From the NCBI GenBank assembly GCA_041649175.1, contig JBAZNR010000001.1, positions 158,934 through 222,933 of the forward strand: a stretch of DNA of 64,000 nt, read 5' to 3'. Source of the stretch: Candidatus Omnitrophota bacterium (GTDB lineage: Bacteria > Omnitrophota > Gorgyraeia > Zapsychrales > JBAZNR01). Below are positions 1 through 64,000 of this stretch, piece after piece. Numbering within the stretch: the first letter of the stretch is position 1; each line of letters opens with the position of its first letter. The position numbers and the translations under genes were made by a program. Under the pieces are notes generated by a model. It saw nothing but the letters and a program-made list of their open reading frames with translations. It did no database searches and was not told where the DNA came from.

Positions 1-1465
1 CGCCGAGCAAAAGAGAGTCGGCAAAAAAGAATTCTTTTTTTTGCGTTACGGCATTAATGCGCAAGATCGGTTCGTGACCCGCATTAATATGTTCAAACGT
101 CATTTTCTCCAGATCCAAGACCCCATAGGCCAGCGAAGCAAAAGTACTTATGGGAACATGGCGCACCAGCATATTATTTAAAATAGAGATCGATTCTATG
201 ATCGATATCCCTTGATGATTCAAATAAAAAAGAAGGATCTTGATCATGGTCATGACAAATGCCGACGGAAGGCTATGGCCGGTCACATCCGCAATAACAA
301 TACCTAAACGGCTATCTTTCATTTCAATACAGTCGTAATAATCTCCTCCAACCACCCCGGCGGCCGCATAAACCGCCGCCATATCGACGCGGCTATTTTT
401 AGGCAAAGACTTCGGTAAAAGTGCCTGTTGGACAACAGCCACCGTCTTTAATTCTTGATTCATCTTTTCTTGGGTTATTCTAAGCTCTTCATTTTTAGCG
501 CGAATTCTTTCGTTGGCGATCTTTAGATATTCGATTAAAGAATCCTGTAAATCCCTAAAAAGCCCGCTGTTTTCAACCGCTACCGATACATGATTCGCTA
601 AAATGATCGCGGTTGCCAAATCTTCCTCAGTAAAGATGTGATCAGATTCCGTAATATTGAAATTCAACGTCCCCTTGACCGAATTTTTATATAATAGCGG
701 AACATTAATGGAACATTTGATCCCTTCTTTCCACTGGATATTGCGAAAACGAGGATCGTCATCAGCTTTGCCGTATAAAAGAAGCGGCTGGCGGTTTTTG
801 ATCACCCAGCCTGTAATGCTATGATTGGCGTCTAAAGATGGATGGATAAGGTCACTGCGTATTTGCGCGCCGGAAAACTCCGAAGCGATCACCATAAACT
901 CGCCCGCCTCTTCCTTTAGCAAGATCACCGAAGCGGTATCCGCATGCAAAAGCTCTCGTCCAACTTTTGTGATATGCGCCAATATTTCTTGTGTTTCCAT
1001 GTTGGAAATAAGTTGGCGCGACAAATGCATGATGGTATTTAGTTTGGCTGTTTTCTGTGTTAATTCTTTCGTTTTATCGGCGAGCTCAAGGTTAAGGCTC
1101 TCTAAACGTTTTTCATGATGGCTCATCAGGTCCCGGAAAGAAACAAGCCCGACAATTTTTCCGTCATCAACAACCGGCATGTGGCGGATCTGCCGCTCGC
1201 GCATCAGCTTTATCGCTTCTAGGTAGGATTCATTGGCCGAAATAACTTTGATATCCTTCGTCATTAGATCACGAAGGACCGGCGAGGCAAGTTCGTTGCC
1301 TTGACGGTTTAACGCCACTTTATTAAGAAGATCTCGTTCGGTAAATATTCCAAAAGATCCGTCTTGGCTGCGGACAACGACCGAACCGATATTCTTCTCG
1401 CGCATCAACAAAACAGCTTTTTCTAACGAGCAAGCGTCATCAACGATCACAACATCTCTCGTCAT
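1..1465 (-). CDS. CBS-CBS-GAF-PP2C (SpoIIE/RsbU-type) serine phosphatase, 5' complete, runs off left edge
   Basis: Hand translation of the minus strand from ATG at 1463-1465 gives MTRDVVIVDDACSLEKAVLLMREKNIGSVVV... (two CBS motifs), then a GAF-like region, then 'GIVIADVTGHSLPSAFVMTM' typical of PP2C/SpoIIE phosphatases. No stop before position 1. Missed by the ORF track because it is open-ended. Confidence 0.6.
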   Translation of the reverse strand, partial: MTRDVVIVDDACSLEKAVLLMREKNIGSVVVRSQDGSFGIFTERDLLNKVALNRQGNELASPVLRDLMTKDIKVISANESYLEAIKLMRERQIRHMPVVDDGKIVGLVSFRDLMSHHEKRLESLNLELADKTKELTQKTAKLNTIMHLSRQLISNMETQEILAHITKVGRELLHADTASVILLKEEAGEFMVIASEFSGAQIRSDLIHPSLDANHSITGWVIKNRQPLLLYGKADDDPRFRNIQWKEGIKCSINVPLLYKNSVKGTLNFNITESDHIFTEEDLATAIILANHVSVAVENSGLFRDLQDSLIEYLKIANERIRAKNEELRITQEKMNQELKTVAVVQQALLPKSLPKNSRVDMAAVYAAAGVVGGDYYDCIEMKDSRLGIVIADVTGHSLPSAFVMTMIKILLFYLNHQGISIIESISILNNMLVRHVPISTFASLAYGVLDLEKMTFEHINAGHEPILRINAVTQKKEFFFADSLLLG

Positions 1466-1508
1466 GCACGAGCAAACTAAATTTTGTTTTTCTGTTTGTA
1501 TCATATGT

Positions 1509-2192
1509 TTAAGACGATGATTGATTGCGGCTTAAGCGCTCAATGTCTTTCTCTTTTTCTTTTAATATAGTTTGTAATCTTTCATATTCCGTCTTGGCGA
1601 CCCATTGCGTCTGGTCGTTTTTCTTGACCAATTCATCGGCGATGTGTTTTTGCTTTAGGAATTCTTTCTTGTAATGATCCACGTCAGACTCAAGTCGCAT
1701 TGATTTTAGGGACAGCTCTTTGTTCTCGCTTGTCAACCTCGTAAGGTCTTTACGCAATTCCGTTAATTCGCGCTCAAGCTTGAGCTTCACGGCATGCTGT
1801 GCTTCCAGCTCAGACTGAACTTTCATAAGGTCATCTTTAAATCCCGAAGCTTCTTTTTCCTTTTTTTGAATGGCGCTTTGATCTTTTTCCAGCCATTCTT
1901 TTTCTTGCAGAACTTTCTCCTGAAGCTTGGTCGTTTTTGCTTTTTCGACCGCAAGGTCTTTAAGTGTATTTTTTTGTTCTTGCTGGAGCTTGCCTATTTC
2001 TGTCTTCAAAGAATAGATATGTTTTTCCAGGCGAGCGATGACAGTTTCCCAGTGCTTCGAGTCGACAATCGGTTCTTTTTGCCTTTGCTGCGACTTTGTT
2101 TTTGATTTCTCCGGGAAAAAAATAAAAAGAGAGATGATCAGTGTTACAACCGCTAAAATGATCGCACAGGCAATAAGTAGGAAATTTGACAT
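1509..2192 (-). CDS. membrane-anchored coiled-coil protein (N-terminal TM, long K/E/Q/L-rich heptad region)
   Basis: ORF track; hydrophobic N-terminus LLIACAIILAVVTLIISLFIFF followed by about 190 aa of coiled-coil-like sequence. Confidence 0.45.
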   Translation of the reverse strand: MSNFLLIACAIILAVVTLIISLFIFFPEKSKTKSQQRQKEPIVDSKHWETVIARLEKHIYSLKTEIGKLQQEQKNTLKDLAVEKAKTTKLQEKVLQEKEWLEKDQSAIQKKEKEASGFKDDLMKVQSELEAQHAVKLKLERELTELRKDLTRLTSENKELSLKSMRLESDVDHYKKEFLKQKHIADELVKKNDQTQWVAKTEYERLQTILKEKEKDIERLSRNQSSS

Positions 2193-2219
2193 ATCGTATG
2201 GTGATTGAAATAATTTTTC

Positions 2220-4298
2220 TTATTCTATCACAGGTTTTTTTCTTTCGTCGCGGAATATCGAAAGATTATTTTTTGCCCTCAAGAAGCGTTTTTGGATCTC
2301 TTTGGCCTTATATTCAAATTCTTGCCTCAAATTCTCCTGCCCCGTCTTTTTATAATAGTGCGCCAAATTAAGATAAGCGGCCGTATGGTTAGCATCAATT
2401 TCAATAGCCTTTTTAAAACATCGCTCAGCCCCTTCAAAATTCCCTACCCCGTCATAAGCGATACCTAAAACATTGTAGGCATCCGCGTATTGTGGATTGA
2501 TCACCAACGCTTGAATATTAGCCGAGATAGACTGAGAATACATTTTTTGCGCCAAATATAAATTTCCCAACGCATAATAACTTTCCGCCGAATGAGGGTT
2601 ATGGCGAATGGCTGTTTTAAAATAATTCTCGGCATCCCCAAAATTATTTAAACGCATATAAATATTACCTAAATTTAAATACGGAACATCGCTTTGAGGG
2701 CGAATACTAGCTGCTTTATAATATTGCGCCGACGCAAATTCAAGCTGCCCCTGCTGATAATAAAGGTTTCCTAAGTTAACATTAGCTTCAAACGATTGAG
2801 GATCAATACGCAAAACTTCTTCCCATTGTCGCTGAGCCTCGCTCACTTTTCCTTTCTTAAAATAGATCTGCCCAAGATTAATGCGGGCAACCGTGTATCG
2901 GCTATCTAAGGCGATCGCCCTTTCATACTGCGCTTGAGCTAGATCCAAGAAACCTTTTTCTTGATAAAAAAGCCCCAAATTATTATGCGGCCTGGCTTTA
3001 GTGGGAGATTTTTTAACAACATCTTCCAATAGAATGATCGGATGAGCCCAAAAAATGTTGCGCGCAAAGGTCAGCAAAAGGAGGCTTAAGACAATACCGC
3101 TAAGAAGAATGACATATTGTTCTTTTTTCGTAAAAATAGCACGAAGCCCCCAAGAGACCAAGAAGGAAAATCCGATCACGGCCACATAAAGACGGTGTTC
3201 AAAAATAAGATCAGGTAGAGGGAAAATGGTTGACTCAGGGATCAAAACAATAAAAAACCACGCCACGCAAAATGATATCACCGGATTTTTTTTGCGCAAC
3301 AGATAGGCCGCAATAATGATAGAAGTTAAAGCAATGAGAGAAAGAACGGCCGGTAAGGAAAATAAATTCCTCACCAAGGAATAGTCGTAATCCAAATTCT
3401 GGTTTATCGGAAGAAATAAAAGCTGAATATATTTTACGAGAACCACCCATTGAGTTAAAAGATAATCCCAGCGCGAAACCTCCGAAGTGACGCGGGTCGC
3501 ATAAGTTAATTTTGAAAGGTCAAAAGACTCCGAGAAGTAATTCAGCGAGAAAAGAATAAGAAAGACCGGGACAAGAACAACCGTTGCAAGAAAAGGAAGT
3601 AAAAGAACGGCTTCTTTTTTGATCGTTTTCCATGACAAGCGGAAAAATAGAGCTTCATAAAGCAAAACCACTAGCGGCACAGTCACAAAGATAGGCTTGG
3701 TCATTGCCCCTAAAAGAACAACACCCCAAAGACACTGATAATCCTTTATCTTAAAACCTTTCTTTAAACGAAGATACAAAATCAAAGCAAGTGTATACGC
3801 GATCGTAGCCAAAATGGTCGAGCGTTGCACAATATAAGTCACAGATTCCGTTTGGATGGGATGCAAAAGAAATATCAAAGCGCTAAAAAATGCGATGAGC
3901 CCCTGGTCTTTACTACTAGCTTGGTGATCTTTCGATGCAAGGCATAACGTCTCACGGATCAGATAAAAAACTAAGATCGCGCAAATCGCGTGGAGAAGAA
4001 AATTAACAAGATGAAACCCAAAAGTATTAAAACCGGAAAAGTGATAATTAAGCGCGAATGTCAGATGGGTTAAAAATCGGCTTGGATCATACCAAAAGAG
4101 CTTATCGAGAGAATCTAAATGCCGAATGAGCGGATTTTTAAAAATAACGGGAATGTCATCGAGTTGGAACGGGGAGGTAAAACCGCGTCCGTAGGCAATA
4201 ACACCTAAAACGATCACAGCGATCGTAAGCTTAACAACGGACCTTTGCGTGAGCAAGCGAGCAACTGATTTGAAATTTAGCAAGAAACCACCGATCAA
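2220..4298 (-). CDS. TMTC/DUF1736-like GT-C membrane glycosyltransferase homolog with C-terminal TPR array (paralog A)
   Basis: Multi-TM N-terminus with 'FQLDDIPVIF', 'HLVNFLLH', 'LHPIQTESVTYIVQRST'; C-terminal half has at least 8 TPR-like repeats (…YERAIALDSRY…, …NLGNLYYQQGQ… etc.). Confidence 0.6.
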   Translation of the reverse strand: MIGGFLLNFKSVARLLTQRSVVKLTIAVIVLGVIAYGRGFTSPFQLDDIPVIFKNPLIRHLDSLDKLFWYDPSRFLTHLTFALNYHFSGFNTFGFHLVNFLLHAICAILVFYLIRETLCLASKDHQASSKDQGLIAFFSALIFLLHPIQTESVTYIVQRSTILATIAYTLALILYLRLKKGFKIKDYQCLWGVVLLGAMTKPIFVTVPLVVLLYEALFFRLSWKTIKKEAVLLLPFLATVVLVPVFLILFSLNYFSESFDLSKLTYATRVTSEVSRWDYLLTQWVVLVKYIQLLFLPINQNLDYDYSLVRNLFSLPAVLSLIALTSIIIAAYLLRKKNPVISFCVAWFFIVLIPESTIFPLPDLIFEHRLYVAVIGFSFLVSWGLRAIFTKKEQYVILLSGIVLSLLLLTFARNIFWAHPIILLEDVVKKSPTKARPHNNLGLFYQEKGFLDLAQAQYERAIALDSRYTVARINLGQIYFKKGKVSEAQRQWEEVLRIDPQSFEANVNLGNLYYQQGQLEFASAQYYKAASIRPQSDVPYLNLGNIYMRLNNFGDAENYFKTAIRHNPHSAESYYALGNLYLAQKMYSQSISANIQALVINPQYADAYNVLGIAYDGVGNFEGAERCFKKAIEIDANHTAAYLNLAHYYKKTGQENLRQEFEYKAKEIQKRFLRAKNNLSIFRDERKKPVIE

Positions 4299-4329
4299 TT
4301 CTTAAACAACCTTTTGACTGATTTCCGTT

Positions 4330-5109
4330 TTAAATAAAATCTTTAATTTTATCCATGAACGATTTAGAATCGAACGTATTATCAATTTCTATCGGCTTCT
4401 CTTTGTTTCGGATCTTTTTCCCCCGTCCGCCTAAAACAAATTGCCCCCATTGAGAATGTGGCGTTTGCTCTTTAGGCTCAATAAGAGAATAAACAACGAC
4501 GGAAACCTGCTTTGCCGCCGGGCAATCATCAAGGGCCTTTATGATCTCATCCGAACTTATTTCCGAAAAACTATACTGCAGAATAAAAAGGTCCGGCAGC
4601 AACTGCAGCGCCTTGCCTAAAGCCTGGTGGCCATCTGCCGCTAAGCTCACCTGGTAACCTTTCGCTTCCAGCTGCGCTTTCATTTCCTGCAGCCGAGCAG
4701 GATTAGTGCCCGCGATCAAGGCCGTCTTGGCTGCGCTTGACGACTTTACAGCGCCAGCTAATAATTTTTTAACTTGAAAAATCAGGTCTTCCGGCTCAAA
4801 AGGTTTGGTTAAAAATGATTGTACTCCTAAACTTTCAAAAGAGTCTTTCATCGCCCCGCGACCCGTCATGACCAAAACCGGAATATGCGCGATCCTCGGG
4901 GTTTCTTTTAACTTCTTATAAAATTGAAATCCGTCCATGCGCGGCAACAAAATGTCTAAGATGATCAGGTCGAACATATTCTCTTTCAAAGTCTCTAGCC
5001 CCTCTATTCCGTCGAGAACGGCAAGGACTTCAAACCCAGAGCGTTCTAATTTAAGCTTAATGAGTTCAGCGATCGCCCGATCGTCTTCGATCACCAAGAT
5101 TTTTTGCAT
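4330..5109 (-). CDS. response regulator: REC domain plus a second REC-like domain lacking the phospho-Asp (pseudo-receiver), no DNA-binding output
   Basis: MQKILVIEDDRAIAELI…DLIILDILLPRMDG…LTKPF (canonical REC); the second domain has 'DLFILQYS' in place of the acceptor Asp. Confidence 0.7.
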   Translation of the reverse strand: MQKILVIEDDRAIAELIKLKLERSGFEVLAVLDGIEGLETLKENMFDLIILDILLPRMDGFQFYKKLKETPRIAHIPVLVMTGRGAMKDSFESLGVQSFLTKPFEPEDLIFQVKKLLAGAVKSSSAAKTALIAGTNPARLQEMKAQLEAKGYQVSLAADGHQALGKALQLLPDLFILQYSFSEISSDEIIKALDDCPAAKQVSVVVYSLIEPKEQTPHSQWGQFVLGGRGKKIRNKEKPIEIDNTFDSKSFMDKIKDFI

Positions 5110-5142
5110 AAATATCCCTCAAATAATGGCACGGTAAATAAT

Positions 5143-6972
5143 TTACTGCTTAGATCTAAGTAAAATTTCTAAGTTGCGCCTAGCAGGTTTAAAATCCGGA
5201 TTAATTTCCAAGGCCTTATGAAGCCACTCTTGCGCATCTCCCGATTTTTCTTCCTGCACGTAACATAAGGCCAAATTGTTCATAGCCCAAATATTACGCG
5301 GCTGCAGTTGAATAGCTTGTTTAAAACATTCTTTTGCTTTCGCTGTGTTTTTCAGTGAAAAATAGGCACTGCCTAGGCTTGCATATGAATCACCATCCCC
5401 AGGATCAATGACCAGGGCTTTTGAATATTCTTCAATAGCCTGTTGCATATTTTGCTGAGCAGCATAACACTGCCCTGATCCACGATAGACATCTCTAAGA
5501 AAAATGTCATAGATGCCCTCTTTCCCTTTTAACTTAGCTTTAGCCGCATACTCTTGCATTATGTTTAGAGCTTTCAAATATTCATCTAGGGCTTTGTCAT
5601 ATTCACCCGCAGAGTAATACGCCTTGGCTAATAAAGTGTGAACGCGTCCTAATTGGCCCTGAAATTTTAAGGTTCGTTCAAAAAGCGGTATTTCTCCCCG
5701 CCAATAAGTATTTTGTTTGATCGTTGCGCCCAAAAAAATTAAAACAACCACAATGAAGAATATCGAAAAGATATTTTGAGATCTTTCTTTTAAGAAAGTA
5801 TCCGAAAGATATTTTAGCGTAGCAACCATGAATAACACAAATCCGCCTAGCGGCAAGTAAAGAAAATGCTCCGAAGTCATAATGGACGAGTATTCAATAA
5901 TAAGCGGCATGATATTAAGAACGGGCAAGATCCAAATAAAGAACCACCCTAACGCGAATAATAAAATAAGCCGATATTCTTTTGAAACTATTTTAAAGAT
6001 CGCTATAATTCCAGCCAAAACTGCCACAATCCCAGCCATAGAACGCCAGGAAAACTGTAAAATATCTATGCTGCGGTAATAATGCAGATCGACGGGAACA
6101 AAAAGAATGGCGAGGTAATCAAGGAGGGTCTTAGGGATTATCCTAATCCTTAGCCATAATTCTTCGGGGTAATCTAGGAAGGATGTTGAGAATGTTCCAA
6201 GGATAAATTTCCGGAGGATAAAATACCCAGCGGCCACGGCCAGAAACCCGCCAACACAAAAAACAGTTTTACCAAAGTCTTTTTTCTCGCTCCGATAAAA
6301 AACCCACTCGAATAAAAAGATCAATGCCGGTAATACAATGGCTTGTTCTTTGGCAAGCAATGCCATTATGAAGAATGCCAACGATGAGATATAGGAAGAG
6401 ACTTGGGATCTTTTATTGCGGCTTTCCCTGGCCTGCAAATAGAAAATAAAGCTCAGTAAACACAATAAAGCAAAAACAAGGTTCGAGATCCCCGATATAC
6501 AACTCACAGATTCCGTTTGAACAGGATGGAGCAGAAATAAAACAGCAGCTACAAAAGAAACCTTCTTTTCTTTTAAGAAATAAGTTAAGACCCGAAAGAA
6601 CAAAATCGCATTGATAATGTGGAGGAGGATGTTCACCAAATGGTATCCATGCGCATTCAATCTGAAAAAGAAGAATTCAACTTTGTAAATGACCTCAAGT
6701 AATGGCCGATAATACGGGTTGACAGCAGCTCGAGCCCCCTCCATTGAAACAGGCTCAAGAAAATATGCCGCAAGATTATCCCAACGCCCAATCAAAGGAT
6801 TATTTTGGATGAATACTACATCATCATGGACAAAGGGATGAAAGATGGCATTGGCATAACCCAAAAGCCCTAGAACAACTAGACAAATCGTAACTTTTTG
6901 CAAGTTTAAAACAACAAAGAAGTTCTCGGTTACTTGCTGCCACGCTTTAAATTGTTTTTCCATAAGCGACAA
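5143..6972 (-). CDS. TMTC/DUF1736-like membrane protein with C-terminal TPR repeats (paralog B, divergent)
   Basis: 'FHPFVHDDVVFIQNNP', 'HLVNILLHIINAILFF', 'LHPVQTESVSCISG' (the QRST part of the motif is degenerate); C-terminal TPRs. Confidence 0.55.
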   Translation of the reverse strand: MSLMEKQFKAWQQVTENFFVVLNLQKVTICLVVLGLLGYANAIFHPFVHDDVVFIQNNPLIGRWDNLAAYFLEPVSMEGARAAVNPYYRPLLEVIYKVEFFFFRLNAHGYHLVNILLHIINAILFFRVLTYFLKEKKVSFVAAVLFLLHPVQTESVSCISGISNLVFALLCLLSFIFYLQARESRNKRSQVSSYISSLAFFIMALLAKEQAIVLPALIFLFEWVFYRSEKKDFGKTVFCVGGFLAVAAGYFILRKFILGTFSTSFLDYPEELWLRIRIIPKTLLDYLAILFVPVDLHYYRSIDILQFSWRSMAGIVAVLAGIIAIFKIVSKEYRLILLFALGWFFIWILPVLNIMPLIIEYSSIMTSEHFLYLPLGGFVLFMVATLKYLSDTFLKERSQNIFSIFFIVVVLIFLGATIKQNTYWRGEIPLFERTLKFQGQLGRVHTLLAKAYYSAGEYDKALDEYLKALNIMQEYAAKAKLKGKEGIYDIFLRDVYRGSGQCYAAQQNMQQAIEEYSKALVIDPGDGDSYASLGSAYFSLKNTAKAKECFKQAIQLQPRNIWAMNNLALCYVQEEKSGDAQEWLHKALEINPDFKPARRNLEILLRSKQ

Positions 6973-7000
6973 CTACTTCCCATTATTTTGACTTTGAAAA

Positions 7001-7423
7001 CTACTTAATCACCCAGCTCCCGTCCTCATTTTGAATTTTATCTCCGGCCGCCGCTTTATCTTTCTGAACTTGAGCAAAGACCTTCTCAATGGTTTCTAAG
7101 GCATTTGTCAAATTGTTTTGTTGTTCAATAGCCCGATAAATACTCTTCCTGTCATTATTCTCAGAAGCAACCAACGATTTTGCGCTTGCATCGTCAATAA
7201 GGGCAACAACATACCCGCGATTTCCCTCGCCGACAATACCTTGGCTTTTTAGCTGACGCAACTGTTCATAACGATTTTTCCGGTTTTCCAGGGCCGACTT
7301 TACCTCGGGGGTCATTTCCTTGATATCGTAACTGCTTTCGCAAAATACGGTATGCGGATTTATTGCCGATATAAAAAAAGCTGCATACGCCACAAGTACT
7401 GCTCTCAATAACATTCTAGACAT
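7001..7423 (-). CDS. DUF1318 / YdbL-like periplasmic protein
   Basis: Signal peptide; 'QGIVGEGNRGYVVAL…SENNDRKSIYRAIEQQN' matches the G-x-VGE…G-Y-L and EN-x-DR…Y core of the YdbL family. Confidence 0.5.
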   Translation of the reverse strand: MSRMLLRAVLVAYAAFFISAINPHTVFCESSYDIKEMTPEVKSALENRKNRYEQLRQLKSQGIVGEGNRGYVVALIDDASAKSLVASENNDRKSIYRAIEQQNNLTNALETIEKVFAQVQKDKAAAGDKIQNEDGSWVIK

Positions 7424-7440
7424 ATTCTTTCTCCTTAAAA

Positions 7441-7638
7441 TTATTTTGTTTGTGTATTTGTTTGTTCTTTTTCACCGCTTACAAAATCTTCAATACTGCT
7501 GGCGGTATCTTTGAGCCCTTTGACATCAATGGTGATATGCGCATTAATGGTGATGGGCCGTTGCGGATCACCGACAGCTTTGACCGTACATCCGCACGCA
7601 AAAAATGCGAGCAGAAATATCGCTATCCATCTATTCAT
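7441..7638 (-). CDS. small lipoprotein, YnbE-like by position and composition (start moved to the internal Met)
   Basis: MNRWIAIFLLAFFACGC lipobox; mature part is a short beta-rich peptide 'PITINAHITIDVKGL'; sits between the YdbH-like and YdbL-like genes as in ydbH-ynbE-ydbL. Confidence 0.4.
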   Translation of the reverse strand: MNRWIAIFLLAFFACGCTVKAVGDPQRPITINAHITIDVKGLKDTASSIEDFVSGEKEQTNTQTK

Positions 7639-7677
7639 AAAATCCCCTTTCTCCGTATTTGACTTTAGCATGTATTC

Positions 7678-8703
7678 TTAAAATTTCTTTAGCAGCCGTC
7701 CAAACGCATTATCTAAATTGACATCGATCGTTAAATTGATATCTAAATTTAATTCTTGGCTGGCCAAATTCACCACTCCCTGCAAATTCTTCTCGCTTAA
7801 GGTATTAAAATAAACAGAAAGTTTATCGAGTCCGACATCGCCCCCAGCCGACGATAGAGCCTCCAAATCGCGTTTTTGAACACTGTTGTAGGGCAATTTG
7901 TCGGCAATAAAATCCAGCAGAGAAGCTTTTATTCTCGCATCCTTAAAAACGCTCAAATCCGCTTCGAGCTGTCTTATCTTTTGGATATTCCCCGCCATAT
8001 TGACAACGCCGCTTAAATGCCCTTTGACCTGAGAAAAAATATCGGGATGTGAACGCGCGATCAATTCTAAGTCGACGTTTTCAAGATTTATACGAGCACT
8101 ATACGGCAACAAAGAAGCGTAATCCAGAAAGATTTCCCCCTTGATATCTCCTTTATAAAATTGGGCGGAAAGATCATTAAGGTGAACTTTTTTGTTATCG
8201 CCCTTAAAATGTGACCGGATGTTTTGAGCCGAATAATCGTACGCCAACAATTGCTGAGCTTTAAAATATCCACTTATTTGTTCTAGATCGATTCCCTGGA
8301 CACCAAAAGACACATCGAGCGAAAGGCCCTGAATTGTCGCCGGAAAAAATGAAATATCCGCTTCTTTCAAAGAACAAAATATCTCTTTCTTTGGCTTTAA
8401 GAAACCGCTCATTTGTTTAAGCTCTATGATCTTAACTGAAATCGCTTGTTTCTGGCCTGAGCTTTCGATGCTTAATTTTACGTCCTCGAGGATCAACCTT
8501 GCCGGAAAATAAAACCGCTGATGGCTGCATTCAAAAGATTGAACTTTCACATCTCTGAACGAAGAATGGATGATATTCCGTACGGCAAAAGGTGTGAGCA
8601 ATGTCGAATTTAATACAAAATAAAAAGCTCCCAAGCCGATCGCGACTAACACTAAAAACCCAATGCCTATTTTGATAATAATTTTCATAATCGCTTCCAT
8701 CAA
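7678..8703 (-). CDS. AsmA/YdbH-like N-terminal-anchored periplasmic protein (short, 341 aa)
   Basis: Single N-terminal TM then a soluble domain; gene order with the downstream lipoprotein and DUF1318 gene mirrors E. coli ydbH-ynbE-ydbL. Confidence 0.35.
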   Translation of the reverse strand: MMEAIMKIIIKIGIGFLVLVAIGLGAFYFVLNSTLLTPFAVRNIIHSSFRDVKVQSFECSHQRFYFPARLILEDVKLSIESSGQKQAISVKIIELKQMSGFLKPKKEIFCSLKEADISFFPATIQGLSLDVSFGVQGIDLEQISGYFKAQQLLAYDYSAQNIRSHFKGDNKKVHLNDLSAQFYKGDIKGEIFLDYASLLPYSARINLENVDLELIARSHPDIFSQVKGHLSGVVNMAGNIQKIRQLEADLSVFKDARIKASLLDFIADKLPYNSVQKRDLEALSSAGGDVGLDKLSVYFNTLSEKNLQGVVNLASQELNLDINLTIDVNLDNAFGRLLKKF

Positions 8704-8708
8704 ATATA

Positions 8709-10766
8709 TTACAGCTGATTTTCCTTCTTTAGGTAACGATTGCGCAATGCTTGAGCCTTGTTTCCATTACCCTTTTGTTCGTAGATCCTCACAGCGCTTT
8801 CCATAGCTGCCTTAGCATCCTTTTCTCGATCTAGCCCGTAGTAGACATTGGCTAGGTTTTCATAGCTTTCCGCGTCGTCAGGATTAAACGTAAGAGCTTT
8901 TTGAAAAATCTTTTCAGCTTCAGGTAAATTCTTCTTAAGGACGTAAACTTTTCCTAAATTATGGTAAGCCAAAGAAAAATCTGGTTTTATTTTCAATAAT
9001 TGTTCGTACTGCTTGATCCCTTCGTCATATTGCCCCATCATCCCATAAGTGCTCGCCAAACCATTATGGGCATTGAGATGATACGGATTATTCTCAATGG
9101 ATTTTTTAAATTGGTCGATCGCTTCCATATATTTTCCCTGACGCGCGTAAAGATTTCCCAGATTGCAATAAGCATCCGCATAATGCTCGTCGATAGCGAT
9201 CGCGGCTTTATATGAGAGTTCGGCTTTCTTTACGTCGTTTTTATTGTGATATAAATACCCTAAATTAAAGTAATAACTTGGATGCGGGCGGCCATCGTCT
9301 TTGTCAATGGCCTCTCGATATTTACGCATCGCCTCATCAATTTTCCCCTGCCGCTCATAAACAACGCCTAAATTATGATGAAACTGGGGATTTTTCGGGT
9401 CTAATTCAATAGCTTTTTTCACATCCCGTTCCGCGAAACTCAGATTTCCTATACGCAAATAATAATCACCGAGATTATTCGCGACACGAGCCTTGTGAGG
9501 AGATTTGCGGAATGTATCAATGAGAAGCGTTTCTTGATTAGCCCAAACATTATTCCTGAGGATCGTCAGGCCCGCAAGCCCTACGGCTATTATCAAAAGA
9601 ATGCCCGTAGCTTTCTTAAGATCGCGACACATGTTCATAACGAGGACAGGAATGAGAATGCAAAAGCCGACCATCGGCAAATAAAGACGATGCTCAAAAA
9701 TAACGTCCGAAATAGGGAAAATACTTGATTCCGGGATCAAGGTTATAAAAAACCAGAGGATCCCAAAACTATAGATCTTATTCGTTTTATAAACTTTTCC
9801 GGCAAAATAAAGCAAATAGCCCAAGATCAATAAGGAGAAAAAGGTCGGAAAGCTGAACATCCCCGGGGAGAGAGGATAATCATAATCAAAATTCTGCCGT
9901 AATGGCAAAAACAAAAGGCGGATATAAGTGATCAAGACATTGATCTGGGTGCTGAAATAAGTATACCGAGAAAACTGACTTGTTTCTTTGGTCGCGTCTA
10001 AAACTTGCGCCAAATCAATGGTTTCGTTTTTCCAGAGCAAAAGTAGCGCCGGAACCAAGACCCAAAGCACCATAAACGGCGCAATAAATTTTAACCTTTT
10101 GAATAGGTCAGAAAAAGGAGTCCTTAAAACACACAACTCCGCGATCACTAAAGCTAGAGGAAGAGTAACAATATTTGGCTTCGTCATGCTGCCTAAGATC
10201 GCACAAAGAAACGATAGAGCAAAATAAATCCTTTTTTCTTTCAAGCGCGCCAAAAGATAAAAAACAACAGAAGCCATATAAAATAAAGCAACCATCACCG
10301 TCGATCTCTGGACAATATACGTGACAGATTCCGTTTGGATAGGATGCAGCAAGAAAATCAATCCGGAGAAAAATGCCATTCTACGGGCATTAACCGCTAG
10401 ACGAGGTTCTTGCAACAAGAAAATTCCCACAAAGTGGAAAACAAGAATACTGCAGATGATATGCAAAATAAGATTTACAAGATGAAAAGAGAACACATTC
10501 AATTTACCGATAAAGAAATTGAAAGCGAACGTCAAATGCGGCAAGAAACGCGTAGGATCAAAACGCCAGACCCACTGCGGATTTTCTAAATGATGAACGG
10601 GCGGATTTTCGACGATGATCTTATAATCATCAAATTGAAAGCCGCTGTGAAGGCTGTTGCTATAGGCAAGAAATCCTACGGCGCAAAAAACAATAGCAAC
10701 CGCTATAAAAAAGCGTTTGTGGGCCGGAATGATATTTTGGATTTTCTGAAAGCTGGTTAAAAGCAT
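8709..10766 (-). CDS. TMTC/DUF1736-like GT-C membrane glycosyltransferase homolog plus TPR array (paralog C)
   Basis: 'FQFDDYKIIVENP', 'HLVNLILH', 'LHPIQTESVTYIVQRST'; C-terminal TPRs. Confidence 0.6.
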   Translation of the reverse strand: MLLTSFQKIQNIIPAHKRFFIAVAIVFCAVGFLAYSNSLHSGFQFDDYKIIVENPPVHHLENPQWVWRFDPTRFLPHLTFAFNFFIGKLNVFSFHLVNLILHIICSILVFHFVGIFLLQEPRLAVNARRMAFFSGLIFLLHPIQTESVTYIVQRSTVMVALFYMASVVFYLLARLKEKRIYFALSFLCAILGSMTKPNIVTLPLALVIAELCVLRTPFSDLFKRLKFIAPFMVLWVLVPALLLLWKNETIDLAQVLDATKETSQFSRYTYFSTQINVLITYIRLLFLPLRQNFDYDYPLSPGMFSFPTFFSLLILGYLLYFAGKVYKTNKIYSFGILWFFITLIPESSIFPISDVIFEHRLYLPMVGFCILIPVLVMNMCRDLKKATGILLIIAVGLAGLTILRNNVWANQETLLIDTFRKSPHKARVANNLGDYYLRIGNLSFAERDVKKAIELDPKNPQFHHNLGVVYERQGKIDEAMRKYREAIDKDDGRPHPSYYFNLGYLYHNKNDVKKAELSYKAAIAIDEHYADAYCNLGNLYARQGKYMEAIDQFKKSIENNPYHLNAHNGLASTYGMMGQYDEGIKQYEQLLKIKPDFSLAYHNLGKVYVLKKNLPEAEKIFQKALTFNPDDAESYENLANVYYGLDREKDAKAAMESAVRIYEQKGNGNKAQALRNRYLKKENQL

Positions 10767-10849
10767 CGCTAGGTAAGGCTAGCTTCTTTTCATTTTAAAA
10801 ATTACCGGTTTGCCGGAATACAGCAGAACGTAACGTCAAAATATGCCGT

Positions 10850-11197
10850 CTAAAAACCTTTTTTAAGTTTCACTAAATAATTCTCAAGATCTTTTATTTG
10901 GACGTTGACCTGGGTAAGCAGTTGCAAAGTGGACGCAGCATCATTATTCTTGGCCATTTGTTCTATTTGCAGAAAAATAGCGCTGATCTTCTTTGCGGAA
11001 ATATTAGCGGACGCGCCCTTCAGGGAATGCGCTAGGTCCTTGATCTGTCCGAAATCTTTTTTCTCCGCGGCCATTTTCATGGCGGATAATTTGGCCGGAC
11101 AATCTCCCAAAAAAATACCGATCAACTCCAAAAGAAGCTCCTTATCATCTTGAACCCGTTCTAGGACTTCGTTTAAATCAATGATGTCATCGCTCAT
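10850..11197 (-). CDS. Hpt (histidine phosphotransfer) domain protein
   Basis: 'DLAHSLKGASANISAKKI' is the Hpt HSLKG(S/A) motif; 4-nt ATGA overlap with the upstream hybrid kinase. Confidence 0.7.
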   Translation of the reverse strand: MSDDIIDLNEVLERVQDDKELLLELIGIFLGDCPAKLSAMKMAAEKKDFGQIKDLAHSLKGASANISAKKISAIFLQIEQMAKNNDAASTLQLLTQVNVQIKDLENYLVKLKKGF

Positions 11198-13506
11198 TTA
11201 TTTGCCTTTCGCGAAAGAATTCCTTCCACCGTCGTATAAAGTTTATTGAAATCGATCGGTTTCGCTACATATCCATCCATACCTGAGGCAAGGCATTTTT
11301 CTTCATCGCCTTCCATGGCGCGCGCCGTCATAGCAATGATAGGGATATGTTTCCCTGTTTGCTTTTCTTCTTCCCTAATCAAACGTGTCGCTTCCAAACC
11401 GTCTAAGATCGGCATCTGGACATCCATCAAGACAACATCAAATGATTCCTTATTGAGCAAATCCATAGCCTGTTGCCCGTTTTCTGCCACCTGGATCTTC
11501 CAATTCCTTTTTTCTAAAACTCTAACCGCGATTTTCTGGTTAACAGGATTATCTTCGGCCAACAGGATCTTAAGTCCGGAAAGGTCTCTTATGGATACGG
11601 CTGCGCCCGAAGATTTTTCTTCGCCCAAAACTGTTGATAAACCGATCCCGGATTCTTTAATGCCAAAATTCCCGGTAAAATAGAAAGTGCTTCCTTTCCA
11701 TTCCTCACTCTCAACCCAGATCCGGCCTTTCATCATTTCAACCAACCGCTTAGAGATCGCAAGCCCTAAGCCTGTTCCGCCAAAACGGCGTGTCGTCGAC
11801 GCATCCGCCTGAATAAAGGGTTGAAAAAGCATTTCTTGTTTATCTTTTGGAATGCCAACCCCCGTATCCGTCACGGAAAACTTTAATTGGCATTCATGCG
11901 CTGAGGAAGAAACCAATTTAACCGCAAGTTCAATTTTTCCTTTTTGCGTAAATTTGATAGCGTTGTTAATAAGATTGATGAGAATTTGCCGCAAACGAAG
12001 CGGATCTCCTTCCAAGATCTCCGGGATCTTAGAATCAATGACAGGAACCAGCTCAAGATTTTTATTTTTTGCCAAAACGGACAGCCCTTTGCAAACACTT
12101 TGAATAACATTGCGCAGATGAAAATCGATCGCCTCTAGGGTGATCTTTCCCGCTTCAACACGAGAAAGATCAAGAATATCATTCAATAAACTTAAAAGGC
12201 TGGTAGCTGCATCCCGCGCTGTCTTTAAATTATCTTTTTGCTCATCATCAAGCGAAGTATCTAACGTTAAATCGATCATGCCGATGATCGCGTTCATCGG
12301 AGTACGCACTTCATGGGACATATTCGCCAAGAAAACCGTCTTAGCACTGTTGGCCTCTTCGGCGGCCAGCTTAGCCTGCAAAAGAACTTCATGGGCTCGT
12401 TTTCGGTCAGTAATATCCTGCATGATCCCCACAGATCCGACGATATTATCATTGGAATCTTTTAAAACATTGACCGAAAGATCAATATCGATCACTTGAC
12501 CGTCTTTACGCGTTATCTTTGTTTCTAAATGATGTTTCGATCCGATCTGGCGGATATCTTCCGAACGGATCTTCTTCCATTCATCCTTAGGATATAAAGA
12601 ACTAACTGGTTTTAAGTACAGGTCTTTTTTCTTCATCCCTAAAAGATTTTCAGTAAACCTGTTCCAAGAAATAATATGCTCATTTTCATCCGTAAGCGTA
12701 ATAGCCGCCGCGGAATTATCCAAAATAACCCGGGTTTTATTTTCAGATTCTCGAAGTTTTCGTTCAGCTATTTTTTGGCTGGTGATATCGCGCATGATGC
12801 CGATAGCGCCGGTAATATTGCCTTCAATGTCTTTTAAAATAGACACCGACAGGTCAACTTCAATGATACTGCCGTCTTTTTTAACTATTTGCGTCTCAAT
12901 GCTAGATAAGATCCCTTTTTTACGGATACGAAACGCGCGGATCCTGCGCCATTCGCGCGCCGGATAAAGTTCTTTGACGGGTTTGTTGAATAAATCGGAT
13001 TTTAACATTCCCAGCATTCTTTCGGCGAAGGGATTCCAGGCAATGATCCGCTCTTCTTTATCAACAACCGTAATCGCAATAGCCGAATTATCAAAAACAA
13101 CACGGAATAATTCCTTAGATTCCAGAAGTTCGCGCTGAACTCTTTTGTGGGTGGAAATATCTTCCAAGATCCCGTCGACCCAAGCAACTTTTCCCTTTGA
13201 GTCCTTAACAGCAACCGTCGTTAAAGAACACCAGATAAAATCGCCGTCTTTTTTCTTAAGCTTGATCTCTTCATTGCGCAGGTAACCTTGGCGCTCGATC
13301 TTCTTGTTAATGAAGGTGTGCGCCTGGCTATGTTCATAGAGTTTACGTGGAGAAATTTTGAGAATTTCGTTTTGGGTATATCCGAGGATCTTCTGAAAGG
13401 CGGGATTCACAAATAAAAAATGCCCCTTGGGGCCAAGGGTTTTACGGTAGACAGCAACCTGCAAATTATCAATTAACTGCTGAAAATCAATATCGGAAAT
13501 AGGCAT
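11194..13506 (-). CDS. cytoplasmic hybrid sensor histidine kinase (3 PAS, HisKA, HATPase_c, REC)
   Basis: Three PAS-like repeats (…DITSQKIAE…, …DITDRKRAH…), 'MSHEVRTPMNAIIGM' H-box, G-boxes 'DTGVGIP…GGTGLGLAI', C-terminal REC 'ILLAEDNPVNQ…DVVLMDVQMP'. Confidence 0.85.
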   Translation of the reverse strand: MPISDIDFQQLIDNLQVAVYRKTLGPKGHFLFVNPAFQKILGYTQNEILKISPRKLYEHSQAHTFINKKIERQGYLRNEEIKLKKKDGDFIWCSLTTVAVKDSKGKVAWVDGILEDISTHKRVQRELLESKELFRVVFDNSAIAITVVDKEERIIAWNPFAERMLGMLKSDLFNKPVKELYPAREWRRIRAFRIRKKGILSSIETQIVKKDGSIIEVDLSVSILKDIEGNITGAIGIMRDITSQKIAERKLRESENKTRVILDNSAAAITLTDENEHIISWNRFTENLLGMKKKDLYLKPVSSLYPKDEWKKIRSEDIRQIGSKHHLETKITRKDGQVIDIDLSVNVLKDSNDNIVGSVGIMQDITDRKRAHEVLLQAKLAAEEANSAKTVFLANMSHEVRTPMNAIIGMIDLTLDTSLDDEQKDNLKTARDAATSLLSLLNDILDLSRVEAGKITLEAIDFHLRNVIQSVCKGLSVLAKNKNLELVPVIDSKIPEILEGDPLRLRQILINLINNAIKFTQKGKIELAVKLVSSSAHECQLKFSVTDTGVGIPKDKQEMLFQPFIQADASTTRRFGGTGLGLAISKRLVEMMKGRIWVESEEWKGSTFYFTGNFGIKESGIGLSTVLGEEKSSGAAVSIRDLSGLKILLAEDNPVNQKIAVRVLEKRNWKIQVAENGQQAMDLLNKESFDVVLMDVQMPILDGLEATRLIREEEKQTGKHIPIIAMTARAMEGDEEKCLASGMDGYVAKPIDFNKLYTTVEGILSRKANK

Positions 13507-13528
13507 AAAAAATCAAAAGCTTTCAGGG

Positions 13529-13819
13529 CTATCTTTTAAATTTCATATTTCGCGCTAGCGCCAAAAATGACATAAGGCCGACGACAACAGCCAAGCATGC
13601 CAGGCAGATTTTCATTAAAGGCATCCACCCTTTTTGTAGATCCGGTAAAGTTCCCGGATGCGTCAAATAGGCAACAGCAACCAAAACAGTAACGATCACA
13701 CAGCCGGCAATAAAGAATAAAAGAAACGAAAAAAGAAATGTTATGACAAGAACATAGAAATTATATAGAAAAAGATTGCCCTTGGCGATCTTACTGGCCG
13801 CAATTCCTATTCTTTCCAT
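13529..13819 (-). CDS. small two-TM membrane protein
   Basis: ORF track; two hydrophobic helices. Confidence 0.3.
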   Translation of the reverse strand: MERIGIAASKIAKGNLFLYNFYVLVITFLFSFLLFFIAGCVIVTVLVAVAYLTHPGTLPDLQKGWMPLMKICLACLAVVVGLMSFLALARNMKFKR

Positions 13820-13853
13820 ACGCTTATCCTGTCAGATGTTCTTGAACAAGTTA

Positions 13854-14642
13854 TTATTGGCTCAGCTTGTATTTTCCTGGCGCTTCCTTGATCCCTAATT
13901 CAGCCTGTTTGATCCGATCGCTGACAAAAGGGTGAGTGTTTAGGATCAACGGTGTTCGCGCACCTTTAGATTCTCGCTCTAATACCTCTAGAGTTTCTAT
14001 CATACCATTGAGACGAAACCCTGCCAAGTACATATATTTAATTCCAAGCAAATCAGCTTGATATTCGTCTTTTCGGCTGTAAGCGGAGGTCACTAATTGC
14101 ATGGCGATATCAGATGCGAGGGAGGCTGTTTGCCTAGATTGATCGGACATTTTAACCTGGCTGAAGATAAGAGCCCCGATCAGGTTATAGCCTAAAGCAG
14201 CCTGGAATTTTTTGATCGTGTGCCTAGCCGCGCAATGGCCGATCTCATGCGCTAAAACAGCCGCGATCTGATCATCGGTCTTTAGCTTCTCCAATAGGCC
14301 GCGAAAAAAATAAATATTTCCTCCGGGTGTTGTAAACGCGTTCAGCTCATCTTTCTCAATGAGAAAAAAATGATAGTTATAGTCTTTGCGGTCAGAAACA
14401 TCGGCAAGCTTCTTCCCTATCTCTTTGACCCTTTCAAGGTCTTTGTCAGATCCGGAAAGCTTATATTGCTGAGTAACTTCCTGGTGGATGTTTTTCCCCA
14501 TGGCGACTTCGGCATCGGTGGGAATAATGATAAATTCTCTTTGCCCGGTGGCCGGATTATATAAACCTAAAGTCGCGCATCCCGAGATGAGGAATAAAAC
14601 AAAAACGAAAAGAAAAGCACTGCGGATCCTTTGAGTTGTCAT
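13854..14642 (-). CDS. M48-family Zn metallopeptidase lipoprotein (BepA/LoiP-like)
   Basis: 'LISGCATLG' lipobox; 'AHEIGHCAARH' HExxH motif. Confidence 0.75.
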   Translation of the reverse strand: MTTQRIRSAFLFVFVLFLISGCATLGLYNPATGQREFIIIPTDAEVAMGKNIHQEVTQQYKLSGSDKDLERVKEIGKKLADVSDRKDYNYHFFLIEKDELNAFTTPGGNIYFFRGLLEKLKTDDQIAAVLAHEIGHCAARHTIKKFQAALGYNLIGALIFSQVKMSDQSRQTASLASDIAMQLVTSAYSRKDEYQADLLGIKYMYLAGFRLNGMIETLEVLERESKGARTPLILNTHPFVSDRIKQAELGIKEAPGKYKLSQ

Positions 14643-15257
14643 TTATCGTTCAAATTTTGTAATGCCCTTCCACCACGAACTACTGTCCCATGTCTTTATG
14701 GTGCGCCACAACTTCCGGGCACTTTTTGTCTTTAAAAAATCAGGGGCTTTTTTAAAGAAATTCTTCGCACCTTTGTATCCATTATCGTAATACTCTTTGG
14801 CCTGCAGCAGGCATTCTAGAATATCCGCATCGCGAGCAACCAAGCTTTCTTTTGTGGATTGCTTATCGTATTCATCGCGGATCTCCTGCATTTGATTTTT
14901 TGCTTTCTTGTTTAGGAATTCAATCTGCTCGCGGAAAACTTTCTTTTCTGCCGACTTAAAATCAATGTAATAATGCCCCATTTTATGCAGATCATTGATC
15001 CGAGCTTCGTGAATATCATTGAAAAGCGTCATCAGCGTAACGCGAAAAGGGTCGGCGCCTTCTAAGTGCGCCAGATAATACCCCATGACAGCACAACGAA
15101 AACAATGCTCGGCAACGCTTTCGGGGTCTTTGATCCCAGCCACCCACCACCCGCTTCGCTTCACCTTCTTTAAAAGGCCGGCTTCGGCGAAAAAATTAAC
15201 GGCGGACAAAATGGATGCAAAATCCTTATCGCCTCTTTTTTTGTTTTGCGATCTCAT
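14643..15257 (-). CDS. HD-domain phosphohydrolase (YfbR/HD_3-like)
   Basis: 'PESVAEHCFRCAVMGYYLAH…LFNDIHEARINDL' resembles the YfbR 'ENVSEHSLQVAM…YHDASEVLTGDL' pattern. Confidence 0.45.
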   Translation of the reverse strand: MRSQNKKRGDKDFASILSAVNFFAEAGLLKKVKRSGWWVAGIKDPESVAEHCFRCAVMGYYLAHLEGADPFRVTLMTLFNDIHEARINDLHKMGHYYIDFKSAEKKVFREQIEFLNKKAKNQMQEIRDEYDKQSTKESLVARDADILECLLQAKEYYDNGYKGAKNFFKKAPDFLKTKSARKLWRTIKTWDSSSWWKGITKFER

Positions 15258-15948
15258 AGCCTATCATTCCTGTTGCCTGAGCAACGTTCAGTGATAATTG
15301 CGGATGTGACATCGGGATCGTCACCGGCAAATCAATTTGTTTCAAGATAATGTCCCTAATCCCTTTTTGTTCCGACCCAAGAACAAGGGCCAGCGGAAAA
15401 GAAAATGAAATATCGCGCAGGTCTTTCCCTTCCTTGGTCACCGCGCCGACGATCCAGATCCCCGATTTCTTCGCTAAAGAAATGGCACTATTAAGATTAC
15501 TGACCTTGGCAACCGGAATATAGTTATCTGCTCCCGATGCCACCCGTAAAACAGCCTCAGTAATATCAACCGAATCGTGCGTAGGCAAAACGATCCCAAA
15601 GCCTCCCAAACAAGCTAAACTTCTAATAATGGCACCCAAATTCTGAGGGTCGTTCAATTCGTCCAAGAAAACGATCGATAAATTTTTTTCTTCGGCCATC
15701 CGTAAAAGCTCGTCAAAAGGCATATAAACAAAATCGTCCACTTCCGCTAAAATTCCCTGGGTGTTCAAGCTTTTGCTTAGCTTCACCATCTTTGAATGCG
15801 GGACAAAAACAACCGGAATTCCCGCCGCAAAGGCTTTTTTGCGGACATAGCTACCGTCGGGATGCCCTTCGCTGATGTGAATTTTTCGAACGCTTTTGGG
15901 ATTAGACCTTAAGCGTTCAAGGACCGGATTTTTTCCGAATAATTTCAT
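15226..15948 (-). CDS. rlmB: SpoU/TrmH-family RNA 2'-O-methyltransferase, RlmB-like
   Basis: 'GKNPVLERLRS' N-terminal substrate-binding motif; SpoU core 'LALVLGSEQKGI'. Confidence 0.7.
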   Translation of the reverse strand: MKLFGKNPVLERLRSNPKSVRKIHISEGHPDGSYVRKKAFAAGIPVVFVPHSKMVKLSKSLNTQGILAEVDDFVYMPFDELLRMAEEKNLSIVFLDELNDPQNLGAIIRSLACLGGFGIVLPTHDSVDITEAVLRVASGADNYIPVAKVSNLNSAISLAKKSGIWIVGAVTKEGKDLRDISFSFPLALVLGSEQKGIRDIILKQIDLPVTIPMSHPQLSLNVAQATGMIGYEIAKQKKRR

Positions 15949-15975
15949 TGGTTCAAATCAATATTTGGACGATGG

Positions 15976-16674
15976 TTAAAAATCATAGATATTGCCAAAA
16001 ATAGGCATGAACGTTTTCACAACAACATAAACGATCAAAGACATGGAAAATAATATAATAAAAATATCCAGAACAGATTCTGTGGTATTTTTTCGGCTGC
16101 ACAATTGAAAATACGCGCTTCTTTTTCCCAGCTTTAATTTTTCTTGGGCCGCTTTTTCAATGAGCTCTTCATCTTTAACTATGTCGCCGGTCAAGATCCT
16201 ATTAAGAATGCTGGTATATTCCTGGTTAAACTCGCACTCTTGAGCAAGATGAGTTTTTTCATCAAAAGAGGAACGGTATTTCCAATCGCACTTCGCGCAA
16301 TACTTCTGATATTCCATATGTATCATCATGGAATCCAAAAGATTGATCACAAGCCAAGGAATGCGAATAACAAAACTAAAGTTAATCGGTTGGATAAGAA
16401 ATCGCTTAAACGCCTTCCCCATTTTAAGCTGATTACGGCTAAATGAATACATGAAGGCAAATGACCGCGCCCGAAAATAACTGCCCACCAGATATTGGGC
16501 ATGGTCTTGATTAGACGCTTTTTGCGTTTTATCAATTTGCTTTTTAAAAAGAGTTTTTTCTTGGATCTTAAGCGCTTCGGACGCCTCAACCTCAAAAAGG
16601 ATCGAGTCACAATAAAGACAAGTGAGCCGTGAACCGGAATGAAACACAATGTCGCATCGATCACATTTTTTCAT
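15976..16674 (-). CDS. hypothetical protein with N-terminal CxxC…CxxC zinc ribbon and C-terminal TM helix
   Basis: 'CDRCDIVF…CLYCDS'; C-terminal hydrophobic segment. Confidence 0.3.
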   Translation of the reverse strand: MKKCDRCDIVFHSGSRLTCLYCDSILFEVEASEALKIQEKTLFKKQIDKTQKASNQDHAQYLVGSYFRARSFAFMYSFSRNQLKMGKAFKRFLIQPINFSFVIRIPWLVINLLDSMMIHMEYQKYCAKCDWKYRSSFDEKTHLAQECEFNQEYTSILNRILTGDIVKDEELIEKAAQEKLKLGKRSAYFQLCSRKNTTESVLDIFIILFSMSLIVYVVVKTFMPIFGNIYDF

Positions 16675-16681
16675 GCAAGGA

Positions 16682-17413
16682 TCACTTTCTTAGCCTGAAC
16701 CCTAAATAAAAAAGTGGACGCAAAATGCTCCACCATCCGATAACGGGTTGCATTTTCGTATATCCAAGTTTTTTCGGAGGATAAATTTTCGTCACACCAA
16801 CTTCCCTGACGCGATAACCCAATGTCACGGCTTTAAAGAAAAGATACGGTTCTAATTCGTAAGCGTTTAGCCACTCCTGCCTTAAATTGATCCGTTCATC
16901 TTTGCACAGAGCCAGACGAAAAGCGCGAAACCCGTTGGTACTGTCCGTAATTTTTTTTCCGGTAAAAAGCGAGAATAATAAAGGATGTAGCCGGGTTGCG
17001 AGTTTTCGATAAAGCGGCATGGCGCCCCCGGCGCCATTTTTCTTTTTGTAGCGGGAACCCTGAACAAAATCAAACCCTTCTTTAAAGATCGGTTCCAGCA
17101 ATTGCGGGATCTCATCCGGATTATCTTTGTCATTGCCCGCCATGATCACCAAAACATCATAGTGTTTTTCTAAAGCATAATTGATCGCCGTACGAATGGC
17201 GGCTCCAACTCCCCGGCGCTGAGGATGACGAATGGTTTTAACCCCGCGCGAAGCAAAACTTTCGATCATCTGCGTCGTTCCATCGGTCGACCCGTCATCA
17301 ACGATCAAATAATCGACTTGAGTGACGACCGGACTTCTTAAAAAACGCTCAATAACGCTTTTTAATTTTATATGTTCATTGAAGGCAACCGGAGAGACAA
17401 GGACTTTATTCAT
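16682..17413 (-). CDS. GT2 glycosyltransferase, Dpm1-like polyprenyl-phosphate sugar synthase (soluble catalytic domain only)
   Basis: 'LIVDDGSTDGT', 'FVQGSRY', 243 aa, no TM. Matches dolichol/polyprenol-phosphate mannose or glucose synthase catalytic subunits. Confidence 0.65.
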   Translation of the reverse strand: MNKVLVSPVAFNEHIKLKSVIERFLRSPVVTQVDYLIVDDGSTDGTTQMIESFASRGVKTIRHPQRRGVGAAIRTAINYALEKHYDVLVIMAGNDKDNPDEIPQLLEPIFKEGFDFVQGSRYKKKNGAGGAMPLYRKLATRLHPLLFSLFTGKKITDSTNGFRAFRLALCKDERINLRQEWLNAYELEPYLFFKAVTLGYRVREVGVTKIYPPKKLGYTKMQPVIGWWSILRPLFYLGFRLRK

Positions 17414-17969
17414 CCAACTTTAATCCCTGGGAAGTCAGTGAATAAAATAGCCCGCAGGAGCATCGCAGAGAATCATCCAATCTTTTCCCACAGCGACAGG
17501 CATAACCCTTGGGTTCGGCCGGGTGGCCGACGACGATAGCAAAGGGCGCGACATCTTTTGTCACAACGCTTCCCGCGCCGATAAAAGCATATTCACCGAT
17601 CGTAATGCCGCATAAAAGCGTAACATTCGCTCCGATGGTTGCTCCTTTTTTAACAAGTGTCTTTTCTAAAACCCAAGGGTCTTTACGATGGCTGCGCGGA
17701 TGACGATCATTAATAAAAGCTGTGTTCGCTCCGCAAAAAACATCATCTTCTAAAGTAATTCCGCTAAAGATCGAAACACCGTTTTTGATCGTAACATGAT
17801 TACCGACGATAGCCCCTTTTTCGATAAAACATCCGTCACAAATATTGCAATGCTCTCCAACAAAAGCACCGTCTTGAATATTCACAAAGGCCCACACGCG
17901 GGTTTTCTTACCGACTTTGGCTTTTTTCCCGACCAATGCTGTTTTATGTTTAAAATAATTTGCCATCAT
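17406..17969 (-). CDS. left-handed beta-helix (hexapeptide) sugar N-acetyltransferase, WbpD/WlbB-like
   Basis: Repeated [LIV]-G-x-x-x-x hexapeptides throughout; overlaps the upstream oxidoreductase. Confidence 0.65.
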   Translation of the reverse strand: MMANYFKHKTALVGKKAKVGKKTRVWAFVNIQDGAFVGEHCNICDGCFIEKGAIVGNHVTIKNGVSIFSGITLEDDVFCGANTAFINDRHPRSHRKDPWVLEKTLVKKGATIGANVTLLCGITIGEYAFIGAGSVVTKDVAPFAIVVGHPAEPKGYACRCGKRLDDSLRCSCGLFYSLTSQGLKLDE

Positions 17970-18985
17970 TACAAAACCTCAACGGGAACACCGCGTTTTA
18001 CAATAGATTCCTGGATAGCGCACAAAGTACGCACCACATCTGCGGCTTTTTGCGCATCCGCCAGATCCGGATTCTTATTTTTCTCAACACAATCAATGAA
18101 ATACTGACTTTGCAATTTTAAGGGTTCCGCTAAACCGATCTTAGGGATCGTGATGCTTCCCTCTTTGGATAAAAGCTGGAATTCGCCGTAGGACTCATAA
18201 AAAACGGCTGTCCGCTCGACGTGTTTGTCATAAAGCTTAACAGGGCCATTATTATCCAAATCGTCCCAGATCACCATTTTTTTATCGCCGACAATGGTGA
18301 TCTGCCGGACTTTTCTAGGGTCAAGCCAACTGACATGAATATTCACAAGAATATTCTTAGGATATTCTAACGTGGCGAATGCTAAATCTTCTAAAGAGTT
18401 TCCGAGGCATTTTTGCCCGCGAGCGGAAACACTGATCGGACAGCTGTCTAACAAATAATTAAAAATAGAAATATCGTGCGGCGCTAAGTCCCAAAGCGCG
18501 TTGACATCGTAACGAAAAGGCCCCAGATTCGTACGCTCCGAATGGGCATAGTAGACTGATCCCAATTCCCCGGATTTGATATATTCTTTGAGGCGGACAA
18601 TACCGGCGTTAAAAACAAAAACATGTCCCACCATGAGGATCTTATTTTTCTGTGAAGCCAGCTCTTTTAATTCACGGCATTCTTTAGCTGTGAGCGCTAA
18701 CGGCTTCTCGCAAAGAACATGCTTATTGTTTTCCAGAGATTCTTTGACCAAGGCATAATGGCTGTTGGTCGGTGTTGCGATGCAAACAGCCGTGATTTCG
18801 GGATTTTTTAAAATTTCCTTATAATCAGAAACAGCCGTTACGGATGGGAACAAACCTTTAATGGCTTTAAGTCTTTCCGCATCCAGGTCAGCGCACATAG
18901 CGACTTTTGAGTTCGCCCCCTGAGAAAAAATACGGATATGATTGGGGCCCCAATGCCCGCAACCGATAACGCCAATGGTAACCAA
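17969..18985 (-). CDS. Gfo/Idh/MocA-family NAD-dependent sugar oxidoreductase, WbpB/WlbA-like
   Basis: 'MVTIGVIGCGHWGPNH' Rossmann N-terminus; typical fold length. Confidence 0.7.
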   Translation of the reverse strand: MVTIGVIGCGHWGPNHIRIFSQGANSKVAMCADLDAERLKAIKGLFPSVTAVSDYKEILKNPEITAVCIATPTNSHYALVKESLENNKHVLCEKPLALTAKECRELKELASQKNKILMVGHVFVFNAGIVRLKEYIKSGELGSVYYAHSERTNLGPFRYDVNALWDLAPHDISIFNYLLDSCPISVSARGQKCLGNSLEDLAFATLEYPKNILVNIHVSWLDPRKVRQITIVGDKKMVIWDDLDNNGPVKLYDKHVERTAVFYESYGEFQLLSKEGSITIPKIGLAEPLKLQSQYFIDCVEKNKNPDLADAQKAADVVRTLCAIQESIVKRGVPVEVL

Positions 18986-19171
18986 ATCTTCCTCCTCAAT
19001 TAAAGTCGTTAACAGGAATATATTATAGTGACGAAAGAGTTATTAAGAAAGATTTTATTTTTGCTTTTCCTCAATACTTTTGATTGTTTGCCGCGGCTAA
19101 AACAGGCTGTAATCTATTGAAACATCGGCTCTTTCAAGATAGAATAGTGAGCAAATTAGAACTTCCAGCTT

Positions 19172-19603
19172 ATGAATATTAAAAATATGGCCTCAACTCA
19201 GAATCTGCGATCGGCTTCTCTTTTTTTGGGAGCGCTCGTCATTATTTCCATCCATATTCATACTCTCATCAAGGAAACAACAAAAAACCAACAACTTCGC
19301 CAAAACGTTCCCGCTCAATTTCTGGGTTATAAATTCGCCGGGCTTGAAGAAACACTGCGCGATGTGCGCTATATTGGCTATTACAGCGATAAAAGCCTTG
19401 ATGACCGCGTTTTTGCCGCGCAATTTGCCCAGGCGCAGTACATCTTAACTCCGGCTATTTTGGATTTTAACAATACTGATCATGATTTCATCCTTTTTGA
19501 TTGTTCCACGGAAGATATTGCCATGAGAAAAATAAAACAGATCGGCGCTGTTCCTTTGAAGAAAAACCAATTCGGGATCATCTTAGCAAGAAAAATAAAA
19601 TGA
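19172..19603 (+). CDS. hypothetical small protein with N-terminal TM
   Basis: ORF track; its TGA stop overlaps the ATG of the next gene (ATGA at 19600-19603). Confidence 0.3.
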   Translation: MNIKNMASTQNLRSASLFLGALVIISIHIHTLIKETTKNQQLRQNVPAQFLGYKFAGLEETLRDVRYIGYYSDKSLDDRVFAAQFAQAQYILTPAILDFNNTDHDFILFDCSTEDIAMRKIKQIGAVPLKKNQFGIILARKIK

Positions 19604-20955
19604 CCGCCATTTTCCCTTATCTACTCTCAACAGCTTTAGGTTATTTGCTGATAAGGACTTTATTTAGAAATCAAACTCCGGTCAGCATTTATTTTTACTT
19701 CTTTGTTTCCATTGGCGCCGGTTTAGGCTTAAGCACTTACATAACTTTCTTTAGTTTTCTTTTATTTGATCAATTAAATCAATTTTTTGTTCTTGCGGCA
19801 CACGCAGTAATCCTATGCCTATTTATTTTGACCGGAAAATTTCTCCTAAAACTTTCCTGGAAAGATCTCTTTATCGTCAGGAAATTTTGCACTCGGGAGC
19901 TTTTATTGTTCCTGATCCTTATTTTTGCCTCTGTTCCCCTGCTTATCCACTGCCAATTTTATCCCAATGGCGGCTGGGATGCCTGGTCTTGTTGGAACTT
20001 AAAAGCCCGTTACCTTTTTCTCGGCGGCGAAGAGTGGCAAAATATGCTAAACCCAATTCTGTGGCGCTCCAGCCCTCACTATCCGCTTCTTTTACCTCTT
20101 ATTAATGTCTGGGGGTGGATGTTCTCTGACCAGACGCTACCGGCAACCCCGATGATCACCTCGGTCGTATTCACGTTCATCACATCCGGGCTTTTGCTCT
20201 TTAGCTTAAATGAAATAACATCCAAGATCGCGTCTGCTTTAGGTATGCTGCTTATAGCCGTGTTGCCGTTTTTTGTGACCATCGGAACAAGCCAGTACTG
20301 CGATATTGTTCTAGGTTATTTTCTTTTAGGGAGCTTTGTTTGCGCGATTCTTGGTATTCGGAAAAATTCTTTGCCTTTGATCGCTTTATCGGGATTGTTT
20401 CTTGGATTTTTGAGCTTCACAAAGCCGGAAGGAACGCTGGCTTCTTTACTGATCGTCTTTTTGTTTTGCGCGTATCTTGTTCTTCGGCAAACACAATTTA
20501 CCCCGAATTTCAGAAAAATTATTACGTATTTTCTAATAACATTTCTTTTTTCGGCCCTACCAACAATTCTTTTCCAGATCGTTTACTCTCCGGGAAATCA
20601 AACATTTATCAACGGGCTCTCTTCGTCATCTGATCCGTCTAATTTTTCCAGATTACAGCTCATCGGAAGTTTCTTTCTAGTGGAATTAGGAAGCCAAAAA
20701 TGGAACGGCCTTTGGATCTTTTTAGGAGTAGGAATTGTGCTTATGGGTAGGAAATGCTGGCAAGGAACAACGCTAATTTTGCCGCTATTTTTCTTAATTT
20801 ATCTTCTTACGATCTTCTTTTATTATTTTCTGAATACTTATTTTGCGGCCGCCTGGTGGCTATCCGTCACACTCAACAGAATTCTTCTAACACTGCTGCC
20901 TTCTGCTATTTTCTGGGTCTTTTCTTCTTTGGGCCGGCTCAGCCAAGAAAAATAA
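19600..20955 (+). CDS. polytopic membrane protein (about 12 TM), possibly a GT-C-type or polymerase-like enzyme. Start reassigned to 19600.
   Basis: MTAIFPYLLSTALGYLL…; Trp/aromatic-rich loops ('GGWDAWSCWNLKARY'); translationally coupled to 19172..19603. Confidence 0.4.
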   Translation: MTAIFPYLLSTALGYLLIRTLFRNQTPVSIYFYFFVSIGAGLGLSTYITFFSFLLFDQLNQFFVLAAHAVILCLFILTGKFLLKLSWKDLFIVRKFCTRELLLFLILIFASVPLLIHCQFYPNGGWDAWSCWNLKARYLFLGGEEWQNMLNPILWRSSPHYPLLLPLINVWGWMFSDQTLPATPMITSVVFTFITSGLLLFSLNEITSKIASALGMLLIAVLPFFVTIGTSQYCDIVLGYFLLGSFVCAILGIRKNSLPLIALSGLFLGFLSFTKPEGTLASLLIVFLFCAYLVLRQTQFTPNFRKIITYFLITFLFSALPTILFQIVYSPGNQTFINGLSSSSDPSNFSRLQLIGSFFLVELGSQKWNGLWIFLGVGIVLMGRKCWQGTTLILPLFFLIYLLTIFFYYFLNTYFAAAWWLSVTLNRILLTLLPSAIFWVFSSLGRLSQEK

Positions 20956-20964
20956 TCTTTTACT

Positions 20965-21441
20965 TTAAAGCCGCTCGATCTTTAAGACCTGATAGTTGAG
21001 GTCTCCCGCCGGAACACGGATCACTAATTTCTCTCCAATGGCTTTTCCCATCAGAGATTTTCCCACCGGAGAAAAAATAGAGATCTTTCCTTCTTCATAA
21101 TTGGCCTCTTCCGGAGAAACAAGCGTATATTTTGTTTCTTCGCCTGTATCAAGATCCTTTAATGTCGCCGTCGCTCCGATAAAGATCTTGTCGGTCGGAA
21201 TATTCTCGTTTTCAATGATCCGCACTCTGGATAATTTCATTTCCAGCTCGGCAATACGCGCCTCGCAATGCGCCTGGGCATCTTTCGCGGCATCATATTC
21301 CGCGTTCTCTGAAATATCTCCCTGCAGCCTGGCCTCGCCGATAGCCTTGGCAATTTTCCGGCGCTCCGTAGTTTTGAGCCGCTCTAGCTCATCGTGTAAT
21401 TTTCGATGCCCTTCCTTGGTCAAATAAAGTTCCCCAGACAT
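20965..21441 (-). CDS. greA: transcription elongation factor GreA
   Basis: 'GDISENAEYDAAKDAQ' and overall GreA length and coiled-coil plus FKBP-like C-terminus. Confidence 0.9.
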   Translation of the reverse strand: MSGELYLTKEGHRKLHDELERLKTTERRKIAKAIGEARLQGDISENAEYDAAKDAQAHCEARIAELEMKLSRVRIIENENIPTDKIFIGATATLKDLDTGEETKYTLVSPEEANYEEGKISIFSPVGKSLMGKAIGEKLVIRVPAGDLNYQVLKIERL

Positions 21442-21506
21442 GCTGTCTCCTTTTTATTTCTGCCTACCACTAAACGGCTATTTATCTTTTTCGTTTAAAC
21501 TTGCCC

Positions 21507-23531
21507 TTATTGACTATTATAATTCTGCAATCGTCTTTGAGCAGAGTCAAGCATCTTTTTGTTGTTTTGATTTTCATAAAGCTTGATGGCGGCCGCTAAA
21601 ACTTTTTGAGCTTCATTGATCTGACCTATTTTATTTAAGGTATTCGCGAGATTAAAATACGCATTGGCAAATTGCACGTCAACAGCAATGGCTTTTTCAT
21701 AACAATCAATCGCTTCATCGTAGCGGCCAAGCATATCCGCAATATTACCCATATTATTATGTGCGGACGCCATTTTATCATCCCGCTTTGCCGCAGACTT
21801 ATACGCGTCATAGGCCATCTCGTATTTTTCTTCCGACACATAAATGTCGCCTAGGCTATAAAACGCGAAAGCAAAATCAGGGTTGAAACGAATGGCTTCG
21901 TAAAAATAAAACTTCGCCTTAGATAGGTCATTTTTCTCCAGATGAACACGCCCCAAACCCGCGTAAGCCGGCGCAAAAGTAGGATTTATCTCCAGGGCCT
22001 TGCGGTAGCTTTCCTCGGCAGCTTTCGAATCCCCTTTTTGCCTATGAACATTACCTAGATTATAATGAGGGCCATCGTAATTGGGTTTGATCTCAATGGC
22101 TAGGTTTAGCTCTGCTATAGCGCGGTCGATATCCCCTTTTTCAAAATAGATATTACCCAGATTATTATGCGGATGCGCGTAATGGTTATCGAGCGCGATC
22201 GCCTTCTCATATTCTTGCTGCGCTTTTTCCAGAAAACCTTTTTCGTGATAGACGACCGCCAAGTTATTATGGACCCTGGCCTTGCCCGGTGATTTTCTAA
22301 CGATATCTTCCAGAAATCCCAATCGATCAGACCAAACAATATTCCTTTGATAACTTAACACGGAAAGAATGCTGATCAATATCAATGCCGCGGCAATTTG
22401 CCATCTTCTAAGAGAAATAAATCGGAACAATAAAACCGCGCAAACAATGATAGCGCCGATCATCGGCAGATAAAGGCGATGTTCAAAAATAACGTCGGCA
22501 ATAGGGAAAAAACTTGATTCTAAGCTTAACGTTAGAAAGAACCAAGAAATACCGAATGCGATCAATTTTTGCTTCTTATAGATTTGCATGGCAAGAATCA
22601 ATATTCCAAAGAGAATACAAAAAGAGAAAAAAGTAGGAAACGAAAAAAAGCTACGCGCGATCGGGTAATCGTAATCCAAGTTCTGATGGACAGGAAAAAC
22701 CAACAGGCGTAAATAGGTTACAAGGACATTGAACTGCGTTAATAAATAATCTCCCCTAGAAATACTGTTCGTTTCCCGCGTTACGTCCAAAAGCCTGGTC
22801 AAATCCCATGATTTGTACTTCCATAGCATTAAAAGAGAAGGGACAGCGACAATCATAAAGACAAATGGCAAAAAAGCTAAGATTATTTTTTTATCCCTCT
22901 TAAAAGAAAAATCCAGGAAAAATATTTCCAGCAGAATAATGGCAAAAGGCAAAGTAATAATAATGGGTTTTGTAAAAAGCCCCACAAAAGCAACGGCAAC
23001 CGAAAAAATATAGAAAATTAATTTCTTTTCTTGGCGAAATCGCACATATAAAAGCAGAGCGAGCAAATAGCACGCACCCGCCAAAAGCGTTGAGCGCTGC
23101 GAAACATATGTGACCGCTGATGTCTGCAGAGGATGAACAAGGAAAATAGCCGCCCCAAAGAAAGCCATGGCTTTCGCATCTTTTAAGGTCCGATTTTCTT
23201 TTAAACCTCTTTGAAATATTTCTTTCAGAAAAAGATAAACAAGGCCCGCTACCGCGAAATGAAGTAATAAATTAACCGCATGATAACCTTCCGGTTTTAA
23301 TCCGCCAAAAAAATAATTGACCGCAAAACTTAAGTGGGTCAAAAATCTCGACGGATCTGTCATCCAAATAACAAAAATACTGCGCAGATCCTTGATCGCC
23401 GAATCTTCAACGATAGTCATATAATCATCGAATTGAAAAGGCGCGCGCAAGGAAGGCCAATAAACACAAACCCCCAAAGCAAAAAGAATAAAAATGGAAA
23501 TGATCGGCGCGATCGCCTTATTTCTTTTCAT
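21507..23531 (-). CDS. TMTC/DUF1736-like GT-C membrane glycosyltransferase homolog plus TPR array (paralog D)
   Basis: 'FQFDDYMTIVEDS', 'HAVNLLLH', 'VHPLQTSAVTYVSQRST'; C-terminal TPRs. Confidence 0.6.
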   Translation of the reverse strand: MKRNKAIAPIISIFILFALGVCVYWPSLRAPFQFDDYMTIVEDSAIKDLRSIFVIWMTDPSRFLTHLSFAVNYFFGGLKPEGYHAVNLLLHFAVAGLVYLFLKEIFQRGLKENRTLKDAKAMAFFGAAIFLVHPLQTSAVTYVSQRSTLLAGACYLLALLLYVRFRQEKKLIFYIFSVAVAFVGLFTKPIIITLPFAIILLEIFFLDFSFKRDKKIILAFLPFVFMIVAVPSLLMLWKYKSWDLTRLLDVTRETNSISRGDYLLTQFNVLVTYLRLLVFPVHQNLDYDYPIARSFFSFPTFFSFCILFGILILAMQIYKKQKLIAFGISWFFLTLSLESSFFPIADVIFEHRLYLPMIGAIIVCAVLLFRFISLRRWQIAAALILISILSVLSYQRNIVWSDRLGFLEDIVRKSPGKARVHNNLAVVYHEKGFLEKAQQEYEKAIALDNHYAHPHNNLGNIYFEKGDIDRAIAELNLAIEIKPNYDGPHYNLGNVHRQKGDSKAAEESYRKALEINPTFAPAYAGLGRVHLEKNDLSKAKFYFYEAIRFNPDFAFAFYSLGDIYVSEEKYEMAYDAYKSAAKRDDKMASAHNNMGNIADMLGRYDEAIDCYEKAIAVDVQFANAYFNLANTLNKIGQINEAQKVLAAAIKLYENQNNKKMLDSAQRRLQNYNSQ

Positions 23532-25591
23532 TATTTTTTATTTTCGTTGAGTTTTTCTTCGATCGCTTCGGCTTTTTTTGTTTGCCCTTGGGCGCGATAC
23601 AATTTTACCGCTTGGCGGGCAGACTCTCTTGATTCTTCAAGGCGGCCGGATTCGTAGAGAGCATTGGCTAAATTAAAATACGCCTGAGCCAAGGAAGGAT
23701 CATGGCTAATGGCTTTTTCATAGTTCTCGATGGATTTTTGAAAATCACCAAAATAAAAAAAGACATTTCCTAAATTGTTAAGCGCATCGGCTAAATCAGG
23801 CTTTAATTGAATAGCCTGTTGATAACTCATCAATGCTTCATAAAAATTACTTTCCGTAAAATAAATATTCCCTAAATTATAATGCGCAAACGGATTTTGA
23901 GGATCAAGCCTTAGGGATTCTTGCAGGGCTGACTTTGCCTCCCCTGTACGTTTGGCGTCAGAATAAAGATTTCCTAATCCCGCATAGGCGGACGCGTTGA
24001 ACTTATCTAAGCTGATCGCCCGGTTAAAAGAATCCATGGCGGCATCAAAATCCCCCTTTTTCTGGGCGACAAGCCCTAAACCTAAGCACACCGAAGAATG
24101 ATCCGGATATTGTCCGGCGAGATTTAAAAGCAGTTTTTCCGCTTCCCGGATATTTCCTGTCTCGAGATAAACCATCGCAAGGTTATAGCGGGCCGTAAAA
24201 TAATCGGGGTCTAAGCTTAAAGCCTTAAGATATTCGGCCTGAGCTTCTTGAAATTTTCCTTTTGAGAAATAAAAATACCCTAAATTGTTATGCGGCCTGG
24301 ATTTTTGGGGTGATTTGGCAACAACGTCTTGCATAAATCTTAGGCCATTGCTCCAAAGATCATTTCTGACATAAGTCAGCACTGAAAATACAGCGACCAC
24401 GGCGACCATAACGCCAATGTATGCCTTTTTATCCTTAAAGAACTTATGAAGGATGGTACACAATAAAATTGCAAATCCAAAACATGATAAATAAACCCGA
24501 TGTTCGTTAATCACATCTGCCAGCGGAAAAATGCTTGAATCAGGTAAAAGGGCGATAAAAAATATGAAAATACCAAATGATACCAGGGGGCGTTTATTAA
24601 ATGATGTAGTCGCAATAAAAATGAGAAGGAAAATTCCCGCCAAAGATAGATACGTCGGAAATTCAAAAATGTTATGAACGATCCTAAAATCATAGTCTAG
24701 GTTCTGTCCGATGGGAACAAAAAGAAGCTGAAGATATTTCATCATGACATTGAACTGAGTGAACAAATAGCTGGGTTGCGGAATATTGAGATAACTTTGT
24801 GTTACAAGCGTTGTTAATTTCCCCATTCCAAAAAGAAAAAGAGGAATGGCCAGCATTGGAAGGACAAAACATAAAAACGTCACTCGCTCCCGCCATCCGG
24901 TATCTGGCTCATCATCTTTAAAGAAACACAACTGCACTAAGATCACGACTAAAGGCAGTGTTGCGATGATAGGTTTACTGAGCATCCCCAGAAAACAGAA
25001 GACGATCGCCCATAAATATAATTTAAAGTTCCGTTCAATTTTTCCTTTAAAAAAGAAATAGAGCGTTGCGACATAAAAGAAACCTGCCAGAACCGTTGAC
25101 CGCTGAACAATATAAGTAACCGCTTGTGTTTGGATGGGATGGAGCAGGAAGATGAGCGCGGTAAATAAAGAAATAAGGAAAGAACTGTCCTCATCCCAGG
25201 CGTTTTTTATCCGGGGCATCTGGAAGATCTGAAAACTAAAAAGAAAAACAAAAAAGCTCGTCATGATGTGGATCAGCAGGTTAACCAAATGCCATCCAAA
25301 AACATTGAGCTTGAATGCCAAGTAAGTTGCAAGAAAGGTAAGATTGGTGAGAAATCTGGAGCGGTCATATTCCCAAAGAGCGGGAAGGTCGAGATTTTTG
25401 ATGAGCGGATTATCCACGATCACCGCATGGTCATCAAACTGAAAATCACCCCAAAAGCTGCGGCTATAAGCGGCAAAAGCAGAAACAACGATGATCCAAA
25501 ATGCCGTCCGAAAACGCCGTGCTCCGGAGAAATATTCTAAAAAAGAAGAGCCGAATAGATCCGCGGCCGAAAAATAAGAAGTTTTGCTCAC
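23531..25591 (-). CDS. TMTC/DUF1736-like GT-C membrane glycosyltransferase homolog plus TPR array (paralog E)
   Basis: 'FQFDDHAVIVDNP', 'HLVNLLIH', 'LHPIQTQAVTYIVQRST'; its TAA stop shares one base with the ATG of paralog D (TAATG). Confidence 0.6.
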   Translation of the reverse strand: MSKTSYFSAADLFGSSFLEYFSGARRFRTAFWIIVVSAFAAYSRSFWGDFQFDDHAVIVDNPLIKNLDLPALWEYDRSRFLTNLTFLATYLAFKLNVFGWHLVNLLIHIMTSFFVFLFSFQIFQMPRIKNAWDEDSSFLISLFTALIFLLHPIQTQAVTYIVQRSTVLAGFFYVATLYFFFKGKIERNFKLYLWAIVFCFLGMLSKPIIATLPLVVILVQLCFFKDDEPDTGWRERVTFLCFVLPMLAIPLFLFGMGKLTTLVTQSYLNIPQPSYLFTQFNVMMKYLQLLFVPIGQNLDYDFRIVHNIFEFPTYLSLAGIFLLIFIATTSFNKRPLVSFGIFIFFIALLPDSSIFPLADVINEHRVYLSCFGFAILLCTILHKFFKDKKAYIGVMVAVVAVFSVLTYVRNDLWSNGLRFMQDVVAKSPQKSRPHNNLGYFYFSKGKFQEAQAEYLKALSLDPDYFTARYNLAMVYLETGNIREAEKLLLNLAGQYPDHSSVCLGLGLVAQKKGDFDAAMDSFNRAISLDKFNASAYAGLGNLYSDAKRTGEAKSALQESLRLDPQNPFAHYNLGNIYFTESNFYEALMSYQQAIQLKPDLADALNNLGNVFFYFGDFQKSIENYEKAISHDPSLAQAYFNLANALYESGRLEESRESARQAVKLYRAQGQTKKAEAIEEKLNENKK

Positions 25592-25638
25592 AATTTAGAA
25601 AGTGAATTTCTTTGTTGGGAACTATTGCGTTTTGACAA

Positions 25639-25872
25639 CTACATGCTTTCCACGGCCTTCATAATGACCGGAACGATCTCTTTAACTTCATTTTTAACCA
25701 AGCGGCCGAGCTTGACAAATTGCCATTCACCGGATTGATTTTGATTCTCGCGAGAGATCTGCAACTTCTTTTCCCCGCCATTATAAGAGAAAACTCCGAC
25801 GGTGATCTTGGTATCGCCAAACTCTTTGGTTTCTTTGAATGTTTCCGCATCCAACGACTTATCGTACGGCAT
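25639..25872 (-). CDS. small PC4-like (ssDNA-binding coactivator p15 fold) protein, tentative
   Basis: 'KITVGVFSYNGGEKKLQISRENQNQSGEWQFVKLGRL' resembles the PC4 beta-sheet and KxG core. Confidence 0.3.
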   Translation of the reverse strand: MPYDKSLDAETFKETKEFGDTKITVGVFSYNGGEKKLQISRENQNQSGEWQFVKLGRLVKNEVKEIVPVIMKAVESM

Positions 25873-25917
25873 TAACTTCCTCCTTTAATAAACCCTGTTT
25901 TTATCACAGGGTCAATG

Positions 25918-26211
25918 TTATAAGCCCGGAATATTCAGGCCCGTTGCGGCCTTCATTTTCTGAGCAGCGACGTTCTGAGACCTCACCACGGCAATATTGA
26001 CCGCCCGCAGCAAATCCCCTTCTAATTTTTGTTTATTGCTCTCCCCTAAAAGCAACGGATCAATTTGTATTGCTTTGAAATTTTGCGCTCCGTTAACAGT
26101 GATCTTGATCCCGCGAATATCACTGATCTCTAAAATAGCCGCTTCTAATTCGCGCTTGATCTTTTCCATTTGACTCTTAACTTCCATCAGCTGTTTCATT
26201 TTATCAAACAT
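25918..26211 (-). CDS. ybaB: nucleoid-associated protein YbaB/EbfC
   Basis: 'ITVNGAQNFKAIQIDPLLL…LLRAVNIAV…ATGLNIPGL' matches the YbaB family end to end. Confidence 0.85.
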   Translation of the reverse strand: MFDKMKQLMEVKSQMEKIKRELEAAILEISDIRGIKITVNGAQNFKAIQIDPLLLGESNKQKLEGDLLRAVNIAVVRSQNVAAQKMKAATGLNIPGL

Positions 26212-26260
26212 AAAATATCTCCTTTAAAAATAATCATCGTTAAAAATATTTCGGTCGATC

Positions 26261-26554
26261 TTACCGCAATCGGTACGCAATCTCTAGAAGAGTTGTCACT
26301 AGAAATGATCGAAGAAACATAATTATGAAAAACACAATAATGGGAGAAATATCTATCCCCAAAGATGGCAAAAGCCTTCGGACCGGATTTAAAACAGGCT
26401 CGGTCGTTCGATAAAGAAATTGAACAATAGGATTAAACGGGTCCGGGTTGACCCAGCTAATCAGCGCCCGTATAAGGATCAGCCAATATGCCAGCGTTAA
26501 AAGGACGTCCAGGACTCTTGTGAGCGCAATAATAAGGTTGCTTAAGACGAACAT
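26261..26554 (-). CDS. YggT-family membrane protein
   Basis: 'LIRALISWVNPDP…TEPVLNPVRRLLP…GIDISPI'. Confidence 0.7.
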   Translation of the reverse strand: MFVLSNLIIALTRVLDVLLTLAYWLILIRALISWVNPDPFNPIVQFLYRTTEPVLNPVRRLLPSLGIDISPIIVFFIIMFLRSFLVTTLLEIAYRLR

Positions 26555-26560
26555 AGTTCC

Positions 26561-27622
26561 CTACCTTTTTTTGTCTTCGGGTTCAAAGGATTTTTCTTGC
26601 TGGTAATTGACAGCGTAAATGGGATAAGGAATAACGATTCCTTCTTGAGCATAGCGCTCTTTCAGTTGCTTAACGAATTCGTGCTTCACCAGATACTGAT
26701 CGACAAATTCCTTCGCTCGCAAGATAACGGTGAAATTTATAGAAGAATTTCCGAACGTATGAAAACGAATGAACGGCTCAAAGTCGACAACACCGCCGGG
26801 AACTTCTTTCATTACATTTTTAGCAACATCAATAGTGACTTTTTCAACATGGTTTAAGTCCGATTGATAATGCACGCCTATCTCTACAAGGACCGCCAGG
26901 TCGGTGCCGGGGTAATAGTAGTTGATAATGCGGGAATTTGTCAGCATCTTGTTAGGAAGAATGACCATGTTGTTTGATAAAAATCTTATCCAAGTTGACC
27001 GCCAACCGATCTTATGGATATAGCCTTCTTCGCCCGATTCAAGCTTTACAAATTGTCCAACCTGAATAGGTTTATCGATCACAATCTGAATACCCGCAAA
27101 AAAGTTTTCCAATGTTGGCTGCAAAGCCAGCGCAACCGCCAAAGAGCCGATTCCCAATGACGCGATGATCGGCGTGATCGAAACACCAAAACTATCTAAA
27201 AGGACAAGACCGCCGATCCCTATTGTGGCAATTCGCACAGCTCCCTGGGCAAACCCGCCGGAAGTTCTTAAAATCTCCATTTTGGGAGTATACGACCGGA
27301 TCAAACCACCAATCAACCTGTCCAAGAAGACAATAACGGCAATGATACTGACGGCCTTAAAAGCTAAAACAAAATAGTGAACCATTTCCGTAGAGGCAAA
27401 AGCAGGAATGATCTTTCCGGCGACAACACCGCCGCTTGCCACGATCAACAATGTCAAAGGCAGATCGGCCGCCTTTAAAAGAATATCATCGGCGGACGTT
27501 CGCGTTCTCTGAACCATCTTCTTCATGTAGCCGAAGCCGATCATTTTAGCCATCAACAATATCCCGACCCACGCTAAATAGATGATCGGAACATAAATCC
27601 ACGCGGGAATATAACCGTACAT
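26561..27622 (-). CDS. MscS-family mechanosensitive channel
   Basis: TM3-like region and the conserved beta-domain 'VTIDVAKNVMKEVPGGVVDFEPFIRFHTFGNSSINFTVIL'. Confidence 0.8.
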   Translation of the reverse strand: MYGYIPAWIYVPIIYLAWVGILLMAKMIGFGYMKKMVQRTRTSADDILLKAADLPLTLLIVASGGVVAGKIIPAFASTEMVHYFVLAFKAVSIIAVIVFLDRLIGGLIRSYTPKMEILRTSGGFAQGAVRIATIGIGGLVLLDSFGVSITPIIASLGIGSLAVALALQPTLENFFAGIQIVIDKPIQVGQFVKLESGEEGYIHKIGWRSTWIRFLSNNMVILPNKMLTNSRIINYYYPGTDLAVLVEIGVHYQSDLNHVEKVTIDVAKNVMKEVPGGVVDFEPFIRFHTFGNSSINFTVILRAKEFVDQYLVKHEFVKQLKERYAQEGIVIPYPIYAVNYQQEKSFEPEDKKR

Positions 27623-27700
27623 ATCACGTTCTCCTCTTCACGAAAAGATTTAAATGGCTCTCTACGGCTTCACGGCCATAGAACATCTTTATTCCTCGGT

Positions 27701-27815
27701 GAAATTCGCCGAAGCTATCCCGATTCGCATCCTGTGGCGAAATTCTTTTCAATAATTTCGCCACGCTCATCGGGATTCGCCTTATAAATCTACTGTCTTA
27801 CGACCGTAGATTTAT
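27701..27815. repeat. nested inverted repeats forming a compound structured element of about 115 nt between mlaD and the MscS gene
   Basis: 10-bp perfect stem ataaatctac/gtagatttat (27784-27815). Long imperfect hairpin atcccgat…tgtggcgaaatt / aatttcgccac…atcgggat (27717-27776). Confidence 0.4.
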
Positions 27816-27827
27816 AGCGAAGGCGAA

Positions 27828-28421
27828 CTAAAAAACTTTGAACAAATTTCCTTCGATGAGCCGCTCTTCAATGCGATTTAACAAACGCTTGGACGTCTTA
27901 GAAATATATTCTAACTCTTTACTGATAGAGTTGATCGTCTTTGAAGTTTCTGTCAGTGAAACAGCCGTATCGCCAAAAGATTCCGCCAAGTCTTGAACAT
28001 CTAAAGGGTCTTCGCCTAAGATCGGAGTGGAGAGATCAACGCTGGATGTCGCTTCATCAGTGCTCATATCAATCACTTTCCCGCCTAAAAGCCCTTCGGT
28101 CTTGATCGCAACGCGAGAACTTTTCTCCAATTGAGGCTTGTAACGCTTAAAGACATTAAGTGTCACCTGAACTCCTCGCCCTTGGATCTTTTCACTTAAG
28201 AAATCGATTTTCCAAACCGTTCCAACATTAACCCCTGATAAACGAATAGGAGCTCCGACGGATAAGCCACCCACTTCCCTAAAAAGGACCGTAATGGGAA
28301 AACGAGGCTGCGTAAAACCTTTTTCATTGCTGATGGCCCAGATCACCACAAAGATCAAAAAGATCCCTATGAAGAAAAATATCCCGGCATAAAATCTTTT
28401 TACAAAATCACGTTTATCCAT
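27828..28421 (-). CDS. mlaD: MlaD-like MCE-domain protein
   Basis: N-terminal TM then MCE domain 'ITVLFREVGGLSVGAPIRLSGVNVGTV'. Confidence 0.75.
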   Translation of the reverse strand: MDKRDFVKRFYAGIFFFIGIFLIFVVIWAISNEKGFTQPRFPITVLFREVGGLSVGAPIRLSGVNVGTVWKIDFLSEKIQGRGVQVTLNVFKRYKPQLEKSSRVAIKTEGLLGGKVIDMSTDEATSSVDLSTPILGEDPLDVQDLAESFGDTAVSLTETSKTINSISKELEYISKTSKRLLNRIEERLIEGNLFKVF

Positions 28422-28435
28422 TTAAGCCCTCCTGG

Positions 28436-29152
28436 TCAACTAAAGAATTTTCGCACGAACGGATCGGTTGAAGTTTCAAAATCATGTTTTGTTCCCACCA
28501 GCCAAAGACGCCCTTCATGAATTAAAGCCAGCCGGTCGGCAATACGAAACGAATTAATGATATCGTGCGAGGTGATCACGGTTGTTGCGTTAAGTTTTCT
28601 GCTTAAATCCAAAATAAGTTGAGAGATATCCTGACTGCGAATAGGGTCAAGCCCGGACGTCGGCTCGTCACAAAAAAGAATTTTTGAGTTAAGGATAACA
28701 CATCGGGCCAAAGCCGCTCTTTTTTTCATCCCGCCGCTTAACTCAACCGGATATTTTTCTTGGGCGTCTTCTAGCCCGACCAGCTTAAGTGTTTCCATAA
28801 CCCTGCTTCGGATTTCTTCTTCGCTTAACTCGGTATGTTCTTCCAAAGGGAAAGCAACGTTCTCAAAAATCGTCATAAAATCATATAGGGCCCCCTCTTG
28901 GAACAAATATCCGATCTCTTTGCGCACCTTAAGCAACTCTCGCTCGGAAAGCTGCGTAATGTCCGTTGCGTTGATCTCAACACTGCCTCGGTCGGGCCGG
29001 CGCAATCCAACGAGGTGTTGTAAAAAAACACTTTTCCCCGCCCCGCTTTCTCCTAAAATGACCAAGATCTCTCCCTCGCGAATTTCAAGGTCAATATCGC
29101 TTAAAATCGCTTCGCCGTTGATCTCTTTAGATAGACCCCGGATCCGGATCAA
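28436..29152 (-). CDS. mlaF: MlaF-like ABC transporter ATP-binding protein
   Basis: Walker A 'GESGAGKS', signature 'LSGGMKKRAALAR', Walker B 'LFCDEPTSGLD'. Confidence 0.85.
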   Translation of the reverse strand: MIRIRGLSKEINGEAILSDIDLEIREGEILVILGESGAGKSVFLQHLVGLRRPDRGSVEINATDITQLSERELLKVRKEIGYLFQEGALYDFMTIFENVAFPLEEHTELSEEEIRSRVMETLKLVGLEDAQEKYPVELSGGMKKRAALARCVILNSKILFCDEPTSGLDPIRSQDISQLILDLSRKLNATTVITSHDIINSFRIADRLALIHEGRLWLVGTKHDFETSTDPFVRKFFS

Positions 29153-29487
29153 TGCATATCCTTTTTTTCAAAAAATCTGAATTTATTCCTGCCGAATTTT
29201 GTATACAAACGGTTATATGGACGAACGTCGATCTTTTCGGCAAAAAATTCTGTTCCGCGGTATTCGCCGAGCTTATTCATTTCGGAATCCGTCAAAACCT
29301 CAACCTCATCGGTCGGAAACCATAACCCGTTCTCAAAATCAATGGGTTGGCCGTCTTTGATCCAGTCCGCTTCAGCCGATGGCGTATAAAATCCTTTTAG
29401 CTGAACCGAGGCGCCGCCGCAACCGGAAAAAATAGCTGCCGCCGCCAAAAGAATAAAAAAAATACTTTTCTCACCTGCCCGTTTCAC
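29149..29487 (-). CDS. small lipoprotein of unknown function inserted between mlaE and mlaF
   Basis: 'AAAAIFSGCGG' lipobox; 4-nt overlap with mlaF. Confidence 0.4.
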   Translation of the reverse strand: MKRAGEKSIFFILLAAAAIFSGCGGASVQLKGFYTPSAEADWIKDGQPIDFENGLWFPTDEVEVLTDSEMNKLGEYRGTEFFAEKIDVRPYNRLYTKFGRNKFRFFEKKDMH

Positions 29488-29515
29488 GCAAGCCTCCTTT
29501 GTAGGAACGTAAATA

Positions 29516-30283
29516 TTACCAAAGTGTTAAAATAATTTTTGTCAAGAATGCATTAGATAAAACCACCAAAATATAAGAAAAGGCAACGGCCTTGGTCGTA
29601 TATTTTCCTACACCCATAGAACCGCCCTTTGTGCTAAAACCTTGGTAGCAACAAATCCATCCGATCAGGATAGCAAAAAAGAATGTCTTCACAAACCCAC
29701 TAAAAAAATCAACATATCCGATGGCATCAATGGTACGATTGATATAAAAAGATCCCGGAATATTGGCTTCAAAGATCCCGACAAAATATCCTCCGGCAAT
29801 ACCAATGACTTCCGATAGGACAACAAGGATCGGCAGCACCAAAAAACAAGCGATCATTCGCGGAACAACTAAAAACTCGATCGGATCAACGCCTAAGGTG
29901 CGCGTTGCCAAAAGCTGGTCATTAACGCTCATGGTTCCCAGTTCAGCGGTGATGCGCGCTCCTGTTTTCCCCGAGAAAATGATCGCGCCAAAAACCGGGC
30001 TTAGCTCGCGCACTAAAGAAAGAGCCACTAATTGCGCCACATATTCCTTGGCGCCAAACCGATCCAGCATCATATAGCCCTGTATTGCCAAGACAGCGCC
30101 CGTCGCAAACGAAGTCAACGCAATAATGACGATCGACTGGATGCCTTGTTCGTAGATCTGCTTTAAAACCTCTCCTAAGCGAATTTTTCCTCTAAAAATA
30201 TTCCGCAAAACATCACCCAGAAAAAGCAACGCATCGCCTAGCCCGCAGATAAAACCAACGATATAATCAAGAATATAGCGCAT
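29516..30283 (-). CDS. mlaE: MlaE-like ABC transporter permease
   Basis: Five TM permease matching the MlaE/YrbE family pattern. Confidence 0.8.
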   Translation of the reverse strand: MRYILDYIVGFICGLGDALLFLGDVLRNIFRGKIRLGEVLKQIYEQGIQSIVIIALTSFATGAVLAIQGYMMLDRFGAKEYVAQLVALSLVRELSPVFGAIIFSGKTGARITAELGTMSVNDQLLATRTLGVDPIEFLVVPRMIACFLVLPILVVLSEVIGIAGGYFVGIFEANIPGSFYINRTIDAIGYVDFFSGFVKTFFFAILIGWICCYQGFSTKGGSMGVGKYTTKAVAFSYILVVLSNAFLTKIILTLW

Positions 30284-30320
30284 GGATCCTTATGATCTAA
30301 AAATTCTTAAAGTAAAAAAG

Positions 30321-30824
30321 TTACTGATCCTTTAACCAGATCTTTTCAAGCTCAGAAGTGATCTCATGTTCCAGCGTCTTTGAGATCGTTTTATTTTCTT
30401 CACGCTTGATACGGGCGGATTTATCTTCGTTGCCGTCCGCGTGCCGCGGCTTTACTTGCGCCACAAAATCTTTAACATTTAAAACATCAGCCCCTAATGC
30501 CCGTATCGAAAACCTTAATTCTTTATCATCCGTGACAACAATGATGTTTTTCTTGCGGGTTGCTGTCGAAAGGATACGCCTGATCCTGTCATCTGCCGTT
30601 TCACCTTGAGAAAAAACGATTTTTACGGATGTCGTGTTTTGTGCGGCCGATTCAAAAGGCCATCCGTCAAAAACGATCGTCACAATATTTTTTACACTGC
30701 CTTGCGGCCGAAAAATCTCGACAAAACGCGCCAGATCTCCCCGGGCACTTTTAAATTCTCTCGGAGCTAATGCCGGGAGCTGATGGACGATATTATAACC
30801 ATCGAGGATATATTGGAGCGCCAT
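30321..30824 (-). CDS. NYN-domain (PIN-like) RNase, YacP/Rae1-like
   Basis: 'YILDGYNIVHQLP…' N-terminus and about 165 aa length. Confidence 0.5.
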   Translation of the reverse strand: MALQYILDGYNIVHQLPALAPREFKSARGDLARFVEIFRPQGSVKNIVTIVFDGWPFESAAQNTTSVKIVFSQGETADDRIRRILSTATRKKNIIVVTDDKELRFSIRALGADVLNVKDFVAQVKPRHADGNEDKSARIKREENKTISKTLEHEITSELEKIWLKDQ

Positions 30825-30844
30825 GAATTATCATTTCACTTAAC

Positions 30845-31828
30845 TTACGGCGAAGCTGTTTCGGCGGTTTTCTTGATCAGTTCTTTGACCGGAGACTTGG
30901 TCGCCGCATAAACAATGCCGCCAAAAAGCCCCACAATGACCATGAATAAAAACGTCATTAAGCTAATGCTCACCGCTATTCCGGAACTGACACCAACCTT
31001 AGCCAATAAATACGCCGCCCCCGCTTCGCGCACGCCTAATCCACCTATCGATGGAAGAGTGGTGATCACGCAAATAATGGGTGTAAAAATAATGAAATAG
31101 ATCAAAAGAATGTCTTGGTGTAAAGCTTTTCCCAGAAAGAACGAAACGATCGCGGCTAAAACTTGCGCGAATCCCGACAAGGCCACAACCTTATAAAGCG
31201 CGGTTCGTTTATCTTTCAACAAAGCGATATCATAATGAAGATCCATCAAATTTTTCTGGATCTTAGGTAGCCGGCTGAAGATCCGGCATCCAAAAGAATA
31301 TATTTTCTCGTTAAATAAAACTGTCCCGACAAATACCGATACCGCCGCCATGGCAAAAATAGTAAGCGACAATGACCTGTCATCGATCAAATGCTGGCCG
31401 ATCATAAAAGAAACAATGGCGACCACAGCCATGCCGGCAAAACCGCTTAAACGATCCAGCAAAACTGATGCCACGACTTTGGCTTTCTCGTTACAATGTA
31501 CGCATAGGCCGATCGTCTTGATAACATCGCCACCGATAGCGCTCGGTAAAAATAAATTTCCAAAAAGGCCTATAAAGAAATAACGGAAAATATTTGTCAA
31601 AGAAACTTTAATATCCAAAGCCCTGATCAAAACCATCCACCGCACCAAAAGGACAAAATTGATCACAGCGAAGACCGCTCCGGCGCAAAGAATATACGTC
31701 AGGTCGGCTGTTTTAAATATTTCCCAAGTCGCAGAAATATCAATTTTTCGAAAGAGATAGATAAGCAAAGCGGCGCTTAAGCCAACACGCACCAAAAGTC
31801 CGAAGATATCTTTAAGTTTCTGTTTCAT
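30845..31828 (-). CDS. UPF0104 / YbhN-family flippase-like polytopic membrane protein
   Basis: 'LRWMVLIRAL…IGLFGNLFLPSAIGGDVIKT' family signature. Confidence 0.6.
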   Translation of the reverse strand: MKQKLKDIFGLLVRVGLSAALLIYLFRKIDISATWEIFKTADLTYILCAGAVFAVINFVLLVRWMVLIRALDIKVSLTNIFRYFFIGLFGNLFLPSAIGGDVIKTIGLCVHCNEKAKVVASVLLDRLSGFAGMAVVAIVSFMIGQHLIDDRSLSLTIFAMAAVSVFVGTVLFNEKIYSFGCRIFSRLPKIQKNLMDLHYDIALLKDKRTALYKVVALSGFAQVLAAIVSFFLGKALHQDILLIYFIIFTPIICVITTLPSIGGLGVREAGAAYLLAKVGVSSGIAVSISLMTFLFMVIVGLFGGIVYAATKSPVKELIKKTAETASP

Positions 31829-31831
31829 TTT

Positions 31832-32746
31832 TCAGCGAACCTGACTAAAGATTGTTTTCGCGCATTCATTATATCCTTCTTCAGCAATATAAGAACTACG
31901 CACCAAAGGAGCGCTTAGAACCGATTTAAACCCTAAAGATAATCCCATGGTTTTGAAAGCATTAAACTCTTCCGGCGAATAAAACCGTTCCACCTTTAAG
32001 TGGCGTTTAGATTTAGAAGGCGCGAGATATTGACCGATGGTTAAAATATCACAATCAACCGATCGTAAATCGCGCATAACGTCCTCAATTTCCTTTTCTT
32101 GTTCGCCAAGCCCTAACATAAAACTTGATTTGGTAAAAATTGTTTTATCTAAGGTTTTCAGGGATGCCAAAACATCCAAGGACCTTTGATATTGTGCTTG
32201 AGGCCTAACTTTCGGCGAGAGGCGTCTTACAGTTTCAATATTATGGCTCATCACTTCGGGATGGGCATCAGCCACAATTCTTAAAAGTTCAGCTTTTCCG
32301 GAGAAATCAGGAATAAGGACTTCCACCTTTGTAAGCGGCGTTAACTCTTTGATTTGACGGATAACATCCGCGAAATGTCCGGCCCCTTCATCCGCCAAAT
32401 CATCGCGGGCAACGGAGGTGATGACGGCATAGCGAAGGTTCATTTCTTTGACCGTCAAAGCCACATTGCAAGGTTCGTCTTTGTCGACTTTTTCCGGAAG
32501 GCCGGCAGCCACCGCGCAAAAACGGCAAGCCCGCGTGCAAATATTCCCTAAGATCATGAACGTTGCCACACCTTTGCCCCAGCATTTTCCTAAATTAGGA
32601 CAACGCGCGCTTTCACAAACCGTATGCAAACGGTCAGACCGAAATGATTCTTTCATCTCGCGGATCTTGGCTAGGTCGGGTAAATCCTGCTTAAACCAGG
32701 CGGGAAGTTTTTGAGAAGGCTCTTGGGTTAAGGTATCAGCGGGCAT
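31832..32746 (-). CDS. lipA: lipoyl synthase
   Basis: 'CESARCPNLGKCWG' and radical-SAM 'CTRACRFC'. Confidence 0.9.
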   Translation of the reverse strand: MPADTLTQEPSQKLPAWFKQDLPDLAKIREMKESFRSDRLHTVCESARCPNLGKCWGKGVATFMILGNICTRACRFCAVAAGLPEKVDKDEPCNVALTVKEMNLRYAVITSVARDDLADEGAGHFADVIRQIKELTPLTKVEVLIPDFSGKAELLRIVADAHPEVMSHNIETVRRLSPKVRPQAQYQRSLDVLASLKTLDKTIFTKSSFMLGLGEQEKEIEDVMRDLRSVDCDILTIGQYLAPSKSKRHLKVERFYSPEEFNAFKTMGLSLGFKSVLSAPLVRSSYIAEEGYNECAKTIFSQVR

Positions 32747-32754
32747 AAATCTGT

Positions 32755-33258
32755 TTATGTTTTTTGTACCTGACGGATGGCTTTCAGTTTTGGCCTTAAT
32801 TTGATCTTTGCGGCCAGATTGGCATAATCCGTTATGAGCTTGCCTTTAAGATGATCTGTTTCATGTAAAATAACACGAGCTAAAAGTTCATCGTACTCTT
32901 TACGGATGAGCTGATTATCTTCGTCAAGATGTTCGACTAAGATTTTCTTCGGACGCTTTACTTTAACGATAATGCCCGGAATGCTCAAACACCCTTCTTC
33001 CAGGACCTCTGAACCGCTTTTTTTTAGAATACGCGGATTAATGAAAGCGGCAGGGCCGTTACCGACATCCGCAACAAAGATTTGCTCATTAATTCCCACT
33101 TGCGGAGCGGCCAGTCCAACCCCTTTGTTCTGATGCATGGTTTCGATCATCGAGGCGATCAACATACGCTCGCCGGCATTCACACGCTTGACCACAGAAG
33201 ATTTCTTGCGCAAGCAAGGATCCCCGTAAATCCTAATTTTTAATTCTGTTTTTATCAT
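32755..33258 (-). CDS. def: peptide deformylase
   Basis: 'GVGLAAPQVG', 'EGCLSIPG', 'HETDHLKG'. Confidence 0.85.
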   Translation of the reverse strand: MIKTELKIRIYGDPCLRKKSSVVKRVNAGERMLIASMIETMHQNKGVGLAAPQVGINEQIFVADVGNGPAAFINPRILKKSGSEVLEEGCLSIPGIIVKVKRPKKILVEHLDEDNQLIRKEYDELLARVILHETDHLKGKLITDYANLAAKIKLRPKLKAIRQVQKT

Positions 33259-33583
33259 CCAGATGAACGATTTTTGTTTTTAAGCCCTTGGCTTCTTTTT
33301 CATCCACAAGCGCGTAACTTAAAATGATCAGCTCATCCCCCGCAAACCCAAAGCGTGCCGCCGGGCCGTTGAGACAAATTTCTCCCGTATTGGGCTTTCC
33401 GGCAATGGCATATGTTTCAATGCGAGAACCGTTATTCACGTTTAAAACCTCAACTTTTTCGCCTTCGATAATATCAACCGCCTTAAGAATAGCTGAATCA
33501 ACGGTAATACTTCCTTGGTAATAAAGTTGGGCTTCGGTCACTTTAGCATGAGCAATTTTTGACTTACAAAACGTAATGAACAT
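33233..33583 (-). CDS. panD: aspartate 1-decarboxylase
   Basis: 'KIAHAKVTEAQLYYQGSITVD…YAIAG…ICLNGPAA' (pyruvoyl-forming G-S site). Confidence 0.85.
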   Translation of the reverse strand: MFITFCKSKIAHAKVTEAQLYYQGSITVDSAILKAVDIIEGEKVEVLNVNNGSRIETYAIAGKPNTGEICLNGPAARFGFAGDELIILSYALVDEKEAKGLKTKIVHLDDKNRIKN

Positions 33584-33603
33584 GGTAACTCCTGATTATG
33601 ATC

Positions 33604-33927
33604 TTATTTAATGTTTTGATTAGCACGGCTCACCAGTTGGTCTTTGCTTAAAGCCCCGACGATCTGGTCGACCACTTTTCCTTCTTTAAAGAACATAAGC
33701 GTCGGGATAGACATGACGCCATATTTCATGGCTAAATTTTGAGCATCATCAATGTTGAGCTTGGCGACTTTGAGTTTTCCCGAGAATTCTTTCGCTACTT
33801 CATCAACAATGGGGCTGATCATACGGCAAGGCCCGCACCATTCAGCCCAAAAATCAACCAAAACAGGAACAGTTGATTTCAAAACTTCCTGGTCAAAATT
33901 TTTCTCATCCAAATGCAAAAGACTCAT
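33604..33927 (-). CDS. trxA: thioredoxin
   Basis: 'WAEWCGPCRMISP'. Confidence 0.9.
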   Translation of the reverse strand: MSLLHLDEKNFDQEVLKSTVPVLVDFWAEWCGPCRMISPIVDEVAKEFSGKLKVAKLNIDDAQNLAMKYGVMSIPTLMFFKEGKVVDQIVGALSKDQLVSRANQNIK

Positions 33928-34123
33928 TACATCTCCTCCTGTAGGTAATATAGTAACTAATACTACTAATTATGTGTGATTTAAGCCCATCAGCTTAAAA
34001 TCAAGAAAGTTGAGAGTGTATTATATACTGATTGGTCTTGCGCCGCAAGGATATTCACGGGCGAGAAACCCGGAAATATCAAGATGATGCCAATTAAGAA
34101 TCGCTTCTCTTAAAGACTTTCTA

Positions 34124-34639
34124 TCATTTTTCCGCAGGAAAAACGGTGATCTTGTCCCCGGTGATCTTCGCGTTTGGAACAATGATCCGCTTGCCATCCG
34201 ATGTCACAATGATCGTATTGAATATTTGGATCTCCTCAACAACTCCCAAAGCACCACCCGCTTCGACCGTACTGCCCACATGAAATGGCTGAAAAATGAT
34301 CAGCATAACTCCCGCAGCAAAGTTTGACAAAGAACCTTGCAAGGCCAAGCCAACCGCCAAGCCGGCGGCACCAAGAACCGCGATAAACGATGTTGTCTCA
34401 ACACCCAGTTTATTTAAGGCGGCAATAACGGCAAATGCCAGGATAATAAAGTACACCATGTCCTTAGCAAAGGTAACGAGTGTTCTATTGATCTTTGAGC
34501 GCGTCATGGATTTATCAACTATCTTAGATACGATCTGGGCCGCCCATTTTCCCAAAATGAAGATAACGACCGCCGCCAGCAAATTAATGCCATATTGAAT
34601 CAAATAACCGTAGATCTTATCCCAATTTTCTTGCATCAA
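34124..34639 (-). CDS. small MscS-family channel-like protein
   Basis: 'ALQGSLSNFAAGVMLIIFQPFHVGSTVE…GVVEEIQIFNTIIVTSDGKRIIVPN'. Confidence 0.55.
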   Translation of the reverse strand: MMQENWDKIYGYLIQYGINLLAAVVIFILGKWAAQIVSKIVDKSMTRSKINRTLVTFAKDMVYFIILAFAVIAALNKLGVETTSFIAVLGAAGLAVGLALQGSLSNFAAGVMLIIFQPFHVGSTVEAGGALGVVEEIQIFNTIIVTSDGKRIIVPNAKITGDKITVFPAEK

Positions 34640-36963
34640 TTCTCCTCCTCATTATTTTTATCAATAAAAAACCGATTATACGCTTGCAAACCCAAGTAAT
34701 ATTCGCACACAGGTTTCAAATCCCGATTAATAGGATAACTTTTAAGCAATAGCTCTACTCGGGCATGTTTATAATCTATCGGCTTCATATACTTCGTATT
34801 AACAACACTTTGAATGTCCTCCCGATATTCCAAAGGAAAAGCAGAAAGAATTTGTTGGTATCTTCTTTCATTTTTATTGAACGGCGCATTAGACGCTAAG
34901 CAAAAAGATCCATAGATCTTAATGTGATCAAAGACAGAGAATAAAGTTCCCAAGACCACGCGATATTCATTCATCCACAGCAAAAGAACACCGCCCGGCG
35001 CAAGGCGGTCTTTGATCAACTGCAAAAATTCCTGCGAATAAACATTATTGCTGTACGCAGTCGTTGTCCGGATAAGATTAATGAGAATAAGGTCATATTT
35101 TTCATCTGTCCTTAACAAAAATCTTCTTCCGTCATCAATGACCAGATGAATGCGCGGATCAGACAGCATCCTATCGAAGAAAGGTATTTTTATCAAATTC
35201 CGGATAAGCGCGCGATGGATCTCAACGACCGTGATCTTTTTGGCCTCAATACTTTTTCTAATTGCTTCGGTAATAGACCCCGTTCCATAACCAATGACGA
35301 GGATATTATCCATACGGGGCGCGAAACTAGCCGCTTCCATAGCTTCATAAAAAAACATATGGCTCGGATATCCTCCCTCGGAAGAACCATTGATATAATT
35401 TGCAATATATTTCCCCTGCTGCGCGGTCACCACCACCGCTCCCACATCTTCTTCGATCAAGACAGCCGAGGTGTTCGCGGACAAAGGATGCATTAATTCA
35501 TAAAGCTGAGTTTTCTTAGGAAAGAAGATGAAAAGAATGGTCAGAAGGATCAGCAGGCCTGATTTTTGTGCAAGGCGCATTTGCCAATTTGCGGAAGTTT
35601 TTATCCAAAATCCTAAAAGAATGCCGATACAGCAAAAGATGATCAAAGTTTGTTCCGTGCCCAAATACGCTAAAAGCAAAAACCCCGTAACAAGCCCGCC
35701 TAAAAGATTGCCGATCGTGTTAAAGAAATAGATGGTCCCGATCGTCTTGCCTTCTTTATTTTTCTCCGATAAACCCAAAAGAGAGATAAGAGGAAAGCTT
35801 GCCCCCATCAAAATCGTTGGAACTAGCACAAAAACGATCGGCCATAAGAAAACATCAATGAGAGAATACAAAAACCAAAAAAATGTTACCGGCCTAAGAA
35901 GGCTTTCCTGAAATGCCGCGATGGTCGGTAAAAAAGGATGCAGGTCATGCGCGAATGAGATCGTCGTCGCCCAGCGAAAATGGGTATTTTTTGTCAGATA
36001 AAAATACCCGATAAAAACGACCATAACAAATAAAGCGATAAAAAACTGCAGAAGAAAAAAAAGGCTGCGCTTGTCCGCACTTTTATGTTTATTTAAATGC
36101 CGGTTCATCCATAAACTTCCCAAAGCAATACCTAAAAGATAAACAGCCAGTACCGTTGAGAATGTATACGCAGACGCCTTAAGCGGGATCTTGATGACGC
36201 GAAACCAAATGATCTCATATCCGATCGCCAGAAATCCCGTAATAAATACCAATAAATACGCCATTTTTCCGAATAGAAAATCACTGCCTTGATCATCATG
36301 AGCTTGAGGCAGCTCTGCCGCGCGAACAGGCATAGACCTGGCAAGAAAGATCAACAAGGCCAAAATGCCGTTGATCGTAACGGCAACATAGATAGCGGTA
36401 TCCAAGCCAAAGAAAGAAATGATCACATAGCTCGCGCATAAAGCTCCAAAAGCCGCTCCGATCGTATTGATAAAATACAAGTGGCTGACCGTCTTAAAGA
36501 AATCCCGGACAAAGCTATTGAATATTTTTGTTAAAAGCGGAAGCGTCATTCCCATCAAAAACGTCGGGAGCGACAAAAACAAGAACATGTACGCAAACGA
36601 AAGCCAGTAATCGCTTCCGGCCGTGTGGCGGCCGAGAAAATCTAGGAAAGGAATGCTTAAAACCCCAAAACAGCCGATCAGTATCTCGATGATAAAATAA
36701 AAAGTGATCTTGTCTTTGATGCGCTCAGCGAGCACTCCGCCTAAAAGCGCTCCGCATCCTAATCCAAACATATAAACACTCACGATCAAAGCGGAAGAGA
36801 TCTCTCCAACCCCATAATAAAGCGTTAAAAGTCTTTGCCAAACCACCTGATAGATCAGTCCGGCAAATCCGGAGAAGAAAAAGACAAAAGAGAGCAATGA
36901 GCTGATATGGCGAGAATTCTGAAGCGAACTTGAAAGCGGATTTTTCTTAAAGAAGAAATTCAT
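34636..36963 (-). CDS. fusion of MFS-like polytopic membrane domain and C-terminal spermidine/spermine synthase-like domain
   Basis: About 500 aa with 12 or more TM, then 'ILVIGYGTGSITEAIRKS…VVEIHRAL…' resembling the aminopropyltransferase Rossmann fold. Confidence 0.55.
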   Translation of the reverse strand: MNFFFKKNPLSSSLQNSRHISSLLSFVFFFSGFAGLIYQVVWQRLLTLYYGVGEISSALIVSVYMFGLGCGALLGGVLAERIKDKITFYFIIEILIGCFGVLSIPFLDFLGRHTAGSDYWLSFAYMFLFLSLPTFLMGMTLPLLTKIFNSFVRDFFKTVSHLYFINTIGAAFGALCASYVIISFFGLDTAIYVAVTINGILALLIFLARSMPVRAAELPQAHDDQGSDFLFGKMAYLLVFITGFLAIGYEIIWFRVIKIPLKASAYTFSTVLAVYLLGIALGSLWMNRHLNKHKSADKRSLFFLLQFFIALFVMVVFIGYFYLTKNTHFRWATTISFAHDLHPFLPTIAAFQESLLRPVTFFWFLYSLIDVFLWPIVFVLVPTILMGASFPLISLLGLSEKNKEGKTIGTIYFFNTIGNLLGGLVTGFLLLAYLGTEQTLIIFCCIGILLGFWIKTSANWQMRLAQKSGLLILLTILFIFFPKKTQLYELMHPLSANTSAVLIEEDVGAVVVTAQQGKYIANYINGSSEGGYPSHMFFYEAMEAASFAPRMDNILVIGYGTGSITEAIRKSIEAKKITVVEIHRALIRNLIKIPFFDRMLSDPRIHLVIDDGRRFLLRTDEKYDLILINLIRTTTAYSNNVYSQEFLQLIKDRLAPGGVLLLWMNEYRVVLGTLFSVFDHIKIYGSFCLASNAPFNKNERRYQQILSAFPLEYREDIQSVVNTKYMKPIDYKHARVELLLKSYPINRDLKPVCEYYLGLQAYNRFFIDKNNEEEN

Positions 36964-37109
36964 TTTAATTTTTGGAACGTATTTTTGCGCTCAAGGATAT
37001 GGGACATTATACAGATAATGCTTCTTTACGGCAAATATTTTAGGAAATGCCAAAAGCCGATCTGCGCTTGTCTAAAAAGGAGTTTTGATCTATTAAGATT
37101 TAAAGACGA

Positions 37110-38435
37110 TTAATGTTTGCGGAATTTATTCCACTGCGGTTTGCTGTGGCGCTTCTCATGCTGATGAGAAGATCTGCCGGAAAATGATCTGCCCTGAAAT
37201 TTACTTGGAAACGGCCTGCGCGAACGCGAAAATGAAGATGACGACGAAGATTGATCAAATTGTTCCGGGGGAATTTCCGGATGTTTAGAAACAGGAAGAG
37301 GGATGCGGATAAGTTTTTCAATATTGCGCACATCACTAGCTTGATCGGGCGTGGCAAAAGAAATGGCGCGCCCTTGATGCCCGGCTCGCCCGGTGCGCCC
37401 GATACGATGCACATAATTCTCGGCATCTTCGGGAAGATCAAAATTGATTACCAACTCAATGCCGACAACATCAATACCTCTGGCGGCAATATCTGTCGCT
37501 ACCAGCACTCTGTATTTCCCTGACTTAAATCCTTCCAGGGCTTCCCGGCGCTGATTTAAAGAACGGTCGGAATGTATTTCTGCGGCCCGATAACCCATAT
37601 TGCGGATCTCGCGCACGATTTTACCGGCATTGTGTTTGGTGCGAGAAAACAAAAGAACAGCGCCGTGATATTGAGCGAGTAGTTTTCCTAAAAGCCGCAA
37701 CTTGGCATCTTTTTTCACGATGAATAATTCTTGAGTAATACGGTCAGCCGCTGTTCCGGATGGCGCGACTTCCACGGAAACAGGAAGCTTCATATATTTG
37801 GCGGCAATATTCATGATCTCTTTGGGAATGGTCGCTGAAAAAAGCATGGTCTGACGGTCTTTAGGAACAAAGCGTAAGATTTTTTCGATTTGCGGAGCAA
37901 AACCCATATCGAGCATACGGTCCGCTTCATCCAAAACGAGCATCGTGACTTCATTGGGAAGCACGTTCCAACGTTCCATGTGATCTAAAAGCCTGCCCGG
38001 AGTTGCGATAATAATACGCGGCCCACGTCGAAGAGCCTGCACCTGCGCGTCCATCGGAGCGCCGCCGATAAGACAAGCCGTGCGCATATTGAACGGACGC
38101 ACAATGGCTTGAAAGGCCTCATCAATTTGAATAGCTAATTCCCTGGTCGGCGCTAGAACAAGCCCGTTTCCTTTACGTTGCGCCAAGCGTTGTACCATCG
38201 GAATAGCAAACGAATGGGTTTTGCCGGTACCGGTTTGCGCAATGCCGACAATGTCCTTACCTTCGACAGCTAAAGGAATGGCTTTACGTTGAATAGGCGT
38301 GGGGGTTTTAAATTTTATTCGAGCAAGAATTTCGAGGATCTTAGGCGCAATGCCTAACCCGTCAAAATTTTGATGTTCTAAGATAGGCTCCGGCGTAAGA
38401 TTGCCGTTTACAGCTGGTTTATGATGCATAGTCAT
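37110..38435 (-). CDS. DEAD-box ATP-dependent RNA helicase with Arg/Ser-rich C-terminal tail
   Basis: 'AQTGTGKT', 'DEAD', 'SAT', 'HRIGRTGRAG'. Confidence 0.9.
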   Translation of the reverse strand: MTMHHKPAVNGNLTPEPILEHQNFDGLGIAPKILEILARIKFKTPTPIQRKAIPLAVEGKDIVGIAQTGTGKTHSFAIPMVQRLAQRKGNGLVLAPTRELAIQIDEAFQAIVRPFNMRTACLIGGAPMDAQVQALRRGPRIIIATPGRLLDHMERWNVLPNEVTMLVLDEADRMLDMGFAPQIEKILRFVPKDRQTMLFSATIPKEIMNIAAKYMKLPVSVEVAPSGTAADRITQELFIVKKDAKLRLLGKLLAQYHGAVLLFSRTKHNAGKIVREIRNMGYRAAEIHSDRSLNQRREALEGFKSGKYRVLVATDIAARGIDVVGIELVINFDLPEDAENYVHRIGRTGRAGHQGRAISFATPDQASDVRNIEKLIRIPLPVSKHPEIPPEQFDQSSSSSSFSRSRRPFPSKFQGRSFSGRSSHQHEKRHSKPQWNKFRKH

Positions 38436-38749
38436 GATCGAGAAACCTTTGATTTATGTTCCGGTAATAGTTGGCTGGCGTGGACATGGCAATAAGCTTC
38501 ATGATTATAAATGCTTAAAATATGCTTGCACAAACGCTGCTTACATTTTCGCCCTTTATAAGAAGTTCTGATTTTCTTGATATTGCCTCCGCCAAATTAA
38601 AAGATCGAATAAAAAAACCGCCAAGGTTAGTTGTTGTTCCCTCGCGCGGCCATGAAAGGTCTTCTAAACTCTGTAGGTGATTATACTCTCTTCTGGAGGT
38701 TTGTCAAACAGAACTATGGGCGAGCCCAAAAAAGAAATCAAGGTGGATC

Positions 38750-40396
38750 TTACGACAAAAATTGCTTAGCCCGGTCGATCGATTCTTTCATTCCGGAAAA
38801 AACATTATCCTCACCGATCAGGTCATAAAGATTGGATTTAACCATTTCATTTAAAGGCTGTACATGAAGGCCCGTGATGATCAAATGAATGCCGCTTTTT
38901 TTGCATTTTTCGTAAAAACATTTTAAGGCGTGCATTCCGGTCGAATCAATAAGGGGTACATCGCGAAATCGCAAGATCCTCACCTTAGGTCTTTCGCCGA
39001 TGGCTCGGTCGGTCTCATCAAAACGATTGGCCGCGCCGAAAAACAAAGGCCCGTTAATTTCGTAAACCTGAACGCCCGCCGGAACCGGGATCATCGAAGA
39101 AAGCTGATCACCATTTCTTTCATCGTCCTGAATTTCTTTGGCAAAAATACGAATATTGGTAACGTCCGCCATGCGTTTCATAAAAAGAAAAGCAGACAAC
39201 ACAACGCCCAATTCAATGGCCGCTGAAAGGTCGATCAAAACAGTAACGAGAAAGGTTGATAAAAGAACGATCTTATCCCCTTTTGATCCGCTCAAAAGTT
39301 CCCGAAATGAACGCCATTCACTCATATGATAAGCGACGACAACTAAAATCCCGGCAAGACAGGCCAACGGAACTTTTCCGATAAATTTTCCAAACAAAAG
39401 CATGACCGCAAAAACAGTCAACGAGTGAATGATCCCGGCAATCGGTGTTCGTCCGCCGTTTTTAATATTCGTAACGGTGCGCGCAATAGCTCCCGTTGAC
39501 GGGATCCCGCCAAAAATAGACGAACCGATATTAGCAATTCCTTGGCCCACCAATTCCATATTAGAGCGATGTTTTCCGCCGATCATACCGTCCGAAACAA
39601 CAGCGGATAAAAGTGACTCGATGCCGCCCAAAAGCGCGATGGTAAACGCGGGTTGAAAAAGATTGCGCATCACAGCTATATCAAAGTCCGGCATACGCGG
39701 CATAGGCAGCGCATGCGGAAGCTCCCCAAACCTTGAATGGATTGTTTCAACAGGCAGATTAAAAATAGAAACGAGGGCTGATGTCGCAATAATAGAAACA
39801 AGGGCACCGGGTACGCGACGGGAAACTTTGGGCCAGATCGTTATGATACACACCGTCAATAAAGCGATGGCCAATGCCAAATAATTCACAGAGCCGATAT
39901 TTCGTATAAAGGCAATCCACTTTTCAATAAAATCAACCGGAATAACAGCTACCGAAAGCCCTAAAAAGTCTTTCACCTGAGATGAAAAAATAATAACCGC
40001 AATCCCGCTGGTAAATCCTACCATCACCGCGTGCGGAATAAATTTAATGATCGTCCCGAACTTCGCGAACCCCATGATCAAAAGGATAACGCCGGCCATT
40101 AAGGTCGCGAGGACAAGACCGTCAACTCCATATTTTTGGACAACACTATAGATGATAACAACGAAAGCGCCCGTCGGGCCGCCAATTTGCACCCGGCTTC
40201 CGCCAAATGCCGAAACAAGAAATCCGGCGATGACTGCAGTAATTAGGCCTTTTTCCGGAGAAACGCCGGAGGCGATCGCAAAGGCAATGGCCAAAGGAAT
40301 GGCAACAATTCCGACGACAACTCCGGCGATCGCGTCAGCAATAAATTGACTTCGCGAATAACCCTTGAGTGTTGTAAAAATTTTTGGAGTGAGCAT
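38750..40396 (-). CDS. SulP-family anion transporter with C-terminal STAS domain
   Basis: SulP TM core plus STAS; the start codon abuts a terminator hairpin with no SD, so the true start is uncertain. Confidence 0.8.
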   Translation of the reverse strand: MLTPKIFTTLKGYSRSQFIADAIAGVVVGIVAIPLAIAFAIASGVSPEKGLITAVIAGFLVSAFGGSRVQIGGPTGAFVVIIYSVVQKYGVDGLVLATLMAGVILLIMGFAKFGTIIKFIPHAVMVGFTSGIAVIIFSSQVKDFLGLSVAVIPVDFIEKWIAFIRNIGSVNYLALAIALLTVCIITIWPKVSRRVPGALVSIIATSALVSIFNLPVETIHSRFGELPHALPMPRMPDFDIAVMRNLFQPAFTIALLGGIESLLSAVVSDGMIGGKHRSNMELVGQGIANIGSSIFGGIPSTGAIARTVTNIKNGGRTPIAGIIHSLTVFAVMLLFGKFIGKVPLACLAGILVVVAYHMSEWRSFRELLSGSKGDKIVLLSTFLVTVLIDLSAAIELGVVLSAFLFMKRMADVTNIRIFAKEIQDDERNGDQLSSMIPVPAGVQVYEINGPLFFGAANRFDETDRAIGERPKVRILRFRDVPLIDSTGMHALKCFYEKCKKSGIHLIITGLHVQPLNEMVKSNLYDLIGEDNVFSGMKESIDRAKQFLS

Positions 40397-40406
40397 AAAA
40401 AAATAA

Positions 40407-40440
40407 AACCTTGACGGTGTTCGATCAAGGTTTTCTCGTT
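40407..40440. terminator. bidirectional Rho-independent terminator (8-bp stem aaccttga/tcaaggtt, 10-nt loop, A-run upstream and T-run downstream)
   Basis: Seen directly; on the minus strand it follows the ACR3 gene and abuts the SulP start codon. Confidence 0.55.
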
Positions 40441-40557
40441 GGCTGCTTAAAACAGTCTGTGTTAAAAAATGGAACCCTTATGATTCGGACATCAAATAAC
40501 TATTCTTAAATCTTGTGTTAATTATATACCGCTTTAAAAAAGCCGCAAGAATATTCT

Positions 40558-41601
40558 TTAATTTAAATTTTCTCTCTTCCGGAAAAATCTCGCAACGTTA
40601 ACCAATAGTAACATCACCGGCACTTCAATAAGCGGTCCGATGACGGTCGCAAATGCCTGCAGAGAATTAATGCCAAAAATCGCGACCGCAACGGCAATGG
40701 CCAACTCAAAATCATTGCTAGCGGCGGTAAACGAAACTGCGGTCGCTTGCGCATGATTTGACCTGAGCTTCTTGGAAAACCAATAGGTCACAAACCACAT
40801 GACGATAAAATATATCGTCAGCGGAACCGCGATCCGCACCACATCTAAAGGTAATCGGACGATATATTCCCCCTTAAGCGAAAACATCACAAAAATGGTA
40901 AATAATAACGCCACTAACGTGATCGGGCTGATCCGCGGAATATAAATATTATCAAACCATTCCCGCCCCTTTATTTTGATAAGCGTAAACCGGCTTGCGA
41001 CACCCGCAAAGAAAGGAATTCCCAAATAGATCAAAACTGTTTTAGCCGATTCTGCCATTGAAATGCTGATATTGGACCCTTGAGCTATTCCGAGAAAACT
41101 CAAAAGAAGTGTTATAAAAATATAAATATATAGAGCGTAAAACAAAACTTGAAAAACCGCGTTAAAAGCCACTAACCCTGCCGCTAATTCTCTATCTCCG
41201 TCGGAAAGATCATTCCAAACGATCACCATAGCAATACAACGCGCCAAGCCAACCAAAATAACTCCCACCATATATTCGGGATATCCACGCAAGAAAATAA
41301 CAGCCAAGGCCGTCATAACAATCGGGCCGATGATCCAATTTTGCAAAAGCGAAAGCCCAAGTAATTTTTTATTCTTAAAGATCTTTCCGATTTCTTCATA
41401 CTTAACTTTTGCCAAAGGCGGATACATCATCAAAATGAGCCCAATTGCGATCGGGATATTTGTACTTCCCGACTGAAATTGATTCCAAAAACCAGCGATC
41501 CCCGGCGAAAAATATCCAACACCGACGCCAATAGCCATAGCCAAAAGGATCCAGAGAGTTAGAAAGCGATCTAAAAACGAAAGTTTTTTATTATCGTTCA
41601 T
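40558..41601 (-). CDS. ACR3-family arsenite efflux permease
   Basis: '[24 protein letters not shown]…' N-terminus and overall ACR3 topology. Confidence 0.8.
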
Positions 41602-41679
41602 GATTTTATTCCCGTAAAATTTGATGTGCCTGAGATCAATACTTCGGAAGATTTGCGCGAAAGATTTAAAGAATTTATT

Positions 41680-42378
41680 TTAAAACTCAAAATTGATACT
41701 TCCGGCCACCGCCGTCGCGTCTAGAAATTGGCCTTCAATATTAAGCCAGATCTTCGGTGTTAAGAAAATATCTGTTCCGGCAATAAGCCCTATACTTTTT
41801 CCAAGATCTGATTTAACCCGCTTACGGACGGTATCCACCCAGCGAATTTCATCCATGCGCGACCAACGTGTTCCAAGATACGGCGTCAGCTTTCCTATTT
41901 GCTGCGATGCCAGAAAGGAAAACTGCCAATCATCTAAAACGGCTTTTTGTTTTGACGCGCCTACGGAGGCTGTTTCGGGGTGTATGCTGATATGCTGAAA
42001 TCCAAAAACCATTTTTGTTTGCTCGTGTTCAAAAACCTTCAAGCGAAAACCATACCCGCCGCCTAAAAACGTCGTGTAGCTGACACGGTCTGTCGACGAT
42101 GGATATTCCTTAATATTCCCCGCGCCGCCTTTCAAGTCTAAAGAAAGCCAATCAAAGATCCCGTAAGATAAAAGGATAAAATTCTGAAGACTGCGTACTT
42201 TTCCGTAATCGTCTTCGAGGGAACGCTTGAGAACGTTGTAGGTTTGAGCGCCGGCAAAAATATGTTGCGCCTGCGGCATATGTGTTCCGTAGCACGGAGC
42301 CGCCCAGCCTGAAACGGGGAAAGCGAGGCTTACCAACAAAGCCAAAATAACATTTCTATTTTTTGACAATATTTTCAT
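41680..42378 (-). CDS. putative outer-membrane beta-barrel protein
   Basis: Signal peptide; alternating amphipathic strands; C-terminal '…SINFEF' aromatic end. Confidence 0.4.
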   Translation of the reverse strand: MKILSKNRNVILALLVSLAFPVSGWAAPCYGTHMPQAQHIFAGAQTYNVLKRSLEDDYGKVRSLQNFILLSYGIFDWLSLDLKGGAGNIKEYPSSTDRVSYTTFLGGGYGFRLKVFEHEQTKMVFGFQHISIHPETASVGASKQKAVLDDWQFSFLASQQIGKLTPYLGTRWSRMDEIRWVDTVRKRVKSDLGKSIGLIAGTDIFLTPKIWLNIEGQFLDATAVAGSINFEF

Positions 42379-42418
42379 CTTGCTTAAAAAGGTACGGCTG
42401 TTTTGCTATGACTGCTTT

Positions 42419-42607
42419 TTAACGGCCGCCATCTTTACGCTTTGAAAAACAGTCCTTGCAATAAACCGGACGGTCTTCTCGGGGCTTAAAAGGGACTTCA
42501 CATTCTTTTTTGCATTCGGCGCAAACTGCTTTGTGCATCTCGCGCGGCCCACCATACCCACCACCTTGAAACGCCATATCCTTATCCTCTTTCTGGTATG
42601 TTGCCAT
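42419..42607 (-). CDS. small CxxC-x17-CxxC zinc-ribbon protein
   Basis: 'CAECKKECEVPFKPREDRPVYCKDCF' (4-Cys ribbon). Preferred over the overlapping 42406..42612 frame. Confidence 0.4.
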   Translation of the reverse strand: MATYQKEDKDMAFQGGGYGGPREMHKAVCAECKKECEVPFKPREDRPVYCKDCFSKRKDGGR

Positions 42608-42769
42608 ACCAACTTGATTGTTGAACTACATTTAAATTCTTATAATCTAAAATGTATTCGGGATTTTATTCTTTGTCTTAAGCTGCTTTGGTACCGATAC
42701 TACCAGATTTCCCTGTCTCAGTAAATAGGAATATTAAATGATAGGAATTCTATCGGTGCTTAGACGCAA

Positions 42770-42802
42770 ACTTAAATTAAGAAAGGCTGCAACACGCAGC
42801 CC
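42770..42802 (-). terminator. Rho-independent terminator-like hairpin (GGCUGC-GUGUU-GCAGCC) plus U-rich tail on the minus strand
   Basis: + strand 'aggctgcaacacgcagcc' preceded by 'cttaaattaagaaag'. Confidence 0.45.
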
Positions 42803-42972
42803 AGCGGAGGGATTTTAGGCTTTCCTTCGGCCAAGCGGCCAAAGCAGAAATACAATGATCCAAAACACGGGATTAAACGCGATCATGAAAAAAGTTTTAA
42901 ACGTTTCTGAGATAAATCCTCCTACGGATAACAATGACTATTCTGAAGAATTAAATTAAATTCTTTTAAATA

Positions 42973-43311
42973 CTACCCGCCAAAGATCATCTTAAATAAA
43001 CCGCCGATAATAATAAACGGTATGGCAAGAACATAGCCGATCGCATGAAACGTAGAACTTATCACTCCGGGGCGCTCAGTCTCTGTATCCGTTGTCGTGA
43101 TCGTCGTGGTTGTTTCGCTTTCTTGCGAAACCGACTCATCTTGCTGCCTTGTAATATATCCTTTATTGCTGAAATCTTTTTGTTCTTGGCTAACAGCCGG
43201 ATATGTTGTCACCGTTGTTTCTGTTGTCGTTGTTTTATGCGCACTGGCGCAGCCTCCTGCAAAAACAAAAATTATGGCGAGGCCTAAACAAGCACTGTTT
43301 TTGATTTTCAT
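42973..43311 (-). CDS. Thr-rich lipoprotein with C-terminal hydrophobic anchor (start moved to internal Met)
   Basis: 'AAGGAGG' SD 5 nt upstream of the ATG at 43309-43311; 'IFVFAGGCASA' lipobox; TTTTETTVTT and ETTTTITTTDTETE tracts. Confidence 0.45.
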   Translation of the reverse strand: MKIKNSACLGLAIIFVFAGGCASAHKTTTTETTVTTYPAVSQEQKDFSNKGYITRQQDESVSQESETTTTITTTDTETERPGVISSTFHAIGYVLAIPFIIIGGLFKMIFGG

Positions 43312-43324
43312 CTTGGCCTCCTTT

Positions 43325-43465
43325 TTAATCATTATGATCAACTGTTCTTTGGATGCTTCCCCCGGCGTTCTCCACATCTTTCCCCGCGCCTCTCATCATA
43401 TTGCAACCTAAAACTGAGGTTGCCAAAAATAAAACCGCTAATATTATCAAGAAAAAGTTTTTCAT
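43325..43465 (-). CDS. entericidin-family (EcnA/EcnB-like) small lipoprotein, 46 aa. Not in the ORF track.
   Basis: Hand translation gives MKNFFLIILAVLFLATSVLGCNMMRGAGKDVENAGGSIQRTVDHND. Compare E. coli EcnB '…[28 protein letters not shown]'. Confidence 0.6.
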   Translation of the reverse strand: MKNFFLIILAVLFLATSVLGCNMMRGAGKDVENAGGSIQRTVDHND

Positions 43466-43530
43466 GGCATCTTTCTATTTTAATAAATCTACTGCTCACG
43501 TTGTCCCCAGATAGAGAACAACTAAAAATA

Positions 43531-43794
43531 CTATTCCTCTACATTGATTCTTTTTTCGATCTTCTCGTTTGTTTTTGCTTCTATCTTTGGAGCTGATACC
43601 GGCCTAGGAATGATCAACTGGGTCTTTCGAGCTTTATAAATTGATTTTCCTGTTTGCTGCGCTTCCCCTGGTTTTACCGGTTTTAACATTCCCGCAAAAC
43701 TAAAAGTTAAAAACCCGACAACAGACAAAACAACAGCCATCACCATCATTGTGCTTTTCATATAATCCATTCCTTTTCCATTGATTGATGACAC
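43531..43794 (-). CDS. small single-TM protein
   Basis: ORF track; one hydrophobic helix. Confidence 0.3.
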   Translation of the reverse strand: MSSINGKGMDYMKSTMMVMAVVLSVVGFLTFSFAGMLKPVKPGEAQQTGKSIYKARKTQLIIPRPVSAPKIEAKTNEKIEKRINVEE

Positions 43795-44128
43795 CTTATT
43801 TTATTCATTTTTTTCCTGCCAAGAGGAAAGCCAATCATCTGGCCTATGCTCCCAAACCCGGCTCCTTCTCAGATAATGATTTTGTGGAACTTTGCAGATC
43901 CCACGACTTAAAAGAAGCTGTCTTATGGCATCTCTCGTCGTCACCCTTTTTGATCTATTTTCTCTGATCATCTTTTCTCACCTCCCCAGCTATGCTATCG
44001 CTAGTTGACAATAGCATTGTAGACAAAACACTAGAGAACGGTCAATTGTACTAAGGTACAACTCCTGGTTCTCCCTTTTAGGGCGTATTCCAGAAAATAT
44101 GATGAGATAATACTCGCGGTTTTTATTT

Positions 44129-45115
44129 TTAATTCTGTATCAACTCAATAAGCTTAGGATAAACCACTGTAGTTTTTTGGTAAGGTTGTTCCGGGTCAAT
44201 GAGGTCATGCAAAATACCTAAATTCTTATCAAACTGAAAGTGTGTTATTTTAACGCTGCTGTGTCGACGCCATTCTTTAATAACTCCATCGATCGTCTTC
44301 TCATTGACCGCACCATCCAAAGCGCTTGTAACAACTACAATGGCCCGAGTCTTTGGCGCCACGCTCCTGGCTTTTTTCATAACTGCCCAGCCAAGACACA
44401 TGATCTGAGCAACCCCTCTGGTCGAAAATCCGAAATAAGAGGACGTCGGCCCCGTGAGCGCTGTCTTTCCTTTCTTGTCCCACCACTCGAACTTATTGGG
44501 CCAAATGTATAAGAGGTTGATGGTCGGTTTAAACAAACCTGTCGGCAACCCCTTCCACCCCCAGAAAGGCGCGATGATAACAGCCTTATCAACATCGCTT
44601 CTATTTTGCGCGACCCAACCGGCCATGTTCGCGCCCATGGAAAAACCAACGATCGTGACATGTTTGCCCAGCCCTTGGGCAATATCCACGGATTCATCAC
44701 ATAATATGGCCAATTCCAACGCAGTCAGCTGGGCGAGGTCATTGGTCATCCGGTCCTTAAGGCCATGGTGCGGGACCCGGGGGATCAGAACATTATATCC
44801 CTTTTCATAAAAGATCTTTCCCAGCGCTTCAAATTGCCGGGGGCTATTGGTGTTCCCGTGAAAGAATACGATTGTCTCACGCGTTTCTTCCCCATGTGCC
44901 AGAAAAATAAGGCGCCCATCCGGGGAAACATCTTCCCCATCAAGAGCGCGTAAATGATCAATGCGCCTAACGCTTTCCTGATAGCTGAGAGATGGATTAG
45001 CTTTTGAAACGAGATGGCGCGTACGGACAGGTTTTAAAAAAAGAAAGCAAGCGCAGAGCAAGATTGCCAATAAAACAGTTCCCAGAAACTTAATGAAGAA
45101 AAGCTGTAACATCAA
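44129..45115 (-). CDS. alpha/beta-hydrolase (esterase/lipase-like) with N-terminal TM
   Basis: 'GFSMGANMAGW' GxSxG nucleophile elbow. Confidence 0.65.
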   Translation of the reverse strand: MMLQLFFIKFLGTVLLAILLCACFLFLKPVRTRHLVSKANPSLSYQESVRRIDHLRALDGEDVSPDGRLIFLAHGEETRETIVFFHGNTNSPRQFEALGKIFYEKGYNVLIPRVPHHGLKDRMTNDLAQLTALELAILCDESVDIAQGLGKHVTIVGFSMGANMAGWVAQNRSDVDKAVIIAPFWGWKGLPTGLFKPTINLLYIWPNKFEWWDKKGKTALTGPTSSYFGFSTRGVAQIMCLGWAVMKKARSVAPKTRAIVVVTSALDGAVNEKTIDGVIKEWRRHSSVKITHFQFDKNLGILHDLIDPEQPYQKTTVVYPKLIELIQN

Positions 45116-45121
45116 TGGCCC

Positions 45122-45526
45122 CTATGGAGTAGCCTGCGCATGAGTGTCGACCTTACCTTGCTTCAAGTCTTCTTTAGTTTTCTCAGCCAGTAAGCCATAC
45201 TTTTTTCGGATCTTCTCCAAATTCTCATCCGAGAGTTTTTCAATATCCATCATTTCGTTATGAGCTCCTTTGGTAGCTCGGATGATCTCATCAAGCTTGA
45301 GTTGAATCGCAATGGTGTGGCGATTTTGACTATTTTGAATGATAAAAAGCATGATAATAGAAATGACTGCTGCCAAAGTACTGATGATGAGCTGCCAGGT
45401 ATTATTAAAATGGAGTGCCGGTCCGAGCAGGCCCCAAACTAAAATAATAATAAATGCTAAAAAACACGCGAACGGTTGCGCGGCTTTATTGGAAAGCCAT
45501 TTTGAGAATACTGAAAAATATTCCAT
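45122..45526 (-). CDS. 'low-affinity iron permease' family (PF04120-like) small two-TM protein
   Basis: 'TWQLIISTLAAVISIIMLFIIQNSQNRHTIAIQLKLDEIIRATKGAHN…DIEKLSDENLEKIRKKY' matches the family consensus. Confidence 0.5.
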   Translation of the reverse strand: MEYFSVFSKWLSNKAAQPFACFLAFIIILVWGLLGPALHFNNTWQLIISTLAAVISIIMLFIIQNSQNRHTIAIQLKLDEIIRATKGAHNEMMDIEKLSDENLEKIRKKYGLLAEKTKEDLKQGKVDTHAQATP

Positions 45527-45550
45527 TGTTTCTCATCCTCTTTATTTTTC

Positions 45551-47719
45551 CTAACTCAAAGTTTCCTTAAATCTATCCAAACATATTTTCATAAATTGAT
45601 CCGGAAAAGCGTCAAACATCCTTTCCGCATGGCCGCCATCTTCCATGATGGTCAAAAGCTTAGGCTCCTTTGCCTTTGCAAATAAAAGCTGACTATGACT
45701 CAGCTTGACGAGCCAGTCTTTCTCACCATGAAGGAAGAGAACCGGTGTCGGTGATATCTTATCAACAACGTCGCGAGGCCGGATCTTTTGTAAAGCCAGG
45801 CTGCCTGACCTGACACCCTTCCCTTTCCCTTTGATCCCAAAATTAAGCATGAGATCTCTCCACATATCTTTTTCCCAAAAATGAAAATCGATCTTTCCTA
45901 AATCTGACGGGGAACTGACAGCGATCACACTATCAATGTTCTGATGGAAACTTGCCTCAACCAATGCGATCGCAGCACCCAGTGAAAACCCGATCACGCC
46001 GATTTTTTCATACTTGTTTTCTTTCGCATAAGCCGTGATCGCCCGAAGATCTTTTTGTTCAAGCGCTGTCCACGTAAACACATCGCTGCTCTTGCCATGC
46101 CCGCGAAAATCGAACACGATCACATCGTATTCTTTGCTAAATGCGTCAGCCATCCCTTTAAATAAAACCGTATCCTTATTGTTGTAAAATCCGGGCGCGA
46201 TAATAATAACTTTGAAAAACCCTCCTTTAATATGAAGAAAGGAGATGCGTTTCCCATCCTCTGTCATCACGTAACGATCAGGCTCGCTCTCCTGCGCAGG
46301 AGAAGGCGTCAGTTCAGCAGTTTTCGCCGTTCCATTAAGCGGAGTTGCGACTAAGTCGCCGGCCGCGCTCTTAGAAGAAAGGTCGTCGCTCTTTACCGTC
46401 GTATCATTAATTTTCTTGGGTTCCGTTTTCTTAAAATTTCCTTCAAAGATCGACATGATTATGGATTGAACATAATTTTTGTAAATATCCAACTCTGCTC
46501 TCATGCGCCAAAAGAAAAGATACTGCGAACTATTTCTCTTGCCCACGGAAATTGTTTTTCTTGATCTCGCATCTTCATAAATGGCTAACATGCGTTTGGC
46601 GGAGGCACTGATCGTGTATTTTTCTGCCGTCGTTCTTGCGGCCTGCTTTATGGTTTGTGTTTCTTCGGGAGAACGATTTAAAACCCACAGCAGTGCCTCA
46701 GAAAAGCTGGGTTGATCCATCTCCATAAGCAATCGTCCGTTACTGCCGTCTTTGACCATGTCCCGCGCTCCGGGCGCATCCAGCGCTACCACCGGAGCAC
46801 CTGATGCCATGGCTTCAATCAAGACGATCCCTTGAGTTTCGCTTAATGAGGCAAAGGCAAAAACATCCATAGCAAAATAAGCATCAACCAAATTCTGATA
46901 CTGCAAAACCCCGACCAAATGCACTCTTTCTTGAAGACCGGCTTTTTGAAAGGTGCCTTTGATCATTTTCTCTGATGAGCCTTTGCCAACGATCAGGGCA
47001 TGGACTCTTGTATCTTTCTTTAACGCTTCAACCATGCACTGGATCAGAAAGTCCAAATTTTTTTCCGACGCCAGACGCCCCGCATGTCCGATCACTAAGG
47101 CATCAAGAGGGATGTGGTTCTGCTCGCGAAACCCTTTTCTATCGCCTTTTGAGAAACGCTTCAAATCAACCCCGGTCGGAACGATCTCCATGGGTGTTTT
47201 AACACCTCTTTTAAGCAAGATTTCCTGCACGCTTTCGCAGGGCACGATCAGCCGGTCCACAAAATTGGCATATCCGGCAGACAGCTTGACCATAAATCGC
47301 TTGACTCCCTCGTTCTGAACCGGCAAATCCTGTGTGTACTCCTCAAACATCGTATGATACGTAAAGACCAGCGGTATAGCGTGCTGCCGGCTGAGGCGTA
47401 GAGCAAAATCTCCCATAAAAAACGGGCAATGGCTGTGGACAATATCCGGTGAAAATTCTTTCATAAGCCGCGTTAAGAGCATGGAAAACGGAAAATTAAC
47501 AGAGAAAATCGTCCGGTTGAATTTTTGGAAAGCGGGAAGCCGGATAACACCCGGCTCCTCTACGGGAGCCCCGTTAAAGGTTGGAGTCACGATCAAAACC
47601 TCATGCCCCAAAGTTTTAAATTCTTCGCTAAAAGAATAAACCGATTGCTCTAATCCTCCGACGATCGGGAAATAGGTATTTGTCATCATGAGAATTCTCA
47701 TTTTTTCTCCTTCGCACAA
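45551..47719 (-). CDS. fusion of N-terminal GT4 glycosyltransferase and C-terminal alpha/beta-hydrolase
   Basis: 'MRILMMTNTYFPIVGGLEQSV…' GT-B/GT4 and EX7E-like region; C-terminal 'GVIGFSLGAAIAL' nucleophile elbow. Confidence 0.6.
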   Translation of the reverse strand: MCEGEKMRILMMTNTYFPIVGGLEQSVYSFSEEFKTLGHEVLIVTPTFNGAPVEEPGVIRLPAFQKFNRTIFSVNFPFSMLLTRLMKEFSPDIVHSHCPFFMGDFALRLSRQHAIPLVFTYHTMFEEYTQDLPVQNEGVKRFMVKLSAGYANFVDRLIVPCESVQEILLKRGVKTPMEIVPTGVDLKRFSKGDRKGFREQNHIPLDALVIGHAGRLASEKNLDFLIQCMVEALKKDTRVHALIVGKGSSEKMIKGTFQKAGLQERVHLVGVLQYQNLVDAYFAMDVFAFASLSETQGIVLIEAMASGAPVVALDAPGARDMVKDGSNGRLLMEMDQPSFSEALLWVLNRSPEETQTIKQAARTTAEKYTISASAKRMLAIYEDARSRKTISVGKRNSSQYLFFWRMRAELDIYKNYVQSIIMSIFEGNFKKTEPKKINDTTVKSDDLSSKSAAGDLVATPLNGTAKTAELTPSPAQESEPDRYVMTEDGKRISFLHIKGGFFKVIIIAPGFYNNKDTVLFKGMADAFSKEYDVIVFDFRGHGKSSDVFTWTALEQKDLRAITAYAKENKYEKIGVIGFSLGAAIALVEASFHQNIDSVIAVSSPSDLGKIDFHFWEKDMWRDLMLNFGIKGKGKGVRSGSLALQKIRPRDVVDKISPTPVLFLHGEKDWLVKLSHSQLLFAKAKEPKLLTIMEDGGHAERMFDAFPDQFMKICLDRFKETLS

Positions 47720-49197
47720 GCGCAGACCAATCCATCCATTGAGGATTGGGTCTTTAATTCTATAAGCGCTTTTCTAGCCGCTATACATATCGCGTCGTAA
47801 GAGTTTTTCGCCCCCATGGCTAAGCCTTCTTTTTCCAGGTCTTTAGGCAGAAGCGGCTTACCAAACCTCACCCTGATCGGATGGCGCTTAGGATACGTTG
47901 CCGTACTAGACCAAGCCTCATGAGCTCCTTCGATCGCCACAGGCACAAGCTTTGCCCCTGTCTCCTTGGCCAAGACGCCGAATCCTTTTTTAAATTTCCC
48001 GATTTTGCCAGTAGCGCTGCGCAACCCTTCAGGAAAGAAACACAAGCCCTTTCCATGTTCTAACACAAGAAAACAACTACGTAGCGCTTCTAAGAAATGC
48101 GTTGAGAAATCAAAAGGAATAAATCTTCCCATCTTGACGAGATTCCATAAAATACTAGACTTTTCAAACGGCCTAAAAAAATACGGCCCAAAAACAAAAT
48201 AAAAAAGCTGAAACACTGGTCGACGCGGCAAACAAGCGGCAATGGCTGGCCCATCAAGAAAACTCGTATGGTTGCCATACAGAATATAAGCTCCTTCTTC
48301 AGGTACGTTCTTTGCGCCTTCTTCTTTAATACTGAAAAACAACTTAAAAATCAAACAATCGATAGCTGTCAAAACAAATCGAAACAACCAGGCAAAGTAA
48401 CCTGTGCTCAATTCGATCATTTCCAAATTTTCTTTTTTCGGCGGTACGCGTAAATTTTCTTTCCAATAGTCTGGCCCTAAAGGTATCTTTTGATTCTTCG
48501 AGGAAATGCCTTTGGCTTCCTTCAGCGCCTCCGCTATCCCTAAAATAAGATCCTTGACGCTAAAGGCTCTCGAGATCGCCTCTTCATTTATATCAGTTCC
48601 AAGAGCTGCCTCAAGGCACGAAGCAAGCTCTAGCCTGCCTAATGAATCTATGCCAATGTCCAGCTCTAATGAATTCTCAAGGATTATTGATCCGGTGATA
48701 CCGCTTTGTTCCTTCAAACATTTTAAAACTTTTATGCCGATCTCAGACTCTATCAAAAGAAGATCTTCTGGTAAAAGTTCTTTTGATACCGGAAGAGAGC
48801 CTTCTATGCCCTTAATCACCCTGGATTCATATATCTTCTTGACTGCGCTTCTTTCTAACTTACCGAAAAGCGTATGGGGTAAATCCTCAAGCGTAATCGT
48901 AAAACCTTTAAGCCTTTTATGCAAAGGGAGTGATTGCGAGGCATTGTCAAATCTCTCCTTAATGACAGAGCGTAGATTCACTTCACCAAATTCCCTAAAA
49001 TCATCAAGATCTGGCTGAATAATAGCCCAAAGAACTTTCGTCTTCCCTGCGCCTTCCATTCCAGAGACTGTAAAAACGCACATCTCTTTGACCGGAGCAA
49101 CTTTTGTATAAGCTTGCTCAATCTCTTCCGGATAAATTTTTTCCCCCGATTTCAATATGATAAAATTTTTAATTCTGGATGTCAGAGATGTGGTCAT
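47698..49197 (-). CDS. three-part protein: AMP-binding C-terminal subdomain, ACP (PP-binding) domain, PlsC-type lysophospholipid acyltransferase
   Basis: 'KSGEKIYPEEIEQAYTKVAPVKEMCVFTV' (AMP-binding_C-like); 'LDIGIDSLGRLEL' phosphopantetheine Ser motif; 'GNHTSFLDGP' HX4D acyltransferase motif. Confidence 0.5.
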   Translation of the reverse strand: MTTSLTSRIKNFIILKSGEKIYPEEIEQAYTKVAPVKEMCVFTVSGMEGAGKTKVLWAIIQPDLDDFREFGEVNLRSVIKERFDNASQSLPLHKRLKGFTITLEDLPHTLFGKLERSAVKKIYESRVIKGIEGSLPVSKELLPEDLLLIESEIGIKVLKCLKEQSGITGSIILENSLELDIGIDSLGRLELASCLEAALGTDINEEAISRAFSVKDLILGIAEALKEAKGISSKNQKIPLGPDYWKENLRVPPKKENLEMIELSTGYFAWLFRFVLTAIDCLIFKLFFSIKEEGAKNVPEEGAYILYGNHTSFLDGPAIAACLPRRPVFQLFYFVFGPYFFRPFEKSSILWNLVKMGRFIPFDFSTHFLEALRSCFLVLEHGKGLCFFPEGLRSATGKIGKFKKGFGVLAKETGAKLVPVAIEGAHEAWSSTATYPKRHPIRVRFGKPLLPKDLEKEGLAMGAKNSYDAICIAARKALIELKTQSSMDGLVCACAKEKK

Positions 49198-49201
49198 TTA
49201 T

Positions 49202-51934
49202 CTACCTCGCTCCTGTCGGCAAGCAGGATTTCAATTCAAAAGAATTCGTTCCTGGTGTAATTCTAACGTCATTAAAACCTTGCAATTGAATATCTATGGG
49301 TGGCTCGCTCTCAAACCACTGTCCTTGCCATTCGACAAGGATATTTTGCCCTTGAGGTTTTATGGAAATTTGAATATTTCCAAAACTTGTTGGCGCGGGA
49401 CCAAAAGAGATCGTTTGTTTTTTTTCTAACCAGATACACGGGATCCCGGAACATAAGATCAATCGCTCACCTTCTTCGCGCACAAAACAATTTCTGATCA
49501 TCAAAACCCATTCCGCCGCGGCCCACACATGCTGTCCGTCCCCCATACATCCGCCACCGGTACGCGGATGGACCGACTCAGGCCATTGCCCCGTTGGTGA
49601 AGCCAGCTTGGCCACCGCAGTCATCAAATCAAAATACCTTGGATCTCCCGCACGCAAAAGCACTTGAGCTAAATGCAGCGTAAGGTACGGATTGATCCCA
49701 GAATGAGTCATATCATGAAAGAATCCGCCATGAACTAAACAATTTTTCATTAAGAAATCAGCTGTGTCTAAGATCTTTGGGTCATTGGGTTCAAAAACAC
49801 GAAGCGGATAACTCGCCACCAAAGAGCCGATAGCCCCTGTATCCAAGCGCCGATAGGGAGAAGCTGGTATGGTAGGCTTTTTAAAACGCTCTTCCACTTT
49901 TTTTAAACTTTGTTCAATGCTGGCAAGTAATGCCTGCGATTCCTTTTCAAAATAAACAGCCTTCTCCTGATCTTTATAAGCCGCGCATAAAAAGGCTGAC
50001 GCTTTTAATCCTGCAACAGCCCAAAAGTCATCCCAATAATAAAAATCATTTGGCCCCAAATGCTCGGCGCTAAATCCCGATGGCAGTAAGCCCGCATGAG
50101 GGGATTGCAAGTTACTCGGCAAACGCTTTTTGCAGATCCACTGGCTCGCTTTATGGATGGATTCTTTCCATTCGTTAGGAGGGACATTTCCTGTCATCTC
50201 GCAATACTGACGCATGATCCACAAGGCCTCTCCATTAGAATCCCATTCCCCTTCTTGGGAAAGAAAATAACCTTGTTTTGTCTGGCGGGAACGAAAACAA
50301 TCTAGAGCCCTGCGGACACGCTCATTTAGCCCAACACATAACAAGGCATGCAATATGAACGCAGCATCACGAAACCAAAACCGTCGATAAATATAAGGAC
50401 CCGGATAAACTTCCCTGGGGGAATGCAGGACCATCGCATGAATCGCAGCTTCATAAAGAAATTGAAAATGCTCATCAGGAATTTTTAATGAACACACGCC
50501 TTGAAGGCTTTTTGCCCACTGTGCTTTAGCAATGTCTTGATAGTCTCCATAAGATTTTTCTTCATTTTTATTTTTCGTTAAAGGTACTGAAATAGTAATT
50601 TCTTCTTTTTGTCCGGATTCTAATATGAAAATAGCAGCAGAGCTAGCCATGCCGACTTTGCATGCCACTTCTTTTTCATTTTCTTCCGACGAAAACAACG
50701 GATCTTCCTGTTTTTTCTTCGTCGGTGGTATAGGAAAGGTCAAGCGGCTATATACATCGCCGCGATGATAATCAGAAAACATATACTGATCGGCGGGCTT
50801 ATCAAAATAGACGGAATGTTCGCGGTTAACTTGCCAGCCTAACGAGCCTTCCAGAAGAACAATACTATGTATAAAACTCACGCCTTCCGGGTTATACGGC
50901 CGCAAGGAGACAATTAATCGCGCATTGATAAAAACCTTTGCTGTGACTTTGATCTGGCAAAGAGGCGCTTGAGCTGATCCAATAACTTGCGTTCTTAATT
51001 GAAGGCTTAATTGATCTGAACTTGATGCTGTCGTCACATAAAAATCGTTATCTAGGCCCATCTTTTGCGATACGCTGTCACATTGCGACGGGATCAATGG
51101 ATCCCCTTTTTGGGGGATTATCCAGACATCAAGTGACCATCCATCATAATAGGGAGTCACAAGGCCGCGCGGATCCACCAAAGGGAAATCGATGCTATCG
51201 GGAACACCTAAGGCGGTCCAATTTCGGTGGGTAAGATTAATTTGGGTTAGCGAAAAAGATCTTGGAATGAACGCCACGTTGTGAGGATCATACTGGCATC
51301 GTACCCAATAGGGCCAGATCCAATCAAGATTATGCTGGATCGCTAAACTATTAAGTAAACCACGCGCGTGCAAAACAACGCCTGAGCGTAACAACTCCGT
51401 GGGAGCTGCTACCTCGGAAGGCTGCGAAAAGTTTTGCAATTGGGAAAGAACTTTGATGGGATCTAAAAACCCTTGCTTGCGCGCGGCATCAGTGACTAGA
51501 AATCTCCACGGAACCCATTTCCACCACACAAAATAAGCCCCCTTTTTTAAAAGAGACCTGAAAACCCACCACTTAAAGCAAATGAAAGTAAGCAATCCTG
51601 TAAACACCGCAGCGATAACCAAAGCCAAGAAAACAGAACTTGGCCACACGCTTAGAACATATCGGTTTATTAAAACATTAATTTCTAAGGCTAGGAAATT
51701 AATCAATATATACCGACGAATTTCAACATATGACGGCTGGTTACACTGAAATATCCAATATTTATTAAGCAAATACGCGGCAATACCCGCACACGTAAAA
51801 GAAACTGCTTTGGACAGACTGAAAGATAGAAAATGAATTAAGAAATAGTAAATACCAAAATCTACCGCCCCAACAAAAACCCCTGCGATAAGAAACCGGA
51901 CAATTTCTTTCTTAACATTCAGATTAGTTTTCAA
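49202..51934 (-). CDS. GtrA-like N-terminal membrane domain fused to a large (about 780 aa) six-hairpin glycosidase-like domain (GH15/GH63/GDE_C-like)
   Basis: N-terminal 4-TM 'RFLIAGVFVGAVDFGIYYFL…KYWIFQ' GtrA pattern; C-terminal alpha/alpha-toroid-like repeats. Hydrolase family not resolved. Confidence 0.45.
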   Translation of the reverse strand: MKTNLNVKKEIVRFLIAGVFVGAVDFGIYYFLIHFLSFSLSKAVSFTCAGIAAYLLNKYWIFQCNQPSYVEIRRYILINFLALEINVLINRYVLSVWPSSVFLALVIAAVFTGLLTFICFKWWVFRSLLKKGAYFVWWKWVPWRFLVTDAARKQGFLDPIKVLSQLQNFSQPSEVAAPTELLRSGVVLHARGLLNSLAIQHNLDWIWPYWVRCQYDPHNVAFIPRSFSLTQINLTHRNWTALGVPDSIDFPLVDPRGLVTPYYDGWSLDVWIIPQKGDPLIPSQCDSVSQKMGLDNDFYVTTASSSDQLSLQLRTQVIGSAQAPLCQIKVTAKVFINARLIVSLRPYNPEGVSFIHSIVLLEGSLGWQVNREHSVYFDKPADQYMFSDYHRGDVYSRLTFPIPPTKKKQEDPLFSSEENEKEVACKVGMASSAAIFILESGQKEEITISVPLTKNKNEEKSYGDYQDIAKAQWAKSLQGVCSLKIPDEHFQFLYEAAIHAMVLHSPREVYPGPYIYRRFWFRDAAFILHALLCVGLNERVRRALDCFRSRQTKQGYFLSQEGEWDSNGEALWIMRQYCEMTGNVPPNEWKESIHKASQWICKKRLPSNLQSPHAGLLPSGFSAEHLGPNDFYYWDDFWAVAGLKASAFLCAAYKDQEKAVYFEKESQALLASIEQSLKKVEERFKKPTIPASPYRRLDTGAIGSLVASYPLRVFEPNDPKILDTADFLMKNCLVHGGFFHDMTHSGINPYLTLHLAQVLLRAGDPRYFDLMTAVAKLASPTGQWPESVHPRTGGGCMGDGQHVWAAAEWVLMIRNCFVREEGERLILCSGIPCIWLEKKQTISFGPAPTSFGNIQISIKPQGQNILVEWQGQWFESEPPIDIQLQGFNDVRITPGTNSFELKSCLPTGAR

Positions 51935-52103
51935 TAAAATTTTCCTTCTGGATGGTCTATCTCTTCGTGATTTCCTGCGCTGTTAAAAACGAGGGACCCC
52001 TCTAAAAAATTGATCCTTAAAACAATAAGAATAGCTTTCTTGCTCAGAACTTACCATCCTCCGCCCCCTCCATCTTCAAGCAGAGGATGGTTTATCTTAA
52101 GTT

Positions 52104-52223
52104 CTATGTGGACATGATCTTCCGGCCGGCTTTACGATTCTTTACTTTTCCGCGTCCGCCGGGCCTCTTAGAAGCCCGCTTTTTTGCTGCCGTCATTCTT
52201 CCCCCTCGACTTTTCTTCGCCAT
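52104..52223 (-). CDS. candidate 39-aa highly basic protein (MAKKSRGGRMTAAKKRASKRPGGRGKVKNRKAGRKIMST). Not in the ORF track.
   Basis: Strong SD 'AAGGAGGT' 9 nt upstream of ATG (rc of 52224-52245); K/R content about 40%. Confidence 0.3.
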   Translation of the reverse strand: MAKKSRGGRMTAAKKRASKRPGGRGKVKNRKAGRKIMST

Positions 52224-52271
52224 TTCTTACAAACCTCCTTTTATGTTTTACAACTTGGTTGCCGTTTTTAA

Positions 52272-52931
52272 TTATTGTGTCGTAGTAGTGGTGGTCGTTG
52301 TGGTGGTTGTCGTGACAGTCGGTGAATACAGCGTAATATAACGCGCCAGCTGTTTCCCATCTTTTGCCACATATTCAACTTTAACAACATCGCCGGGCTT
52401 GATCATTAATTCCACGGGTTGTTTACTTGGACTGCGCATCACAATGATAGTCTTGGGGTCAAAAACAAAATAAGAGATCCTGCTTTTTTCTTCTTGGCCG
52501 ATCCTTACTCTTTCTTCCACCTCAAGCGTTCCAGCCGTAACATCAATAGCCTTTAACTCACCAAAGGCTTGCTGATACTCGGATGCCGGCAAAGGATTGA
52601 CAATGACTTTCTGTATAACTTTATCCTCTTGTCCGTCCGCCACATCAATAGTGACATATTGACCTGCCCGTAAGTCACCGACGTTGAGAAACTTTACATC
52701 CGCAGAATCAGTAACTCGCGTTTCATTTTGAGTAATTCTATACGCGATCGTTTTAGTGCCCTGGGGTGTCTCTCGATTAATTTCTAATTTACCTTGTTGA
52801 ATATCTACCCATCCGATTTCTCCTGATACCTGATGCACACCCACAGCCTCTTCAGCGCGCACAGATATGCCGCTGAATAATGCAACGGCCGCAATAACAC
52901 TAAATACTTTCAGATAATTTATATTCATCAA
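52272..52931 (-). CDS. secreted protein with C-terminal poly-Thr (T12) tail
   Basis: Signal peptide 'VIAAVALFSGISVRA'; C-terminus TVTTTTTTTTTTTTQ encoded by mixed ACN codons. Confidence 0.5.
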   Translation of the reverse strand: MMNINYLKVFSVIAAVALFSGISVRAEEAVGVHQVSGEIGWVDIQQGKLEINRETPQGTKTIAYRITQNETRVTDSADVKFLNVGDLRAGQYVTIDVADGQEDKVIQKVIVNPLPASEYQQAFGELKAIDVTAGTLEVEERVRIGQEEKSRISYFVFDPKTIIVMRSPSKQPVELMIKPGDVVKVEYVAKDGKQLARYITLYSPTVTTTTTTTTTTTTQ

Positions 52932-53004
52932 ACACGTTCCTTCCTAAAGATTAATTGTTTTAAATCACAGCATCCCGCTCTCACGAAAAAGACGTTGCCT
53001 TTCC

Positions 53005-53280
53005 TCAAAATTTTACTTTAAATTGCCCCTTACCATTATCTTGAGACGCCTCTTTCTTTTTTTCTTCTTTAATCACTTCTTTCTCAGCTATTTTTTCGGC
53101 CCTGATCTCCTTATTCTTCTTACTGTTGAACTCATCTCGGGTGCGTTTAAATTTTGCCTTTTCATTAGCATGCTCATACGCCGACATATTTGGGCGAGGT
53201 GATTTCTCGTTTCGCGCAAATCCTAAAACCGACACAGAAAACAATAGGCAGCACCCAATAACCATTATTTTCTTTTTCAT
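53005..53280 (-). CDS. small secreted Lys/Glu-rich protein
   Basis: Signal peptide MKKKIMVIGCCLLFSVSVLGFA; charged repetitive mature region. Confidence 0.35.
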   Translation of the reverse strand: MKKKIMVIGCCLLFSVSVLGFARNEKSPRPNMSAYEHANEKAKFKRTRDEFNSKKNKEIRAEKIAEKEVIKEEKKKEASQDNGKGQFKVKF

Positions 53281-53355
53281 TTCTTTTCCCTTTCTTTACG
53301 GAGCCCACAACAGTTAGTCTGCTCCTTTTAAAACTATCCCTCCGTTAGCGATCTA

Positions 53356-53634
53356 CTATTGGACAGCGCCTCTAACGGAATCCGCCACATCGCGACCCGC
53401 CGATTTAATATCATGCCCGACATCTTCAAGCGAGCTTCTAAAAAGTGGCCGTCCTCCGGCAATAGCCCAAATAAGAAAAACAGCCAAGAGGATAGCTAAA
53501 ACACCTGTAGGCCCATATCCCCACGACTTGTTGTAAGGCCAAGTGGGAAAAGTTGCCGCTAGAAAAACAACAATAATCAACAATAGTAAAGTTTCTGTAG
53601 TCATTTGATCTCTCCTTTTAGCGGACAGCCGCAA
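53356..53634 (-). CDS. small two-TM membrane protein
   Basis: ORF track; hydrophobic helices. Confidence 0.3.
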   Translation of the reverse strand: MRLSAKRRDQMTTETLLLLIIVVFLAATFPTWPYNKSWGYGPTGVLAILLAVFLIWAIAGGRPLFRSSLEDVGHDIKSAGRDVADSVRGAVQ

Positions 53635-54076
53635 TGCGGTTACTTTGCATCCCCGGAGAGGCCTGCGCGAAATGCGCCATCATATCATCAATGGATTTTA
53701 ACTTTGTGATCTCCATGCGATCTCGATGCAGTTTTAAGTCGCATCCTGTTTCCCTTTGAACAATTCTTTCAATGCTTGCCCAGCTACTGTGCTTGGAATT
53801 AAACTTAACTTGTTTGAGGTTCTTTAGGTCTAAGGAACCTCTGGATGTCCCAGGGAGATAAATCGTTCCATTGCTAAAATCGACAGCAAAGGCGATCACG
53901 CCTGGAATAATGCCAAAAAGCAATCCTATCCCATCGAGAAGAACAACTCCCGCGTCAATATGTCCTGCTCTTTGCCCTCTGCGCTCAGGATATAGAATTG
54001 TTCCGCAACCCATTAATTGAAAAACCAAAATACCGCAGATCAAGATACTCAATGTATTTGATAATTTTCTGAACAT
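53618..54076 (-). CDS. membrane/lipoprotein of unknown function
   Basis: 'ILICGILVFQLMGCG' lipobox-like, second TM. Confidence 0.35.
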   Translation of the reverse strand: MFRKLSNTLSILICGILVFQLMGCGTILYPERRGQRAGHIDAGVVLLDGIGLLFGIIPGVIAFAVDFSNGTIYLPGTSRGSLDLKNLKQVKFNSKHSSWASIERIVQRETGCDLKLHRDRMEITKLKSIDDMMAHFAQASPGMQSNRIAAVR

Positions 54077-54156
54077 AAATCCTCCACCTTTTTTGTGATA
54101 TTATTTTTTCGTTCTTATTTCTCACAGCGATACGTGCGCTCATTTCCGCAAATAAC

Positions 54157-54327
54157 TTACACAGACCCGATCCGAGCTCTCCCAAAAATGAAAATAATGA
54201 TCGACAGGATCAAAAAGACAAAAAATAGGATCTTGGCGATTTCAATGGCCGAACCCGCAATGCCACCAAACCCCAATAGCGCTGCAACAATAGCAATGAT
54301 AAAAAATGTAACCGCGTAATGTAACAT
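54157..54327 (-). CDS. UPF0391 / DUF1328 (YtjA-like) small membrane protein, 56 aa. Not in the ORF track.
   Basis: Hand translation gives [56 protein letters not shown], matching the '[21 protein letters not shown]' family core. Confidence 0.6.
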
Positions 54328-54383
54328 AGGGCCCTCCTTTCCTTTAACTTCATGATGATAATTCTAAAAGAAAGCAGGATTAA

Positions 54384-54405
54384 ATCAATTGTACCGAGGT
54401 ATACT
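54384..54405. promoter_or_regulatory. copy 1 of a conserved 22-nt motif ATCAATTGTACCGAGGTATACT, upstream of the UPF0391 gene and downstream of the FixJ-type RR
   Basis: 20/22 identical to 56566..56587. Confidence 0.4.
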
Positions 54406-54454
54406 CTTGGTTTTACTGATGAGAAGTTGACCTTTTCGAAGAATTAAGAAGCGG

Positions 54455-55081
54455 CTAATACTGGATGGAGGTAATGCCGGCTTTTTGGGCGAGATGAATG
54501 AGTTCGGTCACGGTTTTGGCTTGCATCTTCTGCATGACTCGGCCGCGGTGGACTTTTATTGTCTGCAGGGCCGTTCCCCGCTTAAAGGCAATTTGCTTAT
54601 TGAGCATTCCGTTAACAACCAGGCGGAAAACTTCAAGCTCTCGAGGGGAGAGTGTTTTGATATTTCGCCAAATTTTTGCTGTTTCGGCTTGTTTTTTATT
54701 TGTGGCTTTGCTTTTTACAATAGCAAGCTTGATGGCATCAAGAAGTTTCGGTGTGGCAAAGGGTTTGATAAAGAAGTCTACGGCTCCGGCTTTTATAGCT
54801 TTCACGCTCTTGGGAACATCGCCATACCCGGTAATAAAAATAATCGGGATATTGATCCCCTGTTGCACCATTTTCTCCTGTAGAACAAGCCCATTGATAT
54901 CCGGCAGACGGATATCAAGCAACAGGCAAGACGGCACCTTGGGATGTTTAAAAGTTAAGAAATCTTTAGCCCGCGTAAACGTCTCGGCCTTAAATCCGTA
55001 TGATTTTAACAATAGAGACAGGGCGCGGCACACCGAAACATCATCGTCAACAATATAGATGACAGCGCCATTACTTGTCAT
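54455..55081 (-). CDS. response regulator, REC plus LuxR-type HTH (FixJ/NarL family)
   Basis: 'VIYIVDDDVSVCRAL…LLDIRLPDING'; C-terminal 'LSPRELEVFRLVVNGMLNKQIA…'. Confidence 0.85.
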   Translation of the reverse strand: MTSNGAVIYIVDDDVSVCRALSLLLKSYGFKAETFTRAKDFLTFKHPKVPSCLLLDIRLPDINGLVLQEKMVQQGINIPIIFITGYGDVPKSVKAIKAGAVDFFIKPFATPKLLDAIKLAIVKSKATNKKQAETAKIWRNIKTLSPRELEVFRLVVNGMLNKQIAFKRGTALQTIKVHRGRVMQKMQAKTVTELIHLAQKAGITSIQY

Positions 55082-56025
55082 GAGTCTTTCTTTCCATTAA
55101 CGGGAAGGGTGAAATAAAAGGTTGCCCCGCGATCACGGTTATTCTTGGCCTCCAACCGGCCGCCGTGGGCTTCAATAATGGAGCGGCTTATAGACAGGCC
55201 CATACCCAAACCGTCCGGTTTATTGGTAAAAAAGTGAGTAAAGAGCTTTTTCATATTCTCAGCCGGAATGCCGCATCCCGAATCCCTGACTTCCACCACA
55301 ATGGTGTCGGCATCTTTGCGCGATGATTTGATCAGCATTTCTTGGGAATCACTGCCCGCATCCATAGCCTCTAGGCTGTTACTGATAAGATTCAAGAGCA
55401 CCTGTTGCAGTTGTATACGATCCCCCTGGATGGAGGGAAGCCTGCTGTCCAATTCGAAGTTGATGATTTTATTTCTGACGGTGATATGAGTTATGATAAG
55501 TGTGACCGTATCATTGATAAGATCGCTGATATTAAGAAGCTCCAAGGAGGGCTTACTCTTTTTCAATAATGTCCGCAACCGCCGAATAACCTCAGCGGCC
55601 CGATGATCATCATCAATAATGTGCTGCAAAATTTCCTGTAACTGGGGTTCCCTGCCCGCGAACATACGCTGAGCCGCTTGAGCATAAGAAAGAATGGCCG
55701 TTAGAGGTTGGCTGATTTCATGCGCCAAAGACGAAACGAACTCAGCAAGCTTTCCCACGCGCGTCACATGTAAAAGTTCCTCGCGTTGTTCCTCGATCTT
55801 CAGATCGGCGATCTTTTCCCGGTCAGCTCCCCGTTTTAACTGCCCGCTTCGTATTTTCAGCTCGCTTGTTTGCTGGCGCAGCCTTCGTTTCAGATTTTTT
55901 TGATCTGTTTGCTCGAGGAGCGCTTTTTTCGCAACCTTCCTGCCGGCACTTTGACGAACAGGCTCTTTTTTAATGGCCCGGCGCATCCCTTTAGCGATTA
56001 TTTTCTTTTCTGGTTTCATAGTCAT
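55078..56025 (-). CDS. soluble histidine kinase (coiled-coil, HisKA, HATPase_c), no TM or recognisable sensor domain
   Basis: 'LAHEISQPLTAI' H-box; 'DSGCGIP…GLGMGLSISRSI' G-boxes. Confidence 0.8.
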   Translation of the reverse strand: MTMKPEKKIIAKGMRRAIKKEPVRQSAGRKVAKKALLEQTDQKNLKRRLRQQTSELKIRSGQLKRGADREKIADLKIEEQREELLHVTRVGKLAEFVSSLAHEISQPLTAILSYAQAAQRMFAGREPQLQEILQHIIDDDHRAAEVIRRLRTLLKKSKPSLELLNISDLINDTVTLIITHITVRNKIINFELDSRLPSIQGDRIQLQQVLLNLISNSLEAMDAGSDSQEMLIKSSRKDADTIVVEVRDSGCGIPAENMKKLFTHFFTNKPDGLGMGLSISRSIIEAHGGRLEAKNNRDRGATFYFTLPVNGKKDS

Positions 56026-56063
56026 TTGTTAACCTTTTGCAAGAAACGTCACTATTATATTCC

Positions 56064-56477
56064 TTACTGTTTGATCATGCTATCCGTATTTTCTGTGGCC
56101 ACATTGATAAGATCCACCAGCGTCTGTCCATCAAAGGGCTTTTGCAAAAATCCCACGGCCCCTACTTTCATCGCCCTATCCACGGCACTCTCCTTCTTTT
56201 CGGCAGAAATAAAGATAACGGAAATTTTCGACCCCGAATCAAGCAGTTCTTTCTGCATGGCCCACCCGTCCGATCCCGGCATATGAATGTCAAGAACGAG
56301 ACAACCCGTTGCATCTATAGGCACGGCATCAAAAAAACCTTTTGCTGAGTTAAATGTGACCACTTCAAACTCATACGTCATCAAAAGAATTTTAAGCGCG
56401 AGGCACACAGACTCATCATCATCCACTATATAGATTTTCTTTTTGTCTGTAAGCAACTTTTCCTCCTCCCCGACCAA
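56064..56477 (-). CDS. single-domain response regulator (CheY-like)
   Basis: 'KIYIVDDDESVCLAL…LVLDIHMPGSDG…LQKPF'. Confidence 0.8.
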   Translation of the reverse strand: MVGEEEKLLTDKKKIYIVDDDESVCLALKILLMTYEFEVVTFNSAKGFFDAVPIDATGCLVLDIHMPGSDGWAMQKELLDSGSKISVIFISAEKKESAVDRAMKVGAVGFLQKPFDGQTLVDLINVATENTDSMIKQ

Positions 56478-56565
56478 TAAACAAAATTTTCCATTGGAAA
56501 AATTAAGACCAAGCGATTATAAATAACACTAAGCCTGGAAATATTCTATATAAGACAGCGAAAGA

Positions 56566-56587
56566 ATCAATTATACCGAGGTATAAT
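56566..56587. promoter_or_regulatory. copy 2 of the conserved 22-nt motif ATCAATTATACCGAGGTATAAT, in the leader of the REC-HK-RR operon
   Basis: 20/22 identical to 54384..54405; contains a TATAAT-like hexamer in either orientation. Confidence 0.4.
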
Positions 56588-56698
56588 AAGGGCAATGGAT
56601 ATGCATTCGAACATAAAAAATCCCCGGTGATATTTACCACCGGGGATTGCTTGCTTCTGGCAAGAAGTTTTGACAAGTTGGCATCGCACAACATCAAA

Positions 56699-57040
56699 TC
56701 AAATTGCGGTTCCGCCTCTTTCTTTAGTACGGATTCGAATGCACTCCTCCAATGGTGTAATAAAAATTTTTCCATCTCCGATTTTACCCTTGCCGTGTAC
56801 AGCACTGCTAAGAATAGCGTCCACTGCGATTTCGACAAACTCGTCATTGCAGGCAATATCCAGGCGCACTTTTGAGATAAGCTCCGGAACAACTTCATGT
56901 CCGCGAAAAATATCCGTTTCTTCTGCCCTCCCCCGTCCAGCACAGCGCGAAACAGTGATGCGATAGATTTCTTTTTTCACCAAGGCTTCCCGAACTTCAT
57001 CAAGTTTATCGGGTTGAATAATAGCAGTCACAAGCTTCAT
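56699..57040 (-). CDS. glnK: PII nitrogen regulatory protein (GlnK-type, next to amtB); T-loop lacks Tyr51
   Basis: 'MKLVTAIIQPDKLDEVREAL…GKIGDGKIFITPLEECIRIRT'; T-loop 'GRGRAEETDIFRGHEV' (Y46F, Y51V relative to E. coli GlnB). Confidence 0.85.
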   Translation of the reverse strand: MKLVTAIIQPDKLDEVREALVKKEIYRITVSRCAGRGRAEETDIFRGHEVVPELISKVRLDIACNDEFVEIAVDAILSSAVHGKGKIGDGKIFITPLEECIRIRTKERGGTAI

Positions 57041-57069
57041 CCGTTGATCCTCCTCAGGCGTTAATAATT

Positions 57070-58422
57070 TTAGTCTAAGCTAAGCATACCGTATCCATGT
57101 TCACCGTGCAGGGCATGATCGAGACCCGCCATTTCATTTGCTTTATCCAAACGAAATCCTATTGTTTTTTCAACAACATAACAAATGAATAAAGTACCGG
57201 CGACCGAAAGCGCAATCACGGCCCCCAATCCTTGAAGCTGTACCACCAATTGATCCCAGGCAGTCCAACCTTTTCCGACGGATATAAACCAGCTGGGACG
57301 AATAAAAAATGACAAAAGCAAAACCGCTGATCCGCTACCAACCGCATGAATACCAAAACAGTCCAAGCTGTCATCATAGGCAAGCTTTGTTTTAAGAAGC
57401 AAGGCAAGAAAACAGATGCAGGCTGATAAAGCGCCTAAGGCAAGCGCGCCACTAGGTAACACCACTCCGGCTGCCGGCGTAATTGCAACCAACCCCGCAA
57501 GAATTCCGGAAACAAATCCTAACGATGTCGCTTTTTTAAAAAGAATTGCTTCAATGATAAGCCATGTCAGGGCGCCGCTGGCCGCCGAAATCTGAGTCAT
57601 GGTCAACGCCCGAGCGGTATCCAGTCCGCTATGAACAGTTGATCCTGCATTAAATCCAAACCACCCAACCCATAAAAATCCTGCGCCTGTCAGCGTCATG
57701 ACAAGGTTGTTGGGGCGCATCGTTGTTTTGGGGTATCCGCGCCGCGGACCTAAAAAAAGTGCCGCCACCAACGCGCTTACACCTGCGGACACGTGGATCA
57801 CCAACCCACCGGCCAAGTCAATAACTCCCGCTTTGGCCAACCAGCCATCTGATGCCCACACCCAATGACACAACGGACAATAGACAATGAGAAACCATAG
57901 CGAAATAAACAAACAGTACCCTTTAAAATAGACCCGTTCCGCTAATGCCCCGGCAATCAGCGCCGGTGCAATGATAGCGAATTTTCCCTGAAACATAGCA
58001 ATCACATATTCCGGAACACCGTTAACGATGCTGTTATCTATCCCCTGCAGAAAGAAATATTGAGGATTCCATCCCAAAAATCCACCAAGAATATTTTTCC
58101 CAAAGCACAATGCATAGCCACAAACAACCCAAAGAATCCCGATAATCGCAATCGAGACAAAACAATGCATCATCGTTCCTAAAACGTTTTTGGTTCTCAC
58201 CAATCCGCCATAAAACATAGCCAGGCCTGGAACCATCAACAACACTAATGCTGTTGCGATGAGCATCCAAGCCGTTGTCCCTGTGTCCACGACTTCTTCG
58301 GCAACTGTTTGCGCCCAGCATGGGCCAGAAAAAATACCGCATAAAAACAATGCAACCGTCAACATTCGTATGATAGATTTTATTTTCTCCATCTTAAGTC
58401 CTTTGCTTATTTTACATTTCAT
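57070..58422 (-). CDS. amtB: ammonium transporter (Amt family). Start possibly at the internal Met (58392).
   Basis: Signal peptide then the conserved Amt TM core ('…DLAGGLVIHVSAGVSALVAALFLGPR…'). Confidence 0.85.
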   Translation of the reverse strand: MKCKISKGLKMEKIKSIIRMLTVALFLCGIFSGPCWAQTVAEEVVDTGTTAWMLIATALVLLMVPGLAMFYGGLVRTKNVLGTMMHCFVSIAIIGILWVVCGYALCFGKNILGGFLGWNPQYFFLQGIDNSIVNGVPEYVIAMFQGKFAIIAPALIAGALAERVYFKGYCLFISLWFLIVYCPLCHWVWASDGWLAKAGVIDLAGGLVIHVSAGVSALVAALFLGPRRGYPKTTMRPNNLVMTLTGAGFLWVGWFGFNAGSTVHSGLDTARALTMTQISAASGALTWLIIEAILFKKATSLGFVSGILAGLVAITPAAGVVLPSGALALGALSACICFLALLLKTKLAYDDSLDCFGIHAVGSGSAVLLLSFFIRPSWFISVGKGWTAWDQLVVQLQGLGAVIALSVAGTLFICYVVEKTIGFRLDKANEMAGLDHALHGEHGYGMLSLD

Positions 58423-58714
58423 GTTTCTCGACTTAGCATCTCACCTTTAAAAATGCCTATCCTTTTATTGGACATCATCGCCCAAAAATGAAAAGAAACC
58501 TTCCCGAAAACAAAACGTTTTCAGAAAAGGCTTCTTTGCCTTTAAATATTACGGCACCAATGCCGCAAATAGGTACGTAAGTATATTACAAGTTTAAAGT
58601 TATGGTGTCTGTGATACTCATCACACATAAAAAAGCTATGACCACTTTAGGCAATCATAGCCTAAAATCCCTATCACTTGCTAAAGCGAGTTAAATTAAC
58701 GGGTAGGTGATCCC

Positions 58715-58736
58715 GCCAAAAGTGGGGGCGACCCCC
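58715..58736 (-). terminator. Rho-independent terminator-like GC hairpin (GGGGG-TCG-CCCCC) followed by ACUUUUGG on the minus strand
   Basis: Seen directly: + strand 'ccaaaagtgggggcgaccccc'. Confidence 0.45.
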
Positions 58737-58757
58737 TGGCCTTCCGCCAGGACAGGA

Positions 58758-58778
58758 AAGATCCACAATCTTGTGCTC
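58758..58778 (-). repeat. 21-nt exact duplicate of the tRNA-His D-stem/anticodon-arm segment (pseudo-tRNA fragment)
   Basis: 'aagatccacaatcttgtgctc' is identical to 58948..58968 inside tRNA-His. Confidence 0.7.
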
Positions 58779-58916
58779 CCCCGTTTTCCAAAACCTAAAG
58801 ACAATGCCCTGCGTTTAAAACTGCCCCTTGACTAAGCACTTGAAATTTTTTCGCTTTGCTCAAAAATTTCTGCGTAATCACGGGGTTTCATTTCGCTCGC
58901 AAGAGCGAAATTCAAG

Positions 58917-58992
58917 GGTGGGTGAAGGGATTTGAACCCTCGACCCCAAGATCCACAATCTTGTGCTCTAACCGAACTGAGCTACACCCACC
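58917..58992 (-). tRNA. tRNA-His (anticodon GTG) with encoded G-1; CCA not encoded
   Basis: rc folds as GGUGGGU(G-1)…anticodon loop UUGUGGA…T-arm GAGGG/UUCAAAU/CCCUU…CACCCACC. Confidence 0.85.
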
Positions 58993-59024
58993 ATTAAATC
59001 AATTTTCTCTAAAAACCGTGAAAT

Positions 59025-60050
59025 CTAATCAGCAGTCCCTTTTTCTTTAACATCCTGCTGCCGAACACTTCCGGAAAAAGGAATTGAATCGATCTTAAAA
59101 CTATCCATCTTGGTCTTAAAATTCAAATTAAGTGTCATTTCATTATTCTGAGACTGCATCCCGGACAATAGCATATCTTCAAAAGAAAAAGATTTTGAAT
59201 CTTTCTCACCCGCTGGTTCAAAAACTAAATCCCGTATTTTTAATTGGCATTTGACGTTCATCTCATTGTTTTTTGAGATCAAACGCGTTGTGGCATCAAT
59301 AAAAATACTTTTCACATCCTTGCTGAAAGAGTCTTTATAGTAATGAGAAAAGGTCTTTCCGTCAAGGTTGGAAACTTCAAGTGTTGCATCCATATCTTTC
59401 TTGTGCCAATTCACCCATCCGCCGCCTTTAATAGTGCCGGCGCTTGATGACGCATGCGGATTTTGCACATAAGCTTTAAAATGAAATTTGGTTGTTGTTG
59501 CCCGCGGGCCAAAACTTACTCTCGAAGCCTTGAGATTAATATCTTTAAGAGCAATGGAAAATCCTTCAGGATCCGAAGGCGTATCAACAAAGTTAAATTT
59601 TCCTTCTCTGATAAGCAATTGGTCGATCGCAAGTCCGGAAAAATCTTCTCGAACGATATTTTCCTGCGGCTCTATTTTCGTTGCCGCGTTATCTTTTTGA
59701 TCGGAAGGACTTCCCAAAACAATACCAGACTCGCCTTTTTTGATCACAATAAATGGCTCGGTAAGAATTAATTTCCTCAGACGCACATCTTTATCGGCAA
59801 AGTGAAATGGGTCGATAGCCGCCGCAATACTTGAAACTCGAAAATAATCATCCACGCTTAAGTCTTTGATATGGATGGTTAGTGGAAAAGAGACATAGAC
59901 AGACCCAATGACCACAGGACGATGGAAGATCTCTTTAAGATGGGTTTCAACCAATCGTTTTCCGTTGATGCTAATAAAAATAAACGCGCTGATAAAAACG
60001 ACGCTTAACAAAAATAAAACTGTAATAACAATTTTCTTAAAGATAGTCAT
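59025..60050 (-). CDS. AsmA-like N-terminal-anchored periplasmic protein (341 aa), same architecture as 7678..8703
   Basis: Single N-terminal TM then soluble domain; flanked by tRNA-His and tRNA-Arg. Confidence 0.35.
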   Translation of the reverse strand: MTIFKKIVITVLFLLSVVFISAFIFISINGKRLVETHLKEIFHRPVVIGSVYVSFPLTIHIKDLSVDDYFRVSSIAAAIDPFHFADKDVRLRKLILTEPFIVIKKGESGIVLGSPSDQKDNAATKIEPQENIVREDFSGLAIDQLLIREGKFNFVDTPSDPEGFSIALKDINLKASRVSFGPRATTTKFHFKAYVQNPHASSSAGTIKGGGWVNWHKKDMDATLEVSNLDGKTFSHYYKDSFSKDVKSIFIDATTRLISKNNEMNVKCQLKIRDLVFEPAGEKDSKSFSFEDMLLSGMQSQNNEMTLNLNFKTKMDSFKIDSIPFSGSVRQQDVKEKGTAD

Positions 60051-60077
60051 TGATCAATTTGTATCCCTGAAAATACG

Positions 60078-60151
60078 CGTCCCCGGGCCGATTCGAACGG
60101 CCGACCCTTTGCTTAGAAGGCAAATGCTCTATCCACCTGAGCTACGGGGAC
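60078..60151 (-). tRNA. tRNA-Arg (anticodon TCT); CCA not encoded
   Basis: rc = GUCCCCGUAGCUCAGGUGGAUAGAGCAUUUGCCUUCUAAGCAAAGGGUCGGCCGUUCGAAUCGGCCCGGGGACG; cloverleaf confirmed by hand. Confidence 0.85.
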
Positions 60152-60356
60152 AATTCGATATTATTAAAAATCACCTTAAGGCTAGCGCACCATCATTTCT
60201 CGAGTAAAACACCGGCTAAAAGGATAAGCCCTCGATTGACTTATCGAGGGCTTATCCTATCAAATTTAAAAGATGCTGTAAAGAATGATTTGCCGCCTAA
60301 ATAACTCTTAAATCAAGAAAACAGAAATATAGATACTTTTCGCGAAGAGAGAATGT

Positions 60357-60848
60357 TTATTTCGCTGTTGCACTTTCAATTTTTTGTAATGCGGCCGTAG
60401 CTTTCTGAAGACTTTCTGTTTGATTTTGCGCTTTAAAGATCTCCATACTTTTTTTGATGTTTTCTATAGCCTGATCCTCTTTATTTTGCAGATCATAGCA
60501 GCCGGCGATTAAGAGATACGCTTGGCCGTTTTGCGGGTCAAGGCTAGTCACTTTGCGAAAACTTTTAACGGCATTGTCATAACTTTGAATTCTCATGAAA
60601 ACTTGTCCAAGAGCAAAAAAGGCTTGCGGATTTGTGGGATCTTGGGCCGCGGCAACTTCAAAGGCCTGGATAGCTTTAACGGCATCACCTTTGGCTAAAT
60701 AAACTTCTCCGAGTTTAAAGAAATCTTGTTTCTCTTCCATTGTCGTTGCAGAATTTAAAGCCTGCCCTTCTTGTGTCGAAGCGGATTCTTTTGACCCGCA
60801 ACCGACCAAAAGAACGCCAAAACAAACCATGAGTAATATTTTTTTCAT
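60357..60848 (-). CDS. TPR-repeat lipoprotein
   Basis: 'VLLVGCGS' lipobox; three or four TPR-like repeats. Confidence 0.6.
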   Translation of the reverse strand: MKKILLMVCFGVLLVGCGSKESASTQEGQALNSATTMEEKQDFFKLGEVYLAKGDAVKAIQAFEVAAAQDPTNPQAFFALGQVFMRIQSYDNAVKSFRKVTSLDPQNGQAYLLIAGCYDLQNKEDQAIENIKKSMEIFKAQNQTESLQKATAALQKIESATAK

Positions 60849-60967
60849 CGACCCCTCTCTTCTCTTATTAATATGTTGATTTAATTCAACGGTTATTGTA
60901 GTTTAATAGTAAGGTCCTGACAAGAAGAAAATGCCTTAGGGGTTTTCTTTCAAAAAAGGAAAATGCT

Positions 60968-61534
60968 ATGTTCAAAAAAGCTCTTTGCTTGATGATTCTT
61001 CTGATGTCCTGCGGATGCGACTCAGGAAATACGGTTCGCTCCATAAAAGATTTAGGCGAACCTCTGGCAGAGTCTTATTTTGAACTTCGCTTCCCTCAAA
61101 ATTGGAAAATTACCAGCCAAATTGACACCTCCCTTGTTGATCACCCCACAACCACTTTCTTTTTCCGTCATCCGGGAAACCGAAAATGCTATATCTCCGT
61201 CGAGATCGTCAGGTTCCACGAAGATGACAATACAGGCATGATCGACCTCACCAAGATCGCGAGTTCTAAGATACGTAACTTAAGAAATTCTTTTGCGCAG
61301 GAGAAATATATCGACTTTTCATTCAAAACTTTTAACACCACGCTCGCCGGACAAGATGCTATCCGAGTTTTTGTGCAAGCAAGCCGCTCAAACGTCAACC
61401 GCGAAGCCACCTCTTATGTTGTCGGTTTCCGCAATCAAGGATACATCATCTCTTACCAATGGTTTGACAATTGGAGCAACGATGCCAAGAAAATAGTCAA
61501 AGAAGCCATTGGATCTTTTCGGTTACTTAAATAA
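60968..61534 (+). CDS. lipoprotein of unknown function
   Basis: 'ILLMSCGCDSG' lipobox; one of the few + strand genes. Confidence 0.4.
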   Translation: MFKKALCLMILLMSCGCDSGNTVRSIKDLGEPLAESYFELRFPQNWKITSQIDTSLVDHPTTTFFFRHPGNRKCYISVEIVRFHEDDNTGMIDLTKIASSKIRNLRNSFAQEKYIDFSFKTFNTTLAGQDAIRVFVQASRSNVNREATSYVVGFRNQGYIISYQWFDNWSNDAKKIVKEAIGSFRLLK

Positions 61535-61551
61535 TATAAGGCAGTTTGGAA

Positions 61552-63813
61552 TTATTTGAACTGGCGGGCTGTATCGATGATCTTGCTTTTTGTTAGAAGA
61601 TCTTGAGTCTTCTTGACGGCATCGGCAAGATCAATTTGCGCGATGGCCGCTCTCATTTTTGGAATATATTTAAAATCTGCGCTTAACTTCCTGACCCCGA
61701 TTCCTAGCAAATAGGGAAGATATTGCACATGGTGCGCCATATCTCCGCAGATAGAAATATCTTTCTTGTGTTTAAGAGCCGCGTCAACCACTCGCTTTAA
61801 CGACCGCAAGATCGCCGGATGATGTGGTAAATAAAGTTCAGCTACTTTTTCATTGGTGCGGTCAACGGCGAGCATATACTGAATAAAATCGTTCGTTCCG
61901 ATCGAAAAGAAATCTGCTTCCTCGGCCAACTCATCAATGATCTCTAGGATAGACGGGATCTCGATCATCAGCCCGATCTCGGGACGCTCGCAAAAGGGGA
62001 CTTTTTCTTTTCTAAGGCTGCCGCAACATTGAAAAACAATTTTTCGTGCTTCTAAGAATTCATCCAAAGACGAGATCATGGGAAACATAATTCTAACTGT
62101 TGTCCCCGCCCCGGCACGTAAAATAGCTCGTATCTGTTGAATAAAAATATCCTTATGCTTTAAGGAAAACCGGATCGAGCGCATCCCCAAAAAAGGATTC
62201 GCTTCTTTTTCGTCATTATAATAGGATAAGATTTTATCTCCGCCGATATCCAGCGTACGAAAGGTAATTTCTTTACCGCGCATTTCATTGACAAGGCGCT
62301 GATAAATAACAAATTGCTCTTCTTCCGACGGGAAATCACTTCGGACAATGAACGGGAACTCGGTCCGATAAAGCCCTACTCCTTCGGTCTTAAATTCATG
62401 CGCGAATTTCAAATCACTCAAAAGATTAATATTAGAAAAGATCTTTATTTTAACCCCGTCTTTGGTTTGAGCTTGAGAAGAAATAAATTCCTTAAATTGC
62501 GCGGCTTGCGCTTTAGCTTCATCATGATGTTTAAAGCGTTCCACCACATCATCGGAAGGGTCTAAATAGATGTTACCCAGCTGCGCATCCATCAAGATCT
62601 TTGACTGATCAGAGATAAAAAGCAACTGTTGCTCATCGGCGATGATCAAGGGGATCTGCAGCGACCGGGAAAGAATAGACAAATGCGAGGTCACTCCTCC
62701 GCTTAAAAGGATCACGCCGCGGACATTTTGAGAAGAAAACTTCAGTAGATCTGTCGGGAATATCTCTTTGGCAACAATGATCTTCCCCGAATATTGTTCG
62801 GCGGATTTGTTGAGCCCGATCATATTCTCTAAAATCCTTCGCCCAATGTCTTCTACATCATGGCTTTTCTCGCGCAAATAGGCGTTGGACATTTGCTGAA
62901 ACCGTTCCATATAATTTTTAACAACGGATAAAACAGCTTCGGGAGGATTCATACCATTTTTAATAAGCTGGGCGATCGGATCAATGAATCCTTTATCTTT
63001 CAGCATAAGGATCTGAGCGGTAAAAATAAGAGAGGCAACATCTAAAAGACGTTCTTCCACCTGATTTTGGAGGGTTTCCAATTGTTTTTCCGTCGAGTGT
63101 AAAGCGCGATAAAAATCCTCCAGCGTAAATGCTTGGGTAAGATATTTTTCCTGCAGCATCAGTTGCATCGGTTCGCTATTAAAAACAACTGCCGGCGCGA
63201 ACGCAAATCCTTCCGAACCTACCTTACCTCTGATCAACTTAACTTTCCTTTTTGTTTTAAATTCTTGGGGCCGGCGGGATCCGCCTTCCCCGCGTAAGAT
63301 CATCAAAAGTTTGGCTGTTTCAATGGTATTGGCTAGTTGCGAGGTGATAGCGCGCATGGTCCTAATGTCTTCATCGGTAAAATAATTTTTCTTGGTATTT
63401 TGAACGACGATAACACCGATACGGTTATTTCCGCGTAAGATTGGAACCGCTAAAAATGATTCATAGCGATCTTCCCCGATCTCCGGAAAATATTTAAAAT
63501 GCGGGCTGCGGCTGGCATTTTTTTCGCAAATTGGACGTAATTCTTTTAATGCTAAACCCGTTAAGCCTTCGTTTAATTTCATCTTAACTTTTCCGACTGA
63601 ATCCGGATGAAGGCCTTTGGTCGCTTTTAACACCAACTCATTTTTTTCTTCATAAAAAAGATAGACGGAACAGACCTGGGATCCCATATGCTCGGAGATC
63701 ATCACGACAATTTTCTGCAAAAAAGTCTCTAAACTTTCCACATCAATGAAAAGCCCGCTGAGCTCTCCGATGTCACAGATAAGTTGCGTATGGTCACGTG
63801 TCGGTTGTTTCAT
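61552..63813 (-). CDS. ptsP: GAF-domain phosphoenolpyruvate-protein phosphotransferase (Enzyme I-Ntr)
   Basis: N-terminal GAF; EI core 'GGVTSHLSILSRSLQIPLI'; PEP-utilising C-terminal TIM-barrel motifs. Confidence 0.85.
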   Translation of the reverse strand: MKQPTRDHTQLICDIGELSGLFIDVESLETFLQKIVVMISEHMGSQVCSVYLFYEEKNELVLKATKGLHPDSVGKVKMKLNEGLTGLALKELRPICEKNASRSPHFKYFPEIGEDRYESFLAVPILRGNNRIGVIVVQNTKKNYFTDEDIRTMRAITSQLANTIETAKLLMILRGEGGSRRPQEFKTKRKVKLIRGKVGSEGFAFAPAVVFNSEPMQLMLQEKYLTQAFTLEDFYRALHSTEKQLETLQNQVEERLLDVASLIFTAQILMLKDKGFIDPIAQLIKNGMNPPEAVLSVVKNYMERFQQMSNAYLREKSHDVEDIGRRILENMIGLNKSAEQYSGKIIVAKEIFPTDLLKFSSQNVRGVILLSGGVTSHLSILSRSLQIPLIIADEQQLLFISDQSKILMDAQLGNIYLDPSDDVVERFKHHDEAKAQAAQFKEFISSQAQTKDGVKIKIFSNINLLSDLKFAHEFKTEGVGLYRTEFPFIVRSDFPSEEEQFVIYQRLVNEMRGKEITFRTLDIGGDKILSYYNDEKEANPFLGMRSIRFSLKHKDIFIQQIRAILRAGAGTTVRIMFPMISSLDEFLEARKIVFQCCGSLRKEKVPFCERPEIGLMIEIPSILEIIDELAEEADFFSIGTNDFIQYMLAVDRTNEKVAELYLPHHPAILRSLKRVVDAALKHKKDISICGDMAHHVQYLPYLLGIGVRKLSADFKYIPKMRAAIAQIDLADAVKKTQDLLTKSKIIDTARQFK

Positions 63814-63854
63814 AGAGAATATTCTTTAGGATGGTTTACGGCCTGAAGAGTAAA

Positions 63855-63947
63855 AAATCGGGGAGGAGAGATTTGCCCGCCGTGAACCTTTGGTTCATGG
63901 CGAGGTCTCGCCCCGACATATCATCGGGGCGGAAACTCTTGCTCCCA
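63855..63947 (-). repeat. degenerate duplicate of the tRNA-Pro 3' half, with about 50 nt replacing the T-loop region
   Basis: Shares 'aaaatcggggaggagagatttg' (63855-63876 vs 63952-63973) and 'ctcttgctccca' (63936-63947 vs 63984-63995) with the adjacent tRNA. Confidence 0.6.
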
Positions 63948-63955
63948 TAATAAAA

Positions 63956-64000
63956 TCGGGGAGGAGAGATTTGAACTCTCGACCTCTTGCTCCCAAAGCA
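63956..64000 (-). tRNA. tRNA-Pro (anticodon TGG), 3' portion only; gene runs off right edge
   Basis: rc = …UGC UUUGGGA GCAAG AGGUC GAGAG UUCAAAU CUCUC CUCCCCG A; C1:G72 and A73 typical of tRNA-Pro. Confidence 0.6.

Follow-up and report, generated by a model that had tools for sequence, protein, structure and literature searches.

A Conserved Lid-ACP-PlsC Protein of Omnitrophota, a Likely Truncated Relative of Aas-Like Tri-Domain Enzymes

Introduction

The E. coli enzyme Aas couples fatty-acid activation onto acyl carrier protein (ACP) with PlsC-type re-acylation of lysolipids at the membrane; its transferase comprises residues 1-203, its synthase residues 204-719, and it uses free cellular ACP (PMC11416262). 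A carrier without an adenylation (A) domain of its own is known from the capreomycin system, where CmnI is charged by CmnA-A1 and binding requires an N-terminal extension of the carrier (PMC12400406). CmnI/CmnA-A1 is a precedent for an A-less carrier module that is loaded in trans, as we propose for the protein described here. However, the CmnI extension is a disordered tail of about 20 residues and not a folded lid, and CmnI belongs to amino-acid chemistry with a downstream condensation domain, while our protein belongs to lipid acyl transfer.

The C-terminal subdomain, or lid, of ANL adenylating enzymes is usually seen as meaningless without its core, because its job is to swing over the active site. 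Other known systems touch on single aspects of the locus. PatA uses acyl-CoA and is not known to have an ACP or a lid, and alpha/beta-hydrolase-fold enzymes such as SyrC and CmaE shuttle acyl groups between carrier proteins. For Omnitrophota we know of no cultured model and of almost no lipid biochemistry.

Here we describe a gene, called T, from a 64-kb stretch of DNA of a Candidatus Omnitrophota bacterium; this whole stretch is referred to as the window. T encodes an orphan ANL lid followed by an ACP and a PlsC domain. Our literature searches found no published description of such an orphan lid or of the tri-domain architecture to which it is related.

Results and Discussion

Architecture and Origin of Gene T

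Gene T (47698..49197, minus strand) encodes 499 aa, as defined by its open reading frame, by Pfam and NCBIfam and by alignment to paralogues. It consists of four parts, all on the minus strand: the lid (aa 1-126, 48820..49197), recognized by alignment to paralogue lids, by fold matches and by a dN/dS of about 0.20; the ACP or PP-binding domain (aa 151-225, 48523..48747), recognized by Pfam, by ACP matches in the PDB and by the conservation of S185; a linker with a long hydrophobic helix at about aa 262-290 (aa 226-285, 48343..48522), delimited from sequence and model; and the PlsC/LPLAT acyltransferase domain (aa 286-440, 47878..48342), found by Pfam and matched to 5kym by profile and by fold. 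The original prediction had read the protein in the same way, and Pfam, the paralogue alignment and the predicted fold agree with it. An in-frame TAA immediately 5' of the ATG closes the reading frame, and Pfam detects no AMP-binding N-terminal domain (motifs A1-A7) on T itself.

A BLASTP comparison connects T to a 910-aa full-length protein of another Omnitrophota contig, which has the domain order AMP-binding/AMP-binding_C/PP-binding/Acyltransferase. Both share 40% identity (E 9e-101), residues 5-482 of T align colinearly with residues 438-907, and the alignment begins exactly at the A8 hinge (LTSRIKNFIILKSGEKIYPEEIE versus ITGRIKEMIVLSSGKKIFPEEIE). Among 1.84 billion cluster representatives searched, the relatives at 44% identity or less are nearly all 870-940 aa long and align from about residue 430. 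These AMP-binding-ACP-PlsC proteins, of about 870-940 aa, occur in Omnitrophota, Nitrospirota, Planctomycetota and others and are annotated as 'AMP-binding protein' or 'long-chain acyl-CoA synthetase'. They are homologous across the whole of T (35-54% identity) and show the same module order and the same ACP and PlsC motifs. In contrast to them, T lacks the core of about 430 aa and does not carry all three modules on one chain, and its clade has relaxed A8/A10 residues. T marks an unstudied family of tri-domain Aas-like enzymes.

With Aas itself the likeness is confined to the transferase part. Residues 282-427 of T match positions 8-142 of 719 of the NCBIfam model PRK08043 (Aas) with 51 bits, while the cut-off is 886. 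The acyltransferase thus comes first in Aas, consistent with a transferase at residues 1-203 (PMC11416262), and the reverse order noted in the original prediction is correct. Unlike Aas, T has a fused ACP and no synthetase core, and it is not a bifunctional acyl-ACP synthetase/2-acyl-GPE acyltransferase of the Aas kind.

In Omnitrophota we found 120 orthologues of T. All are 485-499 aa long, begin at the hinge and share the start M-T-E-x-L-T-x-R. An identical sequence is deposited at NCBI (MFA5059194.1, on a 1.23-Mb contig), JGI and ENA. That T is an assembly error, the product of a frameshift or a decaying pseudogene therefore has a negligible probability: nothing speaks for it beyond the odd architecture and the damage seen in related genes elsewhere (L008, L009/L010), whereas the common start of 120 orthologues, the same upstream gene and identical synteny in 40 of 40 loci, the deposition in three repositories and a dN/dS of 0.16 refute it. 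In neighbor-joining trees of a subset of sequences, the truncated clade was monophyletic in 30/30 bootstraps, and in 27/30 its sister group was a set of 13 full-length Omnitrophota genes. Since the clade is monophyletic, a single deletion is likely, and T appears to be a truncated offshoot nested among the tri-domain proteins. Representatives of about 490-520 aa (P0145, P0167, P0205, and P0225) were considered as independent truncations and rejected; their starts fall on the Met of a conserved 'VMxGYY' motif within the N-domain, which suggests fragmentary gene calls.

Carrier and Acyltransferase Domains

The ACP is detected by Pfam (PP-binding, PF00550, aa 157-217, E 2.5e-5, 24.9 bits against a cut-off of 20.8), and a profile of the clade matches ACPs in the PDB with E-values down to 9e-6. 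Its predicted phosphopantetheine serine S185 (nt 48643-48645, within LELDIGIDSLGRLEL) is part of the motif G-I-D-S185-L-G-R; the serine is 100% conserved in both the truncated and the full-length group, the DSLGR motif 97-100%. The acyltransferase domain is also detected by Pfam (Acyltransferase, PF01553, aa 290-422, E 1.2e-14, 54.6 bits against a cut-off of 23), and its motifs H310-TSFL-D315, F388-PEGLR393 and P419...G424 are all invariant in the clade. By sequence, T thus belongs to both the PP-binding and the PlsC/LPLAT families. The clade kept 3/3 of the family-invariant positions of the ACP and 10/10 of those of PlsC, and T retains S185, H310, D315, FPEG, G405, P419 and G424. Together with dN/dS values of 0.14 for the ACP and 0.10 for PlsC, against 0.16 overall, the kept residues suggest that carrier and acyltransferase are in working order.

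The best fold match of the catalytic domain is 5kym, the PlsC of T. maritima (5e-12 by profile, 1.9e-9 by fold). PatA (5f2z) is also among the fold matches (E 7e-4), while PlsC and GPAT match better. In the model, helix 267-288 precedes the acyltransferase core. The hydrophobic helix (about aa 262-290) is probably membrane-associating, as the N-terminal helices of T. maritima PlsC would suggest.

One might argue that lid and ACP are structural leftovers and that the PlsC domain uses soluble acyl-ACP or acyl-CoA as a canonical PlsC does. The best structural match is indeed a stand-alone PlsC, and the public annotation is simply '1-acyl-sn-glycerol-3-phosphate acyltransferase'. However, the almost complete conservation of the phosphopantetheine serine and of DSLGR, at a dN/dS of 0.14, would be surprising in a carrier that is no longer used, and we consider this explanation quite improbable. 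The names given to proteins of the clade ('1-acyl-sn-glycerol-3-phosphate acyltransferase' or 'long-chain acyl-CoA synthetase') are incomplete, and the latter is wrong. The practical consequence is modest today, an incomplete public annotation.

The Orphan Lid

Two Pfam models cover the lid, AMP-binding_C_3 (aa 12-126, E 0.0056) and AMP-binding_C (aa 25-113, E 0.013), but both matches (17.5 and 16.8 bits) stay below the gathering score. Consequently, the assignment rests on the full-length paralogues, whose lids pass Pfam (PF23562/PF13193), and on the fold. Fold matches of the AlphaFold model of T (pLDDT 82.7, pTM 0.79) include the C-terminal subdomains of many ANL enzymes, with 100-125 columns at 2.6-4.5 A, and A-PCP didomains, with 200-250 columns. 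A profile built from the T clade only gave a weak lid match in the PDB (9bhy, residues 479-571 of 574, E 0.0016). Strong ANL matches of a mixed-alignment profile were disregarded, because weighting had pulled N-domain columns into this profile and the matches fall in these columns, so that they are no test of the lid. By homology and fold, the lid is an ANL C-terminal subdomain, and the resemblance first noticed for the initial 130 or so aa is real.

The lid starts about seven residues before the A8 hinge. Its motifs are S7-R8...G18 (A8) and P107-H-T109-L-F-G112-K113 (A10); the copy in the window thus has R8, G18, T109 and K113, while S7 replaces G. Nine lid positions are conserved to at least 95% in 98 full-length proteins, and six of the nine are relaxed in 117 truncated ones (G7 1%, R8 55%, L15 79%, G18 81%, T109 45%, K113 80%). 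The A8/A10 residues among them (G7, R8, G18, T109 and K113) reach 96-100% in full-length relatives. All four of R8, G18, T109 and K113 are kept by 13/13 full-length proteins of the sister group and by only 20/117 truncated members, 83% of which lack at least one. As a whole, the lid remains under purifying selection (dN/dS of about 0.20); its mean conservation is 0.80 (ACP 0.82), its identity to the sister group 0.51 (ACP 0.50).

Purifying selection combined with relaxed catalytic residues leads us to conclude that the orphan lid most likely persists as a scaffold or docking element rather than as one half of a split adenylating enzyme. The clade would be a clean natural case of a catalytic subdomain becoming something else, with the lid selected, the core lost and the catalytic residues drifted. 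Since the window's own copy keeps R8, G18, T109 and K113, its lid may still be catalytic.

Search for an Adenylation Core

A naturally split ANL enzyme, in which the lid of T pairs non-covalently with a stand-alone core and loads T's own ACP, is one competing view. The truncation lies exactly at the hinge and the lid is therefore complete; it is under purifying selection, the window copy has the four catalytic residues, and 80% of the clade retain K113. On the other hand, the clade is only 13-30% diverged overall and yet varies at residues (G7, R8, G18, T109 and K113) that never change where the lid is catalytic, and a suitable core was not encountered. Within the 64-kb window, tblastn with the N-domain of the paralogue gave a best E of 1.7, a Pfam scan of 25 large ORFs gave no AMP-binding match, and there is neither a full-length paralogue nor any other ANL gene. 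The claim that the vicinity contains no adenylation core is thereby confirmed. Furthermore, 42 of 45 T loci have no N-domain within 10 kb, and the other three carry a complete full-length paralogue.

A wider search for stand-alone cores with the N-domain of the paralogue delivered a list dominated by partial proteins at contig ends. Its best and sole candidate, P0273 (462 aa), turned out to be a full-length gene with one in-frame stop at a conserved lid tyrosine, and P0307, a fusion of hydrolase and truncated N-domain, is followed by nothing further. Taken together, we regard a split enzyme as very unlikely. Thus, of the two alternatives originally offered, the co-opted lid fits better, and a lid working with a core in trans is disfavored. 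One version of the latter survives nevertheless, as the ACP of T would still need a loader in trans, and a complete paralogue working with its own lid could fill this role.

The best candidate for this loader is the full-length paralogue, which lies within 10 kb downstream of T in 3 of the 22 loci with long flanks and is absent nearby from the other 19. In L044 it is even the fourth gene of the T operon, with overlapping start and stop codons. The recognition core of the ACP, LELDLGIDSLGR(I/V)EL, hardly differs between T, the sister group and that paralogue.

Genomic Neighborhood and Proposed Function

T is embedded in an operon on the minus strand. The upstream gene (49202..51934, 910 aa) ends with a TAG 4 nt before the start of T, as had been stated, and encodes a GtrA fusion: a four-helix GtrA-type membrane domain (aa 13-125) followed by a large domain of about 780 aa. 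The glycosidase part of the earlier description corresponds to a weak GH15-type sequence match and to an (alpha/alpha)6 fold class (GH15/GH65/GH94-like); only the fold class of the Foldseek matches was used, since the AlphaFold model is poor (pLDDT 53.6), and a profile of this protein gave no matches to PDB sequences. Downstream, a GT4 glycosyltransferase fused to an alpha/beta-hydrolase (45551..47719, 722 aa) shares 22 nt with the end of T; its best NCBIfam match, far below the cut-off, is alpha-monoglucosyldiacylglycerol synthase. A small membrane protein (PF04120; 45122..45526, minus strand) follows 24 nt after the GT4 gene and recurs at the same place in the closest relatives. A second alpha/beta-hydrolase (44129..45115, minus strand, 328 aa), recognized by Pfam and with a hydrophobic N-terminus, recurs downstream of the operon in L011, L013, L020 and L024. 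A scan for promoters and terminators of the operon gave counts near those in shuffled sequence.

The order GtrA fusion, T, GT4 is common to 45 loci; in loci from independent MAGs, the GtrA fusion is directly upstream of T in 40/40 and GT4 directly downstream in 39/40. This strictly conserved three-gene arrangement points to a lipid or glycolipid operon in Omnitrophota. A GT4 enzyme and an LPLAT-family acyltransferase side by side are also found in PimA/PatA-type glycolipid pathways, where the acyltransferase acylates the sugar; T carries an ACP and a lid, which PatA is not known to have. Full-length relatives have other neighbors, adjoining MFS/hydrolase or hydrolase/PlsC-GH1 genes. Upstream of the sister-group genes, and overlapping them, is an MFS transporter gene; this resembles lplT-aas of E. 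coli, a pair for lysophospholipid repair in which LplT delivers the lysophospholipid, although NCBIfam gives no LplT call for the MFS protein; in contrast to Aas/LplT, T has the GtrA fusion and GT4 as neighbors and no MFS transporter.

We hold, with somewhat better than even confidence, that T is best explained as a core-less Aas-like descendant whose ACP is loaded in trans and whose lid is kept as a scaffold or docking piece. The ancestor would have been a tri-domain enzyme with a fatty-acid-adenylating core plus lid, a fused ACP and PlsC, from which one Omnitrophota lineage presumably lost the core of about 430 residues by a deletion exactly at the hinge. The remnant would be a membrane-associated carrier and acyltransferase module. 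As the core was lost and the carrier kept, the ACP would have to be loaded in trans; once it is phosphopantetheinylated, a fatty acyl group would be placed on it by a different enzyme, most likely the adenylation domain of the complete paralogue acting with its own lid. PlsC would then move the acyl group from the ACP to a lipid acceptor. The conserved operon of GtrA-glycosidase-like protein, T and GT4 glycolipid-synthase-like protein, with or without alpha/beta-hydrolase, suggests a glycolipid or lyso-(glyco)lipid as this acceptor. The orphan lid would stand outside adenylation chemistry and serve the ACP or a partner as a folded scaffold or docking piece. If the paralogue indeed loads T, this would be a simple system to study carrier recognition by adenylation domains outside NRPS/PKS.

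Loading might also proceed without ATP: an alpha/beta-hydrolase could pass acyl groups, from a lipid or from the ACP of the paralogue, via an acyl-serine to the ACP thiol of T. In that case T could do without an adenylating enzyme, and the operon would serve acyl-chain remodelling of a glycolipid. A hydrolase is fused to or follows GT4 in 19/32 T loci and the second hydrolase gene recurs. Both kinds of full-length relatives have hydrolases beside them as well: the hydrolase lies immediately upstream in L008, L066 and L044 and immediately after the sister-group gene in L050, and it forms a fusion in L009/L010. However, 13/32 T loci have no hydrolase adjoining GT4, such enzymes might just as well be lipases providing free fatty acid, or thioesterases with an editing role, and no sequence feature that we examined tells a transacylase from a hydrolase. 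We thus rate this route, both as a loading mechanism and as the purpose of the operon, as unlikely.

Returning to the core-less descendant loaded in trans, one might speculate that its lid is a dedicated docking handle by which the adenylation core of the paralogue, or the co-encoded alpha/beta-hydrolase, finds and charges T. This is a tentative idea that we think possible but doubtful. If true, one activating enzyme would feed two acyltransferases with different lipid acceptors, and T would be the lipid-metabolic counterpart of trans-loaded NRPS modules, with a catalytic subdomain turned into a protein-protein interface.

Finally, damage was observed in genes related to T: L008 contains an in-frame stop, and in L009/L010 a hydrolase-AMP fusion is truncated.

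Domain composition and identity of the N-terminal subdomain

The protein encoded at 47698-49197 (minus strand, 499 aa; hereafter T) consists of ordinary parts, while the selection of parts that was kept is unusual. Pfam places Acyltransferase at aa 290-422 (E 1.2e-14) and PP-binding at aa 157-217 (E 2.5e-5), and two AMP-binding C-terminal models match aa 12-126 below threshold (E 0.0056 and 0.013). Among the NCBIfam models, aa 282-427 match the N-terminal transferase portion of Aas, and aa 4-126 match the final ~100 residues of many acyl-CoA ligases, best of all a FadD7-family model (positions 399-504 of 505, E 7e-6).

The original prediction described an orphan AMP-binding C-terminal lid fused to ACP and PlsC, with no adenylation core nearby. 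Both parts of this reading are borne out. The N-terminus of T is a true ANL lid, since an alignment to a paralogue, a search of cluster representatives and AlphaFold fold matches all agree. First, T residues 5-482 align with residues 438-907 of a full-length paralogue on another contig (L001:13928-16660, 910 aa; AMP-binding, AMP-binding_C, PP-binding and Acyltransferase) with 40% identity (E 9e-101), and this alignment opens at the A8 hinge motif and takes in the A10 G-K. Second, when 1.84 billion cluster representatives were searched exhaustively with HMMER for relatives of T, the truncated form came out as a single 50%-identity cluster plus fragments; the other relatives (≤44% identity; 390 with E <1e-30) are nearly all ~870-940 aa long and align from about residue 430. 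Third, the AlphaFold model of T (pLDDT 82.7, pTM 0.79) matches T. maritima PlsC, the A-PCP didomains of CAR, McyG, EntF and EntE-EntB over 200-250 columns, and, with 100-125 columns at 2.6-4.5 Å, the C-terminal subdomains of many ANL enzymes. These comparisons supply the profile and structure check requested in the original prediction. As to the core, tblastn with the paralogue's N-domain against the 64-kb window gave nothing better than E 1.7, and Pfam scans returned no AMP-binding match in the 25 window ORFs of at least 300 aa.

A TAA stands in frame directly before the ATG of T, the upstream gene (49202-51934) ends with a TAG 4 nt away, and the downstream gene (45551-47719) overlaps the end of T by 22 nt. 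The 120 best homologues, all from Candidatus Omnitrophota MAGs (70-87% identity, 480-500 aa), begin with M-T-E-x-L-T-x-R, and the 14 additional residues of the window copy are located C-terminally. The identical protein was deposited in NCBI (MFA5059194.1, on a contig of 1,225,647 bp), JGI and ENA. Common start residue, conserved gene order and repeated deposits thus refute the suggestion that a frameshift or assembly error produced T, and an artefact is ruled out. T is a real, conserved domain loss of single origin, in which the lid was retained and probably repurposed.

Origin of the truncated form

NJ trees (30 bootstraps) were computed on the region common to T and full-length proteins. 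T and its core-less orthologues were monophyletic in 30/30 bootstraps and, in 27/30, sister to a group of 13 Omnitrophota genes (44-54% identity) that are full-length, their N-domain lying contiguously upstream. Given this monophyly and the full-length sister group, the simplest history is that the core was deleted once, at the hinge. The sister genes differ from T in their context, with an overlapping MFS transporter gene before and an alpha/beta-hydrolase after them, as at L050:7494-12219; the overlapping MFS gene is also found in L048, L051 and L053. This layout resembles lplT-aas, but the domain order is reversed and the ACP is fused. NCBIfam does not call the MFS transporter beside the sister genes LplT.

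Incomplete gene forms were seen elsewhere in the family. At L008:2887-5610 a full-length paralogue carries a single in-frame stop at a conserved lid tyrosine (EVELQ*VKSP) and is therefore called as two genes, an AMP-binding gene (462 aa) and an ACP-PlsC gene (420 aa); it may stem from an error in sequencing or mark a fresh pseudogene or a recent split. At L009:3487-4905 and L010:1193-2611, a 472-aa alpha/beta-hydrolase is fused to just the first ~215 AMP-binding residues and followed by an unrelated gene. Since an NCBI MAG and a Logan run, data sets independent of each other, both contain this fusion, it is real sequence, though it looks like a remnant.

T or a sister gene also occurs in MAGs labelled 'uncultured Planctomycetales/Planctomycetia' (L015, L021, L023, L027, L034, L038, L040, L051, L053). 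The identities are typical of Omnitrophota, and the labels are probably coarse or wrong. In isolate PPR_0475, three contigs of one MAG (L017, L019, L029) each carry a T gene, 72-79% identical to that of the window, which indicates paralogy or, more likely, a mixed-strain bin.

Conservation and selection

Column by column, 117 truncated sequences were compared with 98 full-length ones, positions conserved in at least 95% of the latter being regarded as family-invariant. T keeps all three such positions of the ACP, including the phosphopantetheine serine S185, all ten of PlsC (H310, D315, FPEG, G405, P419 and G424 among them) and three of nine in the lid (P23, E27, R116). The relaxed lid positions are G7 (1% in the T clade), R8 (55%), L15 (79%), G18 (81%), T109 (45%) and K113 (80%). 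Five of these six are the A8 G-R...G and A10 T...K residues, which in ANL enzymes line the active site in one or other of two lid conformations. The sister group retains the relaxed residues in 13/13 genes, and R8, G18, T109 and K113 occur together in just 20 of the 117 T proteins, the window copy, which carries S7, being one of them.

The lid is nevertheless not decaying, since its dN/dS is ~0.20, its mean conservation equals that of the ACP, and its identity to the sister group is 0.51 (ACP 0.50). The ACP has a dN/dS of 0.14, PlsC one of 0.10 and the linker one of 0.31; all four values are rough (Nei-Gojobori, 40 pairs, dS near 1). Compared with the wider family, the lid of T shows 0.365 identity versus 0.444 for the sister-group lid, an extra drift that exceeds that of the ACP or PlsC domains.

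Genomic context and putative function

A one-genome-per-GTDB-species scan together with earlier look-ups located truncated copies (≥67% identity) at 45 loci. A GtrA-fusion gene lies directly upstream of T in 40/40 loci with sufficient flank and a GT4 gene directly downstream in 39/40, followed by an alpha/beta-hydrolase, fused or separate, in 19/32. The top NCBIfam match of the GT4 partner is monoglucosyl-diacylglycerol synthase, at 145 bits far under the cut-off of 400. In the upstream partner, the GtrA membrane domain is fused to a GH15/GH65/GH94-like domain, so named from a weak TIGR01577 match, a low-confidence model and fold-class matches at TM ~0.3. The invariant partners, GT4 and the GtrA-fusion, point to a glycolipid or lyso-glycolipid, and not simple lysophosphatidic acid, as the putative acceptor of T.

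Among characterised systems, E. coli Aas with LplT comes closest. Aas comprises an N-terminal transferase plus, at the C-terminus, an acyl-ACP synthetase, and works with free ACP (PMC11416262). By homology, T is closest to uncharacterised tri-domain proteins (AMP-binding-ACP-PlsC), and T lacks the adenylating core that defines both them and Aas. T amounts to a core-less variant that probably acts like the second half of Aas. In the searchable literature, whose coverage is incomplete, neither the tri-domain family nor an orphan lid-ACP-PlsC protein turned up.

Since T keeps carrier and transferase yet cannot itself activate a fatty acid, its carrier would be charged in trans. One might instead regard the carrier as unused, but its conservation argues against this. 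The candidate loader is the complete paralogue, whose A domain would recognise the ACP of T. In three of the 22 loci with long flanks (L001, L062, L044), the 10 kb downstream contain such a paralogue, which shares 38-39% identity with T. The ACP recognition core LELDLGIDSLGR(I/V)EL is near-identical across T, the sister group and the downstream paralogue, and a cognate A domain could therefore plausibly recognise T's ACP. Loading of this kind has experimental precedent: the A-domain-less carrier CmnI is loaded in trans by CmnA-A1 via the carrier's N-terminal extension (PMC12400406). Alternatively, the loader might be the alpha/beta-hydrolase, which occurs alongside T as well as beside full-length relatives of both kinds. 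One may speculate, with considerable doubt, that the lid has become a docking handle through which a single activating enzyme would serve two acyltransferases.

The paralogue stands downstream of the GtrA-fusion, T and GT4-hydrolase genes in L044:7341-16202, L001:2953-16660 and L062. The L044 version is a tight operon of four genes, the paralogue being the fourth, with overlaps between start and stop codons throughout (7341-10004, 10001-11458, 11455-13482, 13482-16202). In L001 a two-component-system gene block separates the operon genes from the paralogue, and next comes a gene for a PlsC-GH1 fusion of 640 aa.

Other features of the window

Upstream of the operon, the ORF at 52272-52931 (minus strand) closes with 12 consecutive threonines (TVTTTTTTTTTTTTQ), for which a simple ACC-type repeat codes; on the opposite strand a poly-valine ORF is read (52087-52341, plus strand). 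Five paralogous proteins of ~610-690 aa (2220-4298, 5143-6972, 8709-10766, 21507-23531 and 23531-25591, all minus strand) carry C-terminal TPR arrays, and their N-terminal halves match no Pfam family. In the 775-aa protein at 34636-36963 (minus strand), an MFS transporter-like domain is fused to a spermine/spermidine synthase domain. Coding is nearly all on the minus strand; the plus strand holds only three ORFs of at least 150 aa, among them one of 484 aa (19501-20955) that matches no Pfam family at E ≤1e-5.

Follow-up and report, generated by a model that had tools for sequence, protein, structure and literature searches.

A palindromic candidate operator abutting sigma-70-type promoters and linked to a FixJ-like regulator gene across Omnitrophota

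Introduction

In the Pseudomonas StyS/StyR system, the response regulator StyR recognizes the box ATAAACC-AT-GGTTTAT. At the PstyA promoter, a high-affinity StyR site lies ~-40 from the start point and is essential for activation (PMC2442086). StyR acts on one catabolic operon, where IHF and additional low-affinity sites take part, and its partner StyS is a large double-sensor kinase. In Caulobacter, the single-domain receiver FixT, which carries a four-Cys Fe-S cluster site, is induced by the FixL pathway and feeds back on FixL (PMC7078487). The FixL-FixJ system of Alphaproteobacteria is further marked by a haem-PAS domain in the kinase and by a FixK tier.

DosR/DevR of Mycobacterium, a member of the NarL/FixJ superfamily, autoregulates and controls a dispersed stress/survival regulon through a ~20-bp palindromic box next to the -35. 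LuxR and TraR, acting as class II regulators, bind as dimers with GerE-type helix-turn-helix (HTH) domains to an 18-20-bp palindrome near -42.5 (the lux box) that abuts or overlaps the -35. What defines the sigma-S, sigma-B and EcfG/PhyR regulons is instead an alternative sigma factor and the promoter type particular to it. In Salmonella, for example, ecnB, yjbJ (CsbD-like) and ytjA (DUF1328) are sigma-S dependent (PMC5437024).

The Omnitrophota are widespread and almost wholly uncultivated. Our literature searches, which used the box described below as a pattern and also covered regulation in Omnitrophota/Omnitrophica, returned nothing relevant: no description of the element and no account of gene regulation in these organisms. 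Here we analyse a 64-kb stretch of Omnitrophota DNA (the window) in which two similar 22-mers lie beside genes of a two-component system; the source sequence occurs in run SRR8542065.

Results

Two 22-mers and a third copy in the window

A sequence-only reading of the window had pointed out ATCAATTGTACCGAGGTATACT at 54384-54405 and ATCAATTATACCGAGGTATAAT at 56566-56587 (plus strand), placing the former between a FixJ-type regulator gene and a UPF0391 gene and the latter ahead of a REC-HK-RR operon. We confirm this description. The two are identical at 20/22 positions and share one orientation; a search with up to 3 mismatches found just these two matches in the window, and 100 dinucleotide-preserving shuffles of it gave zero. 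The leader of the REC-HK-RR operon does lie after glnK-amtB as described, but its length was put at 220 bp, whereas it comes to ~80 nt when counted from the predicted start near 56536 to the TTG codon that opens the gene at 56456. The gene order is amtB, glnK, intrinsic terminator, motif 2, REC, HK, REC-GerE regulator, motif 1, DUF1328, so that the terminator sets amtB-glnK apart from the REC-HK-RR promoter (Table 1).

Similarity between the two sites reaches past the 22-mer: in both, TTGATT is followed at exactly 16 nt by the same TAGAAT. In a weight-matrix scan, box 2 scored 38.8 bits and box 1 38.3 bits, and a third, weaker copy emerged at 44034-44063 on the minus strand, at 24.3 bits, whereas none of 20 shuffles exceeded 6.0. 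Box 3 stands ahead of two small ORFs, each with a box-associated homologue elsewhere: that of the 56-aa ORF lies behind a box in locus L038, and that of the 87-aa ORF behind the box that follows the regulator gene in L003. The same scan showed no box above 8 bits upstream of the 910-aa GtrA-fusion gene (49202-51934) or the iron-permease gene (45122-45526) in the window; homologues of both are box-driven in other loci. The third copy, the palindrome and the stand-alone receiver gene as the main conserved target were all absent from the sequence-only reading.

Table 1. Boxes, promoter elements and neighbouring genes in the window
Feature	Position	Strand	Details
Box 2	56570..56587	-	perfect 18-bp palindrome ATTATACC-TC-GGTATAAT; upstream of REC-HK-RR; putative autoregulatory operator
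-35 hexamer, REC-HK-RR promoter	56565..56570	-	TTGATT; shares final base of box 2
-10 hexamer, REC-HK-RR promoter	56543..56548	-	TAGAAT; 16-nt spacer; predicted start near 56536
Intrinsic terminator after glnK	56619..56648	-	13-bp stem, 7 G-C pairs, then T run
Stand-alone receiver (REC), 130 aa	56064..56456	-	Pfam Response_reg; TTG start after GGAGGAGG
Histidine kinase (HK), 315 aa	55078..56025	-	basic coiled-coil N-terminus, HisKA, HATPase
Response regulator (RR), 208 aa	54455..55081	-	REC + GerE/LuxR-type HTH; FixJ/StyR subfamily; proposed box-binding protein
Box 1	54388..54405	-	AGTATACC-TC-GGTACAAT; directly after regulator gene, before DUF1328
-35 hexamer, DUF1328 promoter	54383..54388	-	TTGATT
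-10 hexamer, DUF1328 promoter	54361..54366	-	TAGAAT; 16-nt spacer; predicted start near 54354
DUF1328 (UPF0391/YtjA-like) small membrane protein	54157..54327	-	Pfam 3e-15; first gene behind box 1
152-aa lipoprotein-like ORF	53618..54076	-	no Pfam match
DUF3309 small membrane protein	53356..53604	-	Pfam match; gene call also in L001
Box 3 (weaker)	44045..44062	-	GTTGTACC-TT-AGTACAAT; weight matrix 24.3 bits
Box 3 promoter	44045-44040 (-35); 44021-44016 (-10)	-	TTGACC, 18-nt spacer, TACAAT; predicted start near 44009
Two small ORFs behind box 3	43531..43971	-	56 aa (43971-43801); 87 aa, secreted (43794-43531)

Behind box 1, the 152-aa ORF is probably co-transcribed with DUF1328, as suggested by the shared strand and short gap, and the DUF3309 gene probably belongs to the same unit; in L003 a DUF3309 gene has a box of its own. 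Because L001 is 100% identical to window 50192-58970, it is no independent strain for comparison. The two lengths given for a poly-Thr protein, 218 and 219 aa, are a matter of start-codon choice.

A composite of operator and promoter

As read from its sequence, the element is a composite, in which an 18-bp palindromic operator abuts the -35 of a sigma-70-type promoter. The operator consensus, ATTATACC-YN-GGTAYAAT, is an 8-2-8 palindrome, and the TTGATT at the 3' end of the motif is the -35, TTGAT(T/C) being conserved in 125 sites. A TAnAAT -10 follows at a 16-17 nt spacer in 119 of 158 sites (75%), compared with 4.7% of random positions; in an independent motif-seeded metagenome sample the count is 123/130. 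As the sites were gathered by pattern match, some circularity attaches to conservation at the 20 positions of the pattern, a bias from which flanks, -10 and gene associations are free. The unselected flanks are themselves conserved, with T at -1, T at +20 and TTT at +24 to +26.

The palindrome centre precedes the first TTGATT base by 8.5 nt. With the -35 at the 3' end of the motif and the -10 16-17 nt further on, the operator centre would sit at ~-42.5 or -43.5, taking starts to be 7 nt past the -10. This is the position of a class II activator, a dimeric site near -41.5 to -43.5 that abuts or overlaps the -35. Base 13 of TATACC... is a T, which makes the palindrome perfect, in 12/16 boxes upstream of the operon, as opposed to 15/110 elsewhere (Fisher p ~1e-6). 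In two loci (L040 and L037), one palindrome with TTGAT on either side serves divergent genes.

Several known elements were compared with the motif and set aside. Its TTGAT recalls the FNR/FixK box TTGAT-N4-ATCAA, but the consensus after TTGAT-N4 is TTTTG, not ATCAA, so the element is not such a box. By eye, the NarL heptamer TACYYMT (7-2-7), the sigma-54 -24/-12 element and the Bacteroidetes TAnnTTTG -7 element all misfit in spacing and sequence, and they were dropped because a canonical -35/-10 pair accounts for the data. An RNA element in the leaders was likewise rejected: an Rfam covariance-model scan of 43000-59000 matched no leader RNA family, its sole match being a tRNA at 58917-58991 on the minus strand.

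The two-component system beside the boxes

The regulator combines a receiver (Pfam Response_reg, 3.9e-25), with its acidic pocket and phospho-acceptor Asp, and a GerE HTH (5.2e-16, residues 143-198), the features of the FixJ/NarL (LuxR-C/GerE) class. Across 26 orthologues, D12, D13, D14, D56 and K106 are invariant and T84 is nearly so. Its closest solved structures are StyR (1YIO; 6e-47, full length) and FixJ (5XSO). Among NCBIfam models, the regulator and the stand-alone receiver come nearest to FixJ, and the kinase to the FixL transmitter; the window proteins score below the FixJ and FixL equivalog cutoffs, the regulator reaching 190.4 bits against the 255 required for FixJ (NF006900). On these scores the regulator is FixJ-like, not a FixJ orthologue.

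The kinase is a FixL-like transmitter without a sensor domain and matches FixL residues 243-482 only. A Pfam search detected no PAS domain in it; about 36 of 56 kinase orthologues, the longer ones, have a LOV-like PAS domain, which in a long-form kinase is Cys-less. The stand-alone receiver, also called as a gene in L001, has its phospho-acceptor residues and is a putative feedback modulator. It contains two Cys only (SVCLAL, TGCLVL), so a four-Cys Fe-S site of the FixT type is impossible.

Linkage of the box to the regulator across Omnitrophota

All Omnitrophota loci derive from metagenome-assembled genomes of uncultivated organisms, and some bear other-phylum labels from their depositors. 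The stop codon of the regulator gene is followed by a box no more than 250 nt away in 54 of 60 orthologous loci (58-87% identity), irrespective of the gene downstream, and in ~20 loci a box stands upstream of REC-HK-RR. When loci were instead seeded with the motif, 24 of 120 short ones (mean 5.8 kb) contained the regulator gene, a far higher share than chance would yield if genomes measure one to a few Mb.

The regulator is unusually conserved (73-89% identity across >120 clusters), in parallel with the near-invariant box, and LQTIKVHR is the recognition helix of every Omnitrophota regulator. Outside the phylum, a related box, ATCATACC-NN-GGTATGAT, occurs near 5/5 outgroup regulators with an EITVK helix (four phyla) as against 2/14 of the other outgroups, which mostly have an EKT helix (Fisher p ~0.002 over 19 outgroup loci that are phylogenetically non-independent). 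The sequence-only reading had proposed a shared promoter or regulator-binding element linking the two-component system to DUF1328 and marking a regulon. Comparative genomics strongly supports the shared, regulon-marking element and points to the regulator as its likely binding protein; the promoter as placed by that reading does not stand, as discussed below.

Genes behind the boxes

The commonest target is a REC-only gene (79 sites, 66 loci), and the box precedes the stand-alone receiver almost everywhere. DUF1328 genes follow at 8 sites in 8 loci, and the other Pfam-assigned targets include DUF3309, DUF5670, CsbD, entericidin, GlsB/YeaQ (Transgly_assoc), BON, DUF2934 and ferritin, with a weak match to DUF883_C; many targets are without known function. 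Small stress-protein genes of the kind found in general-stress regulons are thus present, and in gene content the box-linked set resembles such a regulon. The overlap with the sigma-S (Enterobacteria), sigma-B (Firmicutes) and EcfG/PhyR (Alphaproteobacteria) regulons comprises DUF1328/YtjA, CsbD/YjbJ, entericidin/EcnB, Transgly_assoc (YeaQ/YmgE/GlsB), BON/OsmY, DUF883/ElaB-like and ferritin.

Discussion

The model that best fits these observations, and that we consider probable, is that a phosphorylated dimer of the regulator binds the box and activates its own operon together with a scattered set of small genes. The FixL-like kinase would phosphorylate the FixJ/StyR-type regulator, which would then dimerize and place its two GerE-type HTH domains on two half-sites spaced one helical turn from centre to centre; acting at the class II position, it would recruit RNA polymerase. 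This is consistent with the behaviour of StyR, which on phosphorylation forms dimers that bind inverted repeats, and which activates from ~-40 (PMC2442086). The predicted targets in the window are the REC-HK-RR operon through box 2, which would create positive autoregulation, the DUF1328-to-DUF3309 cluster through box 1, and the two ORFs at 43.5-44.0 kb through box 3; across Omnitrophota, the element would drive dispersed small membrane and stress-type genes. The co-induced stand-alone receiver may serve as a phosphate sink or kinase inhibitor and so provide negative feedback, a role with a precedent in Caulobacter, where the single-domain receiver FixT inhibits FixL (PMC7078487).

Two other accounts concern what the element is. 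The sequence-only reading saw a -10-like hexamer in the motif; were this TAYAAT the true -10, transcription would start inside TTGAT or directly past it. TATAAT and TACAAT are indeed good -10 hexamers, and 17-22 nt upstream the sequence is weakly enriched in A/T; yet the hexamer is the outer part of the right arm of the palindrome, mirrored as ATTRTA in the left arm, no conserved -35 is found 17 nt upstream (information content ≤0.2 bit), and neither the conserved TTGATT nor the -10 at +37 to +42 would have an explanation. We regard this reading as very improbable. That the motif is a dispersed repeat or miniature mobile element (MITE, REP) without a regulatory role might be suspected from its many copies per genome and its hundreds of exact metagenome matches, and a lack of positional bias relative to genes had been named as the observation that would overturn a regulatory reading. 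The bias is strong, however: just 14% of sites fall in long open frames, compared with 80% of random positions, and 67% are followed on the same strand by an SD-preceded start 30-200 nt downstream, compared with 23%. Sites are intergenic and co-oriented with the downstream gene, the same gene families recur behind them, and similarity spans ~30 nt, with pairwise identity of 0.77 inside and a background level of 0.27-0.30 in the flanks. We therefore reject a repeat, whose likelihood we take to be negligible.

Two further accounts accept the operator and differ on how it is used. The same regulator could be a repressor of a constitutively strong core promoter, occupying -51 to -34 and there obstructing sigma region 4 or the alpha C-terminal domain until a signal relieves it. 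Separated by 16-17 nt, TTGATT and a -10 of TATAAT, TAGAAT, TAAAAT or TACAAT come close to the consensus, as promoters that depend on an activator seldom do; the core promoter might thus work without an activator, a property that fits a repressor equally well, and StyR can repress too, from other positions (PMC2442086). But the site lies upstream of and abuts the -35, and does not cross the -10 or the start; the nearest characterized relatives, FixJ and StyR, activate, StyR from ~-40; and divergent promoters with a single central box suit a symmetric activator. Repression is, in our judgement, unlikely. It is less credible still that the box is bound by another transcription factor, encoded elsewhere, with the two-component operon as a mere conserved target. 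Signalling genes are common regulon members, and ~75-80% of motif-seeded loci have no regulator gene in the DNA retrieved. Nevertheless, the position of the box directly after the regulator gene whatever gene follows, the way in which its presence and type track the recognition helix across phyla, the suitability of an 8-2-8 palindrome for a GerE-type dimer, and the parallel conservation of regulator and box all argue for the neighbouring regulator.

With activation by this regulator as the preferred reading, the system can be set against its closest relatives. StyR is the closest solved homologue, but the StyR box differs from the Omnitrophota box, StyR has no dispersed regulon, the window kinase lacks the sensor domains of StyS, and StyS/StyR has no stand-alone receiver. 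From FixL-FixJ the system differs in the missing haem-PAS domain (the kinase relatives having a LOV-like PAS), in having no FixK tier and in its target genes. The likeness to FixT lies in a receiver gene placed under a box of its own pathway, the presence of which suggests that the pathway controls it.

DosR/DevR shares the superfamily, autoregulation (as proposed here), a dispersed regulon and a palindromic box beside the -35; it differs in box sequence, sensor kinases (the GAF-haem proteins DosS/DosT), phylum and gene content, and is not known to have an associated stand-alone receiver. LuxR and TraR share the GerE-type HTH, the palindrome size and the position near -42.5. They are activated by ligand and not by phosphorylation, whereas the Omnitrophota protein is a response regulator; and lux-type promoters usually have no good -35, whereas TTGAT is almost invariant here. 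Compared with the sigma-S, sigma-B and EcfG regulons, the Omnitrophota promoters are sigma-70-like (TTGATT-16/17-TAnAAT) and show no dedicated-sigma promoter consensus. We infer that specificity comes from the upstream operator and, probably, a two-component regulator, not from an alternative sigma factor.

These findings suggest that a general-stress-like gene set can be run by a two-component regulator on ordinary promoters. More tentatively, an operator and a two-component regulator acting on housekeeping-type promoters might do the job of a dedicated alternative sigma factor, with related ATCATACC-NN-GGTATGAT modules possibly operating in Verrucomicrobiota, Acidobacteria and Deltaproteobacteria; if so, this would be a previously unrecognized and widely distributed regulatory system. 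The element amounts to a testable cis-regulatory code, with a box-plus-promoter of ~30 nt, predicted starts and a candidate regulator, and the proposed wiring joins positive autoregulation to a co-induced receiver. Regulator and DNA are both small, which makes in vitro work feasible without cultivation, and the regulon can be read straight from any assembly or metagenome. In this way DUF1328, DUF3309, DUF5670, DUF2934, DUF3185, DUF6515 and several unclassified small ORFs gain a shared regulatory context.

A conserved cis-regulatory element in the window

The sequence-only reading had described two co-oriented 22-nt motifs, alike at 20 of 22 bases. One (box 2) precedes an operon encoding a stand-alone receiver (REC), a histidine kinase (HK) and a FixJ/StyR-type response regulator (RR), and the other (box 1) lies between the regulator and a DUF1328 gene. 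Both copies and their gene surroundings are as claimed, with all genes on the minus strand (see the table), and a search of the 64-kb window allowing up to three mismatches returned these two copies only; 100 dinucleotide-preserving shuffles gave no match.

The same reading had named a dispersed repeat without positional bias as the alternative. Only 14% of motif sites fall within an open frame of at least 120 codons, against 80% of random positions, while an SD-preceded start 30-200 nt downstream on the same strand, opening an ORF of at least 40 aa, follows 67% of motif sites against 23% of random ones. Mean pairwise identity is 0.77 in the element, 0.38 in the spacer and -10, and 0.27-0.30, the background level, in the flanks. 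This intergenic and orientation bias, with similarity confined to the element, rules out such a repeat. We consider it virtually certain that the motif is a real, conserved cis-regulatory element.

Box and promoter anatomy

On the transcribed strand the motif reads A(G/T)TATACCTCGGTA(C/T)AATTGAT. We profiled 125 related sites with their flanks from 61 orthologous loci, in which conservation at the pattern positions is partly circular. A T directly 5' of TATACC, outside the selection pattern, is present in 119 of the 125, and the second base 5' is A or G. With these bases, the full unit is an 18-bp palindrome, (A/G)TTATACC-YN-GGTA(C/T)AAT. Three further signals are conserved 3' of the box: T at +20, TT(T) at +24 to +26 and, at +37 to +42, one resembling TAnAAT. 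A promoter scan placed an identical TAGAAT exactly 16 nt past TTGATT, the motif 3' end, at both window copies. More generally, a good -10 (at least 4/6 matches, A at position 2, T at position 6) lies 16 or 17 nt past TTGATT in 119 of 158 sites, against 4.7% of 2000 positions drawn at random from these loci; the hexamers are mainly TATAAT, TAGAAT, TAAAAT and TACAAT. With start sites predicted at the usual 7-nt distance from the -10, the palindrome is centred at -42.5 (16-nt spacer) or -43.5 (17-nt spacer), which by this placement is a class II activator position. An anatomy of -35 TTGATT, a -10 16-17 nt on and a box near -42.5 is thus very probable.

The TATAAT/TACAAT within each copy had been proposed as the -10. 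That hexamer is the outer part of the palindrome's right arm, and no conserved -35-like signal lies 17 nt upstream of it (at most 0.2 bit in the 125-site profile); together with TTGATT and its downstream -10, this makes the earlier promoter placement very unlikely.

A metagenome scan with the motif TATACCNNGGTACAATTGAT yielded at least 120 DNA stretches unselected for regulator proximity. Among the matches listed, unselected flanks are conserved (T at -1 in 120 of 131, at +20 in 113, +24 in 116, +25 in 101 and +26 in 96), and a good -10 again stands 16-17 nt past TTGATT in 123 of 130 sites. The T at +20 and TTT at +24 to +26, inside the -35/-10 spacer, recur in ~75-90% of sites in both samples, with a window counterpart in the region 56559-56565 and 54377-54383; they could mark another point of protein contact or a constraint on DNA shape.

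A third site in the window

A weight matrix trained on 275 sites, all from other loci, found exactly three sites in the 64 kb, where the top score in 20 shuffles was 6.0. The third and weaker site (box 3) is new: GTTGTACC-TT-AGTACAAT, then TTGACC, an 18-nt spacer and TACAAT. Box 3 is supported as genuine by the two ORFs behind it, since a homologue of the 56-aa ORF sits directly behind a box in locus L038, and the post-regulator box of locus L003 is followed by a homologue of the 87-aa secreted ORF. Two further window genes, for a low-affinity iron permease (PF04120) and a 910-aa GtrA-fusion protein, have homologues that lie directly behind boxes in other genomes (L040, L122, L051). Neither gene has a detectable box in the window, so regulon membership differs among genomes.

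Positions of features in the window (22-mers by plus-strand coordinates) and in compared loci
Feature	Position	Strand	Remark
tRNA gene	58917-58991	-	Rfam RF00005, 69 bits
amtB	58422-57070	-	
glnK/P-II	57040-56699	-	
Strong intrinsic terminator	56648-56619	-	between glnK and motif 2
Motif 2 (box 2)	56566-56587	-	between terminator and receiver gene
Box 2 site	56559-56588	-	weight matrix 38.8 bits
Stand-alone receiver gene	56456-56064	-	
HisKA-HATPase kinase	56025-55078	-	without sensor domain
REC-GerE regulator	55081-54455	-	
Motif 1 (box 1)	54384-54405	-	between regulator and DUF1328
Box 1 site	54377-54406	-	weight matrix 38.3 bits
DUF1328 gene	54327-54157	-	3' of it a 152-aa lipoprotein-like ORF, then DUF3309
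219-aa secreted protein gene	52272-52931	-	
GtrA-fusion protein gene	49202-51934	-	
Iron permease gene	45122-45526	-	
Box 3 site	44034-44063	-	weight matrix 24.3 bits
56-aa ORF	43971-43801	-	behind box 3
87-aa secreted ORF	43794-43531	-	behind box 3
Variant box, L066	6635		
Variant box, L069	5117, 5261		
Variant box, L077	6603		
Variant box, L080	3770, 3916		
Variant box, L081	6608, 7152, 7386		
Example long kinase, L007	4748-5995		

The box is linked to the regulator

The regulator matches a protein of a Candidatus Omnitrophota metagenome-assembled genome at 100% identity and is unusually conserved (more than 120 clusters at 73-89% identity). Scanning species-representative genomes with a 26-orthologue alignment gave 80 loci, namely Omnitrophota-type orthologues (L002-L062; 58-87% identity, a few with other depositor labels) and outgroups from other phyla (L063-L081; 45-55% identity); all compared sequences are metagenome-assembled genomes or metagenomic contigs, with taxonomy as labelled by depositors. 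The motif occurs in the regulator's orientation in nearly all of the former, and this form was not found in the outgroups. Kinase and regulator genes are adjacent in all loci. Where enough sequence lies downstream of the regulator (60 loci), the box starts within 250 nt past its stop codon in 54, regardless of the next gene. The box also nearly always directly precedes the stand-alone receiver gene, both in the box-REC-HK-RR-box arrangement of the window and about 20 close relatives and in the alternative HK-RR-box-...-box-REC, with the receiver downstream of the regulator. Among the metagenome matches listed, 24 of the 120 loci, which average 5.8 kb, contain the regulator gene; in genomes measuring one to a few Mb this is a very strong enrichment.

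We propose that the regulator binds the box, a likely assignment supported by several indirect lines of evidence. The box adjoins the regulator gene and precedes the regulator's own operon. The 8-2-8 palindrome, with half-site centres one helical turn apart, suits a GerE-type HTH dimer. The closest solved structure to the regulator is StyR (1YIO, E = 6e-47, full length), followed by Bradyrhizobium FixJ. In StyR, phosphorylation triggers dimerisation and DNA binding, and activation requires a high-affinity inverted-repeat site ~-40 from the start point (PMC2442086). All Omnitrophota regulators carry the recognition helix G-T-[AS]-L-Q-T-I-K-V-H-R. Five of the 19 outgroups carry an E-I-T-V-K helix: L066, L069, L077, L080 and L081, which come from four phyla and include Deltaproteobacteria, Verrucomicrobiota, Acidobacteria and an alphaproteobacterium. 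Each of these loci contains a related box, ATCATACC-NN-GGTATGAT, usually directly behind the regulator or before a REC-only gene, whereas only 2 of the 14 other outgroups, mostly E-K-T, show even a one-mismatch match to the core (Fisher p ~0.002, by hand, for loci that are not independent). We count this tracking of box type with recognition helix as evidence that the regulator binds the box. The box-regulator module may greatly predate Omnitrophota and reach well beyond that phylum.

In L040 (6655-6680) and L037 (2951-2976), a lone palindrome with TTGAT on both sides lies between divergent genes, where a single box appears to serve two promoters, as expected for a symmetric dimer with direction set by the flanking -35.

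Boxes upstream of REC-HK-RR operons differ from the rest in the genome-derived set, where no metagenome-seed bias enters. T occupies the 13th base, completing the perfect palindrome GGTATAAT, in 12 of 16 such boxes and in 15 of 110 sites elsewhere (Fisher p ~1e-6); the latter mostly have C (GGTACAAT), a base that breaks the symmetry. The window fits this pattern, with box 2 perfect (56573) and box 1 carrying C (54391). This suggests a built-in affinity hierarchy; plausibly, the autoregulatory box would have the higher affinity and fire first, creating positive feedback.

If the regulator binds the box, we favour activation over repression as the fairly probable mode, set beside the class II position of the palindrome. 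However, the core promoter is near consensus, which would suit a repressor too, and this is the main tension within the model of activation.

Signalling proteins

Of the NCBIfam models, FixJ lies closest to the regulator, which scores 190 bits where the equivalog cutoff is 255; the stand-alone receiver comes closest to the FixJ receiver, and the kinase to FixL, over the transmitter alone (FixL residues 243-482). The sub-cutoff score and transmitter-only match indicate that the system is FixLJ-like, not FixLJ. The stand-alone receiver keeps the acidic pocket, Asp, Ser and Lys. FixT, a pathway-induced single-domain receiver, inhibits a FixL-type kinase (PMC7078487), and by analogy the receiver might exert negative feedback, a possibility we regard as evenly balanced. 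Unlike Caulobacter FixT, with its four-Cys Fe-S site, the receiver has only two Cys and cannot form such a site.

Orthologous kinases fall into about 20 short forms (292-325 aa), including the window's, and about 36 long forms (403-530 aa), about two thirds of the total, each with one PAS_9 domain. By PDB search this domain is LOV-type (LOV histidine kinase 9VF7, 7e-27; phototropin LOV, ~1e-23), with G-x-N-Y-F-L-L-Y-G in place of LOV's G-x-N-C-R-F-L-Q-G; in this photoactive motif, the adduct-forming Cys is changed to Tyr, Arg to Phe and Gln to Tyr. It resembles a sensor derived from LOV whose photochemistry has been lost, in a lineage mostly from dark, anoxic habitats. The window kinase aligns on either side of the long form's PAS, precisely without that domain.

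Proposed regulon content

Most motif-seeded sites lie away from the regulator, and the regulon is thus dispersed; from ~1 site per 50 kb away from the regulator, we roughly estimate tens of sites per genome. We pooled both samples and clustered 323 first downstream genes with Pfam annotation, genes being called by a simple SD + ORF heuristic so that a few are spurious. REC-only genes follow at least 79 sites in 66 loci and DUF2934 at least 13 sites. DUF1328, a BamE-like lipoprotein (weak Pfam match), DUF6515 (a His/Asp-rich secreted protein) and an unclassified 69-aa acidic ORF each follow at least 8; MlaE permease at least 6; DUF5670, GGDEF, BON and Transgly_assoc (GlsB/YeaQ/YmgE) at least 4 each; CsbD at least 3-4; DUF883_C-like (weak) and low-affinity iron permease at least 3 each; ferritin and DUF3185 at least 2 each; and entericidin 3. 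Further genes behind boxes encode DUF3309, VIT1 and an ECF sigma factor, among others.

Many of the families listed typify the general stress regulons of other phyla, and the sigma-S regulon includes OsmY (BON), YeaQ/YmgE and ElaB/YqjD. In Salmonella, sigma-S tightly controls a set of small genes to which ecnB, yjbJ (CsbD-like) and ytjA (DUF1328) belong (PMC5437024). Gene content leads us to lean towards the box-linked genes forming a general-stress-type regulon.

A search of the literature on the box and on regulation in Omnitrophota/Omnitrophica found nothing relevant. The components (two-component regulator, class II palindromic operator, autoregulation and feedback receiver) are all of known kinds; the novelty lies in the specific box, its conservation across the phylum and the regulon that it defines. 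These results suggest that a two-component regulator may run a general-stress-like gene set from housekeeping-type promoters.

Other features of the locus

The gene string downstream of DUF1328 includes a 219-aa secreted protein with 12 Thr codons in a row just before its final residue (poly-Val on the opposite strand) and with no Pfam match. A tRNA gene lies upstream of amtB. One compared locus, L001, is an 8779-nt Logan contig of run SRR8542065 that matches window 50192-58970 at 100% identity. That run therefore contains the same organism and could serve as a source of coverage or transcript data.
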